From Vicinamibacterales bacterium (GTDB lineage: Bacteria; Acidobacteriota; Vicinamibacteria; Vicinamibacterales; UBA2999): a stretch of DNA of 64,000 bases. The notes under the pieces are model-generated. The model did no database searches, was not told the origin of the DNA, and was given only the letters and a program-made list of their open reading frames with translations. The position numbers were made by a program, and so were the translations under genes. Location of the stretch: positions 22,942 through 86,941 of the forward strand of contig JBFWOG010000005.1 of assembly GCA_050250645.1 (NCBI GenBank), in the 5' to 3' direction. The number at the start of each line of letters is the position of its first letter. Position 1 is the stretch's first letter. This document shows, in pieces, positions 1-64,000 of the stretch.

Positions 1-1761
1 ATAGCCGGCGAGGGTTGCCGGCGCGACGTCGGGGAAGAGCGAGGCGAGCGCGCTGGCGACCTCGGCCGGCGACATCTTCTCGCCGGCGTAGAGGTGCAGG
101 CAGGCATCGAGGACGGGGAACGGCATCAGCTCGTGCTCGGCGACCTGGGCGTCCGCGAGCTCGGGGCCGGGGTCGGTCGCCAGCGTCGCGGCGATGCCGG
201 CGAAGCCGAACCGCTCGTGCAGCCGCTCGAGCAGGGCAATGACGACCGTCTTGGGGACGTTGGCGATGACCGAGAGGGCGCCCTCGAGGTCGCCCCCGAT
301 CGTGGTGTAGCCCACGGCCTTCTCGCTCATGTCCCCGGTCTGGAGGAAGAGGGCGCCCGACGTGTTGGCCCAGTTCCACATCCGCTGGCCGCGCAGCCGG
401 GCCTGGATGTTCTGGCGCGTCATCTCGCCGGGCTCGGCGCCGGCGAGCATCTCGCGGGCGACGGCGAGCTCGCGCTCGTAGGCGTCGTGGATGGGCACCG
501 TCAGGAGCGGCACGCCGAGCTCGGCGGCGAGGGTGTGGGCGGCCGACCGGGTGCCGTCCTGGGAGTGCCGGCTCGGCATGTAGAACGCCTGGATGAGCGC
601 GCCGGCCGCGGTCGCGGGCGCGCCGGGGGCGTCCCCGCGGATCAGCTGCGCGGCGCGCCACGCGACGAGCAGGGTGAGCATCGAGTCGCGGCCGCCCGAG
701 AGCGCGATGCCCAGCGAGCGGAACGCGCGCGACTTCTCGTAGTAGCTGCGGATGCCGAGTGCCAGCGCCTCGAAGAGGTCGTCGAGCGCCCGCTCGCGCG
801 GGTTGCGGTCGGACCGCGCCGGGTCGGGCAGGAAGAAGCTGCCGCCGGGCGGCGGGGGATAGGCCAGGTCGGTCGGGGCGGCCGTGGCGCCGGTGCTCGC
901 GCGCGCCGGCACCGGCGGATGGGCGAGGCGGAAGGCCTCGCAGTCCATCCGCCACGTGGTGTTCTCGGTCCGCAGGCGGCGCGTCCGGTCGAGGTCGACG
1001 ACGGCGGCCCACCAGCCCTCGCGGTAGCGGGGCGCATCGAGCGCGAGCCGGCCGTTCTGGAAGACGAAGCCGCCGCCGTCGTAGACGAGACCGTCCTGGC
1101 CGCCCACCGCATTCGCGTAGACGAGCGTCGCCTGGTTGTCGGCCGCCCGCGTCGCGAGCATCTCGCGCCGTGTCGCGTCGATGCCCATCCGGTACGGCGA
1201 GGCGGACACGTTGACGACGATCTCGGCGCCGCCGTAGCAGCGGCGCCGCATGGGCCCGTCCGGCGACCAGGCGTCCTCGCAGACCTCCACCGCGACCCGG
1301 CCGAAGTCGAAGTCGAAGACGAGGTCGCCGAGCGGCACGCCGTCGGCGTCGAGGGCGAGGCCGGCGCCCCCGCGCGAGAACGTGCGCGCCTCGTAGAAGA
1401 CGCTGTAGGTCGGCAGCTTCTCCTTGGGGACGAAGCCGAGCACCTGGCCGCGGTGCAGCACCGCGGCCGCGTTGTAGATCTGCCCGGCGACGCCCACCGC
1501 CACGCCGAGCACGATCACCACCGGCAGGTCGGCCGTCTGGCCCGCGACCTGGCCCACGGCGCGCCGCTGGCCGTCGAGGAAGCCGCGCCACTGGACGAGG
1601 TCCTCGGGCGGATAGCCGCCGATGACCTGCTCGGGGAACGCCCCGAGCGCCACGCCGGCCGCGGCCATCTCGCGCGCAACCGCGATCACCCGCGCGGCGT
1701 TGGCCTCGACCGCGCCGACCGTGGGGCTGAGGCTTGCCGTGGCCAGCTTGACCAGTCGCAT
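1..1761 (-). CDS. nadE: Glutamine-dependent NAD+ synthase; start codon and N-terminal 587 codons, C-terminus beyond the left edge
   Basis: My own minus-strand translation from ATG 1761 gives MRLVKLATASLSPTVGAVEANAARVIAVAREMAAAGVALGAFPEQVIGGYPPEDL (CN-hydrolase domain). Further on it gives SLGIALSGGRDS (SGGxDS PP-loop). It is absent from the ORF track because it has no stop inside the window. Plus-strand ORF 94..1824 is its shadow. Confidence 0.85.
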   Translation of the reverse strand, partial: MRLVKLATASLSPTVGAVEANAARVIAVAREMAAAGVALGAFPEQVIGGYPPEDLVQWRGFLDGQRRAVGQVAGQTADLPVVIVLGVAVGVAGQIYNAAAVLHRGQVLGFVPKEKLPTYSVFYEARTFSRGGAGLALDADGVPLGDLVFDFDFGRVAVEVCEDAWSPDGPMRRRCYGGAEIVVNVSASPYRMGIDATRREMLATRAADNQATLVYANAVGGQDGLVYDGGGFVFQNGRLALDAPRYREGWWAAVVDLDRTRRLRTENTTWRMDCEAFRLAHPPVPARASTGATAAPTDLAYPPPPGGSFFLPDPARSDRNPRERALDDLFEALALGIRSYYEKSRAFRSLGIALSGGRDSMLTLLVAWRAAQLIRGDAPGAPATAAGALIQAFYMPSRHSQDGTRSAAHTLAAELGVPLLTVPIHDAYERELAVAREMLAGAEPGEMTRQNIQARLRGQRMWNWANTSGALFLQTGDMSEKAVGYTTIGGDLEGALSVIANVPKTVVIALLERLHERFGFAGIAATLATDPGPELADAQVAEHELMPFPVLDACLHLYAGEKMSPAEVASALASLFPDVAPATLAGY

Positions 1762-1771
1762 CGCGTCCAGC

Positions 1772-2203
1772 TTACGACAAGTCGAGGCGCATGGCCGCGG
1801 CGCTGGCGGGGCAGGCGGAGGTGAACTCGACCGAGTCCCGGACCTCGGCCGGCACCGCGTCGCGCGCGACCGCCCGGAACCCGGCGCGGGGGAAGAACCC
1901 CTCGGCGGTCTCGGTCAGGAGGAACACGGCCCGGGCGTCGAGGCGGCGGGCCAGGGCCAGCGCCTCGGCGGTGAGGAGCTGGCCGAGGCCCTGCCCCCGC
2001 GCGCCCGCGTCGACGGCAACCGACCGCAGCAGCGCGTACGGGGGATGCCGCTCGATCGCCGCGCACCCGATCACCCGGTCCCGCGCCCGCGCGACGAGCA
2101 GCGTGTCCGCGCAGGCGTCGAGCCCGTCGAGCGGCAGCCCGCACGCCGCCAGGAGCGTTCGCACGGCCGCCAGGTCGCCGGGCCCCGCCTCGTCAATCGT
2201 CAT
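1772..2203 (-). CDS. GNAT family N-acetyltransferase
   Basis: 143-aa ORF with a GNAT acetyl-CoA motif region, LRSVAVDAGARGQGLGQLL. Unbiased composition compared with the overlapping frames. Confidence 0.8.
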   Translation of the reverse strand: MTIDEAGPGDLAAVRTLLAACGLPLDGLDACADTLLVARARDRVIGCAAIERHPPYALLRSVAVDAGARGQGLGQLLTAEALALARRLDARAVFLLTETAEGFFPRAGFRAVARDAVPAEVRDSVEFTSACPASAAAMRLDLS

Positions 2204-2361
2204 GCCGCCCCTCCACGCGGCGCCCCCGGCGCCGCCCCTTGCCAGTGGACCGTATCGACTGATTCAGTACTATGGATGGCAGTGTCGAACCGCGGATCGA
2301 CGGCCGCGACAACGGAGTGGCCGGTGGTGATTCGGAGCGTACAACCCACGAGACTGCCTCC

Positions 2362-2799
2362 ATGTCCGGACTGACTGCTGACGCCATTATCAAGCGCCTC
2401 GGCCTCCAGCCCCACCCCGAGGGCGGGCACTACGCGGAAACCTGGCGCGACCCCGCGCCCGCGGGCGGGCGCGCGCACTCGACCGGCATCTACTACCTGC
2501 TGCAGGGCGGCAACGGCTCGCGCTGGCACCGCGTGGACGCGGCCGAGATGTGGCACTACTACGCCGGCGCCCCGCTCGCCCTGCGCCTGTCGGCCGACGG
2601 CGCCGGCTGCGACACCCGGACGCTCGGCCTCGACTTCGAGGCTGGCGCGCGGCCCCAGATCGTCGTCCCCGCCGGGTGGTGGCAGTCGGCGCTCAGCCTC
2701 GGCGCGTGGACCCTCGTCGGCTGCACCGTCGCCCCGGGGTTCACGTTCGAGGGGTTCGAGATGGCCGAGGTGGGGTGGGAGCCACACGGAATCTTGTGA
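2362..2799 (+). CDS. Cupin-fold protein, DUF985-like
   Basis: ORF 2272..2799 trimmed to ATG 2362 (MSGLTADAIIKRLGLQPHPEGGHYAETW...YYLL...SRWHRV...EMWHYYAG). The stop TGA lies inside the first unit of the octamer array. Confidence 0.7.
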   Translation: MSGLTADAIIKRLGLQPHPEGGHYAETWRDPAPAGGRAHSTGIYYLLQGGNGSRWHRVDAAEMWHYYAGAPLALRLSADGAGCDTRTLGLDFEAGARPQIVVPAGWWQSALSLGAWTLVGCTVAPGFTFEGFEMAEVGWEPHGIL

Positions 2800-2870
2800 T
2801 CTGGTGATCTGGTGATCTGGTGATCTGGTGATCTGGTGATCTTGTGATCTTGTGATCTGGTGATTTGGCG
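2791..2870 (+). repeat. Tandem octamer array, (GTGATCTG/T) x8 plus one GTGATTTG variant
   Basis: Read directly: atctt gtgatctg x5, gtgatctt x2, gtgatctg, gtgatttg. Every full unit contains GATC and TGA. Confidence 0.95.
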
Positions 2871-2914
2871 GCCCGGGAGGGACCCGGAGGGAGCGGGGCG
2901 GCGTCCTAGGCAGG

Positions 2915-3313
2915 ATGATGGACTTCGCGCGGCAGCTTGCCATTGGCGTTCCCGTGTTCGTCGTCGTGGACTTCCTGTGGATCGGGCTCGTGGCCAACGG
3001 GTTCTACAAGCGGGAGCTTGGGGACCTGGCGCGGCGGTCGGGGGAGAACTTCGACCCGCGCCTGGCGCCCGCGGCGCTGCTCTACGTGCTCGTGGTGATC
3101 GGGCTGGCGGTGTTCGTGCTGCCCCGGGCGCGGTCGCTCGGCGAGGCGGCCCTCTACGGGGCGCTCTTCGGGCTCATCTCGTACGGCGTCTACGACCTGA
3201 CGAACTACGCGACCCTGAACGGCTTCACCCTGCGGATGACCATGGTGGACATGGCGTGGGGGACGACGCTCTGCGCGGTGACCGCCGCCGCCATGACATT
3301 CGGCCAGCGCTAG
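2915..3313 (+). CDS. Small integral membrane protein, DUF2177-like
   Basis: 132 aa with about four hydrophobic helices. Recognisable segment LISYGVYDLTNYATL. Confidence 0.65.
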   Translation: MMDFARQLAIGVPVFVVVDFLWIGLVANGFYKRELGDLARRSGENFDPRLAPAALLYVLVVIGLAVFVLPRARSLGEAALYGALFGLISYGVYDLTNYATLNGFTLRMTMVDMAWGTTLCAVTAAAMTFGQR

Positions 3314-3364
3314 CCCGGCGACACCGCCGCGCGCGGCCGGCATCCAAGCCACGGAGGTCCCCGC

Positions 3365-4021
3365 ATGTCCGCTCCCTACTCGCGCCCGCTGCCCGAACCC
3401 GGCCAGGCCCTGCCCGGCCGTGACACCCCGATGCCCATTCCCGCGCGGCACGCCGTCACCGGGGGACCGCTCGTGCCAGACGAGACGGGCCTGGCGCACC
3501 TGGTCGTCGGCATGGGGTGCTTCTGGGGGGCGGAGCGGCTGTACTGGGAGACACCCGGCGTCGTCTCCACCGCGGTCGGCTACGCCGGCGGGACGACCCC
3601 GAACCCGACCTACGAGGAGACGTGCAGCGGCCTGACCGGACACACCGAGGTCGTGCGCGTCACCTACGACCCCTCCGTCGTCTCGCTCGAGTCGCTGCTG
3701 CGCATCTTCTGGGAAGGCCACGACCCGACGCAGGGCATGCGCCAGGGCAACGACATCGGCACGCAGTACCGCTCGGCGATCTTCGTGCCCGGCGCGGCGG
3801 AACTGGCCGTCGCCGAGGCCTCGCGGGCGCGGTACCAGGCGGAACTCACCGCCCACGGCTACGGCGCGATCACGACGGACATCGCCCTCGAGCCGCCCTT
3901 CTACTTCGCGGAGGGCTACCACCAGCAGTACCTCCACAAGAACCCCAACGGCTACTGCGGGCACGGCGGCACCGGGGTGAGCTGCCCGGTGGGGCTTACG
4001 GAAGTAAGAAGTAAGATCTAA
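3365..4021 (+). CDS. msrA: Peptide-methionine (S)-S-oxide reductase
   Basis: GMGCFWGAE active-site motif, then [32 protein letters not shown]. The last codons (EVRSKI) are encoded by the AT-rich repeat. Confidence 0.9.
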
Positions 4022-4040
4022 GAAATAAGAAATACGAAGT
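4001..4040 (+). repeat. AT-rich imperfect octamer repeat (about AAGTAAGA x5)
   Basis: gaagtaag aagtaaga tctaagaa ataagaaa tacgaagt. A strikingly AT-rich patch in a high-GC context, between convergent msrA and the LOG-family gene. Confidence 0.8.
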
Positions 4041-4050
4041 TGGGGCGCGG

Positions 4051-4800
4051 CTAGTCGCCATTGCCGAGGGCCTGCTCGCCGAGCAGGCGCGACGGGCGGG
4101 GCTTGGGGCGGCGCTTCAGGCCGAAGCGCTTCACGGCGTGCTCCTCGATGTGGGCGATCGCCTCCGGGATCGAGTCGGTGACCAGCATCAGGTCGAGGTC
4201 GCGCGCGGAGATCGTGCCGGCCGTCAACATCTCGCCGAGCAGGTCCGTGAACGGCTTCCAGTAGTCGCGCCCCATCAGCACGACCGGGAACTGCTTGATC
4301 TTGCCGGTCTGGATGAGCGTGAGCGCCTCGCAGAGCTCGTCGAGCGTCCCCAGCCCGCCCGGCAGGACCACGAACGCGTACGAGTACTTGAACAGCAGCA
4401 CCTTGCGCACGAAGAAGTAGTGGCAGGTGACCCACCGGTGGAGGTACCGGTTGGGGAACTGCTCGTGGGGCAGCGTGATGTTGCACCCGACCGACCGCCC
4501 GCCGCTCTCGTACGCGCCGCGGTTCGCGGCCTCCATCACCCCGGGGCCGCCTCCCGTCATCACCGTGAACCCCGTGCGGGCCACGGCCGCGCCCACCTCG
4601 CGTCCGAGCTGGTAGTACGGGTGGTCGTCGGCGAAGCGCGCCGACCCGAAGACCGTGACGCACGGGCCGACGAAATGGAGGCCGCGGAAGCCGCGCAGGA
4701 AGTCGCGCCCCGCCCGGAGCAGGAGCGTCAGCTCCTGGAGTCGCGAGTGCGGGCCTTCGAGCAGGACGAGGTCGGAACTGTCGGGGGACTCCACCGCCAT
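4051..4800 (-). CDS. LOG family / TIGR00730 Rossmann-fold nucleotide-binding protein
   Basis: ORF 4051..6738 trimmed to ATG 4800 (MAVESPDSSDLVLL...). Motifs GGGPGVMEAANRGA and VLPGGLGTLDELCE. Confidence 0.85.
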   Translation of the reverse strand: MAVESPDSSDLVLLEGPHSRLQELTLLLRAGRDFLRGFRGLHFVGPCVTVFGSARFADDHPYYQLGREVGAAVARTGFTVMTGGGPGVMEAANRGAYESGGRSVGCNITLPHEQFPNRYLHRWVTCHYFFVRKVLLFKYSYAFVVLPGGLGTLDELCEALTLIQTGKIKQFPVVLMGRDYWKPFTDLLGEMLTAGTISARDLDLMLVTDSIPEAIAHIEEHAVKRFGLKRRPKPRPSRLLGEQALGNGD

Positions 4801-4848
4801 GAGGCATTCTACCGCCCGTCCCCGGCCGATCCGCGGGCGGTCTTGCTG

Positions 4849-7083
4849 ATGGCGGCATCTCGGACGACAATCATCCGGATGTTTGCGACCGTTGTCACCG
4901 CCGTTCTGCTCGCTCTCCAGGTTGCCACGCCCCCCGGCACGGCGCCCGCGCACGGGAGGGTCATCGATGTCTCCGGGGCCGCCGTGCCCGCGGCCACCGT
5001 CGTGCTCGTCGACCGGGAGGGCGGCGAACACAGGCCCGCGGTCGCGGGCGACGGCACGTTCGCCATCGCGCCGGGGACGGTCCGCGTCCGCGCCGAGGCG
5101 CCGGGATTCGCCGCCACCGACCGCCAGGTGACCGCGGCGGGCGCCGGCGCGCTCGTGCTGGTGCTGCGCCCCGCGCCGTTCGCCGACGCGCTCGTCGTCA
5201 CGCCGAGCCGCGGCGCCGAGCGGCTGCCCGGCGCCGCGAGCGCCACGATCGTCACGGCCGCGGAGCTCGCCACCACGCCGGCCGGCGCGCTGGACGACGT
5301 CCTCCGCGCGACGCCGGGGTTCAGCCTGTTCCGGCGCGCCTCGTCGCGCGTCGCGAACCCGACGACGCAGGGCGTGACGCTGCGCGGCGTGTCCGGGTCG
5401 GGCGCGAGCCGGACGCTCGTGCTGGCCGACGGCGTGCCGCTCAACGACCCGTTCGGCAGCTGGGTCTACTGGAACCGCGTCCCCTCGGCGGCCATCGACC
5501 GCGTGGAGGTCGTGCGCGGCGCGGCGGGCGACCTCTACGGCGCCGACGCGCTCGGGGGCGTCATCCAGGTGCTGACGCTGTCGCCGTCGCGGCCGCTGCT
5601 GCGGGCGACGGTCGAGGGCGGCTCGCACGGCACGGCGCGCCTGTCGGCCTTCGGCGGCGGCCCCGTCGGCCGCTGGCAGATCGCGGGCTCCGGCGAGTGG
5701 CTCGGCACCGACGGCGTGCCGACCATCGCCCCCGAGGTGGCCGGCCCCATCGACGTCCCGGCCGGCAGCGACTACCGCACGGGATTCGTGTCCGCCGGCG
5801 GGGCCGGCGAGACCTGGCGCGCGGCGGTGCGGCTGAGCGCCTACGACGAAGACCGCCAGAACGGCACGCCCGCCCAGGTGAACTCCACCGCGTGGCGGCA
5901 GGGGAGCGGCGAGTTCGGCGGCCTGGTGGGTGGCGGGGCCTGGGAAGCGCGCCTGAGCGGCGGCAGCCAGGACTACTTCCAGACCTTCAGCGCCGTGGCG
6001 GCCGACCGGGCCTCGGAGCGCCTGACCACGGAGCAGTGGACGCCGAGCGACTTCGTCGCCGGGAGCGGCCAGTGGTCCCGTCCCCTTGGCCGCCACTCCC
6101 TGCTCGTCGGCGCCGAAGCCAGGCGGACCGAGGCGACCGTGACCGAGTACCGCTCGCTGCCGAGCGGCGTCCGCCTCGGGCCGAACGCGTTCGGTGGCAC
6201 CGAGCGCGCCGCCGGCGCGTTCGCCCGCGTGGGGCTCGCGCCGTCGGATCGCCTGACGGTCAACCTTGGCGGCCGCGTCGACACCTGGCACTCGGAGCCG
6301 CTCGACGCCGCGCTGCCGTCGCAGGACCTCTCGTACTTCAGCCCGCGCGCGAGCGCGGCGTACCGGGCGGGTGCCGTCGCCATCCAGGGCGCGGTGTACC
6401 GGTCGTACCGGACGCCGACGCTCAACGAACTCCATCGCGGGTTCCGCGTCGGCAACATCGTCACCAACCCGAACCCCCTGCTCGAGTCCGAGACGCTGAC
6501 CGGCGTCGAGGGCGGCGCGCTCTGGACCGGGCGCCGGGGCTCGGCGCGGGTCACCGGGTTCTGGAACACGCTTGACGGCGCGATCGCCAACATCACGCTG
6601 TCCGTGACGCCCGCGCTCATCACGCGGCAGCGCCAGAACTCCGACGAAATCCGCGCGGCGGGCGTCGAGATCGAGAGCGAGTTCCGTGTGACGGACACGC
6701 TGCGGCTGACAGGCCTCGCCGTCTTCACCTCCAGTCACTTCCGCGGGTCGGTCGCCTCGCCCGAGATCGAGGGCAACCGCGTGCCCCAGGTGCCCCGCGT
6801 GCAGCTTGGCGGGGGGCTCACATGGAGCGACCCCCGGCTGCTCACGGTCGCGGTGCAGGCGCGCGGCACCGGGCAGCAGTTCGACGACGACCAGAACCGT
6901 TTCGCCCTGGGCGCCTACGGCGTCGTCGACCTCATGGTGAGCCGGGCGATCGGGGACTCGGTCCAGGCCTTCGTCTCGGTCGAGAACCTGTTCGACCGCG
7001 ACTACGACACGGCGCGGACGCCGCTCCGGTCCATTGGGTGGCCGAGGTCGGTGCGGGTGGGCGCGCGGGTCGCGCTGCCCTAG
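4849..7083 (+). CDS. TonB-dependent receptor with a carboxypeptidase-regulatory-like N-domain
   Basis: ORF 4138..7083 trimmed to ATG 4849 (alternative 4879). Signal-like N-terminus, GRVIDVSGAAVPAATVVLV domain, and plug segment TLRGVSGSGASRTLVLADGVPLNDPFG. Long beta-barrel-type C-terminal region. Confidence 0.85.
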   Translation: MAASRTTIIRMFATVVTAVLLALQVATPPGTAPAHGRVIDVSGAAVPAATVVLVDREGGEHRPAVAGDGTFAIAPGTVRVRAEAPGFAATDRQVTAAGAGALVLVLRPAPFADALVVTPSRGAERLPGAASATIVTAAELATTPAGALDDVLRATPGFSLFRRASSRVANPTTQGVTLRGVSGSGASRTLVLADGVPLNDPFGSWVYWNRVPSAAIDRVEVVRGAAGDLYGADALGGVIQVLTLSPSRPLLRATVEGGSHGTARLSAFGGGPVGRWQIAGSGEWLGTDGVPTIAPEVAGPIDVPAGSDYRTGFVSAGGAGETWRAAVRLSAYDEDRQNGTPAQVNSTAWRQGSGEFGGLVGGGAWEARLSGGSQDYFQTFSAVAADRASERLTTEQWTPSDFVAGSGQWSRPLGRHSLLVGAEARRTEATVTEYRSLPSGVRLGPNAFGGTERAAGAFARVGLAPSDRLTVNLGGRVDTWHSEPLDAALPSQDLSYFSPRASAAYRAGAVAIQGAVYRSYRTPTLNELHRGFRVGNIVTNPNPLLESETLTGVEGGALWTGRRGSARVTGFWNTLDGAIANITLSVTPALITRQRQNSDEIRAAGVEIESEFRVTDTLRLTGLAVFTSSHFRGSVASPEIEGNRVPQVPRVQLGGGLTWSDPRLLTVAVQARGTGQQFDDDQNRFALGAYGVVDLMVSRAIGDSVQAFVSVENLFDRDYDTARTPLRSIGWPRSVRVGARVALP

Positions 7084-7116
7084 GGCCCCGCGGCGCCGGG
7101 TGCGGCGCGGGCCGCG

Positions 7117-7923
7117 TCACGGCCCGAAGATCCGGCGGGCTGCCGCCAGCGCCCGTCCGAAGTACTCCGGCAGCGGCGCGCTCGTGCACCCGAGCTCGAG
7201 AATGATGGCGCCCGCGTAGCGGACCTCGCGCAGGGTGTGCGTGATCTCGCCCCAGTCGATCGTGCCGTCGCCCGGCGGCAGGTGGTCGTCGAACCGCCCG
7301 TGGTTGTCGGTCGCGTGCACGTGCGCGAGGCGCGGGCCGGCGACGCGCAGGCAGTCGTGCCAGACGTGGCCGAGCGTCGTGTGCCCGGTGTCCAGGCAGA
7401 CGGCGACCGACGGTGGCAGCGTGTCCAGCACGTAGGCGAACTCGTCGGGGTGACCGCCGATGAGGTGGGGCAGGGGCGTCTCGACGGTCAGCGTGAGCTC
7501 GTGGACGGCGAGGGCGCCGGCCAGCTCCTCGAGCGCGCTCCGGCAGTTGGCGAGGCGCCGCGGGACGTCCTGGCCCTCGCGGGGCACGTCGCTCGGGTGC
7601 ACGACGACGTAGCGGCCGCCGACCGTCTCGAGGGCCGTGGCGGCGGTCAGGATGGCGGCGATCGCGCCGCGGCGGTGGTGCGGGTTGTCCGCCGACAGGT
7701 CGAGCAGCCCCCCGAACGGCGCGTGAATCGATGCGGCTGCCATCCCGGCGTCGCGCAGCCGGTCGCGCACGGCGAGCGTCTGCGCGGGGTCCCACGGCGC
7801 GAAGTGCCGGGGCGGCGTCCCGATCTCGACGAGCGGGACGCCGGCCGCGGCGAGGGCGTCGAGCACCTCGAGGATCGGGCGTTCGACGCAGCCGCCCGTG
7901 GCGATCCCGATCGGCCAGCTCAT
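7117..7923 (-). CDS. Xylose-isomerase-like / AP-endonuclease-2 (endonuclease IV fold) TIM-barrel protein
   Basis: ORF 7117..8871 trimmed to ATG 7923 (MSWPIGIATGG...). Superfamily metal-ligand pattern SIHAPF, VVVHPS, TVETPL, CLDTGH, HVHATDNHGRFDDHLPPGDGTIDW, ILELG. The start overlaps the stop of the upstream gene by 4 nt. Confidence 0.75.
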   Translation of the reverse strand: MSWPIGIATGGCVERPILEVLDALAAAGVPLVEIGTPPRHFAPWDPAQTLAVRDRLRDAGMAAASIHAPFGGLLDLSADNPHHRRGAIAAILTAATALETVGGRYVVVHPSDVPREGQDVPRRLANCRSALEELAGALAVHELTLTVETPLPHLIGGHPDEFAYVLDTLPPSVAVCLDTGHTTLGHVWHDCLRVAGPRLAHVHATDNHGRFDDHLPPGDGTIDWGEITHTLREVRYAGAIILELGCTSAPLPEYFGRALAAARRIFGP

Positions 7924-9365
7924 GACGGGTACTGCTCCCGCAGGCGGTCGCGGACCTCGCGGAGGTCGCGCCCGCAGCCTGCGCGCGGACAGAGGCCCTT
8001 CTCCTGGGCCGACACGCAGTTGAGGTCGACCCACCTGTCGAGGCCGGTGGCCACCAGCCCCGCGAACACGCGCACGTCGAAGTCCGCCCGGGTGGCGGCG
8101 TCCATGCGCCGCTCCCAGCGGTCCCCCCAGCCATGGTCGCGGGCATACCGCGACCACACCAGCCCGGCGATGTGGCGCGGGTGCCAGCCCGCCGCCAGCA
8201 GGCCGCGCGTGAGGTGCTGCAGGTGCGCCGGCTGCAGCAGCAGGTCGTTCGGCTGCCTGAGCGCGGCCGACAGGCACGGGGGCCAGTCGGCGACGCCGAC
8301 CAGGTCGTAGGTGTCGGGCCAGCGCTCCGGCGGCTCCGGCGCGACCGCGTAGAAGTCCGCGTGCGCGCGGGCGAGCGCCGACCCTGCGTAGTCGTCCAGC
8401 AGCCGCCCGAGCCCGTCGGCGCAATCGGGGATGTGCGCCTCCTCGCGCGCCGCCGCCGCGGCGCCGGCCGCCGTGCCCCGGCCGCCGGCCACGAGGGCCT
8501 GCCAGTCGTCCCCGTCCCGGCGCGGCAGCGCGACGAGCGGCGGCAGCGTCGCCACGCGCGCGCCGACGATGTCCGGCCTGAGGCGGTGGAACTGGTAGCC
8601 GCCGAACGCGAGGCGGATGTGCCGCGCGTCGAGCGGGTCGCCGGCGAACGACAGGTCGATCGAGACCGCCGCATGGCCGGCCGGGCCGACCTCGCCGACG
8701 ACCGTGCCGTTCACGACGACCGGCACCGTCGACGCGCCGGCAGCGCCCGCGAGCACCAGGTGCGCCGCGTGCTCGAGCACGAGGCCGAGGCCGGTGGCCG
8801 CCCGCGCGACCCGGGCGTCGATGGCGGGCCGCGGAAACGCCACCGCGCGCCGGGACTGGGTCGCGAACCACGCCGGCACGCCGGGGGCCAGCGCGGCGAG
8901 GCGGTCCACGACCGGGGCGCCGAGCGGCACCGCGGCGGTGAAGTGATACCCGCGGCCCGTCATCAGGACGATGGGCTCGAGGCCGAAGCGCTGGAGCACC
9001 GCGCGGGTGGCGCGGTAGGCCGGCTCGAGCTTGAAGAACACGTCACCGGGATGCACGAACGGCTCGCCGGGGTCCGTCGTGTTCTGGTAGTCGAGGTCGA
9101 GGTGCACGAGCAGGCTCGCCGTGTCGTCGAGCGACCGCGCGACGTCGCCGCCGCGGGCGAGGGCGTCGGGCAGGGCGCCCGGCGGGAGGCGGGCGCACCC
9201 GTCCCAGGTCGGGAACCGGCTCGCGCCCGGCTCGAGGACGGCGATCGTCGTGGCCGTGGGCGCCCCATCGGCGCCGGTGTCGAGGTACTCCGCCATGCGC
9301 GCGCGCACGGCGGGCAGGCCGTAGTAGTCGACGAGCGGCATCGGGCCCGCGGACAGGGCAGGCAT
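7920..9365 (-). CDS. Hypothetical protein with AEP (PriS-like) primase-polymerase motifs and a C-terminal PriL-CTD-like Cys module
   Basis: 481 aa. Motif I is LLVHLDLDYQN (D90, D92). Motif II is MTGRGYHFT (G137-H141). Motif III is AAVSIDLSF (D237), followed by HIRLAFGGYQFH. The C-terminal part has DWPPCLSAAL (C364) and NCVSAQEKGLCPRAGC (C450, C459, C464). Motif reading only. Confidence 0.5.
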   Translation of the reverse strand: MPALSAGPMPLVDYYGLPAVRARMAEYLDTGADGAPTATTIAVLEPGASRFPTWDGCARLPPGALPDALARGGDVARSLDDTASLLVHLDLDYQNTTDPGEPFVHPGDVFFKLEPAYRATRAVLQRFGLEPIVLMTGRGYHFTAAVPLGAPVVDRLAALAPGVPAWFATQSRRAVAFPRPAIDARVARAATGLGLVLEHAAHLVLAGAAGASTVPVVVNGTVVGEVGPAGHAAVSIDLSFAGDPLDARHIRLAFGGYQFHRLRPDIVGARVATLPPLVALPRRDGDDWQALVAGGRGTAAGAAAAAREEAHIPDCADGLGRLLDDYAGSALARAHADFYAVAPEPPERWPDTYDLVGVADWPPCLSAALRQPNDLLLQPAHLQHLTRGLLAAGWHPRHIAGLVWSRYARDHGWGDRWERRMDAATRADFDVRVFAGLVATGLDRWVDLNCVSAQEKGLCPRAGCGRDLREVRDRLREQYPS

Positions 9366-9369
9366 GGCG

Positions 9370-9807
9370 CTATGCCTCCCCGGACCGGCCGTCGACGAGC
9401 GCCTGCACGGTGCCGCGCAGCCGGACGTGGCCGGCGAGCCACTTGACCTCGGCGGTGGTGGCGAAGGCGCTGGCCAGGCATGCGTGGGCCGGGACCAGGT
9501 CCGTCCAGGACGCCACCAGCAGCGTCGGCCGCAGGACGAGGATGTCGTGGCCGCCGAGCGGCACGAGCGCGGTCGCCGACACGTAGCCGAGGACCCGGAG
9601 GTCGGCCTCGGCGGCGGTCTCGAGCACGCGGGTCAGGAGCGCCGCGTCGACGGCCGCGGCAAGCAGCGCGAGGGGACTCCACCCCGGCGCGCCCGCGACC
9701 CGGATGGCCGGCGCCTCGTCGGTGAGCAGAGTGCAGGCCTGCCCCTCGTCCCAGACGAGCTCGGTCAGCGGCCGCTGTTCGGACGTGGGCGCCGGGAGTG
9801 CATGCAT
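9370..9807 (-). CDS. OsmC/Ohr-like protein
   Basis: ORF 9370..10350 trimmed to ATG 9807 (MHALPAPTSEQRPL...). OsmC-like segment GWSPLALLAAAVDAALLTRVLE and a second Cys in AHACLASAF. The stop is 4 nt from the next start. Confidence 0.5.
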   Translation of the reverse strand: MHALPAPTSEQRPLTELVWDEGQACTLLTDEAPAIRVAGAPGWSPLALLAAAVDAALLTRVLETAAEADLRVLGYVSATALVPLGGHDILVLRPTLLVASWTDLVPAHACLASAFATTAEVKWLAGHVRLRGTVQALVDGRSGEA

Positions 9808-9980
9808 GCCGCGTCCCCCTCGGGCGGCAAGGTGCAACGGCCGTACCTCGGGCGCGACGCCGAACTGCCCCGGAAGGCGCGCCGGTCGCGGGGGGCGGGG
9901 CGCCCGGCGCGGGGCGCCGCCGGACTTCCGTCGCCGCCTGGCCCCGGGGCCGCGCCTGGCGCGTCCTGGCGCGCCGGGAC

Positions 9981-12108
<2,128 letters not shown>

Positions 12109-12152
12109 GGCACCCGGGTAGGATAGATCAGCGTCTGACAGAGCGATACCGA

Positions 12153-12575
12153 ATGTCGTCCACCCACCCGGCCGATCCGTCCGGCACCGCGGTCGTCCTG
12201 TTCGACGGCACGTGCGCCTTCTGCGAGGGGGCCGTGCGCTTCATCGCCCGCCGGGATCCGGCCGCCTACTTCCGCTTCGGCGCCTCGCAGTCCCCGCGGG
12301 CCGCCGAACTGCTCGCGGCCCACGCCATCAGCCGGGAGAGCGCGCGCAGCATCATCCTGGTTGAGGGAGGGCAGGTCTACCTGCGGTCCACCGCGTCGCT
12401 CAGGATCGCCCGGCGCCTGCGGTTCCCGTGGAACCTGGCCGGCGTGCTGCTGGCGGTGCCGCGCCCCCTGCGGGACGCCGCCTACCGCGTGGTCGCGGCG
12501 GTCCGCCACCGGCTGGCCGGCCGGTCGAACGCGTGCGAGATCCCGCCGCCCGAGATTCGCGCGCGCCTGATCTGA
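12153..12575 (+). CDS. Thiol-disulfide oxidoreductase DCC family (DUF393)
   Basis: VVLFDGTCAFCEGAVRFIARRD (CxxC) followed by a typical DCC tail. Confidence 0.8.
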   Translation: MSSTHPADPSGTAVVLFDGTCAFCEGAVRFIARRDPAAYFRFGASQSPRAAELLAAHAISRESARSIILVEGGQVYLRSTASLRIARRLRFPWNLAGVLLAVPRPLRDAAYRVVAAVRHRLAGRSNACEIPPPEIRARLI

Positions 12576-12603
12576 GGGACGCGCGGCGCGGCCCGCGGCG
12601 GTG

Positions 12604-12906
12604 TCAGGCCCGCGCGCGCCGGAGCGCGCCCGCCTTCAGCCCCGCCGACGCGAGACGCCGCCGGTCGGGCTTCGGGAGCGGCAGCCCTTCCCGCTGGCCC
12701 ACGCCGAGCCCGGGACGATGGAACTGGCCCCGCGCGTCGCGCACCAGGAAACGGCTCCTGACGAGGACCGAGAGCGCGCGGCGGCAGTCGTGGGCGTCGA
12801 GCCCGAAAAGGCGGGCGGCCTGCGGAATCGTGAGACGCAGGCAGGGCATCTCCTCGAACTCGGCGGTAATCCGATGGACGGGGTCGGGTGGGAAAGCGTA
12901 GGCCAT
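12604..12906 (-). CDS. Small hypothetical protein, possibly winged-helix
   Basis: ORF 12604..13488 trimmed to ATG 12906 (MAYAFPPDPVHRITAEFEEMPCLRLTIPQAARLFGLD...). Divergent from the cytochrome c / PQQ dehydrogenase genes. Confidence 0.45.
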   Translation of the reverse strand: MAYAFPPDPVHRITAEFEEMPCLRLTIPQAARLFGLDAHDCRRALSVLVRSRFLVRDARGQFHRPGLGVGQREGLPLPKPDRRRLASAGLKAGALRRARA

Positions 12907-13095
12907 GGACACACCCTCCGGGACGTGGCGACGGACGTGCCGAGTGACAGGGCGGGGACCTTCGTCGAGGTTACCCCCGCGACGACCCGCGGTCAAGCCA
13001 AGTTGCGCGGTGTCCTGCGGCCTCCTGGCGGGCGTGCTAGAGTCTGGAGAGGGGGCCGGATCCGCGTGGTGCGGTGGCGCCCTTCGCGAGGTCGT

Positions 13096-13533
13096 ATGAA
13101 GGTGATGGTGAAGCTCACGGTGGCCGCGGCCCTCGGGTGCGCGGTGATGTTGGCGTCGACGCTCGGTCTCGACGCGCAGTCCAAGTCGATCTGGGACGGG
13201 GTCTACACGGCCGAGCAGGCCAAGCGCGGCCAGGCCGCCTACGACGACAACTGCTCGACCTGCCACCTGGCGGACATGTCCGGCGGCGGGGACGGCATCG
13301 CGCCGTCGCTGGCCGGCGCGGACTTCCTGAAGGCCTGGGACGGCAAGACCATGGCCGACCTGCTCGAGAAGGCCGAGATGATGCCGCCCGGGATGGAGGC
13401 GTCGGTCACGGGGCCGCAGCGCGCGGACATCCTGGCCTACGTGCTCAGCCACAACAAGGTGCCCGCCGGCCAGGCCGAGCTGGGGCACGAGGCGGCGGCG
13501 CTCAAGTCCATCATGATCAAGGCCGCGAAGTAA
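13096..13533 (+). CDS. c-type cytochrome (monoheme)
   Basis: ORF 12601..13533 trimmed to ATG 13096 (MKVMVKLTVAAALGCAVMLAS, signal peptide). CSTCH heme-binding motif. Confidence 0.85.
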   Translation: MKVMVKLTVAAALGCAVMLASTLGLDAQSKSIWDGVYTAEQAKRGQAAYDDNCSTCHLADMSGGGDGIAPSLAGADFLKAWDGKTMADLLEKAEMMPPGMEASVTGPQRADILAYVLSHNKVPAGQAELGHEAAALKSIMIKAAK

Positions 13534-13549
13534 CGTCCGGATTGCCCGG

Positions 13550-13602
13550 CCGGGAGGGCCGCCGCCGCCGGCGGTCCTCCGGATTTGCCCCGTTTCTGTT
13601 TG
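13550..13602 (+). terminator. Candidate intrinsic terminator
   Basis: Imperfect GC hairpin, ccgggagggccgcc / ggcggtcctccgg, followed by the T-rich atttgccccgtttctgtttg. It sits 17 nt after the cytochrome c stop. Confidence 0.4.
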
Positions 13603-13744
13603 TCCTGCCCTCCGCTTCCCCCCCGAGCACGACCGGCCGCGAAACCGCGGCTGGCACGCTTTCTGCCGTGGCGGCCTGCCCCATCGGATGTATACTGCGC
13701 GGGAAATTGCCTCAGGTTCGCCTGAATCCCGGGAGAGTCAAGAG

Positions 13745-15910
13745 ATGTCGCGAGTTCCAGCTCGATCGTGGACGGCGCTAGTCACCCTCGCCGTCGCTGT
13801 CGTGTGGTTGGTATCCGGAGTCGCCGGTCAAACCCCCGCACAGAACCCTGTCGCCGTCGGCACCGCCAACGGCGAATGGCCCATGTACACCGGTAACCTG
13901 GATGGATCCCGCTATTCGCCGCTGGATCAGATCAACGCCGGCAACTTCAACGAGCTCGAGGTCGCCTGGAGTTTCAAGACCGCCAACATGGGCACGTTCC
14001 CCGAGTACAAGCTCGAGGGCACGCCGCTCATGGTCGGCGGCCGGCTCTACGCCACGGCCGGCAACCGCCGGGCCATCATTGCTCTCGACCCGCGGTCCGG
14101 CGAGCTGCTGTGGATCCAGAACAGCATCCGCGAGGGCCGTCGCGCGGCCGAAGCGCCCCGGCAGCTGTCGGGCCGCGGCCTGTCCTACTGGACGGATGGC
14201 CGGGGTGACGAGCGCATCGTCTACGTGACGCAGGGCTATCACTTGGTCGAGGTCGATGCGAAGACGGGGCAGCTCGTCAAGGGCTTCGGCACCGACGGCA
14301 TGCTCGACCTGAAGGACGGCGTCGTCTACGGCGAGAACACGCCGGTCGACAAGACGAGCGGCGACATCGGCCTGCATTCGACTCCGCTCGTCGTCAACGA
14401 CGTCGTCATCGTCGGCTCGGCGATGAGCGAGGGCATGACCATCGAGACGCACAACAACGCCAAGGGCCTCGTCCGGGCGTTCGACGTGCGGACCGGCCGG
14501 AAGATCTGGCAGTTCAACACGATTCCGCGGCCCGGCGAGTTCGGCAACGACACGTGGCTGAACGACTCGTGGAAGGACAACGGCAACACCGGCGTCTGGA
14601 CCCAGATGACGGTGGACCCCGAGGCGGGCATCGTCTACCTGCCCGTGGAGTCGCCGGCGTCGGACTTCTACGGCGGCCACCGCCCGGGCGACAACCTCTT
14701 CGGCGAGAGCCTGGTGGCGGTCGACCTCAAGACGGGCGTCCGCAAGTGGCACTTCCAGTTCGTGCACCACGCCATCTGGGACCACGACATGTCGTCGGCG
14801 CCGCTGCTGATGGACATCACGGTGGCGGGCAAGCCCATCAAGGCGGTGGCGGTGCCCAGCAAGCAGGGCTGGCTCTACGTCTTCGACCGCATCACGGGCG
14901 AGCCCGTGTGGCCGATCGAGGAGAAGCCGGTGCCGCAGGGCGACGTGCCCGGTGAGTGGTATGCGAAGACGCAGCCGTTCCCGACCAAGCCCGCGCCGTA
15001 CGCCCGCACGTTCATGAGCGTGCCGGACGACCTCATCGACTTCACGCCCGAGATGCGCGCGAAGGCCCTCGAGGTGATGAAGCGCTACAAGTGGGTCAAC
15101 TCGCCCTACGTGCCGTACATCGTGGGCGACGCGAACGGCATCATCGGCTCGCTGAACCTCGGCAACACCAACGGCGGGACCAACTGGCCCGGCGCGGGCT
15201 TCGACCCCGAGACGAACATCGCCTACCTGCCGGCGTCCGAGAACATGCTGACGACGGGCTCGCTCGTCGAGCCGCCGCCCGGCTTCTCCGACATCCGCTA
15301 CGTCGCGGGCACCAAGGGCCGTCCGTTCCGCATCGCGCAGGCGGCCGGCACCGGCACGTCGGCCGACTCCGACCCGAACGAGCGCCGCGAGCGGCCCGCG
15401 CCGCGGGCCGAGGCGCCGGCGCCGCCGAGCGACGGCCCGGGCTACGTGCCGCTCTCCGTGGACGGCCTGCCGATCATCAAGCCGCCGTACGGCATCCTCG
15501 CGGCCATCGACGTGAACAAGGGCGACCTGCTCTGGAAGGTCGCGCACGGTGACACGCCCGACAACATCCGCAACCACCCGGCCCTCAAGGGGATGACCAT
15601 CCCCAAGACCGGCCAGGGCGGCCCGGTCGGCCTGGTGGTCACCAAGTCGATCGTCGTGATGGGCGACCCCCAGGTCACCACGACCGACGACCACCCGCGC
15701 GGCGCCATGCTGCGCGCCTACGACAAGAAGACCGGCGCCCAGGTCGGCGCGGTCTACATGCCCGCGCAGCAGAGCGGCTCGCCGATGACCTACCAGATCG
15801 ACGGCCGCCAGTACATCGTCGTCGCGATCAGCGGCGGCAACTACTCGGGCGAGTACATCGCCTTCCGCCTGCCGGCCGACATGGTGGGCAGCGGCAACGG
15901 CCAGAACTAG
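13745..15910 (+). CDS. PQQ-dependent dehydrogenase (soluble quinoprotein, beta-propeller)
   Basis: ATG 13745 is preceded by GGGAGAG. Signal peptide, then WPMYTGNLDGSRYSPLDQIN...LEVAWSF and repeated W-containing propeller blades over about 720 aa. Confidence 0.85.
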   Translation: MSRVPARSWTALVTLAVAVVWLVSGVAGQTPAQNPVAVGTANGEWPMYTGNLDGSRYSPLDQINAGNFNELEVAWSFKTANMGTFPEYKLEGTPLMVGGRLYATAGNRRAIIALDPRSGELLWIQNSIREGRRAAEAPRQLSGRGLSYWTDGRGDERIVYVTQGYHLVEVDAKTGQLVKGFGTDGMLDLKDGVVYGENTPVDKTSGDIGLHSTPLVVNDVVIVGSAMSEGMTIETHNNAKGLVRAFDVRTGRKIWQFNTIPRPGEFGNDTWLNDSWKDNGNTGVWTQMTVDPEAGIVYLPVESPASDFYGGHRPGDNLFGESLVAVDLKTGVRKWHFQFVHHAIWDHDMSSAPLLMDITVAGKPIKAVAVPSKQGWLYVFDRITGEPVWPIEEKPVPQGDVPGEWYAKTQPFPTKPAPYARTFMSVPDDLIDFTPEMRAKALEVMKRYKWVNSPYVPYIVGDANGIIGSLNLGNTNGGTNWPGAGFDPETNIAYLPASENMLTTGSLVEPPPGFSDIRYVAGTKGRPFRIAQAAGTGTSADSDPNERRERPAPRAEAPAPPSDGPGYVPLSVDGLPIIKPPYGILAAIDVNKGDLLWKVAHGDTPDNIRNHPALKGMTIPKTGQGGPVGLVVTKSIVVMGDPQVTTTDDHPRGAMLRAYDKKTGAQVGAVYMPAQQSGSPMTYQIDGRQYIVVAISGGNYSGEYIAFRLPADMVGSGNGQN

Positions 15911-15983
15911 CCCTTCGGTCGAAGGGACGTTGAGTACCACCAAGGGCCCGCCTGGTGCGGGCCCTTGGTCTATCCGAGGTGTC

Positions 15984-16427
15984 ATGAAGGGAAACGTTGC
16001 AATCGTAGTGGCGACGGCCGCGCTCGTCGCGAGCGTCGCCGGCGCCGTGGGACGCGCGCAGGGCGCCACGCAGTCCACCTGGGACGGCGTCTATACCGAG
16101 GCCCAGGCGTCGCACGGCGCGGAGGTCTACGCCGAGAACTGCGCGAGCTGTCACGCGGGCAACCTCGCGGGTGACGGCTTCGCGCCCGCGCTGACCGGCG
16201 GGCCGTTCCTGAACAACTGGAACGGGCTGACGATCGGCGACCTGTTCGAGCGGATCCGCACCACCATGCCGCCGGACGGCCCCGACAAGGTCAACCGCGA
16301 GGACAAGGCCGCGATCATCGCGTACATCCTCAAGGTCGGCGGGTTCCCGGCGGGCGACAAGGCGCTGGCGGACCGGACCGCCTTCCTCAAGTCGATCACT
16401 TTCGACGCGTACAAGCCGGGGCGCTAG
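15984..16427 (+). CDS. c-type cytochrome (monoheme)
   Basis: ORF 15930..16427 trimmed to ATG 15984 (MKGNVAIVVATAALVASVAGA). CASCH motif. Paralogous in layout to 13096..13533 (STWDGVYTEAQA vs SIWDGVYTAEQA). Confidence 0.85.
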   Translation: MKGNVAIVVATAALVASVAGAVGRAQGATQSTWDGVYTEAQASHGAEVYAENCASCHAGNLAGDGFAPALTGGPFLNNWNGLTIGDLFERIRTTMPPDGPDKVNREDKAAIIAYILKVGGFPAGDKALADRTAFLKSITFDAYKPGR

Positions 16428-16550
16428 CCCCGGGTGTCGTGCGTGGCACGGGCCGGCGGCAGCCGGCCTGGCCACGCGCCGCCCTCCGCGCCGCCGCCAG
16501 GCCCGCGGACCGCGCCGTCCCGCCGCGCCCCTGAGGGATAATCCAGCCAG

Positions 16551-17798
16551 ATGGCCGAGGCCGCGTTCGTGCCCGCGCCGGGGTGGGTGCTGCCGTTCGT
16601 GGCGCTGCTCCTGTGCATCGCCGTCGCCCCGCTCGCCGCCCCCCGCTTCTGGGCGTCCAACTTGAGGAAGCTCGTGGTGTCGGTCGCGCTCGGCGCGCCC
16701 GTCGTGGCCCTGTACGTGGCACGGGACCCCGGGGCGATGGTGGACGCGGGGTGGGACTACGTCTCGTTCATCGTCCTCCTGGGCAGCCTCTTCGTCATCT
16801 CCGGCGGGGTGCTCCTCGACGGCGATCTCGAGGCGACTCCCGCCGTGAACACGGCCTACCTCGCGGCGGGGGCGCTGCTGGCGTCGCTCGTGGGGACGAC
16901 AGGCGCCTCGATGCTGCTCATCCGGGCGCTGCTGCACACGAACGCCGAGCGCCGCCACGTGGCCCATACCGTGGTGTTCTTCATCTTCCTCGTGTCGAAC
17001 GTCGGCGGCTGCCTGACGCCCCTCGGCGACCCGCCGCTGTTCCTCGGCTACCTGGCGGGCGTGCCCTTCTTCTGGACGCTGCGCCTGTTCTGGCCGTGGC
17101 TCTTCGCGACGTCGGCGCTGCTCGCGGTCTATTTCGTGTGGGACACCCGGGTGCACCGGCACGAGTCGCCCTGGAGCCTGAAGGCCGACCGTGAGCGCCG
17201 GCGGCCGCTCCGGCTGATCGGGGCGTCGAATCTCGTCCTCCTCGGCGGCATCATGGTGGTGGCCGCGGCCCTCGACCGCCCCTGGCGGGAGCTGGCGATG
17301 CTCGCCCTCGCGGCCGCGTCGCTCCAGTGGACGCCCCGGCACGTGCGCCACGCGAACCACTTCTCGTTCCATCCGATCCTGGAAGTCACGGCGGTGTTCG
17401 TGGGGATCTTCGCGACGATGGTGCCCGCGCTCGACCTGCTGCGGGCGCACGGGGCGGAGCTGGGCGTCCGGGAGCCGTGGCACTTCTTCTGGGCCACGGG
17501 GGCGCTGTCGTCGCTGCTCGACAACGCGCCGACCTACCTGACGTTCCTCGCCCTCGGGCAGGGCCAGCACCTGGCCCCGGAGGTCGCCGGCGTCCCGCAC
17601 GCGATGCTGACGGCCATCAGCCTCGGGGCCGTGTTCATGGGCGCCATCACGTACATCGGCAACGGGCCGAACTTCATGGTGCGGTCGATCGCCGAGAGCC
17701 GGGGGGTGGCGATGCCGGGCTTCTTCGGCTACCTGGCCTACAGCGCGGCGGTGCTGCTGCCGCTCTTCGTCGCCGTCACGCTGATCTTCCTGGTGTGA
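16551..17798 (+). CDS. Ion transporter of the ArsB/NhaD permease superfamily (sodium:proton antiporter-like)
   Basis: 415 aa and polytopic. Segment MLLIRALLHTNAERRHVAHTVVFFIFLVSNVGGCLTPLGDPPLFLGYL. Confidence 0.65.
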   Translation: MAEAAFVPAPGWVLPFVALLLCIAVAPLAAPRFWASNLRKLVVSVALGAPVVALYVARDPGAMVDAGWDYVSFIVLLGSLFVISGGVLLDGDLEATPAVNTAYLAAGALLASLVGTTGASMLLIRALLHTNAERRHVAHTVVFFIFLVSNVGGCLTPLGDPPLFLGYLAGVPFFWTLRLFWPWLFATSALLAVYFVWDTRVHRHESPWSLKADRERRRPLRLIGASNLVLLGGIMVVAAALDRPWRELAMLALAAASLQWTPRHVRHANHFSFHPILEVTAVFVGIFATMVPALDLLRAHGAELGVREPWHFFWATGALSSLLDNAPTYLTFLALGQGQHLAPEVAGVPHAMLTAISLGAVFMGAITYIGNGPNFMVRSIAESRGVAMPGFFGYLAYSAAVLLPLFVAVTLIFLV

Positions 17799-17816
17799 CG
17801 CCGCCGGCCTGGCGGG

Positions 17817-18239
17817 TCAGTCGTCGCCGGCCGGCCCGCGCCCCCGGCGGGCCTTGACCTCGGCGCGGCGCTTCTTCGACACGAGGCGGCGCTCCCGGGC
17901 AGCCCGGCCGGGCCGGGTGGGCCGCCGTGTCTTCGGGCGCCTGGCGGCCTCGCCGACGAGCGCGGCGAGCCTCGCGCGCGCGGCCTCCCGGTTCTCGCCC
18001 TGCGTCCGGTACTCGCGGCTGTCGATGATGACCACGCCCTCGGCGGTCGCCCGGCTGCCGGCGAGCGCGAGCAGGCGGGCCTTGACGTCCGGGGGCAGCG
18101 ACGAGGCACCGACGTCGAACCGCAGCTCCACGGCGGTGGCCACCTTGTTGACGTTCTGGCCGCCGGGACCCGAGCCGCGCACGAATCGCTCTTCGAGCTC
18201 GCGCTCCTCGATCCGGATGGTGGGGGTGATCTCGAGCAT
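17817..18239 (-). CDS. arfB: Alternative ribosome-rescue factor ArfB (peptidyl-tRNA hydrolase, GGQ)
   Basis: RGSGPGGQNVNKVATAVELRFD plus a basic C-terminal tail. 140 aa. Confidence 0.9.
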   Translation of the reverse strand: MLEITPTIRIEERELEERFVRGSGPGGQNVNKVATAVELRFDVGASSLPPDVKARLLALAGSRATAEGVVIIDSREYRTQGENREAARARLAALVGEAARRPKTRRPTRPGRAARERRLVSKKRRAEVKARRGRGPAGDD

Positions 18240-18307
18240 GGCCGTGCCCCCAGAATACCTCGCCGGGCGCCCCGCCGGGCACGGAGCCGGCCGCGCGAGG
18301 CCGGGGG

Positions 18308-18667
18308 CTAGCGCACCTGCTCGCAGCGCTCGTAGCGCAGGGTCACGCGGGCGCCGGTCCGCGTCTCGGTGATCGTCGAGACCGTGACCTTGCCGAGCAG
18401 GTACGAGTAGGACTGCTCACGGTGCCCGATCTGGGTCTCGTCGAAGGTGTCGCCCCGCTTGACGTGCGCCAGCAGCTCCCGGGTGCCCTCACGATCGAAC
18501 TCGGCGGTCAGCGCCTTGAACGAGCACACCTTGTTGTAGGTCCGGTTGCTGCCGACGGCGTCGACCTGGGTCAGGGGCGGGATCTTGATGAAGATGTCAC
18601 CGGCGGCGGCGAGGCCGGCCGCACCGGCGGCGAGCGAGATGATGGTGGCGAGCACGACTCGAGACAT
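18308..18667 (-). CDS. Hypothetical secreted protein
   Basis: ORF 18308..20743 trimmed to ATG 18667 (MSRVVLATIISLAAGAAGLAAAG, signal-like). Unbiased composition. Directly downstream of the lactate permease gene. Confidence 0.5.
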   Translation of the reverse strand: MSRVVLATIISLAAGAAGLAAAGDIFIKIPPLTQVDAVGSNRTYNKVCSFKALTAEFDREGTRELLAHVKRGDTFDETQIGHREQSYSYLLGKVTVSTITETRTGARVTLRYERCEQVR

Positions 18668-18696
18668 GGCGACCTCCGTCGACCGTGACGCGTCCG

Positions 18697-20493
18697 CTAC
18701 TCGGCGGTGGCGATGACCGGGGCGGCGCCGCGCCGGAGCTGGCTGGCGACGATGTAGACGGCGGCCAGGGCGATGAGCAGCACCATGGCGGACCCGACGT
18801 TCACGAGGCCGGTCGTGGGATACCACACGATGGCGTAGCCGAGCGAGCCGGCCAGGAGCGTGTAGTAGGCGAACGGGAAGAGGGTCTTGCGGATGACGAC
18901 GCCCTCGCGCCCGGTCAGGCCGACCACCGCGGCGGCGGCGACGACGTTGTGGACGCAGATGATGTTGCCGGCGGCCCCGCCCACCGCCTGGATGGCCACG
19001 ATCCACGTCGGGTCCACCTGGATGCGCTCGGCCACGCCGAACTGGAAGAGTGAGAACATCATGTTGCTGACCGTGTTGCTGCCAGCCACGAAGGCGCCGA
19101 GGCCGCCGATGAGGGGCGAGAAGAAGGGCCAGGCCGACCCGGCGACGGCCGCGATGCTCTCGGCCAGCACGATGGGCATCCGCTCGTAGCCGGCGGCCCC
19201 GCCGCCCGAGTTGATGAAGACCTGGACCATCGGCACGGTGAAGACGAGCGCGGCCGACGCGCTGACGATCACCCGCGACGAGATGCCCACGGCGTGCCGG
19301 AACGCCGCGGCTTCCATCCGGTGGAGCACGAACGTGATGGCCGCGACGAGGATGAAGATCGTCCCCGGCAGGTACAGGGGCTGCACGCTGGCGGAGATCC
19401 CCGTCCCGAAGATGTCGGTGATGGCCAGCGTCTGGGCCTGCAGCCAGGCGCTGATCGGCAGCGAGCGCAGGCGGGTGATCACCAGGAAGGCGCCCACCAG
19501 GATGTAGGGCGACCACGCGAGCGCGAGGCTCATCGGGCCGTCCCGGTGCCCGATGTCGCGCACCTGGATCGAGCCCGTCCACTCCGGCTCCCACTTCTCG
19601 CGGGGCTCGAAGTCCCAGTGGTCGTCGCCCCGCGGCATCAGGAAGCCGCGCTTGGCGGCGGGCACGACGATGGCCAGGCCGACGAGGCCGCCGAACATCG
19701 ACGGGAACTCCGGCCCGAGGAGGTTGGCCATCAGCACGTACGGGATGGTCATCGAGAAGGCCGCGAAGAGCGCGAACTTCCAGACGCGGAGCCCGTCGAC
19801 GAACGACCGGCTCGGCCCGAAGAAGCGCGTCATCAGCGAGACGACGAAGAGCGGGATCAGCGTGCCCGCGACCGCGTGGATGGTCGCGACCTTCGCGCCG
19901 ATGAGCGCGAGGAACTGGCTCCAGTCGGTGTAGCCGAGCGTCGCGGCGAACTGGCGGACCGAGTCGTCGGCCGACAGCCCCGTGCTCACCCCGACGAGGA
20001 TGGGGGTCCCCACCGCGCCGAACGAGACGGGCGTGCTCTGGATGACCATGCCCGCCACGACCGCCGCCATGCCCGGGAAGCCGAGGCCGACCATCAGGGG
20101 CACCGCGACGGCCGCGGGCGTCCCGAAGCCGGCCGAACCCTCGATGAAGCTGCCGAACAGCCAGGCCACGATGATTACCTGGATGCGGCGATCCGGCGTG
20201 ATGTCCGTGAAGCCCTGCCGGATGGTCCGGAGCGCCCCGCTTTCCTGGAGGACGTTCAGCAGCAGGATGGCGCCGAAGATGATGAAGACGAGGGACGCGG
20301 CCGTCACGAGGCCATTGATGGTGGCGGCCGCCACCTGGGCGGCCGACACCTGCCAGACACCGAGGGCCAGCGCCACCGCGACCGCGTAGGAAATCGGCAT
20401 GGCCTTGGCGGCCGGCCAGCGGAGGATGACGAGGAACACCGCCACCACGGCGATCGGCATCAACGACAGCAGAGCCAGCGTCCCCAGTCCCAC
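18697..20493 (-). CDS. lctP: L-lactate/glycolate permease family (LctP)
   Basis: 598 aa and polytopic. WLFGSFIEGSAGFGTPAAVAVPLMVGLGF is typical of LctP. Confidence 0.85.
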   Translation of the reverse strand: MGLGTLALLSLMPIAVVAVFLVILRWPAAKAMPISYAVAVALALGVWQVSAAQVAAATINGLVTAASLVFIIFGAILLLNVLQESGALRTIRQGFTDITPDRRIQVIIVAWLFGSFIEGSAGFGTPAAVAVPLMVGLGFPGMAAVVAGMVIQSTPVSFGAVGTPILVGVSTGLSADDSVRQFAATLGYTDWSQFLALIGAKVATIHAVAGTLIPLFVVSLMTRFFGPSRSFVDGLRVWKFALFAAFSMTIPYVLMANLLGPEFPSMFGGLVGLAIVVPAAKRGFLMPRGDDHWDFEPREKWEPEWTGSIQVRDIGHRDGPMSLALAWSPYILVGAFLVITRLRSLPISAWLQAQTLAITDIFGTGISASVQPLYLPGTIFILVAAITFVLHRMEAAAFRHAVGISSRVIVSASAALVFTVPMVQVFINSGGGAAGYERMPIVLAESIAAVAGSAWPFFSPLIGGLGAFVAGSNTVSNMMFSLFQFGVAERIQVDPTWIVAIQAVGGAAGNIICVHNVVAAAAVVGLTGREGVVIRKTLFPFAYYTLLAGSLGYAIVWYPTTGLVNVGSAMVLLIALAAVYIVASQLRRGAAPVIATAE

Positions 20494-20734
20494 ATATCCT
20501 CCCGGTTTGCGGTGGTCGAGTGTCGCGAAGGTGCGGCAATCCTAGCGTCCGGCGGCCGACGGCACAAGGCCGAATCCGCCAGGCACCACGCCGCGGCGGT
20601 CGGCGAACACGACAACGGCTGGCGGGAACTCGACCAGGGGCCGGTACTCGACCCGCGCGCCGACGCGTGACGGCGTCGCGGCACCGCGCGTCCTTGGCAC
20701 CGGGCGCGCCTCGATGGCATAGTGGTCGCGCGAT

Positions 20735-21742
20735 GTGGAACACCCGCGTGGCACGCGCGTGGCCGGAGGCGTCGTGCGCCTAGCGCCCCCCTCTTCCCGT
20801 CCTGTCACGCCCGACACGTCGTGGCGAATCGTCCTCGAGGCCAGCGCGGCCGCGGCCCGGCTCGATCGTGACGGACGTCCCGCGGCGTTCGGCCTCGGGA
20901 CGGGTCGCGCGCTCGTCGAGGTCGATGACGGCGCGGCCGGTGCGGTGATGGCGTGGGTGCCGGGCACGGGGTGGCAGTCGCGGCTGCCGGCTGGGGATCC
21001 GCGCGCCGAGTTCCTCGACCTCTACCTGCCACTCTGCAGCGCCACCGCGGCGCGGCCGCTGACGCTCGGACACCTCGGGCAGAGCCTCGACGGCTTCATC
21101 GCCACCGAGACGGGCGACTCGCAGTTCGTGACCGGCAGCGGCAACCTCCAGCACATGCACTGCCTTCGCGCCCTGTGCGATGCGGTGGTCGTCGGGGCGG
21201 GCACGGTCGCGGCCGACGACCCGCGCCTGACGACGCGGCTCGTCGAGGGGCCGAACCCGCTCCGGGTGGTGTTCGACCCGGCGCGCCGCGTCGGCCCGGC
21301 GGCGCGCGTCTTCACTGACGGCGCCGCGCCGACGCTCTATGCCTGCGAGCGGTCCCGCGTCGGGCCCGGCGAGACCCGCGTCGGCCACGCGGAGATCCTG
21401 CCGGTGGGCGAGGGCGACGATGCGGCCCGGGACCTGGTCGCGGCGCTCAGGGCCCGAGGGTGCGCCCGGGTGTTCGTGGAGGGCGGGGGGGTGACGGTCT
21501 CCACGTTCCTGGAGGCCGGCCTGCTCGACCGGCTGCAGATCGCCGTCGCGCCCGTCCTGATCGGCCGCGGCCGCCCGGCCGTGCGGCTGGCGCCCCGCGC
21601 CAGCCTGAGCGACTGCCGCCGCCCGGCCTACCGCGTCTTCCGCATGGGCGGCGACGTGCTGTTCGACTGCGACCTGCGGGCCCGGTCGTCGGCGGACGGC
21701 GACGCCCGCGACGGGGCGCCGACCGTGACGCGCGTCATCTAG
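20735..21742 (+). CDS. RibD C-terminal-domain (dihydrofolate-reductase-like) family protein with an N-terminal extension
   Basis: LGHLGQSLDGFIATETGDSQFVTGSGNLQHMHCLRALCDAVVVGAGTVAADDPRLT...VFVEGGGVTVSTFLEAGLLDRLQIAVAPVLIG. Start uncertain. Confidence 0.7.
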   Translation: MEHPRGTRVAGGVVRLAPPSSRPVTPDTSWRIVLEASAAAARLDRDGRPAAFGLGTGRALVEVDDGAAGAVMAWVPGTGWQSRLPAGDPRAEFLDLYLPLCSATAARPLTLGHLGQSLDGFIATETGDSQFVTGSGNLQHMHCLRALCDAVVVGAGTVAADDPRLTTRLVEGPNPLRVVFDPARRVGPAARVFTDGAAPTLYACERSRVGPGETRVGHAEILPVGEGDDAARDLVAALRARGCARVFVEGGGVTVSTFLEAGLLDRLQIAVAPVLIGRGRPAVRLAPRASLSDCRRPAYRVFRMGGDVLFDCDLRARSSADGDARDGAPTVTRVI

Positions 21743-21779
21743 GGCGACGTCCTCCCGGCGCCCGCCACCCCGGCCGCCT

Positions 21780-22769
21780 TCAGGCTCCCGCCCCCTCGCG
21801 GCGGAAGACCGCGAGGTCGTAGCCCACCCACCCGTTGGCGAGGCACTCCTGGAGCGCGGCGCCCCCGAGCAGGTGCCCGAAGCGCGTGCCGGCCAGCGGC
21901 AGCCGGCCGAACAGGGCGACGAGAGCCGACACCACCCGGTCGCGCGGCCGCCCGAGCTCGAGCCACGGCGTCAGGTCCGTCGTCGACTCGCGGGCGAAGC
22001 CCGCGTGGCGGGCCAGCGCGTCGAGCTGCTCCCGGTCGACGAGCGTGTTGACCCGCCAGCCCGCGGCGAAGCGTTCGACCGCCCGCGCGGCGCGCGCCGT
22101 GCCCGCCGGCCGGCGCATGTCGTCGCAGATGACCAGGAGTCCACCCGGGCGCACCACCCGGGCGCACTCGGCCAGCAACGCCGCCGGATCGGGCCCATGG
22201 ACGAAGGACTCGATCGCGTACGCCAGGTCGACGGCCCCGATCGACGGCGGCAGCGCCGTGAAGTCTCCCTCGAGACAGGTCACGCGCTCGTCGAGCCCCG
22301 CAGCGTGGATGCGCTCCCGCGCCAGGCGCGCCTGCACGGGACTGAGGGTGAGGCCAGAAACGAACAGGGTGCCAGGGGTGCACTTCCAGGTGCCAGGGGT
22401 GCCAGGGGTGCCAGGGGTGCCAGGGGTGTCAGGGGTGTCAAAGGTGCTCTGCGTAGCCGACGAACCTGTCGAACCTGACGAACCCGTCGAACCCGTCGAA
22501 CCCGACGAACCCGACGAACCCGCAAGATAGACCATGCTCGCGCCCACGCCGCATCCTAGGTCCAGCAGGTGGTGGGGGCCGGGGCCCAGGGTGGGGAGGA
22601 GCGCGAGTATCTGGTCCTCCACGAAGTGGAAGGCCCCGGCGCGCGAGGTGATGCCGGGGCCCCACACGGCGCGGTGGATGGCGCCGCCGCCCTGCCCGAA
22701 TTGGACGAAGCCCGCGGTGCTGCGATCGTAGAAGCGGCGGACGTCGTCGGGCGCGAATCGCGGCGGCAT
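21780..22769 (-). CDS. Class I SAM-dependent methyltransferase carrying a repeat-encoded insertion
   Basis: ORF 21780..23066 trimmed to ATG 22769 (MPPRFAPDDVRRFYDRS...). Motif I is LLDLGCGVGAS. A roughly 45-aa low-complexity insert follows (SSGSSGSTGSTGSSGSTGSS...TPDTPGTPGTPGTPGT). The fold then resumes at LFVSGLTLS and VRPGGLLVICD. Confidence 0.75.
   Translation of the reverse strand: MPPRFAPDDVRRFYDRSTAGFVQFGQGGGAIHRAVWGPGITSRAGAFHFVEDQILALLPTLGPGPHHLLDLGCGVGASMVYLAGSSGSSGSTGSTGSSGSTGSSATQSTFDTPDTPGTPGTPGTPGTWKCTPGTLFVSGLTLSPVQARLARERIHAAGLDERVTCLEGDFTALPPSIGAVDLAYAIESFVHGPDPAALLAECARVVRPGGLLVICDDMRRPAGTARAARAVERFAAGWRVNTLVDREQLDALARHAGFARESTTDLTPWLELGRPRDRVVSALVALFGRLPLAGTRFGHLLGGAALQECLANGWVGYDLAVFRREGAGA
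22368..22446 (+). repeat. Tandem nonamer array (about GGTGCCAGG, roughly 8 units) inside the methyltransferase CDS
   Basis: ggtgccagg ggtgcactt ccaggtgcc aggggtgcc ... gtgtcaggg gtgtcaaag. Encodes TPGTPGTPG on the gene strand. Confidence 0.9.
22459..22521 (+). repeat. Tandem nonamer array (GWCGAACCY x7) inside the methyltransferase CDS
   Basis: gacgaacct gtcgaacct gacgaaccc gtcgaaccc gtcgaaccc gacgaaccc gacgaaccc. Same unit as the arrays at 39523 and 51404. Confidence 0.95.
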
Positions 22770-22776
22770 GGCAGGG

Positions 22777-23652
22777 CTACCGTCCGGGGTGGAGGGCGGC
22801 GAGGTCCACGTGCCCGACCACGAGGCGGGAGCGGCCGGCGTCCACGTGCGCGAGGCGCCGCGCGCGCCAGTCCGCGATGGCGGCCGCGCGGTCCGGGGCG
22901 ACCTCGCTCGACGCGTCGGCCCAGCCCGTGATGAGCACGCGCTGCACGGCGGCGTCGGCCTCGCCCAGCCGCCAGTCGCTCGTCGCGGTGTGCACGGCGA
23001 AGCCCGCCGAGGCGAACGCCCGCTCCGCCGCCGATGCGGCCCCCGGCCCCGCCGCGCCGCCGCCAAGCCCCTTGTCGCGGGCCTGGTGCGCGTTGAAGAG
23101 CTCCCGCACCATCTCGTCCTCGGGCTCCGCCGGGAGGCACCCGGATCGCCCGTCGTAGGTGATCGTGAAGAGGGCGTGTGCCCCCGCGCGCCGGCACTGG
23201 TCCGCGAGCCGCTGGAGCCACGCGTCCGAGACGAGATCGAGCAGCGCCGAGGCGGTGACGAGGTCGCGGCCCTCGAAGATCGCGTCCGTGTCGAGCGTCC
23301 CGAGGTCCATCCGTCGCGTCGTCACGTCGCACGCCAGGCCGGCGCCGCGAATCGACAGGCCATCGTCGGCGGTCTCCACCTCGTGGCCCCGGCCGACGGC
23401 CCACACGGCGGTGCGGATCACCAGGTGGCGGAGCAAGGCGTCACTGTGGTCGACGACCAGCCACTGCTGGCGGGGCGGCAGGCGGTCCGCCAGGTGGCGC
23501 AGGTTCGAGCCGGCGCCGGTGGCGAGATCGAGCACGCGGACGGGCGCGCGGCCTGCCAGCGCGTCGAGCACCGGCGCCTCGACGGCGGCCTGCCGCGCCG
23601 CCGCGTCGGCGGCCTCCCGGATCCGGAGCCATTCGGCGAGCGAGTCATCCAT
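22777..23652 (-). CDS. Class I SAM-dependent methyltransferase
   Basis: ORF 22777..24015 trimmed to ATG 23652 (MDDSLAEWLRIREAAD...). Motif I is VLDLATGAGSN. Overlaps the stop of the upstream glycosyltransferase by 8 nt. Confidence 0.75.
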   Translation of the reverse strand: MDDSLAEWLRIREAADAAARQAAVEAPVLDALAGRAPVRVLDLATGAGSNLRHLADRLPPRQQWLVVDHSDALLRHLVIRTAVWAVGRGHEVETADDGLSIRGAGLACDVTTRRMDLGTLDTDAIFEGRDLVTASALLDLVSDAWLQRLADQCRRAGAHALFTITYDGRSGCLPAEPEDEMVRELFNAHQARDKGLGGGAAGPGAASAAERAFASAGFAVHTATSDWRLGEADAAVQRVLITGWADASSEVAPDRAAAIADWRARRLAHVDAGRSRLVVGHVDLAALHPGR

Positions 23653-24709
23653 GGTGTTCGAGCCGTTCCAGTGCGGCGCGCATGGCCCCCGCGGCATCCG
23701 CCCACGAGGGGAGCGTGGCGCCCCGCCGGCGGGCCGCCTGGGCCATCGTGCCCCGAAGGGCGGGTTGGGTGATCGCGCGCGCCAGGGCCCCGGCGAATGC
23801 CGCCTCGTCGCCCGGTGGGACGAGGAGGCCGGCGTCGGCGCCGACGAGCGCCTCGATGGCGCCGGTGCGCGTGCTGACGACCGGCAGGCCGTGCGCCAGC
23901 GCCTCGGCGACCGCCATGCCCCAGGTCTCGCGCAGCGTCGCCAGCGCGAAGAGGTCTGCCGCGGCGTATTCCGCGGCCAGGGCCTGCTCGTCGAGGTCCC
24001 CGGCGAAGCGGACACGGTCCCCGATGCCGAGGTCCGCCGCGAGGCGGGCGACCCGACCAGCCGTCGCCGGGTCGCGCGTGAGGCTGCCGGCGCAGGTCAG
24101 CGTCCATGCCCCGGGAGGCAGCGCGGCGAGCCCGCGAAGCAGGATGTCGTGGCCCTTGCCGCCGTTGAGCGTGGCGACCGACAACACGCCGACCGGCCCC
24201 GCGCCGGCCGGCCTCGGGACGGGCGGGCTGGCGGGGACGTCGGTGCCGGGTTCCACGACGGCGATGCGCCCGGCGGCCAGCTCGTACCCGGCGAGCAGCG
24301 CCGGCGTGCCGGGTCCGGTGACGACGACGAGGGCGGCGGCGTGGAGGGCCCGCGCCTCGGCGGCGGCGACCGCCGCGCGCTCGCCGGGCGGCACCGTCGG
24401 GTCGGCGCTCCTGGGCAGGTGCACCAGGGCGACGAGACGGAGCCGCGAGGCCTCGGCCTCCACGACGTCGGGCATCGCGCTCATGGCGAGGCCGTCGATG
24501 ATGACGATCGCGCCGTCGGGCAGGGCCGCCAGCACGGCGCGGGCGCCGGCCAGCGCCGCCGCGTCCGGCCGGGGGAACGCGCCGTCGATCTCGCTGATCG
24601 CGACCGTCCAGCCGAGCGCGGCGAGGCCGGCGGCGATGCGGCGGTCGTAGATGTAGCCGCCCGTCCGGGTGGTGATCCGGCCCGGGACGACGAGCCACGC
24701 GCGGGGCAT
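23645..24709 (-). CDS. Glycosyltransferase, GT4 / GT-B fold
   Basis: 354 aa. C-terminal GT-B signature FALATLRETWGMAVAEALAHGLPVVSTRTGAIEALV (EX7E-like). Confidence 0.85.
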   Translation of the reverse strand: MPRAWLVVPGRITTRTGGYIYDRRIAAGLAALGWTVAISEIDGAFPRPDAAALAGARAVLAALPDGAIVIIDGLAMSAMPDVVEAEASRLRLVALVHLPRSADPTVPPGERAAVAAAEARALHAAALVVVTGPGTPALLAGYELAAGRIAVVEPGTDVPASPPVPRPAGAGPVGVLSVATLNGGKGHDILLRGLAALPPGAWTLTCAGSLTRDPATAGRVARLAADLGIGDRVRFAGDLDEQALAAEYAAADLFALATLRETWGMAVAEALAHGLPVVSTRTGAIEALVGADAGLLVPPGDEAAFAGALARAITQPALRGTMAQAARRRGATLPSWADAAGAMRAALERLEHHG

Positions 24710-24711
24710 GG

Positions 24712-25119
24712 TCAGGCGCGTCCGACCCGTCCCTCGTACCCGGCCGAGGCGACGTGCGACTCGTGGAGGGTCACGCGAATCGTCTCGATGTCCCCCGCGC
24801 CGGGGCCGAGCTCGCCGTCCGCGATGGCCGCGTCCAGGGCGTCGAAGACGTGCCGCGCGATGAACTCCGTGGTGGTGTTGCGCCCGGCGAAGGCGGGCAC
24901 CTCGTCCAGGTTCCGGTAGTTGATCGCGCCCAGCACGCGGCGGAGGACGTCGGTCGCCCGGCCGATGTCCACGACGATGCCGTCGGCGTCGAGCTCGGCG
25001 CGGCGGAACTCCGCGTCCACCACGTAGGTCGCGCCGTGCAGCCGCTGCGCCGGCCCGAAGACGTCACCCTTGAAGCTGTGCGCGATCATCACGTGGTCGC
25101 GCACCGTCACGCTGTACAT
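24712..25119 (-). CDS. 6-pyruvoyl-tetrahydropterin synthase family protein (PTPS/QueD-like)
   Basis: 135 aa. DHVMIAHSF...[12 protein letters not shown]...NYRNLDE is the typical PTPS-fold layout. Confidence 0.8.
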
Positions 25120-25153
25120 CCAGGCATCCTTCCGCGCGGCGTGGTCGCCGCGA

Positions 25154-26125
25154 TCAGTACGTAATCCGATGGCAGAGCACGCCCCGCGGGCTGTCCGCGA
25201 GGCGCGCCATGGTCGCCGGGAGATCGGCGAAGGCGGACTCGCCGGTGATGAGCACGTCGAGGACGGGGTCGGCCAGCAGCGCGAGCGCGAGCGCCATTCG
25301 CCGCCGCGTGTCCCAGCGGCTGCGCTGCGAGGCGGCCACCGCGCCGACCTGCGACGAGCGGATCGTGAGGCGCCGGGAGTGGAACGCCCCGCCGAGGGGC
25401 AGCGTGGCCGCGCGGTCGCCGAACCAGCTCAGTTCCACGACCGTCGCCTCCACCCCGGCCAGTTCCAGCGCGAGCGCCAGGCCGTCGCCGGACCCGCTCG
25501 CGTGGATGACCACGTCCCGGTCCCGCGCCGCGCGCGCGGGCGTGACGAAGCGCGCGCCCAGGGCGCGCGCGACCGGTTCGCGGCCGGGGTCGATGTCCGC
25601 GAGCTCCACGTCGCACCCGCCGATCCGCGCCGCCAGCCACGCGGCCAGGCACCCGACGGTGCCGCCCCCGATGACCGTGATGGTGTCGCCGACGTGCGGC
25701 CTGGCGTCCCACAGCCCGTTGAGGGCGGTCTCCAGGTTCGCCGCCAGCACGGCCCGGGCGGCGGGCACCTGGTCGGGCACGGGGTGCGCGGCGGAGGCGG
25801 GGACCACGTAGCGCGTCTGGTGCGGGTACAGGGTGAAGACGGTGCGGCCGACGAGCGCGGCGGGGCCCTGCTCGACCTCGCCGACGCTGGCATACCCGTA
25901 CTTGACCGGCGCGGGGAAGTCGCCCGCCTGGAACGGCGCGCGCATGCGCGCCCACTCGCTCGGCGGCACGTGGCCGCCGAAGACCAGCGACTCGGTGCCG
26001 CGGCTGACGCCGCTGAACCGCGCGCGCACGACAAGGTCGCCGTCGGCCGCGGGCGGCAGCGTCTCGTCGCGTATCTCTCCGCGTCCTGGCGCCGCGACCC
26101 AGAACGCCCTGGCGGCGTGTGGCAT
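25154..26125 (-). CDS. Zinc-type alcohol dehydrogenase-like (MDR superfamily) protein
   Basis: ORF 25154..26374 trimmed to ATG 26125 ([21 protein letters not shown]...). Has FSGVSRGTE and the Rossmann motif [15 protein letters not shown]. Confidence 0.8.
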
Positions 26126-26213
26126 GTCCGTTCGTGTCGGCCCGCGCTGGCGGGCCCGCCCCATTCTGTGTCGGGTACCGGGCTGGTTACAATGGCGCGT
26201 CCCCGGCCTCCGC

Positions 26214-26951
26214 ATGGAAGCAGCCCCGCGCCGCCCCCTCGGCTCCACGCCCGTCGCCGGCTTCCTCGCGGCGGCCGTCGCGTCGGGAGCCCTCCTGGTC
26301 GCGCTGGCGGCTGCCATCGGTCCGCTCGTGGGCGCGTCGGCGGCCCTCCCGCTGGCCGGCGGTGCCGTGTTCACCGCCGCCCTGGTCGTCGCGGCGCCGG
26401 GGTTGCGGCGTCACCATCCGTTCGGGCGCCTTGGGGCGGCCAACGCCGTCACCCTGGTCCGCCTTGCGCTGGTGGCGCTGCTCGCCGCCCTCGCCGGAGA
26501 GCCGGCCGGCGCCGCGGCCGCGTGGGTGGTCGTCGCTGTCACGGTCGTCCTGGCGGGCCTCGACGGCCTCGACGGGTGGCTCGCGCGGCGATCGGGCCTC
26601 GCAAGCGCCTTCGGCGCGCGGCTCGACATGGAGACCGACGCGTTCCTGGTCCTCGTGTTGTCGGTCCTCGCCTGGCACCACGGCAAGGCCGGGCCATGGG
26701 TGCTCGGCTGCGGCCTGATGCGCTACGCGTTCGTGGCCGCCGGATGGGGGCTGGCGTGGATGCGCGGTCCGCTCCGCCCGACCCTCCGGGGACGGACCGT
26801 CGCCGTGACGCAGTTCATCGGCCTGGCGATCGCCATCGCGCCGGTCGTGCCGCGCCCGTGGAGCGCCGCCGTCGCGGCGGTCACGCTCGCCGTCCTCGCG
26901 TGGTCATTCGGGCTGGACGTCGGGCGCCTGTGGCGCCAGCGCGCCGGCTGA
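26214..26951 (+). CDS. CDP-alcohol phosphatidyltransferase family protein
   Basis: ORF 25833..26951 trimmed to ATG 26214. Signature [29 protein letters not shown] (DGx2ARx8Gx3Dx3D). Its 3-prime end overlaps the convergent gene by 48 nt. Confidence 0.85.
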
Positions 26952-28586
26952 TGTCGCGCGCTTCCGGTGATCGGTGGCCGCGGTCGGGCCGCCGAACGCG
27001 TCGAGCAGCACCGGGACCAGCGTGTGCATCCGCCCGATTGCCGGCCGCGCGGGCACCAGGCCCGGCCGGAACCCGTGCCCGGCCAGCCGCGCGAGCACGT
27101 CCTGGCGGCTCGTGATGACGTGCACCGGCACGTCATGCGGCGCCCCCGGGCCGCTGACGGCGGCGGGCGGCTGGTGGTCCCCGATGACGATCATCACCAG
27201 GTCGTCGCCGGCGTGCTCGCGGATGTACCCCGCAAGGGCCGTGTACTCGTACGCCATCGCGTGCGTGTAGCTCGGGCGCAGGTTCGTCAGATCGGGCTTG
27301 TCCGCCAGCACCCGCGCCACCTCCGCGGGGTCGAAGGGGTTGTCGAGCACCGTGGACCAGTCGGGAAGGTACGGCGCGACGGGACCGAAGGGCGCGTGGG
27401 TCGTGCTCGTCGGGAAGACCACGAAGAGCGGGGCGCGCGCCGGGCGGTCGAACTCGAGCTGGTCGATCTTCGCGAGGGCGTACTGGTCGGGGATGCTCCA
27501 CCAGCCGAACTGCGGGCCCGTATAAGCGAGCAGGTCGCGGCCGTAGATCTGGTCGAAGCCGTAGAATGCGCCCTCGGGCCAGGCCTGGCGCATGCCCGGC
27601 ATGAGCGCGACCGTCCGGTAGCCCTGCCGCGAGAACTCCGTGACGAGTGTGTCGCGGCTCGACGCCATGAGCGAGGTGTAGGCGTACTGGTCGCGCACCT
27701 CGACGCCCGAGATCAGGCTCAGGTGGGCGAGCCAGGACGAGCCGCCGAAGGTCGGCGACTCCACGTAGGCCGTGAGCGCCGTGCGGCCGGCGGCCGCGAC
27801 GGCGTCGGCCAGCGCCGCCCGGCTCTCGCGGAGGCCGTCGGCCACCTCGGGTGTCTCGTACGTGATCGCGCCGTACGACTCGACGAAGACCAGCATCACG
27901 TCGGCGCCGTCGAGGCGGCCGAGCGGCACGTCGAGCGCCGGGCTGGCCCCGAGGACCGGGGCGACGGGGCCGCCGCCGAAGGTGGCGAGCACGTAGCGCG
28001 CCTGGCGCGCGTACGCCGGCGTCACCGGGTCCGCGAACGCATCGTCGCGCGGTGCGAGGCCCTCGGCGCGCTGGACGCCGAAGAGCGCGATGACCAGCGC
28101 GGCCACCGCCGCCAGCGCGAGTCGGGGACGGCGGGATGTCATGGCCGAGGCCAGCCACCCGAACGCCAGCCGCGCCAGGAGGAACGCCGCGCCAATGGCC
28201 GCCACGGCGCCGACGACCACCGCGGCGATGAGCCACGCCGGCGCGGCACGGGCGAGCATCGCGGTCACGTTGCCCAGGTGCTGCGAGTCCCAGTAGAGGT
28301 TGAACTCACGCCCGTAGAGGCCCGGTGCCGTGACGTCCAGGTAGTGCCCGAAGACCAGGACCACCCAGACCGCCGGCAGCACGCGGCGCGCCAGCGCGCC
28401 GGCCCACCGGTGCGCCACCGCGAGCAGGAGGACGACGATGGCCAGTTCCACCGAGAAGGCGGCGGCCCAGGTGATCTTGGGGGTGGGCCAGACGTTGGCG
28501 AAGGTCAGCGAGGCGTTCAGCAGGACGAGCGCCGCGGCCGCGGCCGGCCAGGTGACCCAGGGGGACGGGGACGTGTCGGTCTTCAC
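26904..28586 (-). CDS. Membrane-anchored sulfatase-like (alkaline-phosphatase superfamily, LTA-synthase/phosphotransferase-like) enzyme
   Basis: 560 aa. Polytopic N-terminal third, then a soluble domain with MLVFVESYG, PTFGGSSW and VIGDHQPP motifs. Confidence 0.6.
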   Translation of the reverse strand: MKTDTSPSPWVTWPAAAAALVLLNASLTFANVWPTPKITWAAAFSVELAIVVLLLAVAHRWAGALARRVLPAVWVVLVFGHYLDVTAPGLYGREFNLYWDSQHLGNVTAMLARAAPAWLIAAVVVGAVAAIGAAFLLARLAFGWLASAMTSRRPRLALAAVAALVIALFGVQRAEGLAPRDDAFADPVTPAYARQARYVLATFGGGPVAPVLGASPALDVPLGRLDGADVMLVFVESYGAITYETPEVADGLRESRAALADAVAAAGRTALTAYVESPTFGGSSWLAHLSLISGVEVRDQYAYTSLMASSRDTLVTEFSRQGYRTVALMPGMRQAWPEGAFYGFDQIYGRDLLAYTGPQFGWWSIPDQYALAKIDQLEFDRPARAPLFVVFPTSTTHAPFGPVAPYLPDWSTVLDNPFDPAEVARVLADKPDLTNLRPSYTHAMAYEYTALAGYIREHAGDDLVMIVIGDHQPPAAVSGPGAPHDVPVHVITSRQDVLARLAGHGFRPGLVPARPAIGRMHTLVPVLLDAFGGPTAATDHRKRATSAGALAPQAPDVQPE

Positions 28587-28611
28587 GATTCGGTAGGGCC
28601 TTGCCGCCCGG

Positions 28612-29262
28612 CTACACCGAGGACAGGAGGTGGCCGAGCTTGTCCTTCTTCGTCTTCAGGTAGCGGCGGGTGCCGTCGGTCGCCGCGATCTCGAGCGGCA
28701 GGCGCTCGGTGACCGTCAGGCCCTCGCCCGTGACGGCGGCGAGCTTGCGCGGGTTGTTGCTGAGCAGCCGCACCGACCGCACGCCGAGGTGCCGCAGCAT
28801 CTGCATGGCCGCCCGGTAGTCGCGCAGGTCGGCGGGGAAGCCGAGCCGCTCGTTGGCCTCGACCGTGTCGCATCCCTCGTCCTGCAGCGCGTACGCGCGG
28901 ATCTTGTTCGCGAGGCCGATCCCGCGGCCTTCCTGGTTGAGGTAGAGCAGGACGCCGCGCCCCTCGTCGGCGATGCGCTGCAGGGCCGCCTGGAGTTGGG
29001 TGCCGCAGTCACAGCGGCCCGAGTGGAAGATGTCGCCCGTGAGGCACGAGGAGTGCACGCGCGTGAGCACGCCTTCACCGTCCCCGATCGCGCCGCGGAC
29101 CAGGGCCACGTGCGTCTGGCCGTCCAGGCGGTTCTCGTAGACGTGGATGTCGAACACGCCGTAGTCGGTCGGCAGGGTCGAGGAGGCCACGCGCGTGACG
29201 GCCGGGCGGCGAAGGACGGTGTTCAGGAGCGACGAGGCGTGCGTGCGGACCCACAGGAGCAT
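28612..29262 (-). CDS. ribA: GTP cyclohydrolase II
   Basis: [23 protein letters not shown] (three Zn Cys), [31 protein letters not shown], and LLSNNPRK. Start set at ATG 29262 (MLLWV). The ORF could extend to 29325. Confidence 0.9.
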
Positions 29263-29359
29263 GGAAGACACCAGACGGGCTTTACCGTAACATCCCATCG
29301 TAGAAGGGGATAGGAACGGTGTCAAACGGGCGTCGCGCGCCGGGCCGCCGCCGCGCGTC

Positions 29360-30394
29360 GTGGCGGGCCCTGGCGCCGCTCGCGGGAGGCCCCGCGACTA
29401 CGGGGTAAAATGCGGCGTGCCTGAACCGTTGCGCCTGGCTTTCCTGGGCTGTGGCTTCATCACCGAGGTGCACAGCCGGCACCTCCGGAAGCTCGGCGGC
29501 CAGTTCCGGCCGAGCTATGCCAGCCGCGACGAGCACAAGGCGGCGCAGTTCGCCCGGCGGCTGGGCGGCGAGGCCCACTACGGCAGCTACGACGCGGCCC
29601 TGGCCGATCCCCGCGTCAACGCGGTCACGATTGCCGTGCCCCCGCGCTTCCACCTCGACCTGACGCTGCGTGCCCTGGAGGCGGGCAAGCACGTGCTGGT
29701 CGAGAAGCCCGCATACCTTCGCATGGCGGACTACCGGACCGTGGCCGAGGCGCGCGACCGCGCCGGGCGCGTCATTGTCGTCGGCGAGAACGACCACTAC
29801 AAACCCCTGGCCGTCTGCCTCCGGCGCCTCGTCGCCGAGGGGGTGATCGGCGAGATGGTCTTCGCCCACTTCACGACGATTGCCCGGCGGCTCAAGACGG
29901 CCGACGACTGGCGCAACGACGAGACCATGGCCGGGGGCGACGCGTTCTTCGAGGAGGGCATCCACTGGCTGCACGTCGCCGGGAGCCTCGGCCCGCGGAT
30001 CACCGGAATCCACGGGTATCGCCCGGCGCCGTCGCTCGCCGGCCCCGACCGGCGCGTCAAGAGCATGATGGTGGCCTTCCGCTACGACAACGGCGCCGTG
30101 GGCGCGCTGTACTACTCGCGCGAGATCCCGTCGCTCTTCCGGGGGCTGCGGCTCTCGAAGCTCTTCGGCCGCGACGGCATCATCAGCTTCGAGTCCAACG
30201 GCGCGTTCGTCATCGTGCGCGGCCGCCGCGGGCCGCGCGTCATCGTCCCGGGCCTGCGGGACATCCGCGGCTACCAGGCGATGTACCGGGACTTCGCGCA
30301 GGCGATCCGGGGCGGGACGCCGCCCGAGATGGGCCTCGAGCGGGCGATCGCGGACCAGGCGCTGATGGACCAGATCTACGCGAGCGCCGGCTGA
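29360..30394 (+). CDS. Gfo/Idh/MocA family oxidoreductase
   Basis: [15 protein letters not shown]...[13 protein letters not shown]...GKHVLVEKP. The true start may be GTG 29417. Confidence 0.85.
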
Positions 30395-30399
30395 GCGCG

Positions 30400-31935
30400 A
30401 TGGGCGGCCACCACTTCGACATCGTGATCGTCGGCAGCGGCGCCGGGGGCGGCACGCTGGCCCGCGCGCTGGCCGGCAGCGCCGCCCGCGTCCTGCTCCT
30501 CGAGCGGGGCGACGGCGTGCCCGAGGAGCCCGAGAACTGGGACCCGTGGGCGGTCTGGCGCGACCTGCGCTACCGGGCCGCCGACCGCTGGCTCGACGCC
30601 GAGGGCGAGGCGTTCCAGCCGTACACGCACTACAACGTCGGCGGCAACACGCGGTTCTGGGGCAGCGTGCTCTACCGGCTGCGGCGCGAGGACTTCGGCG
30701 CGCTCGAGCTCGAGGACGGGCTCTCGCCCGCCTGGCCGATCGACTACGCCACGCTGGCGCCCTACTACGACCGGGCGGAGCGCCTCTACGAGGTCCACGG
30801 CGAGACCGGCGCGGACCCGACCGAGCCCGCGCGCGGGCCGTACCCCTACCCGCCGATCCCGCACGCGCCAGGCATGGCGTCGCTCGTCGAGCGGCTGCGG
30901 GGGCTCGGCCTGCATCCGTCGGCGCTGCCGCTCGGCCTCAGGCGGCCGGGCGAGCCGGGCGGCTGCGTGCTCTGCAACACGTGCAACTCGTTCCCCTGCC
31001 GCATCCAGGCGAAGAGTGACGCCGCGGTCTGTTGCGTCGGGCCCGCGGTGCGGGCCGACAACGTGACGCTGTGGACGGGCGCGCGGGCGACGCGCGTGTT
31101 GACCGACCCGTCGGGACGCGCGGTGGAGGCCGTGGAGGTGGAGCGGGGGGGCGAGACGCTGCGCGTCGGCGCCGGCCTGGTGGTGGTGTCGTGCGGCGCG
31201 GTGAACTCTGCGGCGCTGCTCCTGGCCTCGGCCACCGCCGCGCACCCGGCGGGCCTGGCCAACTCGTCGGGCCTCGTCGGCCGCCGCTACATGGCGCACC
31301 TGGCGACGATGATGCAGGGGTTCCACCCCTTTCGCGTGAACACGGACGTCTTCCAGAAGACCGTCGCCCTCAACGACTACTACTTCGGCGGCCCCGGCGG
31401 CGGGCCCCCGCTCGGGCAGATCCAGTCGCAGGGCCGCACCCACGGGGTGATGGCGCAGACCGTCGTGCCGTGGATCCCCCGCTGGGCCTACGACGCCTGG
31501 GTGGCGCGCGGGGTCGACTGGCTCGTCATGTCCGAGGACCTGCCCGTGGCGGAGAATCGCGTGACGCTGGAGCCGGACGGGCGGATCCGGCTGACCTACC
31601 GCCCGAACAACGTCGGCGCCCACGAGCGGCTGGTCGCCGAGATGCGGCGGCTGCTGCGACGCCTGGGCTTCTGGCTGTCGGTCGCGCACTCGCACAAGAC
31701 CCGCAACACCACGCACCAGTGCGGGACGGTCGTCTTCGGCACGGACCCCCGGCAGTCCGTGCTCGACCCGTTCTGCCGGTCGCATGACGTCCCGAACCTC
31801 TTCGTCGTGGACGCCTCGTTCTTCCCCTCGTCCGCCGCGGTGAACCCCGCGCTGACGATCATCGCGCAGGCGCTGCGGGTCGCCGACCACATCCGCGAGA
31901 CGCACCTGGGGGACAGGAGTCCGGGACCTGTCTGA
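30400..31935 (+). CDS. GMC family oxidoreductase
   Basis: FDIVIVGSGAGGGTLARALA (FAD motif) and a C-terminal GMC signature, HQCGTVVFG...VVDASFFPSSAAVNPALTI. Confidence 0.9.
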   Translation: MGGHHFDIVIVGSGAGGGTLARALAGSAARVLLLERGDGVPEEPENWDPWAVWRDLRYRAADRWLDAEGEAFQPYTHYNVGGNTRFWGSVLYRLRREDFGALELEDGLSPAWPIDYATLAPYYDRAERLYEVHGETGADPTEPARGPYPYPPIPHAPGMASLVERLRGLGLHPSALPLGLRRPGEPGGCVLCNTCNSFPCRIQAKSDAAVCCVGPAVRADNVTLWTGARATRVLTDPSGRAVEAVEVERGGETLRVGAGLVVVSCGAVNSAALLLASATAAHPAGLANSSGLVGRRYMAHLATMMQGFHPFRVNTDVFQKTVALNDYYFGGPGGGPPLGQIQSQGRTHGVMAQTVVPWIPRWAYDAWVARGVDWLVMSEDLPVAENRVTLEPDGRIRLTYRPNNVGAHERLVAEMRRLLRRLGFWLSVAHSHKTRNTTHQCGTVVFGTDPRQSVLDPFCRSHDVPNLFVVDASFFPSSAAVNPALTIIAQALRVADHIRETHLGDRSPGPV

Positions 31936-31936
31936 C

Positions 31937-32227
31937 GATCCGCGGAGGCACGCGGATGAACGCGGAGGGGATCACGCTGAGCCCGCCTGTGGCTGCAGTG
32001 ACGGACAACGTGAGGGCGGGGGCGACACGCCCCGGGGACTGTCGGAGCCGGCGGCTGCCCGTTCCGGGCAGCCGGGTGCACGGGAGAGCGCCGGACGAAC
32101 ACGCACCCCGGACGCCTACGCGTGCTCGTCCGGTGCTCTCTCGTGCGCCCGGTCGCGCCGCGGCGCGGCGCGGCCGCCGGCCGCTCAGCGTGACGCCTTC
32201 CGCGTCCATCCGCGTCCATCCGCGGAT
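31937..32227. repeat. 291-bp element bounded by 45-bp imperfect inverted repeats, with nested hairpins (MITE-like or structured RNA)
   Basis: The left arm 31937..31982 matches the reverse complement of the right arm 32183..32227 at 39 of 45 positions. Internal perfect hairpin GGCTGCCCG-ttc-CGGGCAGCC at about 32050..32070. A second hairpin has arms gagagcgccggacgaacacgc / gcgtgctcgtccggtgctctc. Confidence 0.8.
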
Positions 32228-32236
32228 AAGATCCCC

Positions 32237-32803
32237 GTGGGGCCCTGCCGGGCCAGCAAGGAGATCGCGCACGTGAGAGCCCGCTCGTTCAGCCACGTCG
32301 GCATCACCGTCAAGGACTTCAACCGCTTCGTCCAGTTCTACTGGGACGTGTTCGGCTGTCCGCTCGTGGGCGTCGCCGACACCCCGCCGGAGCGCGTGCG
32401 CAGCTTCTTCGGCGTCGATGCCGAGGCGCCCACGTGCAAGATCGGCTGGATCCGCGTCCCCGGGGGCGCCGTGCTCGAGATCTTCGAGTTCCAGCCGCAG
32501 CTGGACGCGGTCGAGGTGCCCTGGAGCCGCGTCGGGCAGACGCACTTCTCGTTCAACGTGCGGAACACCGACAAGTGGCACGACTACCTGGTCGCCAAGG
32601 GCGTCGAGATCGTCTGCAAGCCCGAGCGCTCGCCCCGCGGCCACACGTTCTTCTTCGCCCGGGACTGCGACGGCAACCTGATCGAGCTGATGGACCTCGG
32701 CTACATGCACCACGTCCTGAACTGGCTCGGCCCGCTCGGGGGCTGGCTCTTCAGGCGCGGCATGTACAGGCAGTACTACGGCGACCGCGTCACGCGGTCC
32801 TGA
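32237..32803 (+). CDS. VOC (glyoxalase/bleomycin-resistance/dioxygenase) family protein
   Basis: FSHVGITVKDFNRFVQFYWDVFG...GAVLEIFEF...HFSFNV...DCDGNLIELM. Start uncertain (possibly GTG at about 32273). Confidence 0.75.
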   Translation: MGPCRASKEIAHVRARSFSHVGITVKDFNRFVQFYWDVFGCPLVGVADTPPERVRSFFGVDAEAPTCKIGWIRVPGGAVLEIFEFQPQLDAVEVPWSRVGQTHFSFNVRNTDKWHDYLVAKGVEIVCKPERSPRGHTFFFARDCDGNLIELMDLGYMHHVLNWLGPLGGWLFRRGMYRQYYGDRVTRS

Positions 32804-32830
32804 CCCCCACAGGCGGGCGCACCGCCGTGC

Positions 32831-33802
32831 CTACTTCTTGTCTTCCGGCCGCCGCCGCCAGGCGTGCGCCGCCAGGGCGGCGAGCTGGCCGGGGGTGAGC
32901 GGCGGGGCGTCGGCGGCGCCGAGGTTCATCTCGACGTGCCGCGGCCGGCGCATGCCGGGAATCGTCGTCGTCACCGCGGGGTGCGCGAGCACGAACCGGA
33001 TCGCGGCGTCCGGCAGGCTCAGGCCCCATTCGCCCACCAGGGCCTCGAGCGGCGCGAGGCGCCGCATCGTCTCCGCCAGGTGCGCCGGGGTGAAGTACGC
33101 GTTCCTGAAGTCGCCCTCCGGCCACGTGGCATCGGCGGTGAGCGTCCCTGTCAGGCTGCCTTCGTCGAAGGGCACCCGCGCAATCACCGCGACGCCCAGC
33201 CGCGCGCAGGTGGGGAAGAGGACGTCGGCGGCGGACTGGTCGAAGATGTTGTAGACCACCTGCACGGCGTCGACGAGCCCGGTGTCGAGCGCCGCCAGGA
33301 CGTTCTCGGGCATCCACCGGTTCACGCTGATGCCGAAGGCGCGGATCAGGCCCCGGCGCTTCAGGTCCTCGGCCGCGCGCTGCCACCCCGTGTCGGCCGC
33401 CCAGCTGTCGTCCCACACGTGGAGCTGCTGCAGGTCGATGGCCTCGACGCCGAGGTTCTCGCGGCTGCGCTCCGTGCAGCGGATGACGTGGTCGTACGGG
33501 AAGACCCGGCTGACGGGCGTGGTGCCGCGGCCCGGCCACACGCCGTCCTGCGGCGGCACCTTGGTGGCGGTGTAGAGCCGGGCGCCGGGATGGCGCCGGA
33601 GCAGGGCCGCCAGGAGCCGCTCGCTCTTGCCGTCGCCGTAGGCCCAGGCCGTGTCGAAGACGTTGCACCCGCGCTCGACCGCCAGGTCCAGGGCCCGCGC
33701 CGACTCCTCGTCGTCGCTGCCGGTCCAGGCGCCCATGCCCCACATGCCGTAGCCGACGGCGGAGAAGTCGAAGTCGATGCGCGAGACACGTCGATGCTGC
33801 AT
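32831..33802 (-). CDS. Aldo/keto reductase
   Basis: GYGMWGMG...FDTAWAYGDGKSERLL...GISVNR...IARVPFDEGSLTG. 323 aa. Confidence 0.9.
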   Translation of the reverse strand: MQHRRVSRIDFDFSAVGYGMWGMGAWTGSDDEESARALDLAVERGCNVFDTAWAYGDGKSERLLAALLRRHPGARLYTATKVPPQDGVWPGRGTTPVSRVFPYDHVIRCTERSRENLGVEAIDLQQLHVWDDSWAADTGWQRAAEDLKRRGLIRAFGISVNRWMPENVLAALDTGLVDAVQVVYNIFDQSAADVLFPTCARLGVAVIARVPFDEGSLTGTLTADATWPEGDFRNAYFTPAHLAETMRRLAPLEALVGEWGLSLPDAAIRFVLAHPAVTTTIPGMRRPRHVEMNLGAADAPPLTPGQLAALAAHAWRRRPEDKK

Positions 33803-33876
33803 CGTGCCAGTCTAGCCGCTCAGGCGCCCTGGCGTGGGAGAGGCCCGCGGGGACCGGGTCCGCGGGGCGGGCGGAC

Positions 33877-34959
33877 TCAGTCCGGCCGGCCGCCGGAGGG
33901 CCCGGTCGGCTCGGCCAGCGCCGAGCGGAACGTGGTGCCGAACATGTGCCAGGCCGTGACGAAGAGCGCCGCGAGGATCGGACCGACGATGAAGCCCGTC
34001 GCGCCGAAGAGCAGCAGGCCGCCGAGCGTGGAGAAGAAGATGAGCAGCTCGTGCATCTTCGTGTCCTGGCCCACGAGGCGCGGCCGGAGCAGGTTGTCGA
34101 CGCTGCCGATGATGAGGGCGCCGAAGAGCGCCAGCGCGATGCCGCGCCCGACCGACCCCGTCGCCATGAGGACGATGGCGGTCGGACCCCAGACGATCGC
34201 GCTGCCGATCCCGGGGATGATCGACAGCACCGTCATCACCGTGCCCCAGAAGATCGCGCCCTCGACCCCGATCGCCCAGAACGCCAGCCCGCCGAGCGTG
34301 CCCTGGGCCGCGCCGATGAGGACCGTGCCCTTGAGCGTGGCCCGGGTCACCGACACGAAGGTGCCCAGCATGCGCTGCTTGTCCGCGTCGGTGAGCGGCA
34401 GGTAGGCCGTGACGCTGGCCAGCAGGTTCGGGCCGTCGATCAGGAAGTAGAACATCGTGTAGAGCAGCACGATGAAGTTGAAGACGAACACCGCCGTCGC
34501 CCGCGTCGTCGCCGACAGCGCCGAGAAGAGGAACGCGCTCGTGCTGCCGACCAGCTCGCCGGCCTTGGTGAGGATCTGCGCGCGGTACGGCTCGATGTAC
34601 GTGTAGCCCGGCAGGTCGCGGAGGCGGCTGTCGACCTCGCCCGGCCCGTCGACCAGGAGCTGCAGGCGCGGCCGGACGGTCTCGGTCATCCGCAGGGCCT
34701 CGTTCGCGCCCGCCCCGAGCACGGCCAGCAGGGGCGCGATCACCAGCACCAGCAGCAGGAGCAGGGTCGCGATGGCCGCGACCGGCTCGTGCCCGCCGAG
34801 GCGCCTCACGATCCACGTGTAGGCGGGGTAGACGAGGCCGGTGAAGATGGCCGCCAGCAGGATGGTCAGCAGGAACGCCTGCACCATCGCGATGAAGGCC
34901 GCGGAGATTGCGATGACGAGCACGAGGAGGAACGCCTGGCGGAAGCGGGTCTCTATCAT
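33877..34959 (-). CDS. AI-2E family transporter (PerM/YhhT-like)
   Basis: 360 aa with about eight TM segments. Typical central and C-terminal layout (VLSIIPGIGSAIVWGP...GLLLFGATGFIVGP). Confidence 0.85.
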   Translation of the reverse strand: MIETRFRQAFLLVLVIAISAAFIAMVQAFLLTILLAAIFTGLVYPAYTWIVRRLGGHEPVAAIATLLLLLVLVIAPLLAVLGAGANEALRMTETVRPRLQLLVDGPGEVDSRLRDLPGYTYIEPYRAQILTKAGELVGSTSAFLFSALSATTRATAVFVFNFIVLLYTMFYFLIDGPNLLASVTAYLPLTDADKQRMLGTFVSVTRATLKGTVLIGAAQGTLGGLAFWAIGVEGAIFWGTVMTVLSIIPGIGSAIVWGPTAIVLMATGSVGRGIALALFGALIIGSVDNLLRPRLVGQDTKMHELLIFFSTLGGLLLFGATGFIVGPILAALFVTAWHMFGTTFRSALAEPTGPSGGRPD

Positions 34960-35224
34960 CGCGGGAACTCGACGGGCGCGCAGCCCGGCCGTCCCGAGCC
35001 TGACACGGATTTCGGCCGGGGCGCAAGCCGACGCCAGGCGGCGTCGTGACGGGGAGCCCTGGGGGGGCGGGCAGGCGAGCGACGCGGACCAGGAACGCCA
35101 CGGCGGGCTCCGGGTACCGCAGGTGCGAGGTCGGGTGCGTGGGCGGAGCCGCGTGCCGGACGGGGCCGACCGCGCGGGCGTGGCCCCGGCAACAGGACGG
35201 GGCCACGGACCCGGCCGGACGGCG

Positions 35225-35485
35225 CTAGGCCTTGGCCTTGGCCTTCGGCTTCGCCTTGGTCTTCGCGCTCCGGGCGCGGGCGGTCGTCTTCGGGGTGACC
35301 CCGAGATGCGCCACCTGCTCCGCGTCGGGCGTGACGAGCTGGAAGAGCGGCGTCGCGACCTTCAGGTCGAGCTTGACCAGGCCGTGCCCGAACTGCACGT
35401 CGACGTGGTCGCCCGACCGGAACATGACGCATCCGATGCCCCACTCGTCCCGGGTGCGGTGCTGGATGTACTGGCCTTCTTTCAC
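35225..35485 (-). CDS. Small DUF3553-like protein with a Lys/Ala-rich tail
   Basis: ORF 35225..35617 trimmed to GTG 35485, which is preceded by AAGGAAGG. Sequence VKEGQYIQHRTRDEWGIGCVMFRSGDHVDVQFGHGLVKLDL... The upstream part of the ORF is antisense to the tRNA. Confidence 0.5.
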   Translation of the reverse strand: MKEGQYIQHRTRDEWGIGCVMFRSGDHVDVQFGHGLVKLDLKVATPLFQLVTPDAEQVAHLGVTPKTTARARSAKTKAKPKAKAKA

Positions 35486-35556
35486 GGGTGTGTCCTTCCT
35501 TCGTGCTGGCCCGTGGCGGGCGAGCAGCGGCCGATGGGAGTGGGCGCGGAGAGACG

Positions 35557-35632
35557 TGGAGCCGGCGGTCGGACTCGAACCGACGACCTGCTGATTACGA
35601 ATCAGCTGCTCTACCAACTGAGCTACGCCGGC
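35557..35632 (-). tRNA. tRNA-Thr (anticodon CGU)
   Basis: Minus strand reads GCCGGCGTAGCTCAGTTGGTAGAGCAGCTGATTCGTAATCAGCAGGTCGTCGGTTCGAGTCCGACCGCCGGCTCCA. It has a 7-bp acceptor stem, anticodon loop TTCGTAA, T-arm GTCGG-TTCGAGT-CCGAC, and an encoded CCA. Confidence 0.9.
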
Positions 35633-35743
35633 CAGGCGTGACGGCGCGCCTCAACGACGCGCAGACCCACGATATTACCACAGTCGAGCCGCCATCCGCA
35701 GGCGGCCGTCCGCCTGCGCTCGGCGGCCACCCAGGGCGGGTCG

Positions 35744-36733
35744 CTACGCGGCCCGGGCCATGACCAGCATGAACCGTCCCGGGTCCGCCACCCAGCGGTT
35801 GGCCGGCTCGAACCCCGCCGCGCGCAGCGCGCCCTCGAAGGCGCCCACCTCGTACTTGTACGAGCTCTCCGTCCAGATCGTCTCGCCGGGGTCGAGGTCG
35901 AAGACGATGCCGGCGGCCGGGATGGCGACCCGCTGGCTGACCTGGCTGACCAGGTGCATCTCGACGCGCGAGGCCTCCCGGTTCCAGACGGCCTTGTGCG
36001 CAAAGCGGCCGATGTCGAAGTCGGCGCCCAGTTCCCGGTTGAGGTGCACCAGCAGGTTCTTGTTGAACGCCGCCGTCACGCCGAGCGGGTCGTCGTAGGC
36101 GAGCTGCAGCTCGCGTTCCGACTTCACCAGGTCCGCCCCGATCAGCAGGTGATCCCCCGGCGCGAGGGCCGCCCGCGCGTCGCGGAGGAACCGCGCCGCG
36201 CCGCCCGGGTCGAAGTTGCCGATGTTCGAGCCGAGGAAGAGCACCAGCGCGTGCTCTCCACGGCCCCGCGCCCGCGACGCCTCGACGAGGCCGGCCTCGT
36301 AGGTGCGCTGGTGCGTGACGACGGCGATGCCTGGCAGCTCGCCGAGGCGGTTGCCCGCGTTCTCGAGCGCGAGGGCGGAGACGTCCACGAGGTGCACCTG
36401 GCGCGTGCCCGTGGCCGGGAGCACGCCCGCGCGCAGCAGCCGCTCCAGCTTCTCGCCGTTGCCGGGCCCGAGCTCGATGACGACCGGGGGCGCGCCGGCG
36501 AGGCGCAGGATCTCGGCGCCGTGCGCGGCGAAGAGCCCCCGTTCCGCCCGGGTCACGGGGTACCAGGGCAGCAGGCAGATGGCGTCGAAGAGCGCCGAGC
36601 CCAGCGGGTCGTACAGTCCGCGCGAGGGCAGCTGGCGTGGCTTCTCGAGCAGGTACTGCCGGACCTCGGCCGCGAGCGCGGCCCGGGCCTCGGTGGCCGC
36701 GTCGGCCCGCGCCGTCTCGGTGACCTGGCTCAT
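35744..36733 (-). CDS. egtD: L-histidine N-alpha-methyltransferase (ergothioneine biosynthesis)
   Basis: ORF 35744..37771 trimmed to ATG 36733 (MSQVTETARAD...). LYDPLGSALFDAICLLPWYPVTRAE, ELGPGNGEK, LGSNIGNF, ESSYKY. Overlaps the egtB stop by 4 nt. Confidence 0.85.
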   Translation of the reverse strand: MSQVTETARADAATEARAALAAEVRQYLLEKPRQLPSRGLYDPLGSALFDAICLLPWYPVTRAERGLFAAHGAEILRLAGAPPVVIELGPGNGEKLERLLRAGVLPATGTRQVHLVDVSALALENAGNRLGELPGIAVVTHQRTYEAGLVEASRARGRGEHALVLFLGSNIGNFDPGGAARFLRDARAALAPGDHLLIGADLVKSERELQLAYDDPLGVTAAFNKNLLVHLNRELGADFDIGRFAHKAVWNREASRVEMHLVSQVSQRVAIPAAGIVFDLDPGETIWTESSYKYEVGAFEGALRAAGFEPANRWVADPGRFMLVMARAA

Positions 36734-38076
36734 GCCGTCCCCCTGACCGTCCGGAACGTGGCGTAGACGTGCGGGTAGTGCGCGCGGAACCAGTTGCGGA
36801 AGCTCGGGCGCAGCAGCTCGCGGGCGGTCGCGGTGGACGCGCCCTTCATGACGAAGTGCTGCCCGTCGAAGAAGTCGGCGGAGTACTCGGGGTAGCTGTC
36901 GATGGGGACGAAGCCGGGGAAGCCCGCGAACACCGTGGCCGTCCACTCCCACCCGTTGCCGAGGGTGTCGTCGAGGCCCCAGGCGGAGCGGCCCGCCGGG
37001 TGGGTGCCGACCGGCTCCGGCTCCCAGCTCGCGAAGTCGAAGACGCCGCGCGTCGCGTCCGGCGGCGCATCGCCCCACGGGTACCGCCGCGGCGCGCCGT
37101 CGGGCGCGCCGTACATCGCGCGCTGCATCTCGGCCTCGGTCGGCAGCCGCCGGCCGCGCCACCGGGCGTAGGCCGACGCCTCCGCGTGGCTCACGTAGAC
37201 CGGCCAGCGCTCGGGGAGGGGGAGCGACTCGAACATGCCGTGCCACCGCCACTCGCCGGCCTCGCGGCGCCAGAACGGCGGGTGGCTGGTGCCCGAGGCT
37301 TGGACCCACGCCCAGTCCTCGGGGCTCCACCACTGCGGGTCCTGGTAGCCGCCGGCATCGACGAAGGCCATGAACGCGGCGTTGGTCACGTTGTGGCGAT
37401 CGATGCCGAAGTCCGGCACCGTGGTGGTGATTCCCGGAAACTCGTTGTCCCACCCGAACGGGACCTCGCCCCGCGCCGCGCCCAGGGGCACCGTGCCGCC
37501 CGGCACGACGATCTCCTCGGGCGTGGCGCCTGGGCCGTCGGTCACGACGCGGTAGCCGGCGGGCGCGCGCTTCATCGCGTGCGGCAGGCGGTGCCACATG
37601 TAGAGCAGCGTCTCCTGGTGCATGGCCTCGTGCTCGAGGATCGCGTGCACGGCCTCGGCGCCGTCCATCAGGGGACGGCCGGGCTGGTCGAGGTCGGCCT
37701 CGGCCAGCGCCTGCAGCACGCGGCGGTCGGCCTCGGCGACGAAGCGCCGCACGGTCTCGCGATCGGGCCACGACGTGTGCGCGTCGGCGGCCGCAGGCGT
37801 CCCGGCCCCGTCGACCTCGGGATCGATCCCGCGCGCGAACAGCCGCTCGAGCCCCTCGTCCACGCCGGGCTCGCCCAGGCCGCGCTTGACGAGGGTGTTG
37901 AGGCTGAAGGCCGGCAGGTGCCCGTCGTAGAAGACGACGGGGTGGCGCAGGGCGATGGGCTGGGCGTAATAGGCGTCGGGGACCAGCAGGTCGAACAACT
38001 GCGCGGTGCGCGCGCGATTCCTCCGGTACCAGTCGAGCGCCTGCCCGCGGTCGATGCCCGCTCCTGTCGTCAGCAT
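36730..38076 (-). CDS. egtB: Ergothioneine sulfoxide synthase (DinB_2 + FGE-sulfatase domains)
   Basis: ORF 36730..39390 trimmed to ATG 38076, preceded by GGGAGA. HPVVFYDGHLPAF, EHEAMHQETLLYM, GWDNEFP, and C-terminal GNGWEWTAT...RNWF. Confidence 0.85.
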   Translation of the reverse strand: MLTTGAGIDRGQALDWYRRNRARTAQLFDLLVPDAYYAQPIALRHPVVFYDGHLPAFSLNTLVKRGLGEPGVDEGLERLFARGIDPEVDGAGTPAAADAHTSWPDRETVRRFVAEADRRVLQALAEADLDQPGRPLMDGAEAVHAILEHEAMHQETLLYMWHRLPHAMKRAPAGYRVVTDGPGATPEEIVVPGGTVPLGAARGEVPFGWDNEFPGITTTVPDFGIDRHNVTNAAFMAFVDAGGYQDPQWWSPEDWAWVQASGTSHPPFWRREAGEWRWHGMFESLPLPERWPVYVSHAEASAYARWRGRRLPTEAEMQRAMYGAPDGAPRRYPWGDAPPDATRGVFDFASWEPEPVGTHPAGRSAWGLDDTLGNGWEWTATVFAGFPGFVPIDSYPEYSADFFDGQHFVMKGASTATARELLRPSFRNWFRAHYPHVYATFRTVRGTA

Positions 38077-38157
38077 GGTTCTCCCTTCGAAGCTCGTCGG
38101 TAACCGCATCGGCCTGACGATTGCAGTATAGATGCCACTCACCACCCTGGAGGTTTC

Positions 38158-39510
38158 ATGTCCGCGCGCTACGATCTCGTCGTCATCGGCACCGGCACGG
38201 CCGGGAGCACCATCGCCACGACCTGTCGCCGGGAGGGCTGGTCCGTCGCCGTCGTGGACCGCCGGCCGTACGGCGGCACGTGCGCGAACAGGGGGTGCGA
38301 CCCGAAGAAGGTCATCGTCGGCGCCGCGCACGCCTTCGACCAGGCGCACGCGTTCCTCGGCAAGGGCCTCTGGTCGGAGGGCCTCCGGATGGCCTGGGGG
38401 GAACTGCAGGCGTTCAAGCGGACCTTCACCGATCCGGTGCCCGAGTCCCGTGAGGAAGCGTACCGCACGGCCGGCATCGATCGCTACCACGGCACCGCGC
38501 GGTTCACGGGCCCCGCCACGGTCGAGGTCGAGGGCACGACGCTCCACGCCCGCCACGTGGCCATCGCCACCGGCGCCACGCCACGGCGCCTCGACGTGGC
38601 CGGGGCGGAACACGTGCGCACGTCGGACGACTTCCTCGACCTCGCCCGCCTGCCGGACTCGATCGCCTTCATCGGTGGCGGCTACATCTCCCTGGAGTTC
38701 GCGCACGCGGCCGCGCGCGCCGGCGCGCGGGTGACCGTGCTGCACCGCGGCAGGCGGATCCTCGAGGGCTTCGACCCCGACCTCGCCGGCGCGCTGGCCG
38801 AGCGCAGCCGCCTCGCGGGCATCGACGTCGTGCTCGGCGCCGAGGTGACGGCCGTGTCGCCGAACGGCGCTGGCGGCTTCGATCTCGCCGTGGACGGCGC
38901 GGAGGGCCCGCGCACGGTGGCCGCGGCGCTCGTGGTACACGGCGCGGGGCGCGTCCCGGATCTCGGGGACCTCGACCTGCCCGCCGGTGGCGTGGCGCAC
39001 GGCCGGCGCGGCGTGGCGGTCGACGACCGCCTGCGGAGCGTGTCGAACCCCACGGTCTACGCGGCCGGGGACGCCGCCGACACCGGCACGCCCGGCCTGA
39101 CGCCCGTCGCGGGGCTCGAGGGACGCATCGCGGCCGCGAACCTCCTCGGCGGTGACGAGCGCCTCGACGCGGGCCAGGTCCCGAGCGTCGCGTTCACGCT
39201 GCCGCCGCTGGCGCGCGTGGGCCTGCTCGAGGCGGAGGCCCGCGAGCGGGGCCTCGCCGTCGAGGTGAAGCACGGCGACACGTCCGGCTGGTTCTCGTCG
39301 CGCCGCCTGGGGGAACCCGTCTCGGCCTTCAAGACCCTCGTCGAGACGGGCACGGGCCGGCTGCTCGGCGCGCACCTGCTCGGCCCGCACGCCGACGAGG
39401 TCATCAACGTCTTTGCCCTGGCCATCGCCCGGGGCCTGACGGTCGCCGACCTGAAACGAGTCACCTGGGCCTACCCGACGAACGGCTCGGACATCAGCTA
39501 CATGCTCTAG
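38158..39510 (+). CDS. FAD-dependent pyridine nucleotide-disulfide oxidoreductase (glutathione/mercuric reductase-like)
   Basis: YDLVVIGTGTAGSTIA, redox CxxxxC GGTCANRGCDPKK, a second Rossmann IAFIGGGYISLEFA, and a dimerisation-domain tail. Confidence 0.85.
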   Translation: MSARYDLVVIGTGTAGSTIATTCRREGWSVAVVDRRPYGGTCANRGCDPKKVIVGAAHAFDQAHAFLGKGLWSEGLRMAWGELQAFKRTFTDPVPESREEAYRTAGIDRYHGTARFTGPATVEVEGTTLHARHVAIATGATPRRLDVAGAEHVRTSDDFLDLARLPDSIAFIGGGYISLEFAHAAARAGARVTVLHRGRRILEGFDPDLAGALAERSRLAGIDVVLGAEVTAVSPNGAGGFDLAVDGAEGPRTVAAALVVHGAGRVPDLGDLDLPAGGVAHGRRGVAVDDRLRSVSNPTVYAAGDAADTGTPGLTPVAGLEGRIAAANLLGGDERLDAGQVPSVAFTLPPLARVGLLEAEARERGLAVEVKHGDTSGWFSSRRLGEPVSAFKTLVETGTGRLLGAHLLGPHADEVINVFALAIARGLTVADLKRVTWAYPTNGSDISYML

Positions 39511-39522
39511 GGCCGCACACCA

Positions 39523-39642
39523 GACGAACCCGTCGAACCAGACGAACCCGTCGAACCTGACGAACCTGACGAACCTGTCGAACCTGACGAACCTGTCGAA
39601 CCCGACGAACCTGTCGAACCCGACGAACCCGACGAACCCGTC
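39523..39642 (+). repeat. Tandem nonamer array (GWCGAACCN, about 13 units), intergenic
   Basis: gacgaaccc gtcgaacca gacgaaccc gtcgaacct gacgaacct ... gacgaaccc. Fills the gap between two convergent stops (39510 and 39643). Confidence 0.95.
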
Positions 39643-39828
39643 CTAGCAGTCGAGGCACCGCGGTTCGTCGAAGATTTCCTTCTGCTTGTCGGGATGGTCC
39701 CGCGCGTAGTCGATGAGGCAGCGCACGGCCTTGCCGATGTCCGGGAGGCCATGCGTCCGGGCCATCTCCTCGAGAAAGAGCGCCTTGTCGGAGCCGAGCA
39801 CGAGCGTTTCCTTGCGGTCGTCCTTCAT
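39643..39828 (-). CDS. Small hypothetical protein, possibly ribbon-helix-helix
   Basis: 61 aa, MKDDRKETLVLGSDKALFLEEMARTHGLPDIGKAVRCLIDYARDHPDKQKEIFDEPRCLDC. Unbiased composition with a beta-alpha-alpha pattern. Confidence 0.5.
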   Translation of the reverse strand: MKDDRKETLVLGSDKALFLEEMARTHGLPDIGKAVRCLIDYARDHPDKQKEIFDEPRCLDC

Positions 39829-39929
39829 AGCCGGATTATCGCACCGGCAGCCCTGCGGCCCCCGGCCGGGTTAAACCCCCCGGCGCGCGGCCCGCTCTAA
39901 CGAGGCAGGACTCTTCGAGGGAGGGAGGC

Positions 39930-40505
39930 ATGACGCGCACGGGACAGGCACTGGCGGCACTGATGGTGGTCGTCGCCGCGACGGCGACGCCCCTGGCCGA
40001 GACGCGGCAGGCGATGTTCGAGGGACGCCCGGCCTTCGGCGCCGGGCTCGAGCGCGGCTACTACGTGTGGCGCGACGGCGACCGCTGGCACGTCCGCTGG
40101 ACGACGACGGGGCGGCCGCAGACCTTCTCCGGCACCGTGGTGGCCGCGGGGGGCGACATCGCGGACCTGGACCGCGTGGACCTCGAGCGCGAGGCCAGGG
40201 TGGTGAGGACCGGATCGCGGCCCGTGCTCGAGCGCGGGCCGCGCGGCCGGCTCCACGTGGAACCGCGCCCGACGGTGGCGGTGGTGCCGGCGGGCGGCGA
40301 CCGCGTGGAGCACGACGACAACGTCATCCGGTTCCACGCGCGCACCGACGCCGACATCGACGGGTTCGACTTCACCCCGGCGCCCGGCGTCCGCGAGCTC
40401 CGCTTCGTGCTCGAGGTCGACGGCCAGAGCCGGGCCGTCGACGTGGAGGTCGGCCGCGACAACCGGCGGCCCGACGGCAACCCGTTCACCGTGGCGCTTC
40501 GCTAG
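39930..40505 (+). CDS. Hypothetical secreted protein
   Basis: GGGAGG lies upstream of ATG 39930. Signal-like MTRTGQALAALMVVVAATATPLA. 191 aa. Confidence 0.55.
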   Translation: MTRTGQALAALMVVVAATATPLAETRQAMFEGRPAFGAGLERGYYVWRDGDRWHVRWTTTGRPQTFSGTVVAAGGDIADLDRVDLEREARVVRTGSRPVLERGPRGRLHVEPRPTVAVVPAGGDRVEHDDNVIRFHARTDADIDGFDFTPAPGVRELRFVLEVDGQSRAVDVEVGRDNRRPDGNPFTVALR

Positions 40506-40584
40506 CGCCCGCCGGCCGACTGCGCTACCATGGGATGTTTACGGGGGCGGCGCCTGCCGCCTCCGTGAACCATCCCGAGGAATC

Positions 40585-43628
<3,044 letters not shown>

Positions 43629-43632
<4 letters not shown>

Positions 43633-44660
43633 TCGCGCTCCTGCTCGCGGCCAGCCTCGCCACCCAGGTGTCGTTCGAGGCCGCCGTCGCGGCCCTGGCG
43701 GCGCCCTCGGCCGCGGCGCGGCTCGACGCCCTCGCCGCGCTCGAGGCGTCGGGCTACCCGGAGGCGCTCGCGCCGGTGGCGGCCCTCGCGCGCGACCCGG
43801 ACGACGCCGTGCAGCGCCGCGCGCTCGCCGCCCTCCTCGGGCTGGCGCGGCCCGGGCGCGTCGCCGGCGGGCCGGCGCGCGCCTTCGACGAGGCGGTGAC
43901 ACCGGCGGTGTCCGTGCCGCCCGGGGTGTTCGACCCGGTCGCCGTCGCGATGGGGGACGCCTCCCCGGGCGTCCGCATCGACGCGGCCTACACCTTCGCG
44001 GTCCTCGCGGGCCGTCCCGCGCGGGGCGTGCCGGCGCCCGCGCTGGCGGCGGCGGCGCGCGCGCTGGGCGTGATGCTCGGCGACGGCGACGCCGGCGTGC
44101 GGGTGGCGGCCGGCCGCGCGGCGGGGCACCTCTTCCGCGCCGACCTGGCGGCGGTGCCGCCCGCGGGCCCGATGCCCGCGCCGCTGGCCGACGCGCTGGT
44201 CGCCGCGATGAACCAGCCGGACGAGACGGAGGAACTCGTCGCGATGCAGGCGCTCGGCTTCGCGCGCGAGCCGCGGGCCCTCGTCGCCCTGACCGAGCGG
44301 TACCGGTACCACGCCGCGGAGGGACACCGCCTCGGCGCGGCCGGCGCCCTCGACGCCCTGGCGCACCTCGCGCGTCCCGAGAGCGTGCCGCTCTTCGAGG
44401 CGCTCCTCGCCGGCGGGTCGCCACTCGAGCGGCGGCTGGCGATTGAAGGCCTGGCCCGGATGGGCGACCCGGCGCGGCTGCCGGCCCTGGCCGCGGCGGC
44501 CGCCGGCGCGCGCGACGGGCAGGTCCGGCTGGCGCTCCTCTTCGCCCGCGAGCGGCTGCTCGGCGACGGTTCGGCCGCGGGCCTCCGGGACGCGCTCGGC
44601 GACAGGCGCCTCGGCGGGCAGGCGGCCGACTACCTGCGCGAGCTGGGCCTGGCGCCGTGA
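43629..44660 (+). CDS. HEAT-repeat (PBS-lyase type) protein
   Basis: The tail of ORF 41592..44660 from ATG 43629 (MIALLLAASLATQ...). Repeats include RDPDDAVQRRALAALLGL, GDASPGVRIDAAYTF and GDGDAGVRVAAGRAAG. ATGA overlap with uvrA and GTGA overlap with mpg. Confidence 0.7.
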
Positions 44661-45289
44661 ACCTGCGGCGCGACTTCTACGCGCGCCCCACGCTCGACGT
44701 CGCGCGCGACCTCATCGGCAAGCTGCTCGTCCACCGCACCCCCGAGGGCACCTCCTCCGGCCGCATCGTCGAGGTCGAGGCCTACATCGGCGAGGACGAC
44801 CCGGCCTGCCACGCGGCGGCGGGCCGCACGCCGCGCAACGAGCCGCTCTACGGACCCCCGGGAGTGGCGTACGTCTACCTGAACTATGGACTCCACCACC
44901 TGGTGAACGCGGTATCGGAATCGGACGGCTACCCGGCGGCCGTGCTGATCCGGGCCCTGGAGCCGGTGGAGGGGCTGCCGCTCATGCGGCGGCGCCGGTC
45001 GCGCGCGCCGTGGCGGGCGGGCAAGGGCGCGGTGCCTGACTGGGACCTGTGCCGCGGGCCGGGCAACCTCACGCGGGCCATGGGCATCACGCTCGCGCAG
45101 AACACCGCCGCGCTCACGCGCCTGCCCCTCGTGGTCCGGGACGAGGGCGGGACCGCCGGCGAGCTGGCGTACGGGCCGCGAATCGGCATCTCGGCGGGGC
45201 AGGACCGGCCCTGGCGGATCGTCGAGGTGGGGAGCCGCGCGGTCTCGGCGCGGCGGCTCACCCGTAGTGCAGGGCCTGGTTCGGATTGA
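44657..45289 (+). CDS. mpg: DNA-3-methyladenine glycosylase (Mpg/AAG family)
   Basis: GTG start. FYARPTLDVARDLIGKLLVH...GRIVEVEAYIGEDDPACHA...RNEPLYGPPGVAYVYLNYGLHH. Confidence 0.9.
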   Translation: MNLRRDFYARPTLDVARDLIGKLLVHRTPEGTSSGRIVEVEAYIGEDDPACHAAAGRTPRNEPLYGPPGVAYVYLNYGLHHLVNAVSESDGYPAAVLIRALEPVEGLPLMRRRRSRAPWRAGKGAVPDWDLCRGPGNLTRAMGITLAQNTAALTRLPLVVRDEGGTAGELAYGPRIGISAGQDRPWRIVEVGSRAVSARRLTRSAGPGSD

Positions 45290-45351
45290 GCGACGCGGCC
45301 CGCCCGGCGGGGAAGTGGCCGACGGCGCCGCCGGCGGTCCCGCCCGCGCGG

Positions 45352-46563
45352 CTAGTCGGACGGCCCGGCCGGCACGCTGGGATCCGGCTCGTCGGGCGCC
45401 GACTCACCGGAGGTGACGGCCGGGGTATCGGGGCCGCCGGCCGCGGCCGGGAGGTTCGCGACGTGCATGGTGAGCTGCGGGAACGGGATGGAGATGCCCC
45501 GGCGGTCGAGTTCCTTCTTGATCCGGCGGCGCAGCTCGCGGCCCACCTCCCACTGCTTGAGCGGGATGCACTTCAGCCGCACCTTGAGGGTCACCTGTGA
45601 GTCGGCGAACGCGTCGACGCCCATGACCTCGAGGGGCTCCAGGATGCTCGGGCCGTACTTCGGGTCCCGCCGCATCTCCTCGACGACGTCGATGAGGGCG
45701 GCCGCGACGCGGTCGGTGTCCTCGGCGTAGTCGACGCCCATGTCGATGACGTAGAACGAGAACTCCTTGGTGAGGTTCGCCAGCGTGGTGACCGACCCGT
45801 TCGGGAACACGTGGACCGTGCCCTGGAGGTCGCGGAGCACGATCGTCCGGAGGTTGATCTGCTCGACCGCGCCGCCCACGCCGTTCACCTGCGCGACGTC
45901 GCCGACCCGCACCTGGTCCTCGACGATCATGAAGAACCCCGAGATGAAGTCGCGGACGAGCGTCTGCGCGCCGAAGCCGACGGCGAGGCCGAGGATGCCG
46001 GCACCGGTCAGCACCGGCGTGATGTCGATGTCGAGCTCGCGGAGGATGATGAGCACCGAGATCGCCCAGACCATGGCGGCGAGGCCGCCGCGCAGGAGGC
46101 CGGTGACCGTGGCGGCGCGCCGTTGCCGCTCGACCGCGTCGTTGCCGGTGCCCGACGACATGTCGCGCTGCACCCGGTCGATGATGGTCGAGATGAACTG
46201 GTTCATCAGGAAGGCGACGGTCAGGATGAGCGCGATCCGGAGCCCGGTCTCGGTCGCCCACTCGGCGAGGTCCTGCGGGTGGAGGCCGACCTTGAGGTTC
46301 ACCCCGGCCAGGTCGAGGGCGGGGAACGCGAACACCGCGAGGCTGATCGCGAACGTCACGAGGCGGATGACCCGCACGGTGACGCGCACCACGTTCGTGC
46401 CGACCGTGTCGCTCGCGTGGATGTGCTTGAAGAGCTGCCGGGCGATGCGCGCGGCCCCGAGGGCGATCGCGATCGCGAGCGTGATGGCGATGCTCATCGC
46501 GAGCGTCACCTCGGGCCAGTTGGCGGGGAGGGTGGTGGCGGCGGTGCTGGCGCTGTCCTGCAT
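45352..46563 (-). CDS. Mechanosensitive ion channel family protein (MscS-like)
   Basis: ORF 45352..46692 trimmed to ATG 46563. LGLAVGFGAQTLVRDFISGFFMIVEDQVRVGDV is the MscS core. Confidence 0.9.
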   Translation of the reverse strand: MQDSASTAATTLPANWPEVTLAMSIAITLAIAIALGAARIARQLFKHIHASDTVGTNVVRVTVRVIRLVTFAISLAVFAFPALDLAGVNLKVGLHPQDLAEWATETGLRIALILTVAFLMNQFISTIIDRVQRDMSSGTGNDAVERQRRAATVTGLLRGGLAAMVWAISVLIILRELDIDITPVLTGAGILGLAVGFGAQTLVRDFISGFFMIVEDQVRVGDVAQVNGVGGAVEQINLRTIVLRDLQGTVHVFPNGSVTTLANLTKEFSFYVIDMGVDYAEDTDRVAAALIDVVEEMRRDPKYGPSILEPLEVMGVDAFADSQVTLKVRLKCIPLKQWEVGRELRRRIKKELDRRGISIPFPQLTMHVANLPAAAGGPDTPAVTSGESAPDEPDPSVPAGPSD

Positions 46564-46576
46564 TGGCTCCTGTCGG

Positions 46577-47806
46577 TTACCGGGCGCCCCGGCGGGCGGA
46601 ACGCTGCCGCTCCACCGGCACCCGGAAGGTCTGGCGGCGTCCCTCGCGGACGACGGCGATGGTGGCGGTGCTGCCGATGGGCGCGTCGGCAATGGTCCGC
46701 ATGAGTTGTGACGTGTCGCGGATGGCCTGGCCGTTGACCTCGACGATGACGTCGCCGGGCCGGATGCCGGCGGCGTGGGCGGGCGACCCCTGGATCATCC
46801 GCGTGATGAGGACGCCGTCGGTCTCGGGCACCGCGAGGTCGCTCGCGAGCCGCGACGTGAGGGGCGCCACCTCGAGGAAGCCGATCGACCCGCGGCGGAC
46901 CTCCCCGTACTTGATCAGGTCGTCCACGATGCGCCGCACGAGCACGCTCGGCACCGCGAAGCCGATCCCCTGGTAGCCGCCCGACTGCGAGAAGATCGCC
47001 GTGTTGATCCCGATGAGCTCGCCGCGCGCGTTGACCAGCGCGCCGCCGGAGTTGCCGGGGTTGATCGCCGCGTCGGTCTGGATGAAGTCCTCGTAGGTCG
47101 TCAGGCCCACGTTCGACCGCCCGAGCGCGCTGACGATGCCGAGCGACACGCTCTGGTTCAGCTGGTACGGGTTCCCGATCGCCATGACCCACTCGGCGAC
47201 CCGGAGGCGCGTCGAGTCCCCCCACGGAATAACGGGGAGCCCCGTCGCGTCCACCTTCAGCAGGGCCACGTCGGTGTCCGGATCCACGCCGACGATCGTC
47301 GCCTTGAACGTCCGATGGTCCGCGGTCGACACCGTGACCTCCGCGATGCGGCCCTCGCCGATCACGTGGAAGTTGGTGACGACGTAGCCGTCAGGCGAGA
47401 TGACGACGCCCGAGCCCAGGCTGGACGCGTAGCGGTCGCGCAGGCCGTACGCCCCGTCCATGTCGCCGAAGAACTGCTGGAAGAACGGGTCGCTGAACAG
47501 GGGCGACGTCCGCTGCCGGACGACCTGCACCGACGAGATGTTGACGACCGCCCCGACGGTCCGCGCCGCCACCGACGTGAAGTCGGGGCCGGGCGCGAGG
47601 ACCGGGGCCGCCTGGCCGGCGCCGGCCGCCGGCAGGTCGCCGGCGCCGGGATCCGCGGCCGGCGTCCGGACGTCGCCCGCCACCGGCGGCGCCTCGCCCG
47701 CGCCGGCGAGCGCCTGCTGGTGGGGAGCGAACCGGCCGGACAGCACCAGCCCGGCGGCCAGGCCGGAGACGAGCAACAGGGATGCGAGGGTGACACGGGT
47801 GAGCAT
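46577..47806 (-). CDS. HtrA/DegP-family serine protease with one PDZ domain
   Basis: ORF 46577..48394 trimmed to ATG 47806. Catalytic triad context VVTNFHVI, DTDVALLKV and TDAAINPGNSGGALVN. PDZ segment GSPAHAAGIRPGDVIVEVNG. Confidence 0.9.
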   Translation of the reverse strand: MLTRVTLASLLLVSGLAAGLVLSGRFAPHQQALAGAGEAPPVAGDVRTPAADPGAGDLPAAGAGQAAPVLAPGPDFTSVAARTVGAVVNISSVQVVRQRTSPLFSDPFFQQFFGDMDGAYGLRDRYASSLGSGVVISPDGYVVTNFHVIGEGRIAEVTVSTADHRTFKATIVGVDPDTDVALLKVDATGLPVIPWGDSTRLRVAEWVMAIGNPYQLNQSVSLGIVSALGRSNVGLTTYEDFIQTDAAINPGNSGGALVNARGELIGINTAIFSQSGGYQGIGFAVPSVLVRRIVDDLIKYGEVRRGSIGFLEVAPLTSRLASDLAVPETDGVLITRMIQGSPAHAAGIRPGDVIVEVNGQAIRDTSQLMRTIADAPIGSTATIAVVREGRRQTFRVPVERQRSARRGAR

Positions 47807-47868
47807 GGCAGAGGGCCCGCAGGCTTGGGGGGCGACGCGCCCCGCGATCCGAGTGGCGGCGCGAGCCG

Positions 47869-48270
47869 CTAGCCGACGGCGACGCGCCGGGGCGACGACC
47901 CGGGCGCCTTCGGCACCACGATGGTCAGGACCCCGTTGGCCAGGTCCGCCGTGATGCCCGCGGCGTCGACGGTCGGGGGCAGCGCGAAGGTCCGGGCGAA
48001 CTCGCCGTGGCCGCGCTCGACCTGGTGGTACTGCTCGCACGGCGCCCGCGAGTCGCGCCGCCCCTGGAGCGTGAGCCGCCCGTCGTGCAGCTCGATGCGG
48101 ATCTGCTCGCGGGCGAGCCCGGGGAGCTCCGCCGTGATCAGGAAGGCGTCGGCCGTCTCGCAGAGATCGACAGCTGGCATCCATCCCTGCGGCCCGGCCG
48201 CCGCCAGGCGCTCGAGCCGGTGCTGGATGGCAAGCATGTCGCGAAGCGGGTCCCAGCGCGCGAATGCCAC
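47869..48270 (-). CDS. Hsp20/alpha-crystallin family small heat-shock protein
   Basis: The tail of ORF 47869..50628. A GTG start at 48270 gives VAFARWDPLRDMLAIQHRLERL...PAVDLCETADAFLITAELPGL...GVLTIVVPK. Start approximate. Confidence 0.8.
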   Translation of the reverse strand: MAFARWDPLRDMLAIQHRLERLAAAGPQGWMPAVDLCETADAFLITAELPGLAREQIRIELHDGRLTLQGRRDSRAPCEQYHQVERGHGEFARTFALPPTVDAAGITADLANGVLTIVVPKAPGSSPRRVAVG

Positions 48271-48429
48271 GATCCGAATCGTAGCACGATTGCCCGAAGC
48301 CGGGCCGTTCTGTGCTACGATCCACCGGTTGTACCCGTGCGCGCGGACCGGCGCCATGCGCCGCACGTCCCCGCGCCGTGCCGGCCCTGCCCATCGACGG
48401 CGGGGCCGCGCGTTCCCGACCGAGGCATC

Positions 48430-48996
48430 ATGGCTGACACCCTGCAGGCGACCCGGCTCAAGAAGGGGATGATCATCAAGCTCGACAACGAGCTGGTGCG
48501 CATCCACGACCTCATGCACGTCACCCCCGGCAACCTCCGGGGCTTCGTCCGCATGAAGGGCCGCAACCTCCGGACGCAGACCATGATGGAGACGAAGCTG
48601 CGCTCCGAGGACGTGCTCGAGCGCGCCGTGCTCGACGAGAAGGAGATGCAGTACCTGTACAACGACGGGGACGGCTATCACTTCATGGACACCACGTCCT
48701 TCGAGCAGATCCACATGACGGCGGACTCGCTCGGCGACGCGGTCGGCTACCTGAAGGCCGAGTCCACCATCAAGGTCGAGTTCTACGGCGAGGAGCCCGT
48801 CGGCGTGGAACTGCCGCCGACCGTCGACCTCAAGGTCGTCGAGACCGTGCCCGCCATCAAGGGCTCCACGGCCAGCGCGCAGATGAAGCCCGCGACCCTC
48901 GAGACCGGCATCATCGTCCAGGTGCCCCCGTTCGTCGGCGAGGGGGAGCTGATCAAGGTCAGCACCGACACCGGCGAGTACCTCTCGCGCGTCTAG
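48430..48996 (+). CDS. efp: Elongation factor P family protein (atypical loop, YeiP/EfpL-like features)
   Basis: ORF 48007..48996 trimmed to ATG 48430 (MADTLQATRLKKGMIIKLDNELVRIHDLMHVTPGNLRGFVRMKG...ETVPAIKGSTASAQMKPATLETG...). 188 aa. Confidence 0.85.
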   Translation: MADTLQATRLKKGMIIKLDNELVRIHDLMHVTPGNLRGFVRMKGRNLRTQTMMETKLRSEDVLERAVLDEKEMQYLYNDGDGYHFMDTTSFEQIHMTADSLGDAVGYLKAESTIKVEFYGEEPVGVELPPTVDLKVVETVPAIKGSTASAQMKPATLETGIIVQVPPFVGEGELIKVSTDTGEYLSRV

Positions 48997-50747
48997 CCCG
49001 CCGGCCGCCACGGCCGGCCGGCCTCGCGTTCGCGATCGAGCAGGCGGCGGAACACGCCGCCCCTCGCCAGCAGCGCCTCGAACCCTCCGCGCTCCACCAC
49101 CCGCCCCTCCTCGAGCACCACGATCTCGTCGGCGCGGACGAGCGCCTCGAGGCGATGGCTGACGAGCAGCACGGCGTGGCCGTCGGCCAGCCGCCTCGCC
49201 TGCTCCGCGATGAGCCCCGCCGTCGCCGGGTCCACCTGGGACGCCGGCTCGTCGAGCAGCACCACCGGCGTGCCGGCGAGCAGCACGCGCGCGAGCGCCA
49301 GCCGCTGGCGCTCGCCCCCCGACAGGCTCGCGCCCTGCTCGCCAATCCACGTCCCGAGTCCCGCGGGCCACGCCTCCACCGTCGACCGCAGGCCGGCCCG
49401 GTCGAGCGCGTCCACCAGCAGGCTGTCGTCCGCCTCGGGGCGGGCGAGGCGGAGGTTCTCGGCCAGCGTCCCCGTGAAGATGTCCGTCCGCTGCGCCATC
49501 CACGACACGCGGCGGCGGAGCGAGGGCTCGTCGTACGCGTCGAGGGCCCGCCCGTCCAGCCGCACGCTGCCGGACGGCGCGTCGTAGAACCGCAGCAGCA
49601 CCTGCACGAGGGTGGACTTGCCGGCGCCGCTCTCGCCGACGAGCGCGACGAGCCGTCCCGGTTCGAGGCGCAGGTCGACGCCGGCGAGCGCCGGTCGTGA
49701 CTCGCCGGGGTAGGTGAACGTGAGGCCCGACACCTCGAGCACGCCCGTCCCGCCAGGGGGCGGAAGCGCGGCGGCCGGGGCGGGGCGCGGCGCCGCGGGC
49801 GGCGCGTCGAGGCCGGGGACCCGGGTCGCGGCCGTCCACGTGCCGGCCAGCGCCTGGATGGCCGCCGGCAGCGGCGCGACGGCCTCGAAGCTCGCGAGCG
49901 CCACGAGGGCGGCGACGGCCAGCTGCACGCCGGTCACGTCCCCGGCGACGACGCGCGGCGCGATCCACGCCACGACCGCGACTGCCGTCAGGTCCGCCAG
50001 CGCCGCGGCCGCCGACGCCCCGAGCGAGCGCGCGCGCTCGGCGGCGTGTTGCGCCCGCGCGAGCCGGCCGTCGAGGCGGGCGAGGTCGTCCGCGTGCGCC
50101 GGGCCCGCGCCGAAGGCGAGCAGGTCGGCCGCGCCCTGCACGCCGTCCACGAGCCGCGCGTGCACCTCGGCCCGCAGCGTCACCCGGGCCGCCTCGGCGC
50201 GGGCGCCGAGCCGCCACGCGGCGAGCGGGACGACGAGGCCCGCGAGCACGAGGCCCGACACGGTCACGAGCGCGGCGCCCCCGTCGATGCGGCCGATGAT
50301 CCCGGCCGCGAGCATCGTCACCAGCCCCGCGCTGGCGAGCGGCCCGGCCACGCCGACGTAGGCATGGTCGACCGTGTCGACGTCGGCCACCAGCCGGGCG
50401 AGCAGGTCGCCGCTCGCGTGCCGGCGCCAGGCGGCCGGCACGAGCGGCGCGAGCGCCAGGAAGGCGTGGATGCGGAGGCGGGCCAGCAGGCGCAGCGTGG
50501 CGTCGTGCGAGACGAGCCGCTCGACGTAGCGCGCGATGCCCCGGCCGATGCCGAAGAAGCGGACGCCGACGATCGCGACCTGCAGGGCGGCAATCGGGGG
50601 ACGGCGCGCCGCCGAGGCGATGAGCCACGCGGACGTGCCCATGAGCGCCACGGATGCCGCGACGGTCACGGCCATCAGCAGCGCGCCGGCGGCCAGCCGG
50701 GCGGCGAGGGGCTTCGCCAGGCGCGCGAGCCCGCGCGCGACCCTCAC
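48993..50747 (-). CDS. cydC: Thiol reductant ABC exporter subunit CydC
   Basis: Part of ORF 48993..52253 from GTG 50747, with a GTGA overlap onto the cydD stop. Six-TM domain, Walker A GESGAGKSTLV, LSGGERQR, Walker B VLLDEP. Confidence 0.85.
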   Translation of the reverse strand: MRVARGLARLAKPLAARLAAGALLMAVTVAASVALMGTSAWLIASAARRPPIAALQVAIVGVRFFGIGRGIARYVERLVSHDATLRLLARLRIHAFLALAPLVPAAWRRHASGDLLARLVADVDTVDHAYVGVAGPLASAGLVTMLAAGIIGRIDGGAALVTVSGLVLAGLVVPLAAWRLGARAEAARVTLRAEVHARLVDGVQGAADLLAFGAGPAHADDLARLDGRLARAQHAAERARSLGASAAAALADLTAVAVVAWIAPRVVAGDVTGVQLAVAALVALASFEAVAPLPAAIQALAGTWTAATRVPGLDAPPAAPRPAPAAALPPPGGTGVLEVSGLTFTYPGESRPALAGVDLRLEPGRLVALVGESGAGKSTLVQVLLRFYDAPSGSVRLDGRALDAYDEPSLRRRVSWMAQRTDIFTGTLAENLRLARPEADDSLLVDALDRAGLRSTVEAWPAGLGTWIGEQGASLSGGERQRLALARVLLAGTPVVLLDEPASQVDPATAGLIAEQARRLADGHAVLLVSHRLEALVRADEIVVLEEGRVVERGGFEALLARGGVFRRLLDREREAGRPWRPAG

Positions 50748-52387
50748 GGGACCCGCCTCCCGCCGGCCATCCGCACCACCCGGTCCGCCGCGGCCAGGGT
50801 CGCCCGGCGGTGCGACACGAGCAGCACGGTCCGGCCCATGCGCGCCTCGGCGAGCCCCGCGACGACGGCGGCCTCGGTGTCGGCGTCGAGTTCCGAGGTC
50901 GGCTCGTCGAGCAGGAGCAGCGGCGCCGCCTTCAGGTAGGCGCGCGCCAGCGCCAGCCGCTGCGCTTCGCCGCCCGACAGGCCCGCCCCGAGCTCGCCCG
51001 TGCGGGTGGCCAGGCCGCGGGGAAGGCGGTCGACGACGCGGTCGAAGGCCGCCAGCCGCATGGCGCGACGCACTTCGGCCTCGGACGCCGCTGGCGCGCC
51101 GAGCCGCAGGTTGTCGAGAAGGGTGCCGTGGAAGAGATGGGGACGCTGCGGGGCCCAGCTCACCGCCGCCCGCCACGCGTCCGGCGTCCACGCGTCCAGC
51201 CGCACGCCGTCGACGAGCACCGCGCCGTCGGCCGGGTCGACGAAGCGCAGGAGCGCCGCGAGGAGCGTGCTCTTGCCCGCGCCGCTCGGTCCGTCGAGCC
51301 CGAGCAGTTCGCCTGCCGCGACCTCCATCGAGAATCCGGCGAGGGCCTGTCCCCGTCCCGCGCCGTAGTCGACGCGCACGTTGGTGAACGACAGGCGGGG
51401 GGGCTTCGTCAGGTTCGTCAGGTTCGTCAGGTTCGTCGGGTTCGTCGGGTTCGTCGGGTTCGACAGGTTCGACAGGTTCGTCCCCAGCGCGTCGTCGAGC
51501 GCCGCGAGCTGGCGTCCGGTCTCCTGTCCCGCGAGGCCGGCGTGGAACGACTGGCCGAGCGTCCGCAGCGGGCGGTAGAACTCGGGCGCGAGCAGCAGCA
51601 CGGCGAGTGCCTCGGGGAAGGCCACCCGGCCGTAGAGGAGCCGCAGGCCGATCTCCACCGCGACGATGGCCGTGCCCAGCGTGGCGAGCAGCTCGAGCAC
51701 CAGCGCCGACAGGAAGCCCACGCGCAGCACGTCCATCGTCAGCCGCCGGTAGCGCTCGGCCGTCTCGCCCAGGCGGACCGACTCCTCGGCGACGCGGCCG
51801 AACGCCTTGAGGGTGACCAGCCCCTGCACCGCATCGAGGAAGCGGGCGGTCAGGCGGGAGAGGTCGACCCACTGCGCGGCGGTCCGCTCCCGGGCGATGC
51901 CGCCGATGAGCCACATGAAGAGCGGGATGAGCGGGCCCGTGACGACGAGCACCGCGGCGGACAGGGGATCGATCGCGACGACCGCGGTGACGACGGCGAC
52001 GGGAACGAGCACCGCGAGCGCGCGATGCACCTGGTAGCGCGCCACGTAGGCGTCGAGGGCGTCGAGGCCGGCCGTCAGCGTCGAGGTCACCGAGCCGGCC
52101 GGCAGTTGCTCGAGGCGCCGCGGACCCGCGCCAAGGGCGCGGCGGGCATGGGCATCCCGGAGCCGGGCCTTGAGCCGGACGAGCGTCTGGCTGGCCGAGG
52201 TGTCCGAGGCCCAGCCGATCGAGGCGCGCGCCACCGCGAGGGCGGCGAGCCATGCGAGCCCCCCCGCGGCCGCGGCCACCGGGCCGCCGCTACCGAGCCC
52301 CGCCAGCACCCCCGCGAGGACGACGGCCTGGGGAATGACCAGCACGCCCGCCAGGGCGCCCAGGCAGATGGCGAGGGAAGGGGACAT
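50744..52387 (-). CDS. cydD: Thiol reductant ABC exporter subunit CydD, with a repeat-encoded linker
   Basis: 547 aa. TMD, then TNLSNLSNPTNPTNPTNLTNLTNLTK, then an NBD (GPSGAGKSTLL, LSGGEAQR, LLLDEP). Confidence 0.85.
   Translation of the reverse strand: MSPSLAICLGALAGVLVIPQAVVLAGVLAGLGSGGPVAAAAGGLAWLAALAVARASIGWASDTSASQTLVRLKARLRDAHARRALGAGPRRLEQLPAGSVTSTLTAGLDALDAYVARYQVHRALAVLVPVAVVTAVVAIDPLSAAVLVVTGPLIPLFMWLIGGIARERTAAQWVDLSRLTARFLDAVQGLVTLKAFGRVAEESVRLGETAERYRRLTMDVLRVGFLSALVLELLATLGTAIVAVEIGLRLLYGRVAFPEALAVLLLAPEFYRPLRTLGQSFHAGLAGQETGRQLAALDDALGTNLSNLSNPTNPTNPTNLTNLTNLTKPPRLSFTNVRVDYGAGRGQALAGFSMEVAAGELLGLDGPSGAGKSTLLAALLRFVDPADGAVLVDGVRLDAWTPDAWRAAVSWAPQRPHLFHGTLLDNLRLGAPAASEAEVRRAMRLAAFDRVVDRLPRGLATRTGELGAGLSGGEAQRLALARAYLKAAPLLLLDEPTSELDADTEAAVVAGLAEARMGRTVLLVSHRRATLAAADRVVRMAGGRRVP
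51404..51483 (+). repeat. Tandem nonamer array (RGGTTCGWC x9) inside cydD
   Basis: aggttcgtc x3, gggttcgtc x2, gggttcgac, aggttcgac x2, flanked by partial units. This is the reverse complement of the unit at 22459 and 39523. Confidence 0.95.
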
Positions 52388-52433
52388 CGGAATCCGGCAA
52401 TCTGCTGACGTGCTGATCTCGTGAGGTCGTGAT

Positions 52434-52595
52434 CTACCTGTGACTCCTCGCGATGATACGGACCATCTTGAGGTTGATCCACACGAACCGCCACATCTGC
52501 CACGGGATGAACGTGCGGAAGAACCGCGTGGCCGGGGTGGGCAGGGTCGCGTAGGCGTGCTCCACGGGGCGGACCGGGTCCGGAGGCGTGCTCAT
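52434..52595 (-). CDS. Small (53 aa) hypothetical protein coupled to the SQR-like gene
   Basis: Not in the track. My own translation is MSTPPDPVRPVEHAYATLPTPATRFFRTFIPWQMWRFVWINLKMVRIIARSHR, ending at TAG. The ATG is 4 nt after the SQR stop, with GGAG upstream. Confidence 0.45.
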   Translation of the reverse strand: MSTPPDPVRPVEHAYATLPTPATRFFRTFIPWQMWRFVWINLKMVRIIARSHR

Positions 52596-52599
52596 GGGA

Positions 52600-54054
52600 T
52601 CACTCCGGGATGAGGCTCCAGCCGGGGCGGAGCCGGGCCTTGTACAGGAACAGGTGGTGGAGGAGGATCTTGATCCAGTGGCCGGCGAGGCCGATCTCGC
52701 CGAAGGTGGCGTCGAGGTCGCGGCCGTACTCCGGGTACCGGTCGAAGTCCGGGACGATCGGGAAGACCGTCATGGCGGCGGCGGTGCCGCGGAAGGGGTT
52801 GGCGCCGGCGGAGGCGACGCAGGCGGCGCCCATCTCGGCCATCGACGCGGTGTGCGTGGGCGCGGGCGCGCCGCCCATCATGTCGGCGATGCTGTGCGCG
52901 ACGGCCTTGCCGATCATCGCCGAGGGCATGCCCGTGCGCGGCGGCGCCGGCGCGATCGGCGCGCCGCCCGGGGTCTTGCGGGGCTCCGAGATCGCGTGGG
53001 GCGGCGCGAAGGCGATGCCGCACGCGAAGAGCGAGCCGTATCGGGGCGACTGGTAGGTGCGCGGCCAGTCGCGGGCGGACCACTCGGCGAAGGGCCGCGC
53101 CGTGTAGTCCGCGTCGACGCGCATGAAGCCGTTCGGGGCGAAGACCTCCGGCGTGATGTCGGCGCCGCCCCGGTCCACGGCCGTCAGCCCGACCCCCGAG
53201 AAGGGCGGCAGCAGCATCGCGAAGTCGAACGGCGCCTCGCCGGCCTCGCCGTCCAGGGTCTCGTAGTGGCAGACGCCGGGCTCGACGCCGCGCACGTGCG
53301 CCCGCGTCGTCCAGGTCAGGCCGCGCTCGGCGAACAGCGACTCCGCGAAGATCTTGCTCGGCGTCACGTAGCCGCCGCGCTTCAGGTGCAGGCCGCCCAT
53401 GCCGAAGTCGCCGAGCTCGTACTCGTTCGAGATCCAGGCGATGTCGGCGAGGTGGCGGACCCCGCGCGCCCGGAGCTCGAACTCGAGGTTGACGATGTAC
53501 TCGAAGGCGGCGCCCTGGCACGTGCAGGCGCCGTGGCCCGTGCCGACGAGGAAGCGCTGGCGCTCGCCGGCCTGCATGCGGTCGACGGCGCGGCCGAGGG
53601 CGGCCGCCGTGTCGGCCGCGTGCGCCTCGGTGCACACCGAGAGGCTGTGCCCGGACGGGCCCAGCCCCGGCGTGGCGCCGAAGTTGAGCTTGGGGCCCGT
53701 CGCGTTGATCAGGAAGTCGTACTTGAGGGTCCCGACCTCGCCCTCGTGCCCGGGGCGCGTGGACTCGGTGACGACGTAGGGCGCCGGGTCGCCGGCGTCG
53801 CCCTCGGGGTGCAGGCGCACGGCGCGGGCCTGGTGGAACGCGATCCCCGCCCGCTCGTACACCGGCGCGAGGGGGAACGTGACCTGGCGCGGCGACATCA
53901 GGCCGACGCCCACCCAGATGTTGGAGGGAATCCAGTTGTAGTGCGGCTGCGGCGAGACGACGGCGACTTCGTCGGTGCGCGGCAGCCACTTGCGCAGGAA
54001 GGCGGCAGCGGTATGGCCGGACACCCCGGCCCCGAGGACGACGACGCGAGCCAT
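52600..54054 (-). CDS. sqr: Sulfide:quinone oxidoreductase-like FAD-dependent oxidoreductase
   Basis: VVVLGAGVSGHTAA (FAD), GHGACTCQGAAFEY (SQR-type Cys region) and FACGIAFAPP. 484 aa. Confidence 0.75.
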   Translation of the reverse strand: MARVVVLGAGVSGHTAAAFLRKWLPRTDEVAVVSPQPHYNWIPSNIWVGVGLMSPRQVTFPLAPVYERAGIAFHQARAVRLHPEGDAGDPAPYVVTESTRPGHEGEVGTLKYDFLINATGPKLNFGATPGLGPSGHSLSVCTEAHAADTAAALGRAVDRMQAGERQRFLVGTGHGACTCQGAAFEYIVNLEFELRARGVRHLADIAWISNEYELGDFGMGGLHLKRGGYVTPSKIFAESLFAERGLTWTTRAHVRGVEPGVCHYETLDGEAGEAPFDFAMLLPPFSGVGLTAVDRGGADITPEVFAPNGFMRVDADYTARPFAEWSARDWPRTYQSPRYGSLFACGIAFAPPHAISEPRKTPGGAPIAPAPPRTGMPSAMIGKAVAHSIADMMGGAPAPTHTASMAEMGAACVASAGANPFRGTAAAMTVFPIVPDFDRYPEYGRDLDATFGEIGLAGHWIKILLHHLFLYKARLRPGWSLIPE

Positions 54055-54220
54055 GTCACCCTCCCTTCCACCGCGGGCCGCGCATGCACGCCGCCCGCCT
54101 CAGGTCACCACCGCGCGGCCACCAGCCACAGGGCCCGGCACGTCACCCGGTAGAGGAGCCGGTAGGCCGCCCGGTTCACGATGCGAGGGATCGTCATGTC
54201 GAACACCACGACGCGCCCGC

Positions 54221-54260
54221 CAAATCACGAGATCACCAGATCACGAGATCACCAGATGTC
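54221..54260 (-). repeat. Tandem octamer array (GTGATCTS on the gene strand, about 5 units)
   Basis: Plus strand reads caaatcac gagatcac cagatcac gagatcac cagatgtc. On the minus strand the cydB stop TGA lies within the first, degenerate unit. Confidence 0.9.
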
Positions 54261-55275
54261 AGTATTCCAGGTGACTGCCGGCCGTGATCCGGCGCCGGAA
54301 CACCCAGTACGTCCAGCCCTGGTAGGCCAGGACGACGGGCACGAAGAGCCCGGCGACCACGGTCATCACCTTCAGGGTGTAGGGGGTGGACGACGCGTTG
54401 TAGATGGTGAGGCTCCACCCGGGGTCGAGGCTCGAGACCATCACCCGCGGGAAGAGCGCCATGAAGATCGTGATCGTCGACAGCACGATGCCGAGCGAGG
54501 TCATCGTGAACGCCCAGCCCATGCGGTCGTGGTGGACGAACCAGCCGGCCGCGAGCATCGCGCCGAGCGCCCCGAGCGGGATGATGCCGGGGTTGATCCC
54601 GAAGCGCTGGAAGGCGTCCGTCCAGACGTAGGTCAGGATGACGAAGACGTAGACGAAGAAGGTGGCGATCGGCCCGATGCGGCGCGCCGCGTGGCGCGCG
54701 CGCGTGCGGATCGGGTCGGTGCTCTTGAGGTTCAGGAAGATCGCCCCGTGCGTCATGAAGACGGTGAGCGAGGCGAGCCCCGTGAGCACGGCGTAGGGGT
54801 TGAGGAGGTTGAAGAACCCGCCGACGTACTGGTGGTCGCCGTCGATCGGCACGCCCTTCAGCATGTTGCCGAGCGCGACGCCCCAGAGCAGCGCGGGAAT
54901 CGCGCTGCCGGCGAAGATCAGCAGGTCGAAGGTGCGCCGCCAGGTGGGGTTCCGGTCCTTGCTGCGGAACTCGAAGGCGACGCCCCGCACGATCAGGGCG
55001 ACCAGCATGAGGAACAGCGCCAGGTAGAAGCCGCTGAAGAGCGTGGCGTACCACTCGGGGAAGGCCGCGAAGATGGCGCCGCCCGCCGTGAGCAGCCAGA
55101 CCTCGTTGCCGTCCCACACCGGGCCGATCGTGTTGATGATCCGGCGCCGCTCGTCGTCGGTCTGCCCGAGGAAGGGCAGCAGGATGCCGACGCCGTAGTC
55201 GAAGCCCTCGAGGACGAAGAAGCCGATGAAGAGCACGGCCACGAGCACGAACCAGAGCGTGTTCAGGTCGAACAT
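54259..55275 (-). CDS. cydB: Cytochrome bd ubiquinol oxidase subunit II
   Basis: MFDLNTLWFVLVAVLFIGFFVLEGFDYGVGILLPF...WDGNEVWLLTAGGA. 338 aa. Confidence 0.95.
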   Translation of the reverse strand: MFDLNTLWFVLVAVLFIGFFVLEGFDYGVGILLPFLGQTDDERRRIINTIGPVWDGNEVWLLTAGGAIFAAFPEWYATLFSGFYLALFLMLVALIVRGVAFEFRSKDRNPTWRRTFDLLIFAGSAIPALLWGVALGNMLKGVPIDGDHQYVGGFFNLLNPYAVLTGLASLTVFMTHGAIFLNLKSTDPIRTRARHAARRIGPIATFFVYVFVILTYVWTDAFQRFGINPGIIPLGALGAMLAAGWFVHHDRMGWAFTMTSLGIVLSTITIFMALFPRVMVSSLDPGWSLTIYNASSTPYTLKVMTVVAGLFVPVVLAYQGWTYWVFRRRITAGSHLEY

Positions 55276-55285
55276 GGCGTCCCCC

Positions 55286-56674
55286 TCAGGCTCCCGCCGG
55301 CGCCTCGAGCGCCGGCCCGGGGTGCAGTTGGACGGCGGAGGCGCCAGCCGTGGCGTACTTCGCCAGCAGGTAGACGTCCGCGACCATCAGCGCGCCGTAG
55401 ATCACCGTGAAGCCGACGAGCGAGGTCAGGACCTCGCCCGCGGTGACCGCCGGCGAGACCGCGTCCACGGTCTTCTGGAGGCCGAACACGATCCACGGCT
55501 GGCGGCCGATCTCCGTGAAGATCCACCCCGCGGAGTTCGCCAGGTACGGCAGCGCGATGGCCCACGGCAGGAGCCGCACCAGCCTGGCGCTGCCGCCGAC
55601 GCGGTCGCGCCAGACGTCCACGGTGGCCCACAGCGCGGCGAGCAGCATGAGCAGCCCCGCCCCGATCATCAGGCGGAAGGTCCAGTAGGTCCACTTGACC
55701 GGGGGCACGTAGTCGCCGGGGCCGAACTGCTGCTCGGCGAGCCGCTGCAGCTCGTTGATCCCCTTCACCTCGCCCTCGAACCGGTTGTAGGCGAGGAAGC
55801 TCAGGAGCCCGGGCACCTTGAGGGCGATGATGTCGCGCCGGGCCTCCTCGTCGCCGACGGTGAAGAGCGACATCGCGGCCGGGTTCTCGGTCTCCCACAG
55901 GGCCTCGGCCGCGGCCATCTTCATCGGCTGGATGCGGACCATGTACTGCGCCTGGTTGTGCCCGACCGCCATCACGGCGAGGGTGGCCACGAGCGCGTAG
56001 ACGGCCCCGATCCGGAACGACAGCGAGAAGGCCTCGAGGTCGCCCTCGTCCCGCGACCGGTGCAGGTGCCACGCGCTGATGCCCAGGATGAAGAAGGCCG
56101 CCGTCGCCATCGCGCCGGCCAGCACGTGCGGGAACTGCACGAAGACGTGCGGGTTGGTCGCCAGGGCGAAGAAGTCGTTCATCTCGGCGCGGCCGTTGCG
56201 GACGACGTAGCCGAGCGGCTGCTGCATGAACGAGTTGGCGATCAGGATCCAGAGCGCCGACAGGTTCGACCCCACGGCGACCGCCCAGATCGTCCCGAGG
56301 TGGAGCTTGCGGGGCAGCTTGTCCCACCCGAAGATCCACAGGCCCAGGAACGTCGACTCGAGGAAGAAGGCGAGCAGGGCCTCGATGGCCAGCGGCGCGC
56401 CGAAGACGTCGCCGACGAAGCGGGAGTACTCCGACCAGTTCATGCCGAACTGGAACTCCTGCACGATGCCCGTCGCGACGCCCATCGCGAAGTTGATGAG
56501 GAAGAGCTTGCCCCAGAACTTCGTGAGGCGGAGGTAGACGTCACGGCCCGACACGAACCAGGCGGTCTGCAGCAGCGCAACCACCCAGACCAGGCCGAGC
56601 GTGAGGGGGACGAAGAAGAAGTGGTAGACGGTGGTGATCCCGAACTGCCATCGGGCGAGGGTCACGGCATCCAT
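55286..56674 (-). CDS. cydA: Cytochrome bd ubiquinol oxidase subunit I
   Basis: ORF 55286..57328 trimmed to ATG 56674 (MDAVTLARWQFGITTVYHFFFVPLTLG...). Q-loop region and GWIFTEIGRQPW. Confidence 0.95.
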   Translation of the reverse strand: MDAVTLARWQFGITTVYHFFFVPLTLGLVWVVALLQTAWFVSGRDVYLRLTKFWGKLFLINFAMGVATGIVQEFQFGMNWSEYSRFVGDVFGAPLAIEALLAFFLESTFLGLWIFGWDKLPRKLHLGTIWAVAVGSNLSALWILIANSFMQQPLGYVVRNGRAEMNDFFALATNPHVFVQFPHVLAGAMATAAFFILGISAWHLHRSRDEGDLEAFSLSFRIGAVYALVATLAVMAVGHNQAQYMVRIQPMKMAAAEALWETENPAAMSLFTVGDEEARRDIIALKVPGLLSFLAYNRFEGEVKGINELQRLAEQQFGPGDYVPPVKWTYWTFRLMIGAGLLMLLAALWATVDVWRDRVGGSARLVRLLPWAIALPYLANSAGWIFTEIGRQPWIVFGLQKTVDAVSPAVTAGEVLTSLVGFTVIYGALMVADVYLLAKYATAGASAVQLHPGPALEAPAGA

Positions 56675-56860
56675 GGTGCGGCCTGCTCCCGTGCTGAGAC
56701 GGATGAATCCACCGGGGACGTCGCAAACGACGTACCCATGGGGAGATCCGGCGAATTCGCCCCGGAATCCGGCCCGGGCGGGCGTGGTGCCCGGGAGCGG
56801 CTGCCGGGAAACCGGCACTCCGGGGGCGGCCCCGGGCGGCGCTCGGTGTAAATTGACCCC

Positions 56861-57469
56861 ATGGACGTCGTGCGCACCCCCATCGTCGGCTGGATCGAGG
56901 TCGTCGTCGGCAGCATGTTCAGCGGGAAGAGCGAGGAGCTCATCCGTCGCCTGCGGCGGGCGCAGATCGCCCGGCAGCGGGTGCAGATCTTCAAGCCGGC
57001 GGTGGACACCCGCTTCGGGGAAGACCACATCGTGTCGCACAGCGAGCTGCGCATCCCGTCCACGCCGGTCGGGTCGGCGGCGGAACTCGAGGCGGCGGTG
57101 CTGCCCGACACGGAAGTGGTGGGGATCGACGAGGGGCAGTTCTTCGACCAGGACCTGCCCGGCGTCTGCGCGGCCCTGGCGGCCCGCGGGGTGCGCGTCA
57201 TCGTGGCGGGGCTGGACCAGGACTACCTGGGGAAGCCCTTCGAGCCGATGCCGCAGCTGCTCGCCATTGCCGAGTACATCACCAAGACCCGGGCGATCTG
57301 CATGGTCTGCGGGAACCCGGCGAACCACACCCAGCGCCTCGTGGCGAGCAGCGACCGGGTGCTGCTCGGGGCGCAGGGGACGTACGAAGCCCGGTGCCGG
57401 CGGTGCTTCGACCCGGCGCTCGGCCAGCGCGCCGAGGCGGTGGACCAGGCGCCGCAGCGGGCCGGGTGA
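56861..57469 (+). CDS. tdk: Thymidine kinase
   Basis: P-loop [22 protein letters not shown], and Zn Cys pairs CMVCG...CRRC. Confidence 0.9.
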
Positions 57470-58038
57470 TGTCAGATCTCGGCGCGCTGCTGCCGCAGGT
57501 CCTCTTCGCGCTCGGCGCGGGATTCCTCGTCGCGAACCTGCTGGTCGCGAAGGACCTGCTGCGGTGGGCCCGCCGGCGGGCCACGGCGGTGCTGGTCTGG
57601 CCGGCGCCGAAGCCCCCCTACTACGGCCTGAGCCTCGCCATCGGGGTGATGCTCGGGTTGCTCATCCTCTTCAAGGCGATCATCCAGCTGCGGCCGCCCA
57701 CCTCGCTCTTCGGGGAGGTGATGATGTTCGTCTACTACGGCTACGCGCTGCCGCTCTCGACCCGCGTCGGCCGGGGGCTGTACGCGGACGGCATCTGGAC
57801 GGACGGCGGCTTCATGCCCTACACGGAGATCGGGGGCCTCAGCTGGCGGGACGAACCCGACCCGACGCTGGTGCTCATCGCCCGCCGCCGCCCCGTGGCG
57901 CGCCGCCTGCGGGTGCCGGGCACGCGCCTCGGCGAGGTGCGCCGCCTGCTCCGCGAAAAGATCTCGAGCCACGACATCGAGTTCGACGGCGGCCCGGGCA
58001 TCCACCTGGGGGAGCGGGATACCAGGGAAAGTGTGTAG
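57469..58038 (+). CDS. Hypothetical membrane protein
   Basis: The tail of ORF 57394..58038 from ATG 57469, which overlaps the tdk TGA by 1 nt. Three hydrophobic helices followed by a soluble tail. Confidence 0.6.
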   Translation: MSDLGALLPQVLFALGAGFLVANLLVAKDLLRWARRRATAVLVWPAPKPPYYGLSLAIGVMLGLLILFKAIIQLRPPTSLFGEVMMFVYYGYALPLSTRVGRGLYADGIWTDGGFMPYTEIGGLSWRDEPDPTLVLIARRRPVARRLRVPGTRLGEVRRLLREKISSHDIEFDGGPGIHLGERDTRESV

Positions 58039-58040
58039 AT

Positions 58041-58176
58041 GAGATTTGGTGATCTCGTGATCTCGTGATCTCGTGATTTGGGATCTTGTGATCTTGTGAT
58101 CTTGTGATTTGCGATCTGGGAATCGCAGCGAACGTCAATCGTCAATCTGCAATCTTCAATCTGCAATCTTCGTGAT
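58041..58176 (+). repeat. Compound tandem octamer array (about 17 units; GTGATCTY-type then CAATCTK-type)
   Basis: gagatttg gtgatctc x3 gtgatttg ggatcttg tgatcttg x2 tgatttgc gatctggg aatcgcag cgaacgtc aatcgtca atctgcaa tcttcaat ctgcaatc ttcgtgat. Begins 3 nt after the stop at 58038 and ends about 45 nt before the ku RBS. Confidence 0.95.
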
Positions 58177-58229
58177 GCGGTCTATTGGGCCGGGCGGTGC
58201 TGTCCGATAGATCGATGACTGGAGGCCTC

Positions 58230-59120
58230 ATGGCTGCGCGACCGACCTGGAAGGGCTACATCAAGGTCAGCCTCGTCACGATTCCGATACGGGTGTATCC
58301 GGCGACGGAGTCGGCGGCCACGATCTCGTTCAACCAGCTCCACGCCGAGTGCCAGACGCGGATCCAGCAGAAGAAGTGGTGCCCGAAGTGCGAGCGCGAG
58401 ATCACCTCGGCCGAGGTGGTCAAGGGCTACGAGTTCGAGAAGGGCCGCTGGGTCGTCGTGAACGAGGAGGACATCGCGAAGGTCCGCGCGGAGTCCACGA
58501 AGGTCATCAACCTGGTGCAGTTCACCGAGGTGGACGCGATCGACCCGATGTACGTCGACAAGGCGTACTACCTGGCGCCCGAGGGGCCGATGGCGGCCGA
58601 CGCGTACGCCGTCATGCGCGAGGGCATGCAGGGCAAGGCGGGCATCGGCAAGCTGGCCATCCACGGCCGCGAGTACCTCGTGGCGGTGAAGCCGCACAAG
58701 CAGGGCCTCGTGATGTACACGCTGCACCACGCCGCCGAGATCCGGACGATCGACCAGATCGACGAGCTGCGCGAGGTGCGCGGCTCGGTGAACCCGGCGG
58801 AGATGAAGCTGGCCCGCCAGGTCATCGAGAGCTACGAGGGCGAGCTCAACCTGGCCGACTACAAGGACGAGTACCAGGCCGGCCTGCGCCAGATCATCGA
58901 CGCCAAGGTCGCGGGCGAGGAGATCGTCGCGCCCGCCGAGGCCGAGCCGCCGAAGGTCGTCGACCTGATGGAAGCCCTGCGCCGGAGCCTCGACCAGGTC
59001 AGCGCGGGCAAGAAGAAGACCGCCAAGGTCGAGGAGCCCGCCGAGGCCAAGGGGAAGCGCGCCTCGTCGAAGACCGCCGCCGCGAAGGGCGCCGGCGGCC
59101 GCAAGCGCAAGGCGTCCTGA
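58230..59120 (+). CDS. ku: Ku protein (bacterial NHEJ DNA-end binding)
   Basis: GGAGG at 58221, then ATG 58230. MAARPTWKGYIKVSLVTIPIRVYPATE...ISFNQLH...VKGYEFEKGRWV...YYLAPE, plus a Lys-rich tail. Confidence 0.9.
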   Translation: MAARPTWKGYIKVSLVTIPIRVYPATESAATISFNQLHAECQTRIQQKKWCPKCEREITSAEVVKGYEFEKGRWVVVNEEDIAKVRAESTKVINLVQFTEVDAIDPMYVDKAYYLAPEGPMAADAYAVMREGMQGKAGIGKLAIHGREYLVAVKPHKQGLVMYTLHHAAEIRTIDQIDELREVRGSVNPAEMKLARQVIESYEGELNLADYKDEYQAGLRQIIDAKVAGEEIVAPAEAEPPKVVDLMEALRRSLDQVSAGKKKTAKVEEPAEAKGKRASSKTAAAKGAGGRKRKAS

Positions 59121-59195
59121 CGTCGCGGAGTGACCGCTGGGGCTCGGCCCGATTCAACGCTGCTTGGCCCAACAGCCGCCTAAGGTACAAGCCGA

Positions 59196-59789
59196 CTAGG
59201 GCCTGCTGGCCATCTGTCGTGCCCGGTATGAGTCAACGCGGCGTTCAACCCGGTCAAGAATCGCCGTGCGGCCCGATTGCTCCAGGCCGACCATGGCCCC
59301 AACCGACGGGCTTGAAGGGGTGAATAGGTCGGGTTGCTTCGTCTTGTACCAGACAAGGCGATGTTCCGCGCACATTAGCTCAACGTGCTCTTCCCTCAAG
59401 ATAGCGGCAGCTTCATCAGCGAAATCAGCGTCGTGCCCTCTATAGACAGAAACATGCGGTTCGAATCCGTATCGTTCGATGGGGAAGGACTTCTTCCACC
59501 AAACTTCCCGAAGGTGAGGGCTGTCCACGCGGAAGAACACGACTTCTTCGCCCGGATTGGAGAAGCGTCCAACGCCAGCGATCCTGAGGACGTCGTACTT
59601 GAGCTTGGCTCGTGCGTCTTCCAGGACCTTGCGAGGGCTGTCGCCTTCGTACGGTCCTCTAAGCGTGACGTGGATTGGTCCTTTGCCGTAATGGCCCGTA
59701 AGAATGTGTCGGACTCTCCACAAGAACGCATTGACCACAGGGTCGGTGAGCTCGAGTAGCAGGAAGTGCACAGCCATGGTGGCGCCCAT
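59196..59789 (-). CDS. 2H phosphoesterase superfamily protein (LigT / cyclic phosphodiesterase-like)
   Basis: Two H-x-T/S-x motifs: GPIHVTLRG and FEPHVSVYRG, about 75 aa apart. Visibly lower GC than the surrounding sequence. The ATG abuts the stop of the upstream reading frame (TAGATG). Confidence 0.6.
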   Translation of the reverse strand: MGATMAVHFLLLELTDPVVNAFLWRVRHILTGHYGKGPIHVTLRGPYEGDSPRKVLEDARAKLKYDVLRIAGVGRFSNPGEEVVFFRVDSPHLREVWWKKSFPIERYGFEPHVSVYRGHDADFADEAAAILREEHVELMCAEHRLVWYKTKQPDLFTPSSPSVGAMVGLEQSGRTAILDRVERRVDSYRARQMASRP

Positions 59790-60172
59790 CTAAAGAACCA
59801 GGTAGCGACGCAGCTCCGGTGCGATCCTTTCGTGGGTCAGCGCCGAGTAGAGAAAGGCTGACAGTGTCTCTGCGTGCTTTCGAACTATGTCCTTGCGCGT
59901 GCCCCCCTCCAGATATTCCTCGACGTTCTCTTCCTCTTTCCATCGCAGGAATTCTTCGTACAAGTCGAGAATTTGTGGCCACTGCCTGAGTATCGAGGCG
60001 TCTGCCAACAGATCCAGGGCGGACGCCAGTCGCTCAAGTGGCGGGCGACTGCAGAGTGCGACCATTGCGTCGGGTGTGTCGATTGGCTCAAGTATGACAG
60101 GTAGGACCGTGCTGAAGACCGTGACCATACGGCTAAACTTGAGATTAACGTTCTTCTTACGCCAAGGCTTAG
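59790..60172 (-). pseudogene. 3-prime fragment of an IS-disrupted nucleotidyltransferase gene
   Basis: Track ORF 59790..60128 (MVTVFSTVLPV...). The frame stays open upstream to the IS boundary and joins in frame with fragment 61497..62206 once the IS and one TSD copy are removed. Confidence 0.7.
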
Positions 60173-61496
60173 TACTACTTTGTCACCTTCGCAGCGGGGC
60201 GTTGCGGCGGAAGCTGTCGAGCATGCCGAGTAGTCGCTGGTTGTGAATGACGTAGAGCAGGCCGAAGATCTCGCGGACCCAGCCGCGCACCACGGGCAAC
60301 GTGGGGCGTGGCGTGTCGTCCCCGCGTCGGCCACGCTCGATCTGGAGGAAGGTGAAGGCCACGGCGGTGAGCACGACGTGGTGAGTCCAGCCGCGGTACG
60401 AGCGTCCCTCGAAGTGGTCGAGGCCGAGGTCATCCTTGAGTTCGCGATACTGCTGCTCGATCGGCCAGCGACTGCGCGCGAGCGTCACGAGGTCGTGCAG
60501 CGTCGCCGTCGGCGGCACATGCAGCAGGTAGTACTTGTGCACATCGGCCGGCGAGCGCTCGCAGAGCAACCAGCGATCGCCGCGCCCCTCGACCGGTCGG
60601 ACGCGGAGCGCACAGAACCGAGCCCCGATCGGCTGCGCCGGATCGGCGCCCCACGTCACGGTCTCCCACGCGCCCGCCGGCGCCGAGGCCGCCAGATCGG
60701 CGGCACTGACCGGCCCGCCCTCCACGTCGACCACCGTGAAGACGAGATCGCCACGAATCGCCACGCCATACGCAAGCCCGAGGCGCTCCAGGCCCTCACG
60801 AAACGCCGCGTTGCGCCCGTAGTCCGCATCGACCACGACGCCGGTGATCGTGAAGCCGGCCTTCAGAATGGTGCGCACCTGGGCCAGGGCGATCTTCCAC
60901 TTCTCGCGAAAGACCACGGTGTCCGGCAGGCCCACCCGCGCGCGCCGATCGGCATCGTCGGTCCACAACGCGGGCAGATACAGGTCGAACGCGAGGGGCC
61001 ACGTGCGACCGTCGGCGATCAGCGCACTCGACACCGCCACCTGGCAGTTGCCGACCTTGCCCAGCGCGCCACAATACTGGCGCTGCACGCCCACCGAATC
61101 CGTCCCCTGCTTGGGGAAGCCCGTGTCGTCGATGGCGAGAATGCCGGCGCGCACCGGGACGGCGGCCCGCAGCTGCGTCCACACGCGCTCGGCCTCCCAG
61201 GGCGAGTCCGTGATGAAGTGCTGCAGCGCTTGGTACTGACCGGGATCACTCAACCGGCCATGCATTGCCTGCATCGACTTCCGCTCGCTGTCGTTCAACA
61301 GGCCGTCGAGGTAGCGACTCGCTGCCTCGCGTTGCGGGCGGCGACTGAAGCACGCGCTGAAGCCGTCGAGGAACCGGCCAAGGCGCTGGAGCAGCGCCCG
61401 TGCAGGCGTCGTCTTCACCCGCGCAGCGTATCGAACCGCGCACGCGAGTACAAGAGGAAACCGTCAGCTCACGCCGACGAAACTGACAAAGTAGTA
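60173..61496 (-). mobile_element. IS701-family-like insertion sequence (1324 bp) with a 4-bp TSD
   Basis: Terminal inverted repeats are TACTACTTTGTCA at 60173..60185 and its reverse complement at 61484..61496, with partial matches further in. Flanking direct repeat TTAG at 60169..60172 and 61497..61500. Single DDE transposase ORF. GC is higher than the flanking island. Confidence 0.85.
60183..61418 (-). CDS. IS701-family DDE transposase
   Basis: 411 aa. RYLDGLL...ERKS, ILAIDDTGFPKQG..SVGVQRQYCGALGKVGNCQV, VVVDADYG, and RWPIEQQYRELKDDLGLDHFEGRSYRGWTHH. Confidence 0.85.
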   Translation of the reverse strand: MKTTPARALLQRLGRFLDGFSACFSRRPQREAASRYLDGLLNDSERKSMQAMHGRLSDPGQYQALQHFITDSPWEAERVWTQLRAAVPVRAGILAIDDTGFPKQGTDSVGVQRQYCGALGKVGNCQVAVSSALIADGRTWPLAFDLYLPALWTDDADRRARVGLPDTVVFREKWKIALAQVRTILKAGFTITGVVVDADYGRNAAFREGLERLGLAYGVAIRGDLVFTVVDVEGGPVSAADLAASAPAGAWETVTWGADPAQPIGARFCALRVRPVEGRGDRWLLCERSPADVHKYYLLHVPPTATLHDLVTLARSRWPIEQQYRELKDDLGLDHFEGRSYRGWTHHVVLTAVAFTFLQIERGRRGDDTPRPTLPVVRGWVREIFGLLYVIHNQRLLGMLDSFRRNAPLRR

Positions 61497-62206
61497 TTAG
61501 TGCGGTCGTGGCGGCGTTCTTCGTAGTTGAGGCAGAGGGTGCGCCAGTATCGAAGAAGATCATTCAGCAGGAACAAAGGTCGGAAGGACTTCTTGCTGCG
61601 ATTGTCTCGGTAGTAATTGTCGGCGACGAGGCGAAGCTGAACGGCAAATCGCTCGGGGTTGAGAAGGGGGGCGCTCTCAAGGACCATCAGCAGTCGAGTG
61701 GTGAACAGGTTGTCGCTGTCGTCGCGAGCCGAGCCTGTTGCTTCAATGAGATCTTTGATTGGGCAGATCTTCAGGAATTGACCGTCGTTGCTGAATTCCG
61801 GAAATCCGAGCGACGAGTTAAGCTGAATTAGCTCAGCGAAGAGCGTGTACTCGCGTAGGCGGCTTGTGTGTGAACGTGCCTCCTCTGATACGACGAATAT
61901 GTCTAGGTCTGAGTGTTCGCCGGCCTCTTGTCGAGCCAACGACCCCGCGCAAAAAATGGAGATCGGCATCGACGAAGCGAGCGTCGTCGTCGCAAGGGCC
62001 GCGGACACCCGCTCCACCTGTTTGGCGGACTCTGAACGGCGTCTCGCAAGGGACTCGTGCTTCGCCAACATCTCTAGGCAGCTGCTCACTAATACCTCGA
62101 AATCAGAGCTTGCCACAGGTCCAACGGCGGCGTCAGCCATTATCGGTTTGGTTGCCGCCGTTCGCTGTCTCTCTTGCGCAGAATGGGCGTTGGCGTACGC
62201 CGGCAT
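61497..62206 (-). pseudogene. 5-prime fragment of an IS-disrupted Pol-beta-superfamily nucleotidyltransferase gene
   Basis: FCAGSLARQEAGEHSDLDIFVV (GS...DxD NTase motif). The last 10 codons and the stop of track ORF 61469..62413 come from the IS end. Start is ATG 62140 (MADAAV) or 62206 (MPAYAN). Confidence 0.7.
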
Positions 62207-62304
62207 CCCGTCCGCCACACCCCGCCCGCCGCCCGGCACTCGGGCCTCCCGGTCCGCCCCGCGCCTCCATACGATGGTCCCATCCAGTGCATCCAGGAGG
62301 TGCC

Positions 62305-62820
62305 ATGTCCCGCGTTGCCGCCCTTGCCCTCGCCGCCACCCTTGCCACCCTGCTCTCCGCGCCCGGCGAGACCCAGGCGCCCCCGCCCAGCACCTACGAG
62401 GCGCAGGTGGCACGCGCGTGGATCAGCACGCACGACAAGATCCTCGCGATGGCGAAGGACACCGGGTTCCCCGACGACAAGCTGGGCTGGCGCCCGCACC
62501 CCGACTCGCGGTCCGTGCTCGAGGAGCTGCGGCACGTGACGATCGGCCTCGAGATGTCGACGGCGAACCTGCAGGGGAAGCCCTTCGACTACGAGGCGCG
62601 CGACAAGGCGGACGCCGCGAAGCCGCAGACCCGCGCGTCGGTCGTCGCCGAGATGGAGGCCGCGATTGCCGCGTCGTACCCGCTGGTGAAGAGCGCCCCG
62701 AAGCCGCTCCTCGTGTTCTGGATCGAGCACCAGGGTGAGCACTACGGCAAGCTCGTCTCCGACTACCGGGTCCTGGGCGTCGTGCCGCCGATCAGCCGCC
62801 CGTCGGCCCGGAAGCACTGA
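62305..62820 (+). CDS. DinB-family (four-helix bundle) protein with a signal peptide
   Basis: AGGAGG at 62295, then ATG 62305. MSRVAALALAATLATLLSAPG. His-containing helices (ISTHDKIL, LRHVTIG, IEHQGEHYGKL). Confidence 0.6.
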   Translation: MSRVAALALAATLATLLSAPGETQAPPPSTYEAQVARAWISTHDKILAMAKDTGFPDDKLGWRPHPDSRSVLEELRHVTIGLEMSTANLQGKPFDYEARDKADAAKPQTRASVVAEMEAAIAASYPLVKSAPKPLLVFWIEHQGEHYGKLVSDYRVLGVVPPISRPSARKH

Positions 62821-63072
62821 GTCCTCGCTCGGGGCAGGCCCGACGCCGAAGGCATGAGCCGTCGCTCAGCGTCCTTCGGCGCCGTTCAGGGCTGGCCCGG
62901 GGGAGGGAGGTCTGGTTCGCGGGGCGCGGCGGCGCCGGGCTGGGCGCGGCCCAGGTGGTGTCCGCGCCCCGCGAGCCGGCACGGCAGGTGAGCGGGGCGC
63001 CCCCGGGACGGCGCGTCCGCCGCCGGGACGGCGGCATCGGGGACGTCGTGAGCGGGGCGGCGCCTGCGGCCG

Positions 63073-63831
63073 TCAGGCGAGGCCGAGCCAGCCGAGCAGG
63101 CCCATGCCGGTCGCGGTGGGGTCGCCGAGCCAGGCCGGGGGCGTGAGCCAGACGAAGGCGAGGATGGCGATCACCCAGATGTCGTAGGGGACCGTCGTCC
63201 GCTCGTCGCGCCAGAAGAAGAAGCGCCAGAAGACGCCCGACGGCATCGGCGCGTCGTTGAGCGCCAGGTAGGTGTAGTGGATGCGGTTGGCGACCGTGAC
63301 CACCGACAGCGTGAGGATCACCCACAGCACGCCGGCCATCCGGTCGGTGAACGCCCCGATCATGAAGAGCACGATGCGCTCGGGGCGCTCCATGAATCCC
63401 ACCTTGCACTTCTCGACGAGCGACTCGGCGCGGGCGCGCGCGTAGCTGGTCATGATCGAGAAGATGAGCGTGAGCGTCGCGACGAGGACGTAGTCCTTGC
63501 GGCCGAGGTCGGCGTACAGCCAGACGAGGCCCGTGAAGAGCGCGAGGTCGGAGAAGCGATCGAGCGTCGAGTCCCAGAAGGCGCCGAACTCGGACTGCTT
63601 GCCCGTGATGTGCGCGACCTTGCCGTCGATGAAGTCGAAGATGTTCGCGGCGATCATGATCACGCCGGCGAGCAGGAAGCGGTCGGTCGCGAGCATCCAC
63701 GCGGCGAGGACGTTGATGAGGACGCCGATGAGGGTGAGGACGTTCGGGTGGATGCGGAGCGCCACGGCGGCCGCGATGATCGCCCGCAGCGGGAACATGC
63801 AGATGGCGCCGATCGCGCCCGTAAATGTCAT
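63073..63831 (-). CDS. CDP-alcohol phosphatidyltransferase family protein
   Basis: DFIDGKVAHITGKQSEFGAFWDSTLDRFSD signature. Start moved to ATG 63831 to avoid overlapping divergent uvrC. Confidence 0.85.
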   Translation of the reverse strand: MTFTGAIGAICMFPLRAIIAAAVALRIHPNVLTLIGVLINVLAAWMLATDRFLLAGVIMIAANIFDFIDGKVAHITGKQSEFGAFWDSTLDRFSDLALFTGLVWLYADLGRKDYVLVATLTLIFSIMTSYARARAESLVEKCKVGFMERPERIVLFMIGAFTDRMAGVLWVILTLSVVTVANRIHYTYLALNDAPMPSGVFWRFFFWRDERTTVPYDIWVIAILAFVWLTPPAWLGDPTATGMGLLGWLGLA

Positions 63832-63853
63832 AAACTCGGCCTTAGCGTAGCCG

Positions 63854-64000
63854 ATGGCCATCCACGAACTCAAGGAGCAGATCCAGCGGCTGCCGGAGCA
63901 GCCGGGCGTCTACCTGTACTTCAACCGGGCGGGCGACACCATCTACGTGGGCAAGGCCCGCGTGCTCCGGGACCGCGTGCGCAGCTACCTCGGCGCCCGG
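63854..64000 (+). CDS. uvrC: Excinuclease ABC subunit C; start codon and N-terminal GIY-YIG region, C-terminus beyond the right edge
   Basis: My own translation is [49 protein letters not shown], in frame to the window end. Confidence 0.85.

Follow-up and report, generated by a model that had tools for sequence, protein, structure and literature searches.

A conserved bacterial gene pair encoding an AEP-fold protein and an endonuclease-IV-like TIM barrel suggests an undescribed nucleic-acid repair module

Does the compact gene cluster at positions 7117-9807 of the window, that is, the whole 64,000-nucleotide stretch of Vicinamibacterales DNA analyzed here, encode a nucleic-acid repair system? 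The cluster consists of three minus-strand genes, which encode an OsmC-like protein of 145 aa (9370..9807, start MHALP), a central AEP-fold protein of 481 aa (7920..9365) that would be the core of the module, and a PF01261 TIM-barrel protein of 268 aa (7117..7923, start MSWPI). A 4-nt gap (9366-9369) separates the OsmC-like gene from the central ORF, and the latter overlaps the TIM-barrel gene by 4 nt (ATGA, 7920-7923), coordinates that agree with the gene layout given in the original prediction; from the overlap, the TIM-barrel and AEP genes are predicted to be translationally coupled. Because the window has a G+C content of ~75%, long spurious ORFs are plentiful in it; the 481-aa ORF is a real gene and no chance ORF, as indicated by its 437 database homologues, its 646 representative clusters, and an AlphaFold2 model with a pLDDT of 91.5 and a pTM of 0.93. 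Further, an old-yellow-enzyme-type NADH:flavin oxidoreductase gene (9981..11042, minus strand; PF00724, E=9e-71) lies 173 nt upstream in the same orientation and is possibly co-transcribed with the module; it is not among the recurrent neighbor clusters of related loci, and is therefore regarded as context and not as a conserved module member.

The 481-aa protein had been predicted to be an AEP on the basis of short motifs, all of which were present in the translation at the spacings quoted (44–45, 96, and 86 aa). Motif I, D90-L-D92 in LLVHLDLDYQN, is encoded at 9090..9098, motif II, T136-G-R-G-Y-H141 (TGRGYH), at 8943..8960, and the third catalytic acidic residue, D237 of motif III in AAVSID, at 8655..8657 (all minus strand). 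Conservation was then counted over 72 homologues from three phyla. Among the four positions expected to be conserved, D237 proved invariant (72/72), whereas position 90 was occupied by D (60 homologues), E (10), or Q (2), position 92 was split between D (39) and E (33), and position 141 varied between H (66) and Q (6). Motif II followed the consensus [TS]GRG[YH][HQ], with G139 in 72/72, G137 in 71/72, and R138 in 69/72 sequences.

In the AlphaFold2 model, the three motifs are borne by beta-strands 84–95, 132–147, and 232–237, the last of which ends in D237. With the predicted structure as query, the top 22 PDB matches in Foldseek were all AEPs, and the BFVD matches were AEP primases. The best PDB match, the M. 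tuberculosis LigD PolDom, had a probability of 1.00, an E-value of 5e-3, and a target TM of 0.54–0.55, with alignments of 348–361 columns against a PolDom of 284–287 residues. This alignment and the AlphaFold2 strands delimit an AEP catalytic domain of approximately residues 1–285 (8511..9365, minus strand), followed by an all-helical C-terminal domain of residues 286–481 (7923..8510, minus strand) with four invariant cysteines. The Foldseek E-values are individually weak (at best 5e-3 in the PDB and 8.5e-4 in BFVD), which speaks against a repair reading of the locus. At the sequence level, no family match of the 481-aa protein was found in Pfam, NCBIfam, PHROGs, or PADLOC, the family profiles A1 and A3 retrieved nothing from the PDB sequences at E<=10, and similarity to PolDom proteins was undetectable. 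The structure searches returned AEPs, the sequence profiles matched no described AEP family, and the nearest relative by fold is LigD PolDom and not, as had been proposed, PriS. Taken with the conserved acidic triad, the modeled structure indicated that the 481-aa protein adopts the AEP catalytic fold, which joins an N-terminal alpha-beta unit to an RRM-like unit, and that its catalytic residues are conserved, in line with the earlier assignment.

The genomic association of the AEP gene was evaluated across related loci. The TIM-barrel gene lies directly downstream of the AEP gene on the same strand in 76/79 genomes, three proteins are AEP-TIM fusions (P0168, P0179, and P0245), and the pairwise identities of the AEP and TIM proteins correlate with r=0.95. 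Because the gene for the AEP-fold protein nearly always adjoins that for an endonuclease-IV-like enzyme, or the two are fused, the pair suggests a nucleic-acid repair module not described before; neither Pfam, NCBIfam, and PADLOC nor the literature searched contained a description of an AEP/TIM system, in agreement with the undescribed status claimed before. With a confidence falling slightly short of even, we read the pair as a stress-linked module for DNA end cleaning and gap filling, by analogy to mycobacterial Prim-PolC with EndoIV. The third gene is less constant than had been anticipated: an OsmC-like gene is found upstream in only about 20–22 of the 79 loci (~1/4), all in Acidobacteriota, and one OsmC-AEP fusion was observed (P0087). 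The window's copy had no direct Pfam match at E<=1, while its orthologues, linked to it by phmmer at 1e-5 to 1e-42, reached 30–41 bits with PF02566 (cutoff 27.5). The first catalytic Cys of OsmC/Ohr peroxiredoxins, the peroxidatic one, is replaced by Ala in the window's copy, and neither catalytic Cys is conserved among 21 aligned sequences, that is, this copy and 20 orthologues. Judged by these matches, the product of 9370..9807 is a putative divergent OsmC-fold protein and a clade-restricted accessory.

The TIM barrel matched PF01261 with E=1.1e-36 and 127 bits (Pfam cutoff 31.1). In 77 partner proteins, H67, H109, E148, D178, H181, H203, D212, H214, and E243 were invariant, except that H203 is Q in one of them. 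These residues were compared by MAFFT alignment with the metal ligands of E. coli Nfo, H69, H109, E145, D179, H182, H216, D229, H231, and E261. Eight of the nine Nfo ligands aligned column for column with invariant TIM-barrel residues, and H67, itself invariant and part of the HAP[FY] motif, was two alignment columns off Nfo H69, so that counterparts of all nine ligands were found, as expected of the endonuclease-IV-like barrel originally proposed. The same metal constellation is also present in non-nuclease PF01261 members, which counts against repair. So does the score with the curated nfo model TIGR00587, which was far below the cutoff (16.8 vs. 129.65 bits). By sequence, the nearest solved structure is MJ1311 (3wqo, E=1.6e-13), which is listed as a predicted archaeal EndoIV homologue (PMC2770678). 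Precedents for such divergent proteins point both ways: PF1383, an EndoIV-like protein, is inactive on AP DNA, a further point against a repair role, yet PfuAPE (PF0258), with ~13% identity to Nfo, is a true AP endonuclease (PMC2770678).

Other matches of the TIM barrel direct attention to small molecules. Its best NCBIfam score was with CbiR (3.5e-10, 39.8 bits vs. a cutoff of 105), its best sequence matches were CbiR and ketose (psicose/tagatose) epimerases, and its public annotation is "sugar phosphate isomerase/epimerase"; PRK01060 models matched it only at E>0.1. Accordingly, the barrel could be a sugar-phosphate isomerase/epimerase or, like CbiR, a phosphodiesterase acting on a metabolite that contains a nucleotide, and the AEP-fold protein a nucleotidyltransferase on a non-polymeric substrate, such as a stress storage or signaling compound. 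A fusion with a CBS pair (P0186), which suggests regulation by an adenosyl ligand, also favors such a pathway, as does the gene neighborhood, where NTP_transferase, PRTase, and ADH recur among the metabolic and stress genes and DNA-repair genes do not. However, all structural neighbors of the 481-aa protein are nucleic-acid primases or polymerases, the TIM barrel retains H67, H109, and the DxH residues D212 and H214 that are missing from the ketose epimerases in the alignment, and we know of no AEP-fold enzyme described as having a small-molecule product. In addition, helical accessory domains like the one found here are characteristic companions of AEP catalytic domains (PMC5862659). A small-molecule pathway is thus considered unlikely, and the end-cleaning and gap-filling reading is preferred over it.

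The helical C-terminal domain carries four candidate cysteine ligands, C364 (8274-8276, in PPCLSAA), C450 (8016-8018), C459, and C464 (7974-7976), the last three of which are contained in CVSAQEKGLCPRAGC (7974-8018; all minus strand). Each was present in 72/72 homologues and was invariant in alignment A3 as well, bearing out the conservation expected of them, and the four presumably form a metal or Fe-S site. The original prediction had further likened this module to the PriL-CTD. Its first Cys indeed lies in a PPC motif, like that of human p58C (FPPCM, verified), and is 86 aa from the second, similar to the 80 aa between C287 and C367 of p58C. The domain-only model, all-helical with a pLDDT of 86.7, had no Foldseek match with E<=0.001, and yeast p58C had the top "prob" among the insignificant matches (E 5.7–9, prob 0.13–0.15, TM 0.27–0.34). 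When a 72-sequence CTD profile was compared by hhalign with a thin PriL profile built from the human and yeast CTDs and exon fragments, the PPC/HLxHxxR stretch was aligned with P=0.17. The PriCT and PriL profiles of Pfam matched none of 34 members, and the PriL-resembling HLQH..R (HLxH) motif was confined to one clade, the Acidobacteriota. Homology of the Cys module to the PriL-CTD is therefore not demonstrated.

These features bear on whether the AEP is a de novo primase, in which the four-Cys domain would hold the initiating nucleotide like PriL-CTD or PriCT, with re-priming or restart of replication on damaged templates and trimming at the site of damage by the TIM barrel. Helical PriL/PriCT-type domains give AEPs the capacity for dinucleotide synthesis (PMC5862659), and such a domain is missing from the LigD PolDom-type gap fillers; together with the PPC-motif cysteine, the similar Cys spacing, and the faint yeast p58C match, this argues for priming. 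Against it stand the insignificant PriL-CTD similarity (TM about 0.3), the lack of PriCT/PriL profile matches, and the lack of conservation of the HLxH..R motif outside the Acidobacteriota clade; helicase and replisome genes are not linked, and the stress/dormancy context speaks against a replication role. Priming is accordingly regarded as quite improbable, and the gap-filling reading of the pair is retained.

The 481-aa family is spread over Vicinamibacterales, Chthoniobacterales/Ca. Udaeobacter, and some Clostridia, including many soil bacteria. In two phyla, Usp, P-type ATPase, HSP20, and Zn-ADH genes are recurrent neighbors. Because of this stress/dormancy setting in Acidobacteriota and Verrucomicrobiota, the module probably acts in non-replicating, stressed cells. 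The setting is patchy, being absent from the Clostridia loci and largely absent from the window, which weighs against the repair reading. Ku, which the original prediction had placed ~49 kb from the module, was confirmed at 58185..59120 on the plus strand (PF02735, E=4.5e-43). Within +/-8 kb of the pair, no Ku/ligase clusters were found across the 79 loci, and no ligase, Ku, glycosylase, or helicase gene recurs near the pair in related loci; this lack of linked repair genes likewise counts against repair.

Two further readings of the pair were considered. A ribosome hibernation factor gene lies near the pair in locus L002, and tRNA synthetase genes do so in Clostridia loci, consistent with a role in RNA repair or modification, in which the TIM barrel would heal RNA 3′ ends (2′,3′-cyclic phosphate or 3′-phosphate) and, in dormant cells, the AEP would add ribonucleotides to tRNA or rRNA or fill them in. 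The repair AEPs of bacteria as a rule favor ribonucleotides (PMC5663958), which also fits this role. However, related loci show no linked RNA ligase gene (RtcB or Rnl). To our knowledge, moreover, all EndoIV-type enzymes characterized so far act on DNA, and an RNA role is rated very improbable. An anti-phage defense or mobile-element-derived conflict system built around the AEP, suggested by the many bacterial AEPs that reside in mobile elements and conflict systems (PMC5862659) and by one BFVD match to a "TOTE conflict system primase domain" protein, is hardly credible, since the pair has no PADLOC match and the 481-aa protein no PHROGs match, relatives were absent from IMG/VR, PLSDB, and INPHARED, each genome has one stable chromosomal locus amid housekeeping and stress genes, and the AEP and TIM proteins co-diverge across phyla, which fits vertical inheritance.

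Under the preferred reading, the pair would be a conserved two-protein nucleic-acid repair module, contained in one fused polypeptide in some organisms. The TIM barrel would act first, as an endonuclease-IV-type three-metal phosphodiesterase that cuts abasic sites and/or strips 3′ blocking groups to leave a 3′-OH, most plausibly on DNA. The AEP would then extend this 3′-OH over a short gap, and may incorporate ribonucleotides like bacterial repair AEPs in non-growing cells. The four-Cys helical domain, probably with a [4Fe-4S] or Zn site, would assist the enzyme much as PriL-CTD, PriCT, or PriX domains assist other AEPs, holding the 5′ end or the incoming or initiating nucleotide, and may confer redox sensitivity on the enzyme. 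Finally, a ligase encoded elsewhere would seal the strand. A broader claim, that the locus represents a new DNA repair pathway, associated with stress or dormancy, in abundant soil bacteria and a new chromosomal AEP family with a genuine PriL-like Fe-S CTD, coupled to its own AP-endonuclease/3′-end-cleaning enzyme, seems rather doubtful. If the PriL-like Fe-S module is true, the protein would be a bacterial single-chain counterpart of PriS-PriL that is physically tied to an end-cleaning enzyme.

Among known systems, the mycobacterial Prim-PolC/LigC excision-repair complex with endonuclease IV (PMC5663958; PMC7442782), in which a bacterial chromosomal PolDom-type AEP works with an EndoIV-type end cleaner, appears to be the closest functional analogue of the proposed mechanism. 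Mycobacterial Prim-PolC fills EndoIV-processed gaps with ribonucleotides in stationary phase (PMC5663958), and the system shows stationary-phase expression, short-gap filling with ribonucleotides, and protection against organic hydroperoxides. However, the operon partners of Prim-PolC are ligases (LigC) and not EndoIV, and the protein lacks a four-Cys domain, while the AEP described here has no linked ligase, carries the four-Cys helical domain, and is obligately paired or fused with an EndoIV-like protein. The LigD PolDom of bacterial NHEJ (2r9l, 4mky), which the N-terminal domain resembles most closely in structure, has the same three catalytic motifs, at a structure-based identity of ~13–15%; in contrast to LigD, the module has neither a ligase or phosphoesterase domain nor a linkage to Ku, and has the four-Cys helical domain in addition.

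The partner protein shares the PF01261 barrel with endonuclease IV (Nfo) and the archaeal EndoIV-like proteins PfuAPE and MJ1311 (PMC2770678) and has counterparts of the nine Nfo ligands, although it scores far under the nfo cutoff. CbiR (PMC7733943), of the same superfamily, is a metal-dependent phosphodiesterase on a nucleotide-containing substrate, but its genes lie in cobamide loci, which the module's TIM-barrel gene does not, and the CbiR score of the latter is likewise under the cutoff. Similar to the 481-aa protein, PolpTN2 of Thermococcus pTN2 (PMC3973330, PMC5862659) and the monomeric primase of Nanoarchaeum equitans (PMC10250227) combine an AEP and a C-terminal helical Cys-bearing domain in one chain. 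PolpTN2 adds PriCT-1 and winged-helix domains, while the 481-aa protein has no PriCT/PriL profile match; and whereas these two enzymes are archaeal and plasmid-borne or replicative, the 481-aa protein is bacterial, chromosomal, and accompanied by a TIM-barrel partner.

The three minus-strand genes of the original prediction, encoding an OsmC-like protein (9370..9807), a central 481-aa protein (7920..9365) and a 268-aa TIM barrel (7117..7923), were recovered by ORF calling and translation, with a 4-nt gap between the first two and a 4-nt ATGA overlap between the last two. As the G+C content of the window is ~75%, long spurious ORFs are common in it; despite this background the three genes are real and lie where they had been placed, and all of the peptide motifs and spacings quoted for them matched the translations. 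A scan of positions 6700-11400 found no promoters or terminators, and is uninformative at 75% G+C. The OsmC-like gene is preceded on its strand, at a distance of 173 nt, by an old-yellow-enzyme (OYE)-type NADH:flavin oxidoreductase gene (9981..11042, minus strand) that may be co-transcribed with it; this oxidoreductase gene was no recurrent neighbor of the AEP/TIM pair in other genomes. On the other side, a convergent plus-strand gene (4138..7083) encodes a TonB-dependent receptor with Plug and beta-barrel domains and stops 34 nt short of the TIM-barrel gene. The minus-strand ORF at 4051..6738 is largely a shadow of this receptor gene, and its C-terminal ~200 aa resemble LOG/TIGR00730-type proteins by eye.

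The 481-aa protein had no match in Pfam, NCBIfam, PHROGs or PADLOC. Nothing recurrent emerged when the 34 members of family alignment A1 were all scanned against Pfam at E≤10, and searches against PDB sequences, either by phmmer or with the family profiles A1 and A3, returned noise or nothing. Its family comprises 437 matches among 90%-identity clusters, every one named 'hypothetical protein', and 646 representatives at 50% identity. The AlphaFold2 model built with 34 homologs was confident (pLDDT 91.5, pTM 0.93), and the top 22 PDB matches of this model in Foldseek were exclusively archaeo-eukaryotic primase (AEP)-type enzymes. The Mycobacterium tuberculosis LigD polymerase domain (PolDom) was matched with a probability of 1.00 (E 5e-3 to 4e-2, target TM 0.54-0.55) in an alignment spanning essentially the whole PolDom, and further matches were the CRISPR-associated Prim-Pol and human and yeast Pri1. 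Viral models again yielded AEP primases (DUF927, LEF-1, ASFV C962R and Prim-Pol N-terminal domains; best E 8.5e-4). The Foldseek E-values were individually weak; the matches were unanimous.

In the model, the three AEP motifs occupy the elements expected of them, namely strand 84-95, hairpin 132-147 and, for the third, the end of strand 232-237, and their conservation was counted in 72 homologs from three phyla and confirmed by alignment A3. Motif I is [DE]x[DE], with D60/E10/Q2 at position 90 and D39/E33 at position 92; motif II is [TS]GRG[YH][HQ], whose His is kept in 66 homologs and replaced by Q in 6; and D237 is invariant. Based on these structure matches and conserved motifs, the AEP assignment was accepted, and we regard it as very probable that the modelled protein is an AEP. 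The identity originally proposed was largely right, while its PriS specificity was an overreach, as in its predicted fold the protein is closer to repair polymerases of the PolDom type than to PriS.

The TIM barrel is a clear PF01261 member in Pfam. Its best NCBIfam scores were to CbiR and ketose epimerases, with nfo reaching only 3e-3, its public annotation is 'sugar phosphate isomerase/epimerase', and a homolog search retrieved close orthologs with generic names only. The nearest solved sequence was MJ1311 (3wqo, E 1.6e-13), which is listed as a predicted archaeal EndoIV homolog (PMC2770678). Further, 77 partner proteins were aligned with Escherichia coli endonuclease IV (Nfo) taken from NC_000913. 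Of the nine metal ligands of Nfo, eight aligned with invariant residues, H109, E148, D178, H181, H203 (Q in one of the 77 partners), D212, H214 and E243, and the counterpart of the ninth, H67 in HAP[FY], is likewise invariant and offset by two columns. The predicted endonuclease-IV-fold barrel thus keeps counterparts of all nine ligands. Since the aligned ketose epimerases are without H67, H109 and D-x-H, with a 5-residue gap at the last, the alignment favors an endonuclease-IV-like rather than an epimerase-like enzyme with a trinuclear phosphodiesterase site. These ligands leave DNA specificity unproven, because PF1383 is EndoIV-like yet inactive (PMC2770678) and the phosphodiesterase CbiR, from the same superfamily, acts on a substrate other than DNA (PMC7733943); PF0258 is a true AP endonuclease at 13.5% identity to Nfo (PMC2770678). 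That the AEP and the TIM barrel serve a small-molecule pathway, for which the CbiR and epimerase family scores speak and against which the Nfo-type ligands stand, appears unlikely.

A scan of one genome per GTDB species yielded 79 loci, of which 47 are from Acidobacteriota or other taxa, 24 from Verrucomicrobiota (among them Ca. Udaeobacter and the cultured Verrucomicrobium sp. BvORR106) and 8 from Clostridia or unclassified, with taxa as in the record titles. In 76 of them, the TIM-barrel gene comes directly downstream of the AEP gene and shares its strand, so the predicted co-conservation of these two genes was borne out; the same arrangement was present on four other long contigs. The three exceptions are one locus at a contig end and two second AEP copies without a TIM-barrel partner, L037 and L039 (8001..9330). 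Downstream of the AEP copy of L039 comes a gene for a large MFS-type transporter, and a canonical pair (L070) lies ~14 kb off on the same contig. Fusion proteins were also found, joining AEP with TIM (P0168, P0179 and P0245), OsmC with AEP (P0087) and CBS with AEP (P0186). Pairwise identities of the AEP and TIM proteins correlated with r=0.95, consistent with co-inheritance. No relatives were detected in IMG/VR, PLSDB or INPHARED, and a mobile-element origin was rejected after these empty searches.

The OsmC-like gene is an accessory and not part of the module as originally supposed, being upstream of the AEP gene in ~20-22 of the 79 loci, all from Acidobacteriota. The protein of the window has no direct Pfam match, and its orthologs elsewhere exceed the PF02566 threshold. 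The two OsmC/Ohr catalytic cysteines are not conserved and have been lost in many orthologs, the first being Ala in the window's copy, and a role as core peroxidase member was rejected. This loss suggests that the protein is probably no peroxidase here, and that its role is perhaps structural or regulatory. The AEP gene of locus L004 is 2.2 kb away from an OsmC-TIM pair (L004 2256..7449). Two opposite-strand genes stand between them, one of which encodes a PRTase-erythromycin-esterase fusion of Rv2030c-like architecture.

Residues ~286-481 of the AEP protein are all-helical in the model, and C364, C450, C459 and C464, whose conservation had been predicted, are invariant in 72/72 sequences. As in the [4Fe-4S] C-terminal domain of the human primase large subunit (p58C), whose FPPCM...HHLRHGGR was verified against PDB chains, a PPC motif contains the first Cys and a Pro follows the third Cys (p58C sequence verified). 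The first-to-second Cys distance is 86 aa, against 80 aa in p58C (C287, C367). A model of the domain alone (pLDDT 86.7) had no Foldseek neighbor at E≤0.001; yeast p58C appeared three times in its list (E 5.7-9, probability 0.13-0.15, TM ~0.3), a signal of some note, since this target had been named in advance, but a weak one. A 48-aa verified human p58C peptide retrieved only exon-sized eukaryotic fragments as a database query, so a PriL profile was assembled with human and yeast CTD sequences checked residue by residue against PDB chains. hhalign of the domain against it picked exactly the PPC/HLxHxxR stretch, at a non-significant P=0.17. The HLQH..R motif is limited to the Acidobacteriota clade, and Verrucomicrobiota have F-I-R-R-L-V-R there. 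On these results the original PriL specificity went too far. Helical accessory domains (PriL-CTD, PriCT-1/2 and PriX) are general among AEPs and thought to be mutually homologous (PMC5862659), which makes a shared origin of the four-Cys domain plausible, if unproven. Zn instead of Fe-S is possible as the putative ligand.

Neighbors were counted within ±8 kb of the AEP gene at the 79 loci (L006-L084). Usp was found at 47 (30 Acidobacteriota, 17 Verrucomicrobiota), P-type ATPase at 35, Zn-ADH at 23, HSP20, sigma-54 response regulator and PAS kinase at 15 each, PRTase and erythromycin esterase at 13 each, and BON at 7; CBS-domain proteins likewise adjoined the AEP gene. This stress-type neighborhood characterizes the Acidobacteriota and Verrucomicrobiota loci, while Clostridia loci carry housekeeping genes instead, such as hisS, aspS and phoH-like. 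Its composition presumably resembles that of the mycobacterial DosR dormancy regulon. The window is poor in such genes, having only the OYE gene directly upstream and HSP20 ~40 kb off, a segment of a long stop-to-stop ORF (47872..50931, minus strand; phmmer E 1.8e-26). A conserved secreted protein of Verrucomicrobiota loci was considered for a third operon member and rejected, its position being scattered. Genes for a ligase, Ku, a helicase or a glycosylase did not recur within ±8 kb. The Ku gene noted ~49 kb from the triad is present (58185..59120, plus strand; PF02735), but as Ku does not recur near the pair in related loci, the Ku/LigD linkage raised with it was rejected. This orphan Ku gene adjoins that of cytochrome bd oxidase subunit I (55286..57328, minus strand), with a DDE transposase gene (60183..61418, minus strand) beside it, and no ligase or LigD domain was found among the ORFs tested at 55286..61418.

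By analogy, we tentatively propose as the best-supported reading, at somewhat short of even chances, that the pair forms a repair module which cleans ends and fills gaps in cells that are stressed and not growing. The EndoIV-like enzyme would incise AP sites or take off 3′ blocks, the AEP would extend the resulting 3′-OH, perhaps using ribonucleotides, the four-Cys domain would help to handle the substrate, and the nick would be sealed by a ligase encoded elsewhere. The precedent for such cooperation is mycobacterial Prim-PolC, which in stationary phase uses RNA to fill gaps that EndoIV has processed, and which gives protection from organic hydroperoxides (PMC5663958). A genuine re-priming primase is improbable; RNA repair by the pair is more doubtful still. 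Anti-phage defense can be nearly dismissed.

If the pair is a repair module, it would represent a new end-cleaning/gap-filling pathway that may operate in soil bacteria that grow slowly or lie dormant, a group that dominates many soils, and offer a bacterial system well suited to studying how helical or Fe-S accessory domains contribute to AEP catalysis; it would also correct the misleading 'hypothetical protein' and 'sugar phosphate isomerase/epimerase' annotations in hundreds of genomes. The AEP and PF01261 superfamilies are already known and AEP/EndoIV cooperation has precedent; the present AEP family was not found in the databases and literature searched, nor was its architecture or its obligate pairing or fusion. 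To our knowledge, known bacterial AEPs are of two kinds, NHEJ/BER polymerases with ties to ligases and Ku and replicases of mobile elements. In contrast, the family described here is chromosomal, spans three phyla, is invisible to current family databases, and combines an invariant four-cysteine domain with hard-wiring to an endonuclease-IV-like enzyme.

Follow-up and report, generated by a model that had tools for sequence, protein, structure and literature searches.

A dispersed family of CGAACC-core short tandem repeats in Vicinamibacterales, probably created and remodelled at the level of DNA

Why should one nine-nucleotide unit stand in tandem at three separate loci of a single stretch of bacterial chromosome, once between genes and twice inside genes that use opposite strands of it as sense? 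The stretch in question (the window, in what follows) comprises 64,000 nucleotides of contig JBFWOG010000005.1 of a Vicinamibacterales bacterium and has a G+C content of 72.4%. TRF reports three period-9 arrays in it, here called A1, A2 and A3, whose consensus sequences are rotations or reverse complements of one another (13.6, 7.3 and 8.7 copies, respectively; matches 84-94%; A1 as called by TRF spans 39519-39640); together with a reading of the individual units, this confirms the positions at which the initial annotation of the window had placed three nonamer arrays. All three are long-unit SSRs in the sense of head-to-tail copies of a unit of ~1-11 bp, and the contiguity of the 9-mers, which leaves no unique spacers between them, disposes of a CRISPR array as their identity. 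Arrays of the same unit thus occur at three loci in 64 kb, one of the three intergenic, and the unit that these independent arrays have in common belongs to one of ~14,500 possible nonamer classes.

The recurrence is not an artefact of a single assembly, since A1-A3 are identical in two more public assemblies of the same population; in a third, the contig stops within A1. (The copy numbers of A1 and A3 are equal among three assemblies, but these are 99.9% identical and represent one population, which makes this a weak test.) The initial annotation had named a lack of enrichment beyond chance as the finding that would count against its reading. What is found is that GWCGAACC matches 40 times on the two strands of the window, as against 6.44±2.43 expected from 100 dinucleotide-preserving shuffles, the highest of which reached 13. 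The enrichment is driven by the arrays, inside which 28 of the 40 matches lie; the other 12 are single copies at about the chance level.

A1 (positions 39519..39642, plus strand) is intergenic and the longest of the three, with 13 full GWCGAACCY units (39523-39639), a partial unit at each end, and no open frame across it. On its left is a gene for a pyridine-nucleotide disulphide oxidoreductase (38158..39510, plus strand), whose TAG (39508-39510) lies 8 nt before the array. On its right is a 61-aa ORF (39643..39828, minus strand), which has no Pfam family, is called as a gene in the public assemblies too, and has a stop codon (39643-45, minus strand) that adjoins the trailing partial unit of A1, ~3 nt past the last full unit. 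The array therefore takes up 124 nt of the 132-nt gap that separates these convergent stop codons, with 8 nt left over on the left: the claim that it fills this gap exactly is right in that the gap is nearly filled, and wrong as to exactness. Within the 61-aa ORF the unit also occurs once in inverted form, as GGTTCGTC (39662-39669), with D-E-P as its translation; conservation of this single copy is not supported, the 61-aa gene of L121 being unrelated. At the same site in the closest relative available, L120 (UvrA 86% identical), A1 is missing, and the corresponding stop codon is followed by a spacer free of repeats.

Rfam has no family at A1 (its sole match in the window is a tRNA), no intrinsic terminator (hairpin plus U-tract) is found on either strand between 39300 and 40000, and no sigma-70-like promoter is found at A1, so that a known RNA family, terminator or promoter can be set aside for this array. 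Relative to shuffled sequence, the predicted RNA fold of A1 has z=0.03 for the minus strand and z=-2.3 for the plus strand. A phase-variation locus is likewise rejected: a period of 9 keeps the reading frame, convergent stop codons flank the array, and there is no promoter-like site.

A2 (22457..22522 on the plus strand; 7 exact units) lies within the gene for a class I SAM-dependent methyltransferase (21780..22769, minus strand; ATG at 22769, 329 aa). Read as sense, the minus strand gives (GGT TCG WCN)n, that is, GSS/GST at residues ~83-105; the corresponding protein segment reads GSSGSSGSTGSTGSSGSTGSS. A second nonamer array, GGTGCCAGG (22367..22447, plus strand; ~5-9 units), directly adjoins A2 and encodes TPG/TPD; an 8-nt version of its GGCACC core is arrayed in L012. 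A2 and this neighbour together constitute a 47-aa insert that is lacking in 9 of 9 homologs, which are ~280-290 aa long vs 329 aa here. The Pfam methyltransferase domain is split at A2 and its match resumes past the insert at profile position 21, which places the insert just after SAM-binding motif I. In an AlphaFold model, residues 88-132 have pLDDT values of 25-32 and are without secondary structure, and the insert separates a helix of the Rossmann fold from the strand that follows it. Absent from the homologs and of low pLDDT, the segment is predicted to be a disordered insert generated by repeats.

A3 (51405..51482, minus strand; 8 exact units and one degenerate unit, in a plus-strand orientation opposite to that of A1) lies within cydD (50744..52387, minus strand), which encodes a subunit of the thiol-reductant ABC exporter. 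Its sense reading, (WCG AAC CYG)n, yields TNL, TNP and SNL at residues ~302-328 (TNLSNLSNPTNPTNPTNLTNLTNLT in the protein), and Ser alternates with Thr in this repeat too. CydD homologs place the source among Vicinamibacterales acidobacteria, the closest of them being only 67% identical. In an alignment of 14 CydD proteins A3 falls in a variable linker between the membrane and ATPase domains, where the homologs have unrelated and non-repetitive sequence. Residues 303-323 are the only segment of the AlphaFold model with pLDDT <50 (mean of the model 84.6), and the A3 segment is, like that of the methyltransferase, a predicted disordered insert generated by repeats.

The initial annotation had given the translations as GSS/GST for the methyltransferase and TNL/TNP for CydD, and had pointed out that opposite strands of one unit serve as sense and that the two genes read it in different frames; all of this is correct, SNL being a third reading in CydD. 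The comparison with orthologs for which it had called gives the result just described, namely nine methyltransferases without the insert and CydD linkers of unrelated sequence. On the structural models, both inserts appear to be disordered parts of otherwise well-folded proteins. The coding arrays entered tolerant segments recently, and all three arrays of the window are recent, given that the orthologs are without the inserts and that A1 is absent from its site in L120.

The way in which the units vary bears directly on whether DNA or peptide is the level at which the arrays are shaped. Among 26 phased units of the window, none of the 156 positions of the CGAACC core varies, whereas at two of the three spacer positions minority bases make up ~40%; the four variants G[A/T]CGAACC[C/T] are common to A1, A2 and A3. 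What the two variable positions signify differs from array to array. In A1 they are non-coding, in A2 they fall at a synonymous third codon position and at a Ser/Thr first codon position, and in A3 they fall at a Leu/Pro second and a Thr/Ser first codon position. That the same two positions vary whether the array is coding or not implies that the pattern belongs to the DNA and not to the peptides.

The period of the unit had been proposed as the reason for its being tolerated inside genes, and in the window period does track coding status: a period of 6 or 9 is found for 6 of 6 coding arrays but for just 1 of the 6 intergenic ones (Fisher P=0.015). The accompanying claim, that every intergenic array other than A1 has period 8, does not stand; two of them have period 7 (4001-4040 and 58135-58171). 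(One octamer family of the window, GTGATCTN, is kept at the same intergenic positions in three genomes.) That claim had set A1 apart among intergenic arrays, a distinction that does not survive comparison with related genomes.

A scan of GTDB, taking one representative genome per species and a pattern of three tandem units with the core fixed, yields at least 111 loci. (Because the pattern fixes the core in three units, part of the conservation of the core in relatives is imposed by the search.) Among these matches listed, 29 loci are in MAGs of Vicinamibacterales or other Acidobacteriota; five MAGs have 3-5 separate loci each, and a further independent array is present in 4 of the 29 eight-kb Acidobacteriota loci. 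The longest array of a locus has a median of 7.1 copies in Acidobacteriota vs 4.25 in other phyla, and arrays of ≥6 copies are found at 18 of 29 Acidobacteriota loci vs 15 of 82 elsewhere (Fisher P=3e-5), again among the matches listed. Period-7 and period-8 arrays of other units, on which the selection of loci did not depend, have a density of 6.6 per 100 kb in the Acidobacteriota loci, 6.2 in the window and 0.7 in other phyla.

Among the matches listed, the arrays of relatives have 5-21 units composed of the CGAACC core and a variable spacer of 2-3 nt, with period 9 or 8. Coding status was assigned with a log-likelihood gene caller whose output for the window agrees with the public annotation: 27 of 30 period-9 arrays are intergenic and 3 are within genes, the 8-nt versions are exclusively outside called genes, and 21 of the 30 arrays are without an open frame extending 150 nt on both sides, a test that involves no threshold (all among the matches listed). 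The intergenic arrays occupy 16 same-direction, 7 convergent and 4 divergent spacers, the background being 151:33:33, and arrays frequently abut stop codons (matches listed). In other phyla, also among the matches listed, arrays are short (3-5 copies) and 25 of 36 are inside genes, where all frames are used (EPV, DEP, NPS, TNL, GSS/GST, FDG); the unit is therefore not tied to one peptide. Many loci per genome, a non-coding bias and enrichment in one lineage, as found among the matches listed, are the properties of a dispersed single-unit family. A1 is the typical form of this lineage-wide family, the arrays of relatives being long, of period 9 or 8 and ~90% intergenic, and it is the coding arrays that are the exceptions. 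A search of the literature on tandem repeats in Vicinamibacteria or Acidobacteria found no description of a CGAACC-core family.

Arrays gain and lose whole units between close species. L024 and L095 share 96.5% identity across 5.3 kb and both retain an array at one orthologous site, with 10 units in L024 and 9 in L095; TAGGTTCG is present three times in the former and once in the latter, and units of 8 nt occur together with units of 9 nt within one array. Inverted arrays are often found next to each other, and these pairs have a preferred polarity: on either strand, a G-rich run is followed by a C-rich run at 7 of 7 genome loci and at 6 of 7 independent metagenome loci, 13 of 14 in total (binomial P=0.002; matches listed). 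Such inverted pairs can form long hairpins between genes.

The initial annotation had spoken of spreading, and here the evidence divides. Among the matches listed, the mean spacer distance between arrays at separate loci is 0.651 within genomes vs 0.777 between genomes (permutation P=0.004), which fits spreading or homogenisation within a genome. (What this amounts to in individual cases is that, among these matches, one MAG has GTCGAACC at 3 of 3 loci and another has GACGAACC at 5 of 5; the window uses both at all three of its arrays.) Spreading in the sense of copying multi-unit blocks between A1, A2 and A3 is not supported, in that these arrays share the order of their unit variants no more than chance would give (P≈0.28).

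Several other identities can be set aside. A G-quadruplex is not a unifying property, its motif (at least four G3 tracts with loops of 1-7 nt) being present in 7 of 36 arrays, and in A2 and not in A1 or A3. An element of the REP/BIME type is an imperfect palindrome of ~20-40 nt, as against a non-palindromic unit of 9 nt here, and the arrays share no flanking motif; isolated GGTTCG…CGAACC palindromes, which might have served as REP-like seeds, are found neither in the window nor in 110 kb of unbiased sequence from relatives. The flanks of 36 arrays contain no common motif of the kind that a mobile element would leave, be it conserved termini or duplicated target sites. Unpaired arrays in same-direction spacers give no significant sign of a C-rich loading site of the Rho type, the transcript being C-rich in 7 of them and G-rich in 3. 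Nor is orientation tied to replication: the GC skew of the window is uniformly weakly positive, yet arrays are present in both orientations.

The reading that we prefer, and to which we would assign a probability of about 0.7, is that A1-A3 belong to a lineage-specific dispersed short-tandem-repeat family of Vicinamibacterales that is created and remodelled at the level of DNA, the peptides that it encodes being by-products. The unit consists of a fixed hexamer core, CGAACC, and a variable spacer of 2-3 nt, and the family resides mainly in intergenic DNA, with A1 as a typical member. Copy number would shift as replication slippage or unequal recombination adds or removes whole units; whole-unit change is seen in relatives, and slippage or unequal recombination is the presumed driver for the arrays of the window as well. 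Recurrence at many loci would come from a process acting on DNA within each genome, for which ectopic seeding, gene conversion between arrays and a core-specific bias in the origin of arrays are candidates. In the case of A2 and A3, the 9-nt version would have arisen or landed inside genes, where it would persist because 9 = 3×3 keeps the reading frame and because the sites are disordered and tolerant of insertion. GSS/GST and TNL/TNP would then simply reflect which strand and frame happen to be sense, and would not be targets of selection. The initial annotation had also favoured a DNA-level process over selection for a peptide, and in this it is upheld by the enrichment of the unit, the insert-free orthologs, the predicted disorder, the 27:3 intergenic bias, the link between period and coding status and the likeness of spacers within a genome. 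The conservation of the core (in genomes of 60-72% GC), the persistence of arrays at orthologous sites and the 13:1 polarity, on the other hand, go beyond what plain neutral slippage explains, and could reflect selection or a dedicated mechanism.

Selection could act on the intergenic arrays as cis-elements, the coding copies being spill-over. Such elements might be multimeric sites for a putative GGTTCG/CGAACC-binding protein or, in the form of inverted-pair hairpins, REP/BIME-like barriers to transcription or stabilisers of mRNA. In favour of this are the conserved hexamer with its variable spacer, the retention of an array at an orthologous site in two species, the fixed intergenic positions of the GTGATCTN octamers, the frequent abutment on stop codons among the matches listed and the hairpin-forming capacity of inverted pairs. 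Against this, spacer types roughly follow the background (16:7:4 vs 151:33:33 among the matches listed), arrays stand in either orientation relative to transcription, and the 9-bp spacing is off the helical repeat. A1 itself has a single orientation, no terminator or promoter signal, no Rfam family, a fold no better than that of shuffles on the minus strand (z=0.03), with only z=-2.3 on the plus strand, and no counterpart in the closest relative. We regard the cis-element explanation as unlikely.

Selection for flexible linkers, with the DNA similarity convergent and the intergenic array unrelated or a decayed coding remnant, has in its favour that GSS/GST and TNP/TNL have the composition usual for linkers and are situated in linkers or loops. 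It would have to produce unrelated peptides from opposite strands and different frames of one unit, for a methyltransferase whose homologs do not need the insert, and it sits badly with the C/T variation, which in the frame of CydD makes the non-conservative exchange Leu/Pro. It also leaves to one side a non-coding A1 that is the longest array, contains the same four variants and has no open frame across it, and a family that is ~90% intergenic in relatives (matches listed). We consider it very improbable. That chance, base composition or faulty assembly produced the recurrence is more improbable still: low-complexity matches are common in a genome of 72% G+C, and single copies of the octamer do occur at about chance level, but 0 of 100 shuffles reached 40 matches, three independent arrays fall in a single nonamer class, other assemblies contain the same arrays or run into A1, and the family is found in many related genomes. 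Peptide-level selection and chance are both effectively excluded.

A more elaborate possibility is that a templated polymerase (telomerase-like, a reverse transcriptase or of the PrimPol type) adds GGTTCGnnn to 3' ends at breaks that are subsequently rejoined, yielding single arrays or inverted pairs anywhere, genes included. The polarity of the inverted pairs (7:0 and 6:1) is as if the G-rich strand had been added to either side of a break; the constancy of the core, together with a spacer flavour peculiar to each genome, is as if copied from a template; conserved flanks and target duplications are absent; and the window contains a gene for Ku, which acts in end joining. The same polarity would, however, be given by fold-back template switching of a G-rich nascent strand, slippage suffices for the growth of arrays, and a fixed template is hard to reconcile with spacers that vary within single arrays and with the mixing of units of 8 and 9 nt in one array. 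No candidate enzyme or template emerged from the analysis. Templated end addition as such strikes us as distinctly improbable. Only marginally less so is the broader proposition that some dedicated sequence-specific mechanism lays down the arrays, be it templated GGTTCGnnn end addition with end joining or a core-recognising copying protein. It would explain why the core is fixed, why spacers are specific to a genome, where the 13:1 polarity comes from and how arrays enter genes.

To our knowledge, dispersed short-unit families have been known for decades in a few bacterial lineages, and their recurrence and role are unexplained. The STRR heptamers of cyanobacteria are reportedly a dispersed single-unit family of this kind. 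The closest parallel may be sought in the GGGNATC-type heptamers dispersed in Xanthomonas and Nostoc, which form arrays of 2-26 units with a strong non-coding bias, lie near the ends of ORFs between the same genes in related species, vary in length, are sometimes inverted and have no established function; their 7-nt units fold into G-quadruplexes, and arrays of four units are favoured (Rehm et al. 2015, PMC4692102). The CGAACC family is similarly dispersed, mostly non-coding, of variable length at orthologous sites and given to inverted pairs. It differs in having a unit of 9 or 8 nt, a G-quadruplex motif in just 7 of 36 arrays and no preferred copy number, in its acidobacterial host, and in a 9-nt period that permits in-frame coding copies.

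TAACTGA repeats of marine Beggiatoaceae, cyanobacteria and Bacteroidetes occupy ~170 intergenic loci per genome, related units not being recurrent, mostly in sets of 2-6 copies just upstream of start codons (which suggests translational control), and have a patchy phylogenetic distribution with no evident mechanism of spreading (MacGregor 2015, PMC4679880). Recurrence of a single unit at separate loci is common to both, but CGAACC arrays are longer, have a variable spacer and show no preference for start codons. The tandem repeats of Borg extrachromosomal elements are recent and fast-evolving, both intergenic and within ORFs, where they yield perfect amino acid repeats that are intrinsically disordered; they are A-rich and arise independently, with a different unit at each locus, in elements of archaeal hosts (Schoelmerich et al. 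2023, PMC9879509). A2, A3 and an array in UvrA behave likewise, whereas here one G+C-rich unit occupies many loci of a bacterial chromosome. In contingency-locus SSRs, slippage alters copy number and thereby switches genes through reading frame or promoter spacing (PMC11868660). CGAACC arrays also consist of short tandem units and probably change copy number by slippage, but gain or loss of a 9-nt unit leaves the reading frame intact, A1 has a stop codon on either side, and the genes that host A2 and A3 have housekeeping roles. The CGAACC family thus differs from the known systems in its core-and-spacer architecture, its lack of a G-quadruplex signature, its polarity rule, its host lineage and its entry into genes in both strands.

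Acidobacteriota are a dominant but poorly studied phylum of soil, and the CGAACC family extends the phenomenon of dispersed short repeats to them. It comes with handles for study, namely a fixed core and free spacer, mixed 8- and 9-nt units, a polarity rule and genome-specific variants, and with datable recent insertions in the housekeeping proteins CydD, methyltransferase and UvrA, for which orthologs provide the empty site. The arrays are a ready source of new disordered protein segments. A dedicated mechanism, if there is one, would also offer a mechanism for the long-unexplained repeat families of cyanobacteria, Xanthomonas and Beggiatoaceae. On the practical side, such arrays break short-read assemblies, inflate predicted protein lengths and give rise to spurious annotated N-termini.

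A stricter scan, of metagenomes and for five exact units, returns at least 120 stretches, with arrays of up to 36 copies among the matches listed. Many of the metagenome matches listed are at contig ends, and seven viral contigs have at least 4 units.

The period-8 arrays of the window also make up a single family, with the unit GTGATCTN, which carries GATC inside every unit and is found in both orientations (window 2791-2868, 54220-54257 and 58049-58117; relatives' contigs L117, at 4222-4250, 8060-8101 and 10008-10049, and L118, at 5906-6014). Relatives sharing just 58-67% CydD identity carry these arrays at matching sites between genes: one lies immediately 3' of the cydB stop codon in the window and in L117, and another, of 3.6 to 13.6 copies, separates a 189-aa gene from Ku in the window, L117 and L118. 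The GTGATCTN arrays are kept at equivalent positions across large evolutionary distances.

Between cydB and cydD, the cydABDC cluster itself (window 52434-56665) carries two additional genes, of 484 and 53 aa, both of which are also conserved in the nearest relative. In the closest CydD homolog, the annotated N-terminus (MRSDHQITRSRDHQI…) is the translation of a GTGATCTG octamer array (L117 10001-10049); the true start of this protein is probably downstream of the annotated one, and the case exemplifies the corruption of gene calls by octamer arrays.

Neighboring inverted arrays of the CGAACC family (a fixed core with a 2-3 nt spacer) have a preferred order: a G-rich run (GGTTCGnnn) is followed by a C-rich run (nnnCGAACC), whichever strand is read (13 of 14 pairs among the matches listed, P=0.002). 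Such pairs are able to form long imperfect hairpins that fill intergenic gaps (L106 2302-2596, L097 7290-7481, L050 6403-6605, L024 473-669 and L071 7649-7884; further pairs are at L142, L169, L180 and L217-L219). Seven viral contigs (IMG/VR, L242-L248) contain at least four exact GWCGAACCY units each. Inverted pairing is also seen with the octamer GGCAGGTA, two arrays of which (L121 14660-14784) lie between convergent genes.

The second array of the methyltransferase insert (window 22367-22447) is built of the 9-nt unit GGTGCCAGG, that is, a GGCACC core plus CCT. Since this unit has an 8-nt counterpart, GGCACCCT, repeated 10.8 times in another acidobacterial MAG (L012 7454-7536), the combination of a core with a spacer, in both 8- and 9-nt forms, is present in more than one family. 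Further short units are common to different Vicinamibacterales MAGs, namely AGCCCTC-like heptamers (three loci) and ATGGCAG (two MAGs); the loci of such recurring units are L050 3355-3488, L058 3349-3387 and 4503-4546, L109 7468-7533, L008 3826-3857 and L106 4803-4844. Among the loci in the matches listed, period-7/8 arrays whose units played no role in how the loci were found number 6.6 per 100 kb in Vicinamibacterales versus 0.7 in other phyla, an approximately 10-fold difference.

A small ORF on the minus strand has a Lys/Ala-rich C-terminal tail (…KTKAKPKAKAKA*) that is encoded by a GGCCTT hexamer array (window 35228-35263); a minus-strand tRNA, the sole Rfam match in the window, is ~300 nt away (35560-35632). 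UvrA of this lineage (window 40585-43632, with an array at 41230-41313; homologs of 957-1076 aa) has a hypervariable insert region of species-specific length and sequence (columns ~190-450 of alignment A3, the UvrA alignment). In several species this region has its own tandem peptide repeats: VSS in the window, and elsewhere SAPSA/VALSSVAD (P0242), AADDADRN (P0279) and three copies of ATAKAIALQPEGE (P0331).

Ergothioneine-type genes (Methyltransf_33; DinB_2/FGE-sulfatase; window 35744-38076) adjoin the oxidoreductase that precedes A1, the 13-unit intergenic array. Contig L114, which stems from another sequencing run, differs from the window at 34 positions and otherwise matches it exactly. The mismatches cluster within 210 bp of the EgtB-like gene (window 36916-37126), a pattern that resembles a tract of recombination or strain variation in the population.

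Follow-up and report, generated by a model that had tools for sequence, protein, structure and literature searches.

Catalogues of tandem repeats with units of 5-11 nt have existed since 1990-2007 for cyanobacteria, Xanthomonas, Burkholderia, Geobacter, and Beggiatoa, with no function assigned to any of the families. The closest analogues of the arrays described here are the heptamers GGGAATC of Xanthomonas and GGGGA(C/T)T of Nostoc and Anabaena, which form one class of the 5-11-nt repeats of Mrazek et al. 2007 (Rehm et al. 2015, PMC4692102). About 90% of these heptamers are intergenic, they lie nearer the upstream ORF (mean 28 nt) than the downstream one, and they are placed beside or over the stop codon with a strong bias for the G-rich strand to be the coding strand (PMC4692102). 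They also occur as inverted tandem pairs, are under-represented between divergent genes, and are dispersed as many arrays per genome next to genes of all functional classes, their function being unknown (PMC4692102). The arrays reported here come from a 64-kb window, the whole stretch of DNA that was analysed, and from related loci, and they reproduce all of these features. The closest homologues of the window are in Vicinamibacterales, and its genome most likely belongs to this order of Acidobacteriota. They are tandem, dispersed, stop-proximal, and variable in length, as are the long-unit simple sequence repeats of the stop-proximal type (Mrazek 2007; Rehm 2015). They differ from the Xanthomonas and Nostoc heptamers in that the unit, GTGATCTN, is 8 rather than 7 nt long and carries both a GATC palindrome and a TGA, in that four units are not preferred (median 5, range 3-13.6), and in that this Acidobacteriota order lies outside the earlier surveys. 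Since GTGATCTN contains no G-tract, the arrays also lack the four or more G3-5 tracts of a G-quadruplex and with them any quadruplex potential. The unit described in Nostoc, as (GGGGATT)n, was itself found at one related locus.

Heptamers of the unit TAACTGA have been reported from marine Beggiatoaceae, Cyanobacteria, and Bacteroidetes (MacGregor 2015, PMC4679880), mostly in sets of two to six copies a few nucleotides upstream of start codons, where they often replace the ribosome-binding site (PMC4679880). They share with our arrays stops in all three frames of the forward orientation, an intergenic location, a patchy distribution across phyla, an occasional overlap with the stop of the upstream gene, and a proposed post-transcriptional action. 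However, our arrays begin at a stop, run to 3-13.6 copies, and end 40-270 nt before the next start; only 1 of 84 comes to an end no more than 30 nt ahead of a start on its own strand, and at the locus studied here, the heptamers end 59 nt and the octamers 111 nt before the ku ATG. In Geobacter metallireducens, GTTGCTYN in four copies and MTYCTGA in five copies occupy dozens of loci, mostly as opposite-strand pairs at variable distance, and have been interpreted as sites where global regulators bind DNA; where they lie with respect to stop codons was not reported (Aklujkar et al. 2009, PMC2700814). These sites resemble ours in having four or five tandem units of 7-8 nt at many loci but differ in unit sequence. 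A previous sequence-only reading of the ku locus knew of no described function for its repeat, which is correct, yet very similar repeat classes have been published (PMC4692102, PMC4679880, PMC2700814). A literature search on the octamer sequence and on Vicinamibacteria repeats found nothing.

Several other kinds of dispersed repeat bear comparison. The STRR units, heptamers described in heterocystous cyanobacteria, are likewise tandem repeats scattered between genes, each genome having a few unit families. The REP, BIME, and REPIN elements of enterobacteria and pseudomonads are extragenic, lie in 3'-UTRs or between cistrons, often within ~15 nt of a stop, and occur as hairpin doublets or as single remnants. 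REPs are imperfect palindromes of 20-40 nt that are mobilized by RAYT transposases, and they reportedly affect mRNA stability, termination, and upstream translation. Like REPINs, our arrays are extragenic, near stops, and found also as inverted doublets with predicted hairpins, but they are built of tandem 8-mers, and single arrays have little self-structure. No RAYT enzyme was identified, the only transposase in the window being a DDE_5. The contingency loci of Haemophilus and Neisseria have units of 1-7 nt in promoters or 5' coding regions, serve surface and restriction-modification genes, and belong to host-adapted pathogens. They too are slippage-prone tandem repeats in which a change of unit number can shift expression signals relative to each other, whereas the arrays described here follow the stops of housekeeping genes in a soil lineage and are identical in two assemblies.

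Two adjacent arrays between a membrane-protein gene and ku

The features to which we refer below are the following.

57469..58038, + strand: gene for a conserved hypothetical membrane protein of 189 aa, called on the near-identical NCBI contig L001 and by our own codon-model call
58041..58118, + strand: GTGATCTN octamer array, ten units in two blocks, from Tandem Repeats Finder and unit-by-unit reading
58119..58135, + strand: nonrepeat 17-nt spacer GGAATCGCAGCGAACGT between both arrays, from unit-by-unit reading
58136..58170, + strand: CAATCKN heptamer array, five units, G-free or G-poor and without stop triplets in sense
58171..58229, + strand: unique spacer with the ku ribosome-binding site (GGAGG, 58221-58225)
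58230..59120, + strand: ku gene, 296 aa, PF02735, start ATG at 58230
2791..2868, + strand: sister GTGATCTN array of 9.8 copies, from tandem-repeat finding
54221..54257, - strand: sister GTGATCTN array of four units with a CATCTG lead-in, directly after the cydB TGA stop
52396..52433, + strand: distal arm of an inverted pair, antisense and made of decayed GTGATCTN-like units

It is clear that a nonrandom tandem array sits where the sequence-only reading had placed it, with its first unit at 58041 after the TAG stop (58036-58038) of the membrane-protein gene. The internal structure is different from the one described there, which was a strict 8-bp periodicity over ~136 bp and ~17 units, and consists of ten octamer-type units, the 17-nt spacer, and five heptamers. 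The first octamer block reads GAGATTTG, three copies of GTGATCTC, and GTGATTTG, and the second reads GGATCTT, two copies of GTGATCTT, GTGATTTG, and CGATCTG, so that GTGATTTG closes each block, followed in the second by the CGATCTG unit. Eight of these units are 8 nt long, and the other two, GGATCTT at 58081 and CGATCTG at 58112, are 7 nt long and constitute two phase slips. The CAATCTG and CAATCTT units assigned to the second half are indeed present among the five copies (CAATCGT, CAATCTG, and CAATCTT), but their period is 7, as was evident already from the unit strings of the earlier description. Tandem Repeats Finder gives 8.9 octamer copies and 5.3 heptamer copies, and GTGATCTNGTGATCT with up to two mismatches has 21 matches in the window against 0.16 expected. 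The feature of the ku spacer is two adjacent slipped-strand microsatellites, ~9 GTGATCTN octamers and then five CAATCTN heptamers. Both arrays occupy the first ~135 nt of the 191 nt that separate the membrane-protein gene from ku, and rather than ending shortly before the ku ribosome-binding site, as had been claimed, they leave a gap of ~50 nt to the GGAGG.

Each octamer of the array contains GATC. For the octamer part, it also holds true, as first noted, that TGA appears in all three frames of the sense strand and that the antisense strand is free of stops, which yields spurious ORFs of the ITRSQDH type. Neither an intrinsic terminator (GC-rich hairpin plus U-tract) at 57300-59400 nor a sigma-70 promoter consensus in the ku spacer was found, and the predicted RNA fold of this spacer is ordinary (z = -1.28 in sense and -0.81 in antisense). 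When Rfam 15 families were searched at the gathering score, the sole match in the window was a tRNA at 35560-35632, with none at the array. A CRISPR array was ruled out, as the units are 7-8 nt long and contiguous, in contrast to repeats of 24-48 nt with unique spacers of similar size.

The start of the membrane-protein gene overlaps the stop of a thymidine kinase gene, and the protein has 896 homologues, mostly in Vicinamibacterales, while a Pfam search of it gave no match. The first unit of the sister array at 2791-2868 contains the TGA stop (2797-2799) of a Cupin_5 gene, and DUF2177 (2915-3313) lies downstream. The array at 54221-54257 follows cydB (54259-55275, - strand) and has a positional orthologue of five units in the related locus L081. 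Both of these sister arrays lie between co-directional genes in sense orientation, in agreement with the earlier account. The trace reported at 52405-52440 likewise exists as decayed units, at 52396-52433, but these are antisense and form the distal arm of an inverted pair. This pair comes after the TAG stop of an unannotated 53-aa ORF (52434-52595, - strand) and is kept in full in L081. The window holds three or four loci of the GTGATCTN family in total, every intergenic GTGATCT in it is within an array, and it contains no single-copy intergenic seeds.

Placement, orientation, and turnover of the octamer family

Scanning 185,579 species genomes for three consecutive copies of GTGATCTN gave at least 103 loci. 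Among the matches listed, 58 of the 103 loci are from Acidobacteriota, mostly Vicinamibacterales MAGs, with at least 17 such tiles in JBFWVR, 12 in CAWJEO, and 8 in CAWJVW, and GTGATCTN arrays are also found in several phyla. The octamer block at ku is one copy of this dispersed family, which adds Vicinamibacterales to the hosts of a known kind of repeat. Many unrelated unit families of period 7-9 share genomes with it and in other lineages occupy even the ku spacer. Placement was scored in 84 arrays from 58 related loci and the window, a biased sample in that its loci were chosen by the octamer pattern among the matches listed and cut into 8-kb tiles; the gene caller used for the counts recovered 50 of 54 annotated stops with zero extra calls. 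The free position N of the units is G in 68% and C in 16%, and only 3 of the 84 arrays lie inside a called gene.

A same-strand stop lies within 30 nt before the array start in 42 of the 84 arrays (mode 5-7 nt), against 5 arrays that abut a stop in antisense (binomial p = 2.5e-8), and within 10 nt in 30 arrays, against 4.8 ± 2.0 in 5000 random placements. Because of this stop-proximal sense bias, placement and orientation are not random with respect to genes, and the generalization that the sequence-only reading drew from three junctions extends beyond the window. On the mRNA-sense strand, 0-2 nt separate a native stop codon from the start of a family member. Junctions read stop plus ATCTG, GATTTG, or AATCTG and then full units, a polar build that can be written as stop, ATCTN-(GTG-ATCTN)n-GTG-ATTTG, with GTGATTT as the last unit in 28% of arrays compared with 8% of inner units. 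We rejected the stop codon as a part of the element, since its usage beside arrays (18 TGA, 18 TAG, 6 TAA) is like that of other genes (p = 0.31); the native stop is mostly out of phase with the TGAs of the units. Between convergent genes, too, arrays adjoin the gene whose sense strand carries them, and at convergent gene ends, a hairpin with z < -2 follows within 70 nt of 6 of 12 arrays, textbook terminators included. In other phyla, sense-after-stop placement was seen in 14 arrays versus 2. Counting against the orientation rule, single arrays between co-directional genes are sense in 24 cases and antisense in 13 (p = 0.1), that is, antisense in about a third. Separately, 11 antisense arrays abut start codons, which is partly an artefact because start codons are over-extended at antisense arrays, these being free of stops; in at least one of the 11, a small ORF had been missed, and the array is the second arm of the pair that follows it. 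Replication strand as the cause of orientation was rejected, as arrays on both strands follow their own genes in a window with uniform cumulative GC skew.

Of nine distinct orthologous loci at ku, four carry the array, with 4 to 13.6 units. Relatives differ at this locus, with 8-9 units in the window, 4 in L081, 13.6 in L115, or a degenerate array. Other orthologues have different 7-8-mers in the array position or nothing, and spacers range from 25 to 285 nt, some of the array-free ones measuring 25 nt. The CAATCTN heptamers are missing from the closest orthologue, L081, and L116 has a single CAATCTG in their place. In the 8-kb region syntenic with L081, all three arrays are conserved in position and different in copy number (8-9 versus 4 units, 4 versus 5 units, and the trace versus 5 units plus the inverted arm). 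Whether or not an orthologue carries the array, the membrane protein terminates at the same residue; the stop therefore predates the array added behind it, and a stop created by the array with C-terminal truncation was rejected for this locus. The variation in unit number that had been anticipated is thus real between relatives but absent between the two assemblies: NCBI contig JBFWWR010000053.1 is 99.97% identical to the window, and the arrays are identical in both. Two metagenome scans, one with the unique 5' junction and the other with a degenerate ku-start pattern, revealed no strain-level copy-number variants.

It is possible, though we think it the less probable course, that the arrays are simply nonfunctional hypermutable repeats that replication slippage on units of 7-9 nt creates and resizes and that survive in the least harmful place, the stretch from stop codon to terminator. 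Their orientation and position would then be a side effect of purifying selection, which might act against C-rich RNA that loads Rho or against insertions that disrupt a frame. Polymerase slippage is what the published view of long-unit repeats invokes (PMC4679880, PMC4692102, both citing Mrazek 2007), and it accords with the drift of copy number between relatives, with decay in L107 and at 52396-52433 of the window, with array-free orthologues that have a 25-nt spacer, and with the many unrelated period 7-9 families in the same genomes, including those at the ku spacer in different lineages. Period-9 arrays, moreover, lie in frame within genes (UvrA, an ABC transporter, a methyltransferase), and period-7 and period-8 arrays are nearly all intergenic, as a selection filter predicts. 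However, independent slippage from random seeds does not explain why one and the same octamer recurs in several phyla and at 17 or more loci of a genome, and the window is devoid of single-copy intergenic GTGATCT seeds. The fixed phase and polarity of the array ends and the start 0-2 nt after a native stop are left unexplained, and a filter for operon polarity would not demand that arrays in convergent regions abut their sense gene.

The arrays also form close inverted pairs, 12 of 12 of them convergent, with predicted long hairpins of -53 to -128 kcal/mol, and in the L069 pair, the order of unit variants is common to both arms; the single array of the ku spacer has little self-structure. Such pairs in one relative orientation, together with the dispersal of one unit over many loci and across phyla, the defined 5' and 3' ends, the arm decaying in the window while its pair is kept in L081, and a FAD oxidoreductase gene that is inserted relative to L115 and flanked by arrays, might be the work of a foldback or REPIN-type nonautonomous mobile element that inserts in fixed orientation by AT-rich stop-codon sequence, with single arrays as decayed halves. 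We consider this quite unlikely, as no target-site duplication or fixed target is visible, junctions vary among TGA, TAG, TGAA, and TAGC, no associated transposase was identified, and downstream divergence between filled and empty orthologous sites is too great for insertion boundaries to be drawn. The whole-unit copy changes in situ and the single-unit seed at an orthologous site fit local slippage. Viral contigs held no related arrays, their scan giving four irrelevant low-GC matches, and a phage or mobile origin was set aside on that ground.

Arrays on both strands of one replication arm track the strand of the adjacent gene, which points to RNA rather than to duplex DNA. This argues against two roles that the sequence-only reading had offered, a DNA platform with GATC every 8 bp for a methylation-sensitive or nucleoid protein, and a phase-variable spacer of the ku promoter or UTR in the manner of a contingency locus, and we regard both as highly improbable. 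What speaks for them is the GATC in each octamer, the stop-to-ku distance that differs among relatives, and the Geobacter paired octamer and heptamer sites, read as global-regulator binding sites (PMC2700814). Yet GATC is ordinary outside the arrays (observed/expected 0.89) and not enriched in intergenic DNA, and sister unit families of like placement have no GATC, so that the methylation platform finds no support; at the same ratio, avoidance or enrichment of GATC as a Dam or restriction sign was also rejected. Tuning of the ku promoter or UTR fares no better, since the family follows genes of any function without singling out ku, a search for a promoter consensus found none, spacers of 25-285 nt are tolerated among orthologues, and the array is the same in two assemblies. 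There is no sign of a dedicated ku regulatory device.

Sense-strand composition and possible roles of the transcript

The TGA triplets in three frames had also been read as a possible role in their own right, that of a fail-safe stop limiting read-through and frameshift products behind the ORF in a genome of 73% GC, where out-of-frame stops are rare. The arrays are sense and start at a stop codon, and on the sense strand alone, three units bring TGA into each frame; where the lead-in measures 5-7 nt, an in-frame TGA comes 2-8 codons past the primary stop. A stop triplet is present in the sense strand of 39 of the 43 stop-abutting arrays of the GATC family versus 7 in antisense. In the other 7-8-nt families that abut stops, however, there is no such bias (4/13 sense versus 3/13 antisense), and AGAGGTTC, CAAGGTTC, ACTTGGG, GCGGAGGC, and GGGTCCT have no sense stops at all. 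Three units would suffice, yet arrays have a median of five and up to 13.6, the heptamer half of the ku-locus array is stop-free in sense, and most genes have no array. Three-frame stops are thus a property of the GTGATCTN unit rather than a general determinant, and it is very doubtful that they explain the arrays.

The common denominator of the stop-abutting arrays is a sense strand with G>C, neither stop triplets nor GATC. This applies to 35 of the 39 GATC-family arrays that are informative (43 in all) and to 11 of 12 informative stop-abutting arrays of other families (13 in all). Array-free 3' flanks have no G>C bias (96 versus 87 genes), and a general composition of 3'-UTRs was accordingly rejected as its cause. 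Predicted pairing with the anti-Shine-Dalgarno tail is stronger in sense for 39/43 GATC-family and 12/13 other-family arrays. For this tail, we took the universally conserved 16S rRNA 3' end, GGAUCACC, rather than a sequence from this genome; the related loci examined contained no copy of it. The repeat (GUGAUCUG)n is in the top 0.9% of all 8-mers for its predicted duplex with the 16S tail. Against an interaction with 30S subunits, the units of the ku array itself (N = C or T) are only in the top 8-9%, and the adjoining CAATCTN heptamers, GAAGTAA, CCNGACGAA, and GCTGACA have no complementarity to the tail.

The geometry of the family, with its start at a native stop and its G-rich sense strand, points to a role at the RNA level or linked to translation termination. 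Lying between a stop codon and a terminator or next cistron, the array would therefore be transcribed as 3'-UTR or intercistronic RNA, and among the roles suggested earlier, an RNA element of this kind is the reading most compatible with the orientation rule. Our preferred explanation, in which our confidence is about evenly divided, is that the array, a member of a dispersed stop-abutting family, serves as an RNA spacer, rich in G and U, poor in C, and largely without structure, whose action depends on its orientation. It probably acts at the RNA level and is not specific to ku. Such a spacer may stop ribosomes that overrun the stop codon in any frame, and its GGUGAUCU units, being complementary to the 16S rRNA 3' tail, might hold post-termination 30S subunits, although a Shine-Dalgarno-like site past a stop cannot pair with a ribosome that is still on that stop. 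The C-poor sense transcript would offer Rho no loading site, and where an inverted copy follows, a predicted hairpin of 30-60 bp would be a candidate 3'-end or processing structure.

A broader reading, which we put forward tentatively and think rather unlikely, is that G-rich, C-poor 7-8-mers starting at stops in sense make up one cross-phylum class of 3'-UTR elements whose target is the machinery of translation or transcription on its way out of the ORF. The dominant Vicinamibacterales unit, GGUGAUCU, is an 8-nt complement of the universally conserved 16S 3' tail, which would turn every array into a series of Shine-Dalgarno-like sites, in this unit each fused to a GUG...UGA minicistron (GUG AUC UNG UGA). 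The arrays could thereby capture post-termination 30S subunits, and since Rho would find an ideal loading site in their C-rich antisense RNA, they may serve as directional insulators.

The results also have implications for annotation, as the arrays yield spurious antisense ORFs and in-frame low-complexity inserts in MAGs of 70%+ GC. Vicinamibacterales, an abundant soil lineage, are a new addition to the hosts of such repeats, and any explanation must meet the start at a native stop and the G-rich sense strand, whichever gene follows and across unit families. If the cross-phylum reading were true, it would assign a function to heptamer and octamer repeats that have long lacked an explanation, among them those of Xanthomonas, Nostoc, and Geobacter.

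Composition of the repeat array upstream of ku

The repeat tract in the spacer between the gene for a 189-aa membrane protein and ku had been described by the sequence-only reading as strictly 8-bp periodic over ~136 bp (~17 units). It is instead composite: octamers with two phase slips make up one array, and heptamers a second, separate one. The window has ~73% GC.

57469-58038, + strand: gene for the 189-aa protein, TAG stop at 58036-58038
58041-58118, + strand: octamer array, ten units when read unit by unit
58119-58135: non-repeat spacer of 17 nt between octamers and heptamers
58136-58170, + strand: five heptamers, CAATCGT/CAATCTG/CAATCTT/CAATCTG/CAATCTT
Between the heptamers and ku: unique sequence of 59 nt, with GGAGG at 58221-58225
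58230, + strand: ATG start of ku

Two bases (AT) separate the TAG from the first unit at 58041. Units 1-5 read GAGATTTG, GTGATCTC (three times), and GTGATTTG, and units 6-10 read GGATCTT (7 nt), GTGATCTT (twice), GTGATTTG, and CGATCTG (7 nt). For the ku array, Tandem Repeats Finder reported a period of 8 (8.9 copies, 87% matches, 6% indels) and a period of 7 (5.3 copies), and the octamer pattern is matched 21 times in the window versus 0.16 expected, so the repeat is real. For the octamer part, it is also correct that TGA occurs in all three frames of the sense strand and that the antisense strand is open and the source of spurious ORFs. Ku matches PF02735; the 189-aa protein has no Pfam match, and its homologues are named Vicinamibacterales or Acidobacteriota. 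Rfam matches a single feature of the window, a tRNA gene (35560-35632, - strand).

The ku region is 99.97% identical, gap-free, to NCBI contig JBFWWR010000053.1 (GCA_050246075.1), where thymidine kinase, the 189-aa protein, and Ku are called. Proposals that the array is a GATC or methylation platform, or that it alters ku-promoter spacing, found no support; the arrays are identical in both assemblies of the source organism, and two metagenome scans found no further strain variants.

A dispersed family with turnover between relatives

The octamer block belongs to a dispersed, lineage-wide, GATC-containing family, and a scan of 185,579 species genomes with (GTGATCTN)x3 returned at least 103 loci. 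Acidobacteriota account for 58 of the matches listed, mostly in Vicinamibacterales MAGs (at least 17 tiles in one MAG, at least 12 and at least 8 in two others), and the remaining listed matches are spread over Bacteroidota, Chloroflexota, Proteobacteria, Terriglobia, and others. Among the matches listed, "Vicinamibacterales bacterium CA_2019_TPBF_99", a MAG, is the closest relative; from it and the named homologues of the 189-aa protein, we place the window in the order Vicinamibacterales. We hold the identification of the repeat with high confidence.

The gene order efp, thymidine kinase, 189-aa gene, ku, and CDP-alcohol phosphatidyltransferase is conserved at the loci of other genomes compared with the window (L-numbers), and the 189-aa protein ends at the identical residue in all orthologues. 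As the spacers differ behind this shared end, the array was added behind a pre-existing stop.

Spacers between the 189-aa gene and ku (locus; identity of the 189-aa protein; content)
Window; reference; spacer of 191 nt, 8-9 octamers and 5 heptamers
L081; 83%; TAG ATTTG and 4 octamers
L107; 80%; degenerate GTGATCTN, then CCGTGTCT and GTTTCCGT octamers
L105/L106; 77%; spacer of 172 nt, array absent
L108; 70%; spacer of 25 nt, empty site
L109/L110; 69%; GMGACACA x3.9
L115; 68%; 13.6 GTGATCTG units
L116; 68%; GCTGACA x5.3 and a single CAATCTG directly behind the stop
L117; 66%; CCAGAGC x2.9

Unit number at the ku array thus varies between relatives, as had been proposed for checking, and different 7-8-mers have colonised this spacer repeatedly. 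Downstream of ku, GC falls to 0.62-0.64 at ~59200-62200, a region with a 2'-5' RNA ligase-like gene, a DDE_5 transposase (60183-61418), and an NTP_transf_2 gene; it looks like a recent insertion, because the CDP-alcohol phosphatidyltransferase gene immediately follows ku in L105, L109, and L115-L117.

Over the 8 kb in which the window and L081 are syntenic, all three arrays (3/3) are kept in position with different copy numbers. What had been taken for a degenerate trace at ~52405-52440 is indeed a repeat remnant, but it is the decayed antisense arm of an inverted pair that is intact in L081. Immediately upstream of this pair is the stop of an ORF that is not annotated:

52434-52595, - strand: 53-aa ORF MSTPPDPV...WRFVWINLKMVRIIARSHR*, start 4 nt past the stop of the FAD-oxidoreductase gene

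The ORF has no Pfam match and is conserved in L081, with a TAG stop followed by the decayed repeat. Together with this ORF, the FAD-dependent oxidoreductase gene occupies the cydB-cydDC gap in the window (52434-54054) and in L081; in L115, only 65 nt (2640-2704) separate cydB from cydD. The extra segment is flanked by the array at 54221 and the decayed inverted arm (52396-52433), with the 3' ends of the arrays toward the insert.

Arrays begin at stop codons in the sense orientation

Placement was analyzed for 84 arrays of at least 3 units from 58 Acidobacteriota loci (among the matches listed) and the window; these loci were chosen by the octamer pattern, most of the genomes are MAGs, and the gene calls are our own, from a purpose-written codon log-odds caller that recovered 50/54 stops from an independent annotation and made no additional calls. 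A same-strand stop lies within 30 nt upstream of the array start in 42/84 arrays, with distances clustering at 5, 6, and 7 nt, versus only 5/84 arrays that abut one in antisense (binomial p = 2.5e-8). When arrays were put at random, with random orientation, inside their own intergenic regions, a same-strand stop lay within 10 nt of 4.8 ± 2.0 arrays (at most 13 in any of 5000 trials), versus 30 observed. The three clear arrays listed by the sequence-only reading follow the same rule:

2791-2868: behind the Cupin_5 gene, whose TGA lies inside the first unit
54221-54257, - strand: behind cydB
58041-58118: behind the 189-aa gene

In other phyla, with a crude criterion of ORFs of at least 100 aa, 14 GTGATCTN arrays among the matches listed abut a same-strand ORF stop versus 2 in antisense. 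At the junctions, the stop is followed by ATCTG, GATTTG, AATCTG, or CATCTG and then by full units, which gives the array the form ATCTN-(GTG-ATCTN)n and leaves 0-2 nt between the stop and the first core. GTGATTTG is the preferred array end (28% of last versus 8% of inner units). Stop-codon usage beside arrays does not differ from that of other genes.

The downstream neighbour is co-directional or convergent, and at convergent ends, a significantly stable hairpin lies within 70 nt past half of the arrays, textbook bidirectional terminators among them, which would place the arrays in the transcribed 3' UTR; the arrays are thus probably transcribed. All close inverted pairs (12/12) are arranged as a + array followed by a - array (p = 5e-4), with hairpin folding energies of -53 to -128 kcal/mol, and in one pair (locus L069), unit variants occur in identical order in both arms. 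A foldback or REPIN-like mobile origin is possible.

Other arrays of period 7-9 are numerous in these genomes (CAATCTN, GAAGTAA, CCNGACGAA, CGAAGGGCA, TCTGTGCCA, GAACCTCT, CCCAAGT, and GGGTCCT), and they likewise begin at or over stop codons and form inverted pairs. In the window, GAAGTAA x5.7 (4001-4040, ~29% GC in a 73% genome) overlaps the stop of msrA (3365-4021), and ACCYGACGA x13.6 (39519-39640) fills nearly the whole gap between the convergent stops of a pyridine nucleotide-disulphide oxidoreductase (39510, +) and a 61-aa ORF (39643, -). At three loci not chosen for repeats, (GGGTCCT)5 and inverted (CAAGACC)12 form a hairpin beginning directly at the efp stop (L116, 5250-5375), (CCCCAAT)6, the reverse complement of the Nostoc GGGGATT unit, overlaps a stop (L109, 4575-4617), and GATTGCA x3.7 plus GCCGACA x10.4 lie directly at the ku stop (L115, 7745-7847). 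Period-9 arrays also lie in frame within genes of the window, in UvrA (41230-41313, SSV repeats), in a CydD-like ABC transporter between the membrane and ATPase domains (51405-51482, NLT/NPT repeats), and, as two adjoining arrays, in a SAM methyltransferase between motif I and the rest of Methyltransf_11 (22367-22522). The CCNGACGAA unit occurs at 22457, 39519, and 51405, in opposite reading orientations in its two carrier genes.

Possible roles and relation to known repeats

Because orientation follows the adjoining gene on either DNA strand, the arrays probably function, or are subject to filtering, at the level of RNA. In our preferred reading, they would form an orientation-dependent 3'-UTR or intercistronic spacer that may end overrunning ribosomes in whatever frame, could engage 30S subunits, would yield a sense transcript that is a poor Rho substrate, and with an inverted copy would fold into a long hairpin. 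On these sequence patterns, we consider the chances of an orientation-dependent role at the RNA level to be about even. The main rival is that the arrays are non-functional slippage products filtered by selection; this does not account for why one unit recurs, why array ends keep a fixed phase, or why arrays begin exactly at the stop.

The suggested three-frame stop is true of the ku-array unit but does not extend to the sister families, where stop triplets of stop-abutting period 7-8 arrays are unbiased (4 sense versus 3 antisense). In the same class of arrays, G exceeds C in sense in 35/39 informative cases of the GATC family and 11/12 of the other families; array-free 3' flanks have no such bias (96 versus 87 genes). 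Predicted pairing with the 16S rRNA 3' tail is likewise stronger in sense (39/43 and 12/13). The conserved tail is GGAUCACC, a general sequence that may not be the host's. The free position of GTGATCTN is G in 68% of units, and the resulting GGUGAUCU is complementary to this tail over 8 nt, including one G·U pair. Its predicted duplex energy of -12.9 kcal/mol ranks among the best 0.9% of octamers; units with N = C or T, as in the ku array itself, reach only the top 8-9%. Pairing with the anti-Shine-Dalgarno sequence would be a specific but rather unlikely form of the RNA-level role. Variant units GGTGATCG and GGTGATCC occur, inverted pairs included, in related Acidobacteriota at L018, L058, and L040 (loci from Terriglobia, Ca. 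Angelobacter, and Ca. Acidiferrales), and GGTGATCC is the exact complement of GGAUCACC.

REP/BIME elements are one relevant class of repeats. Most similar among described repeats are the heptamers GGGAATC of Xanthomonas and GGGGAYT of Nostoc, which are ~90% intergenic, at a mean of 28 nt from the upstream ORF, strongly biased toward positions beside or overlapping the stop codon, the G-rich strand being the coding strand, found in inverted pairs, different in length between Xcc and Xac, mostly transcribed, and without known function (PMC4692102). Related classes are the long simple sequence repeats with 5-11-nt units (Mrazek 2007, summarised in PMC4679880), the paired octamer and heptamer sites of Geobacter (PMC2700814), and the TAACTGA repeats, located before start codons. 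The searchable literature holds no mention of the GTGATCTN octamer or of tandem repeats in Vicinamibacteria. The ku array is a real and striking feature, yet ordinary for its lineage, and is not a ku-specific device. The octamer family of Acidobacteriota adds to a known but functionally unexplained repeat class, and its value lies in a sharpened rule: across unit families and phyla, arrays begin at the native stop and carry their G-rich strand in sense.

What the first reader, a model, noticed from the sequence alone, without database searches (positions are those of the whole stretch)
59196..62206. Lower-GC island with a Pol-beta nucleotidyltransferase gene abutting a 2H phosphoesterase gene
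The stretch between ku and the DinB-family gene is visibly poorer in G+C than the rest of the window, apart from the IS inside it. That suggests horizontal acquisition.

It encodes a nucleotidyltransferase with the GS-x9-SDLD motif (FCAGSLARQEAGEHSDLDIFVV, GlnD/MNT-like) and a helical C-terminal region. Its stop directly abuts the ATG of the next gene (TAGATG). That gene has two HxT/S motifs (IHVTLRG, PHVSVYRG), the hallmark of 2H phosphoesterases (LigT, 2-prime,3-prime or 2-prime,5-prime phosphodiesterases).

An NTase paired with a 2H enzyme has the logic of a nucleotide-signal synthase plus degrader, as in OAS with a 2-5A phosphodiesterase. It could equally be an RNA end-healing and tailing repair pair. 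Either would fit a conflict or defence island. I do not recognise this exact two-gene cassette as a named system.
Basis: partly seen in the sequence, partly recalled or inferred. Interest (0 to 1): 0.65.

Follow-up and report, generated by a model that had tools for sequence, protein, structure and literature searches.

The report
IS-broken nucleotidyltransferase–2H phosphoesterase cassette
A small piece of foreign DNA between ku and a DinB-like gene carries a conserved, mobile two-gene unit, a nucleotide-adding enzyme plus a phosphodiesterase that probably removes what it adds; its function is untested, and in this copy an insertion sequence has split the first gene.

Summary
A 1.7-kb cassette with 57% G+C (genome 72%; GC3 0.66 against 0.96 in the flanks) lies between ku and a DinB_2 gene. 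A same-genus relative has only 103 bp at this site.

The cassette encodes a Pol-beta nucleotidyltransferase (NTase). Its TAG stop abuts the ATG of an intact 2H phosphoesterase gene. An IS701-family element with a TTAG target duplication splits the NTase; the two flanks rejoin in frame.

The pair is a real unit:
- 59 of 80 genome loci with an NTase relative carry this 2H gene directly downstream.
- The two proteins co-diverge (Mantel r 0.80).
- Both HxT/S motifs and the NTase GS...DxD residues are essentially invariant.

An intact homologue of the NTase folds like the protein adenylyltransferases DrrA and GlnE, not like OAS, CD-NTases or CCA enzymes. In sister clades the 2H partner is replaced by a 2H-SAK domain, a DEDDh exonuclease (once fused to the NTase) or PADLOC's candidate PDC-M70B, which resembles the phosphodiesterase CbiR. 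One relative is fused to a TIR domain. No third gene is conserved.

Best reading: an undescribed nucleotidyl "writer–eraser" conflict module of toxin–antidote type, dead in this genome. RNA-end repair and signal synthase/degrader readings are not excluded. No biochemistry exists for any member.

The parts
59150..62200 (.). Horizontally acquired island: the 1.7-kb two-gene cassette plus a 1.33-kb IS. The boundaries are approximate.
   Evidence: G+C is 0.57 against 0.72 for the genome. Same-genus genome G311 has ku, then 103 bp, then the DinB-like gene, where the window has about 3.17 kb (59128-62292).
59196..59789 (-). 2H phosphoesterase gene, intact, 197 aa (P0002). Motifs H40-V-T42 and H112-V-S114. 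It carries a C-terminal two-helix extension.
   Evidence: Pfam PF13563 scores 29.9 bits against a cut-off of 27. The AF2 model has pLDDT 87. Fold matches are plant CPDase 1fsi (TM 0.55/0.61), YjcG, LigT and a phage phosphodiesterase, 9q2y. Motif conservation was checked.
59790..60172 (-). 3' fragment of the NTase gene (the C-terminal helical domain, ...KPWRKKNVNLKFSRMVTVF... to the TAG stop). It includes one copy of the target-site duplication.
   Evidence: Translation. It aligns without gaps to residues ~200-324 of intact homologues. PADLOC PDC-M70A positions 256-311 match at E 0.0048.
60173..61496 (-). IS701-family insertion sequence, 1,324 bp, single copy in this assembly. The transposase ORF is 60183-61418. 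Terminal inverted repeats are at 60173-60185 and 61484-61496.
   Evidence: NF033540 scores 366 bits against a cut-off of 150; Pfam DDE_5 matches at E 5.5e-61. Inverted-repeat pair I2. Junctions. There is a single BLAST hit in the genome.
60169..60172 (.). Target-site duplication, left copy (TTAG on the + strand).
61497..61500 (.). Target-site duplication, right copy (TTAG on the + strand).
   Evidence: Joining the flanks with one TTAG copy reads ...H D R T K P W R K K N..., matching homologues (HDPTKPWRKKN).
61497..62140 (-). 5' fragment of the NTase gene (catalytic Pol-beta domain; G-S-x9-S-D-L-D, which is the G-x11-D-x-D pattern). As it stands, the reading frame runs on into the IS and stops at 61469.
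   Evidence: NTP_transf_2 27.5 bits; weak hits to Polbeta, SidM_N and DUF294. PDC-M70A E 7.8e-23. All family-invariant residues are present.

Best explanation
This is an IS-inactivated copy of a horizontally mobile two-gene cassette.

Gene 1 encodes a two-domain Pol-beta nucleotidyltransferase; an intact homologue folds like DrrA and GlnE. By inference, it transfers a nucleoside monophosphate from an NTP onto a hydroxyl group of a cellular macromolecule. The most likely target is the 3' end of an RNA such as tRNA. A protein Tyr/Ser/Thr is the alternative.

Gene 2 is translationally coupled to gene 1 and encodes a catalytically intact 2H phosphoesterase. By inference, it cleaves that newly made phosphodiester. 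The pair would then be a writer and an eraser that keep each other in balance, in the way enzymatic toxin–antidote and abortive-infection modules do.

In this genome an IS701-family element has cut the writer gene between its catalytic part and its C-terminal helical domain, so only the eraser gene is whole and the module is most likely dead.

Shown: the anatomy, the foreign origin, the conservation of the pair, the folds, the conserved catalytic residues, and the partner swapping.

Inferred: the substrate, the opposing activities, and the toxin–antidote or defence role.

My odds: conserved mobile cassette, IS-broken, about 0.97. The eraser reverses the writer's product, about 0.55. Toxin–antidote or defence role, about 0.4.
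For: Anatomy:
- The IS has perfect 13-bp terminal repeats and a TTAG duplication, and the flanks rejoin in frame.
- All family-invariant NTase residues are still present in both fragments.

Foreign origin:
- G+C and GC3 are far below the genome's.
- A same-genus relative has an empty site.
- The pair is in 2 of 301 genomes sampled from the phylum, and in both the two genes are adjacent.

The pair is a unit:
- 59 of 80 genome loci carry the family 2H gene directly downstream, mostly with a gap of -3 to +20 nt.
- The same holds in metagenome contigs.
- Mantel r is 0.80, with 0 of 999 permutations reaching it.
- No third gene is conserved.

Both enzymes look active:
- 2H motifs are kept in 58-59 of 59 sequences.
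- NTase G50, S51 and D62 are kept in all 73 aligned rows and D64 in 71, with about 15 further residues invariant or nearly so across clades.

Folds:
- The NTase model (intact homologue P0050, pLDDT 92.8) best matches DrrA 6yx5 (TM 0.54/0.52) and GlnE 1v4a. The family profile hits DrrA at E 4.5e-4.
- The 2H model matches CPDase, YjcG and LigT.

Partners are interchangeable phosphodiesterases:
- 2H-SAK in L029.
- DEDDh exonuclease in 18 loci, and fused to the NTase in P0269.
- PDC-M70B, weakly CbiR-like, directly downstream of the NTase in 3 of the 4 complete loci examined.
- HD plus HAD, HIT, and histidine phosphatase next to more distant relatives.

Conflict flavour:
- The sister clade is the PADLOC candidate PDC-M70.
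- One relative is a TIR–NTase fusion.
- Some copies lie on an ICE-like contig or beside restriction-modification genes, AAA_21, SoFic, MADS, AriA or HNH genes.

Decay is one-sided:
- The NTase is broken while the 2H gene is intact in 7 loci plus this window.
- The 2H gene is never broken alone.
- Both are broken in one locus.
- Given the gene lengths, P is about 0.02.
Against: - No biochemical or genetic data exist for any member.
- Many copies sit among housekeeping genes, and I ran no control for defence-gene enrichment.
- The family was not found in 50,697 phage records or in IMG/VR, and is rare on plasmids.
- The DEDDh clade has a conserved chromosomal context in Acidobacteriaceae and Solirubrobacterales, which looks vertical rather than mobile.
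- A few intact NTases have no phosphodiesterase partner: L079, the TIR fusion, and a 4.5-kb E. coli plasmid. The NTase is therefore not necessarily lethal on its own.
- A DrrA/GlnE-like fold suggests a protein target. The Tyr-O-5'-AMP link that would result is not a typical 2H substrate.
- Some of the broken NTases are in long-read MAGs, where frameshifts can be sequencing errors.
- An exonuclease–NTase fusion also fits two enzymes that cooperate.
Confidence: 0.5

Rival explanations
1. RNA 3'-end heal-and-tail repair. The 2H enzyme (or the exonuclease or TIM-barrel diesterase in sister clades) removes a 2',3'-cyclic phosphate or damaged 3' nucleotides left by ribotoxins. The NTase then rebuilds the end. 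The two enzymes would cooperate in sequence, as the HD and NTase domains of bacterial CCA-adding enzyme do (from my own knowledge).
For: - The closest solved 2H folds are cyclic phosphodiesterases: Arabidopsis CPDase, YjcG, LigT.
- One partner is a 2H-SAK domain (PF22547). From memory, this domain was described in an RNA-repair protein; I could not check the paper.
- Every partner type can process 3' ends.
- The exonuclease–NTase fusion P0269 and the vertically conserved DEDDh clade fit a cooperative, housekeeping-like enzyme pair.
Against: - No RNA ligase, RtcB, Pnkp/Hen1 or kinase gene recurs nearby, and no third gene is conserved.
- The NTase is not CCA/PAP-like by sequence or fold.
- A 2H cyclic phosphodiesterase leaves a 2'- or 3'-phosphate that still needs a phosphatase.
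- Decay biased towards the NTase is not predicted.
Confidence: 0.2
2. Nucleotide-signal synthase plus degrader, the first reader's OAS/2-5A-phosphodiesterase logic. The NTase makes a linear or cyclic oligonucleotide messenger and the 2H enzyme resets it.
For: - The DEDDh partners match the PADLOC model labelled 'Effector / Exonuclease' at E 1e-37 to 1e-46. From its label and accession range I take this to be a CBASS-associated model, but the output does not say so.
- 2H enzymes such as Acb1 degrade cyclic oligonucleotides, and Acb1 appears among the viral fold matches.
- The TIR–NTase fusion recalls nucleotide-signalling immunity.
- There are weak PADLOC 'Cyclase' and HalB hits.
Against: - No conserved sensor or effector gene accompanies the pair.
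- CD-NTase, SMODS and OAS similarity is only at noise level (E 0.009-0.09).
- The best fold matches are the protein adenylyltransferases DrrA and GlnE.
- A constitutively co-translated degrader would quench its own signal.
Confidence: 0.1
3. Type VII-like toxin–antitoxin system with the roles reversed. The phosphoesterase or nuclease is the toxin. The NTase is the antitoxin and neutralises it by nucleotidylating it, as MntA does to HepT.
For: - The gene order, NTase first, matches the usual antitoxin–toxin order.
- The NTase folds like protein AMPylators, and MntA structures appear among the weaker matches.
- The partners (2H, DEDDh, AP-endonuclease-like) are all potential nucleases.
Against: - The NTase is the gene that decays while the partner stays intact: 8 cases against 0. 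This window is one of them. That would be lethal if the partner were an active toxin.
- The NTase is about three times larger than MntA and has its own conserved helical substrate domain.
Confidence: 0.08
4. Regulatory protein-nucleotidylation cycle of the GlnD/GlnE or DrrA–SidD type. It would act on a host protein and have no role in conflict.
For: - DrrA and GlnE are the best structural and profile matches.
- There are weak GlnD hits.
- Writer plus hydrolase architectures, and fusions of the two, are typical of such cycles.
- HD- and HIT-type partners occur in distant relatives.
Against: - The distribution is patchy and horizontal, and the unit is a minimal 1.7-kb cassette with no sensor domain and no fixed neighbour.
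- By known chemistry, 2H enzymes need a vicinal ribose hydroxyl. They are not expected to cleave Tyr-O-5'-NMP.
Confidence: 0.1

Closest known systems
PADLOC phage-defence candidate PDC-M70 (A + B), untested
   Same: The NTase hits model PDC-M70A with both fragments (E 7.8e-23 and 0.0048) and with intact homologues (E 4.9e-34). True PDC-M70 loci have the same layout: an NTase of about 370 aa followed directly by a small partner gene. They also share the invariant NTase residues.
   Different: The partner here is a 2H phosphoesterase. It does not match PDC-M70B, which is absent from this genome. PDC-M70B has no Pfam family and only a weak hit to the phosphodiesterase CbiR. The scores to model A (79-116 bits over 355 positions) indicate a sister clade, not membership.
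Enzymatic writer–eraser toxin–antitoxin pairs (DarT–DarG; toxSAS FaRel–SAH); NTase toxins MenT/AbiEii
   Same: The logic is the same: a nucleotide-transferring enzyme paired with a hydrolase that can reverse the modification. These are also two-gene, horizontally mobile, translationally coupled units. This comparison rests on my own knowledge of those systems.
   Different: The folds are unrelated. There is no DUF1814, ART or RSH domain here. Neither toxicity nor reversal has been shown. A 2H antidote has not been described in the papers I could search.
DrrA/SidM AMPylation domain and GlnE/GlnD nucleotidyltransferases
   Same: The G-x11-D-x-D motif is shared. The two-domain NTase-plus-helical fold of an intact homologue matches over its whole length (6yx5_B TM 0.54/0.52; 1v4a TM 0.48). 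The family profile hits DrrA at E 4.5e-4.
   Different: Identity is only 12-16%. There is no Pfam GlnE or GlnD_UR_UTase domain match. No protein substrate is known. The eraser is a separate 2H gene, not an HD domain, a second NTase domain or a SidD-type phosphatase.
Eukaryotic RNA tail writers and erasers (TUT1 or PAPD5 against the 2H exoribonuclease USB1 and the DEDDh deadenylase PARN)
   Same: In both cases an NTase is opposed by either a 2H enzyme or a DEDDh exonuclease. Those are the two commonest partner types found here. The eukaryotic facts are from my own knowledge.
   Different: This is an analogy only. There is no detectable homology beyond the superfamily folds, and no evidence that RNA is the acceptor.

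Membership tests
Pol-beta nucleotidyltransferase superfamily | hG[GS] motif, then [DE]x[DE] about 10-13 residues later, on the NTase alpha/beta core | tested here: met
   GS-x9-S-D-L-D is present. PF01909 scores above its gathering cut-off. G50, S51 and D62 are kept in all 73 aligned rows and D64 in 71. The AF2 core fold of an intact homologue matches NTases.
GlnE/GlnD/DrrA-type protein nucleotidyltransferases | G-x11-[DE]-x-[DE] motif plus a two-domain NTase-and-helical fold | tested here: met
   The motif spacing is exact. The best PDB matches of the homologue model are DrrA (TM 0.54/0.52) and GlnE (TM 0.48). The profile hits DrrA at E 4.5e-4.
GlnE/GlnD/DrrA-type protein nucleotidyltransferases | Match to the family-specific domain models (GlnE, GlnD_UR_UTase, DUF294_C) and a protein Tyr acceptor | tested here: not met
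   There are only sub-threshold hits: SidM_N 19.9 bits against a cut-off of 27, DUF294 19.7 against 21, and GlnD equivalog 19 bits against 631. The acceptor cannot be tested with these tools.
CD-NTase / SMODS / OAS signal synthases | Sequence or fold match to cGAS/DncV-like or OAS enzymes | tested here: not met
   PADLOC Cyclase models match only at E 0.009-0.05. CdnE 7x4f matches at E 0.088. None is among the top fold matches.
MenT/AbiEii (DUF1814) NTase toxins | Match to PF08843 / AbiEii models | tested here: not met
   No such hit in Pfam, NCBIfam or PADLOC.
2H phosphoesterase superfamily | Two HxT/S motifs on a two-lobed beta fold | tested here: met
   H40xT42 and H112xS114 are present and conserved in 58-59 of 59 sequences. 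PF13563 scores above its cut-off. Fold matches are CPDase, YjcG, LigT and CNPase.
PADLOC PDC-M70 system | Both PDC-M70A and PDC-M70B present and adjacent | tested here: not met
   A matches. B is absent from the genome, and the 2H protein hits no PADLOC model.
IS701 family insertion sequence | IS701-type DDE transposase, terminal inverted repeats, short target duplication | tested here: met
   NF033540 scores 366 bits against a cut-off of 150. The terminal inverted repeats are 13 bp and perfect, and the duplication is the 4-bp TTAG.
Toxin–antitoxin / abortive-infection module | One product is toxic and the cognate partner neutralises it; or a phage-defence phenotype | not testable with these tools
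   There are only indirect signs: decay biased towards the NTase, a patchy mobile distribution and some defence-gene neighbours.

The most novel reading that the evidence does not exclude
DrrA/GlnE-fold nucleotidyltransferases of this family would be the common core of a broad, modular and so far undescribed class of bacterial conflict systems. The NTase would poison the cell or an invading phage by adding nucleotides to RNA 3' ends or to a protein. A co-translated catalytic phosphodiesterase would act as the antidote by erasing the mark. That phosphodiesterase can be a 2H enzyme, 2H-SAK, a DEDDh exonuclease or a CbiR-like TIM-barrel enzyme. This would be the first 2H-phosphoesterase antitoxin, and it would give the PADLOC candidate PDC-M70 a mechanism.
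Probability: 0.3. Interest if true: 0.8.

Novelty: new variant of a known kind. Interest (0 to 1): 0.6.

Why it matters
If the writer–eraser reading is right, this family adds a new enzymatic toxin–antidote or defence architecture. A DrrA/GlnE-like NTase would be held in check by interchangeable phosphodiesterases. It would also explain an untested PADLOC candidate system, PDC-M70.

The family is compact, at about 1,950 clusters at 50% identity among 1.84 billion representative proteins. It is found across Acidobacteriota, Pseudomonadota, Bacteroidota, Campylobacterota, Actinomycetota and a candidate-phyla-radiation lineage (MAG labelled Candidatus Nomurabacteria). Cultured isolates carry intact copies, so it can be tested directly.

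The copy in this window is of limited interest in itself, because it is a recently IS-killed remnant. It does give a clean natural example of the writer gene being lost while the eraser gene stays whole.

Tried and rejected
- Third component. I looked for a conserved third gene (sensor, effector or regulator) by clustering neighbours across 80 loci. None was found.
- Phage carriage. There was no hit in 50,697 phage records or in IMG/VR.
- Plasmids. Only 5 distant hits, with different partners.
- Literature. Searches for PDC-M70, BCSR5, DUF294 with exonuclease, 2H with NTase and defence, and NTase toxin with phosphodiesterase found nothing on this pair. Three attempts to open the comparative-genomics papers on RNA repair and nucleotide-centred conflict systems failed because they are not held. 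A prior description there cannot be excluded.
- Local signals. Rfam and the promoter/terminator scans of the island gave nothing above chance.
- 2H classification. The 2H family profile found no solved structure by sequence. The viral fold search gave only generic 2H matches and did not separate Acb1-like from LigT/CPDase-like.
- PDC-M70B has no Pfam or PDB sequence match. Only a weak CbiR hit was found.
- The IS as a passenger. I rejected the idea that the IS arrived with the island. Its G+C and GC3 differ from the island's, and it has its own target duplication inside the NTase reading frame.
- Repaired protein. I did not build a repaired NTase protein. The fragments were searched separately, and the flanks were joined only to show the empty site.

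Full report
**Observation**

On the minus strand the region reads, in order:
- an NTase 5' fragment at 62140-61497, which carries FCAGSLARQEAGEHSDLDIFVV;
- an insertion sequence;
- the NTase 3' fragment at 60172-59790;
- directly after its TAG stop, the ATG of a 197-aa gene that carries IHVTLRG and PHVSVYRG.

Pfam places the two proteins in NTP_transf_2 (27.5 bits, cut-off 21) and 2_5_RNA_ligase2 (29.9 bits, cut-off 27).

The composition claim is statistically sound. Without the IS, the island has 0.570 G+C against 0.719 for the 5.2-Mb genome. Only 0.08% of 10,278 genome windows of the same length are as low. GC3 is 0.66-0.67 against 0.96-0.98 in ku, tdk and the DinB-like gene. The right-hand neighbour is indeed a DinB_2 protein.

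**The insertion**

The element at 60173-61496 encodes an IS701-family DDE transposase (NF033540, 366 bits against a cut-off of 150; DDE_5 at E 5.5e-61). It has perfect 13-bp terminal inverted repeats and is flanked by a 4-bp TTAG duplication. It is single-copy in this assembly.

Joining the flanks with one TTAG copy gives ...HDRTKPWRKKN... Intact homologues read HDPTKPWRKKN at this position. The two fragments align to homologues end to end with every family-invariant residue in place. The gene was therefore intact until a recent insertion. As it stands, it encodes the first 214 residues, including the catalytic domain, plus a nine-residue tail read from the IS, and it lacks the last ~110 residues of the helical domain.

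Alignment with homologues also favours the ATG at 62140 as the start, not 62206.

**Foreign origin**

A same-genus genome (Ku 94% identical) has ku, then 103 bp, then the DinB-like gene. The window has about 3.17 kb there. More distant family members lack the island too.

The transferred unit is little more than the two genes. I saw no integrase or flanking repeats.

In a sample of 301 genomes from the phylum, the 2H family occurs in only two, this genome and one other. In both it lies next to the NTase. The window's proteins are only about 42-60% identical to those of other Vicinamibacterales carriers, so this lineage acquired its copy separately.

**What the proteins are**

An AlphaFold2 model of an intact homologue, P0050 (pLDDT 92.8), is a two-domain protein: an NTase core followed by a helical bundle. 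Its best solved matches over the full length are two protein adenylyltransferases, the AMPylation domain of Legionella DrrA (TM 0.54/0.52) and the N-terminal domain of GlnE (TM 0.48). Aminoglycoside nucleotidyltransferases, HalB, MntA and Cid1 follow at much lower scores. The family profile also finds DrrA by sequence (E 4.5e-4). The motif spacing is the G-x11-D-x-D of that group.

The NTase is not CD-NTase-, OAS-, CCA- or DUF1814-like by any test run.

The 2H model (pLDDT 87) matches Arabidopsis cyclic phosphodiesterase (TM 0.55/0.61), YjcG, LigT, CNPase and a phage phosphodiesterase. Viral matches are generic 2H proteins, among them Acb1.

**The pair is a unit**

- Of the 80 genome loci kept from the scan with the NTase profile, 59 have this 2H family directly downstream. 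The gap is mostly -3 to +20 nt and often the genes overlap by 4 nt.
- Metagenome contigs show the same layout.
- Pairwise identities of the two proteins across 53 loci correlate strongly (Mantel r 0.80; 0 of 999 permutations reached it).
- The catalytic His and Thr/Ser residues of the 2H protein are kept in 58-59 of 59 sequences. The NTase GS...DxD residues are kept in 71-73 of the 73 aligned rows, and about 15 further residues are invariant or nearly so.
- Clustering of neighbouring genes finds no third conserved gene.

**Partner swapping**

This is the most informative result. Where the family 2H gene is missing, the NTase has another nucleotide phosphoesterase beside it:

| Partner | Where |
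|---|---|
| 2H-SAK domain protein | Duganella (L029) |
| DEDDh 3'-5' exonuclease, immediately upstream or divergent | 18 loci (Acidobacteriaceae, Solirubrobacterales, Kofleriaceae) |
| DEDDh exonuclease fused to the NTase in one polypeptide | P0269 (52% identity to the stand-alone exonuclease) |
| PDC-M70B, 236 aa; its only family hit is weak, to the cobamide phosphodiesterase CbiR (E 3.9e-7, below cut-off) | PADLOC candidate clade PDC-M70; directly downstream of the NTase in 3 of the 4 complete loci examined |
| HD plus HAD, HIT, or histidine phosphatase | more distant relatives |

Only 2 of the 80 loci have no partner, and both lie next to IS-like sequence. One relative is a TIR–NTase fusion with no phosphodiesterase partner.

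The NTase residues conserved across these clades are the same. The same chemistry is therefore being paired with functionally equivalent hydrolases of at least four unrelated folds.

**Context**

The neighbourhoods are mixed.
- One copy lies on an ICE-like contig with a coupling protein, a relaxase and PIN proteins.
- One lies beside a ResIII helicase, a methyltransferase and an AAA_21 protein.
- Among 148 neighbouring genes there are hits to HNH, SoFic, MADS, AriA, type I restriction-modification, a CBASS E1-E2 model, and NERD+UvrD. There are also gyrB, SHMT, ThiC and ABC transporter genes.

I ran no matched control, so I claim only that the cassette is sometimes, not always, in defence or mobile neighbourhoods. 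No phage record or IMG/VR contig carries it.

**Decay pattern**

The NTase is frameshifted or truncated while the 2H gene is whole in seven loci and in this window. The 2H gene is never broken alone. Both are broken in one locus. Given the gene lengths, eight out of eight has P of about 0.02.

Two caveats apply. Several of these loci are from long-read MAGs, where frameshifts can be errors, and some of the genomes are related to each other.

**Mechanism**

The shown facts are:
- a catalytically competent NTase;
- a catalytically competent phosphodiesterase;
- obligatory coupling of the two;
- interchangeable hydrolase partners;
- no other component.

The simplest inference is a writer–eraser pair in which the hydrolase cleaves the phosphodiester that the NTase makes.

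DEDDh exonucleases remove 3'-terminal nucleotides, and 2H enzymes need a vicinal ribose hydroxyl. USB1, for example, trims RNA tails; this is from my own knowledge. The acceptor these partners would most economically share is therefore the 3' end of an RNA or an oligonucleotide. The DrrA/GlnE-like fold keeps a protein hydroxyl in play.

Several features favour a toxin–antidote or defence role over housekeeping:
- the patchy, horizontal distribution;
- the minimal size of the cassette;
- the PDC-M70 sister clade;
- the TIR fusion;
- the one-sided decay.

Three other observations warn that not all clades need behave alike:
- the vertically conserved DEDDh clade;
- the exonuclease–NTase fusion;
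- the partnerless intact NTases.

My odds are about 0.55 that the eraser reverses the writer's product, and about 0.4 that the module is a toxin–antidote or defence system. Rival readings are RNA-end repair (0.2), a signal synthase with its degrader (0.1), a regulatory protein-nucleotidylation cycle (0.1), and a type VII-like system with reversed roles (0.08, disfavoured by the decay pattern).

**Comparison and novelty**

The nearest catalogued entity is the untested PADLOC candidate PDC-M70. This cassette is not a member, because the B component is absent. In logic it resembles the enzymatic toxin–antitoxin pairs DarT–DarG and toxSAS–SAH, and the eukaryotic pairing of RNA tail writers with USB1 or PARN. 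It shares no family with either.

I found no paper on this pair. An earlier agent of this scan reached a similar reading for the same family in another genome; I treat that as a lead, not as support.

I class the finding as a new variant of a known kind. The copy in this window is a dead remnant. The family is what is of interest.

**Limits**

- No experiment exists for any member.
- Substrate, toxicity and defence are inferences.
- Defence enrichment was not controlled.
- The classification of PDC-M70B rests on one weak hit.

Noticed in passing
L058, L060, L061, L063, L065, L070, L073 (about 7000-11200 in each): In Solirubrobacterales the NTase–DEDDh pair always sits convergent to a HerA-like ATPase of about 725 aa (PF01935; PADLOC HerA and mad8 hits). 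A gene called at about 380-640 aa follows in six of the seven loci. This may be a conserved defence locus next to the pair.
   Followed up: partly
L116 2999-4483 (protein P0260): A TIR domain (PF01582, PF13676) is fused N-terminally to a full-length NTase of this family. No phosphodiesterase gene lies downstream. The two upstream genes have no Pfam family.
   Followed up: partly
L117 1012-2658 (protein P0269): A single 548-aa protein fuses the DEDDh exonuclease (52% identical to the stand-alone partner) to the NTase.
   Followed up: partly
L114 4987-7127 (genome G066): In the only other carrier in the phylum sample, an NT5C-type 5'-(deoxy)nucleotidase gene overlaps the NTase start. This gives an apparent three-gene operon: NT5C, NTase, 2H.
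   Followed up: no
L094 (E. coli plasmid NZ_CP092257.1, 4,499 bp): A small Rop-bearing plasmid whose only sizeable genes are a distant NTase of this superfamily (331 aa) and an upstream 157-aa ORF with no family. No phosphodiesterase partner is present.
   Followed up: partly
L029 3511-5649 (-) and 6939-7394 (+): In Duganella radicis the NTase is followed by a 2H-SAK protein. On the other side lies a divergent Eco57I-type methyltransferase (PADLOC MTase_II, E 1.6e-112). Its N-terminus gives a weak hit (21 bits) to the 2H profile and contains KPHITVRY.
   Followed up: no
L079 4767-5529 and 7385-8147: An intact, partnerless NTase is bracketed by identical inverted copies of the same ORFs, which looks like a composite transposon.
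   Followed up: no
proteins P0074 / P0095: P0074 (370 aa) carries an internal tandem duplication of about 40 residues (NLFTTRMLLILES...YYRDQGST) inside the NTase. P0095 is otherwise identical in the alignment and lacks it.
   Followed up: no
L064, L080, L084, L085 (just downstream of the NTase, opposite strand): In Acidobacteriaceae a minimal-nucleotidyltransferase-like (MNT-type) ORF of about 96 aa, containing GxxxxGxxxxDSDLDxLV, lies convergent to the NTase–exonuclease pair.
   Followed up: no
window 57800-58400: There is a second G+C dip (0.56-0.63) just upstream of ku. It coincides with short tandem repeats that translate as ITRSRDHQ-like units in several frames. Earlier notes of this scan already describe this octamer array.
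   Followed up: no
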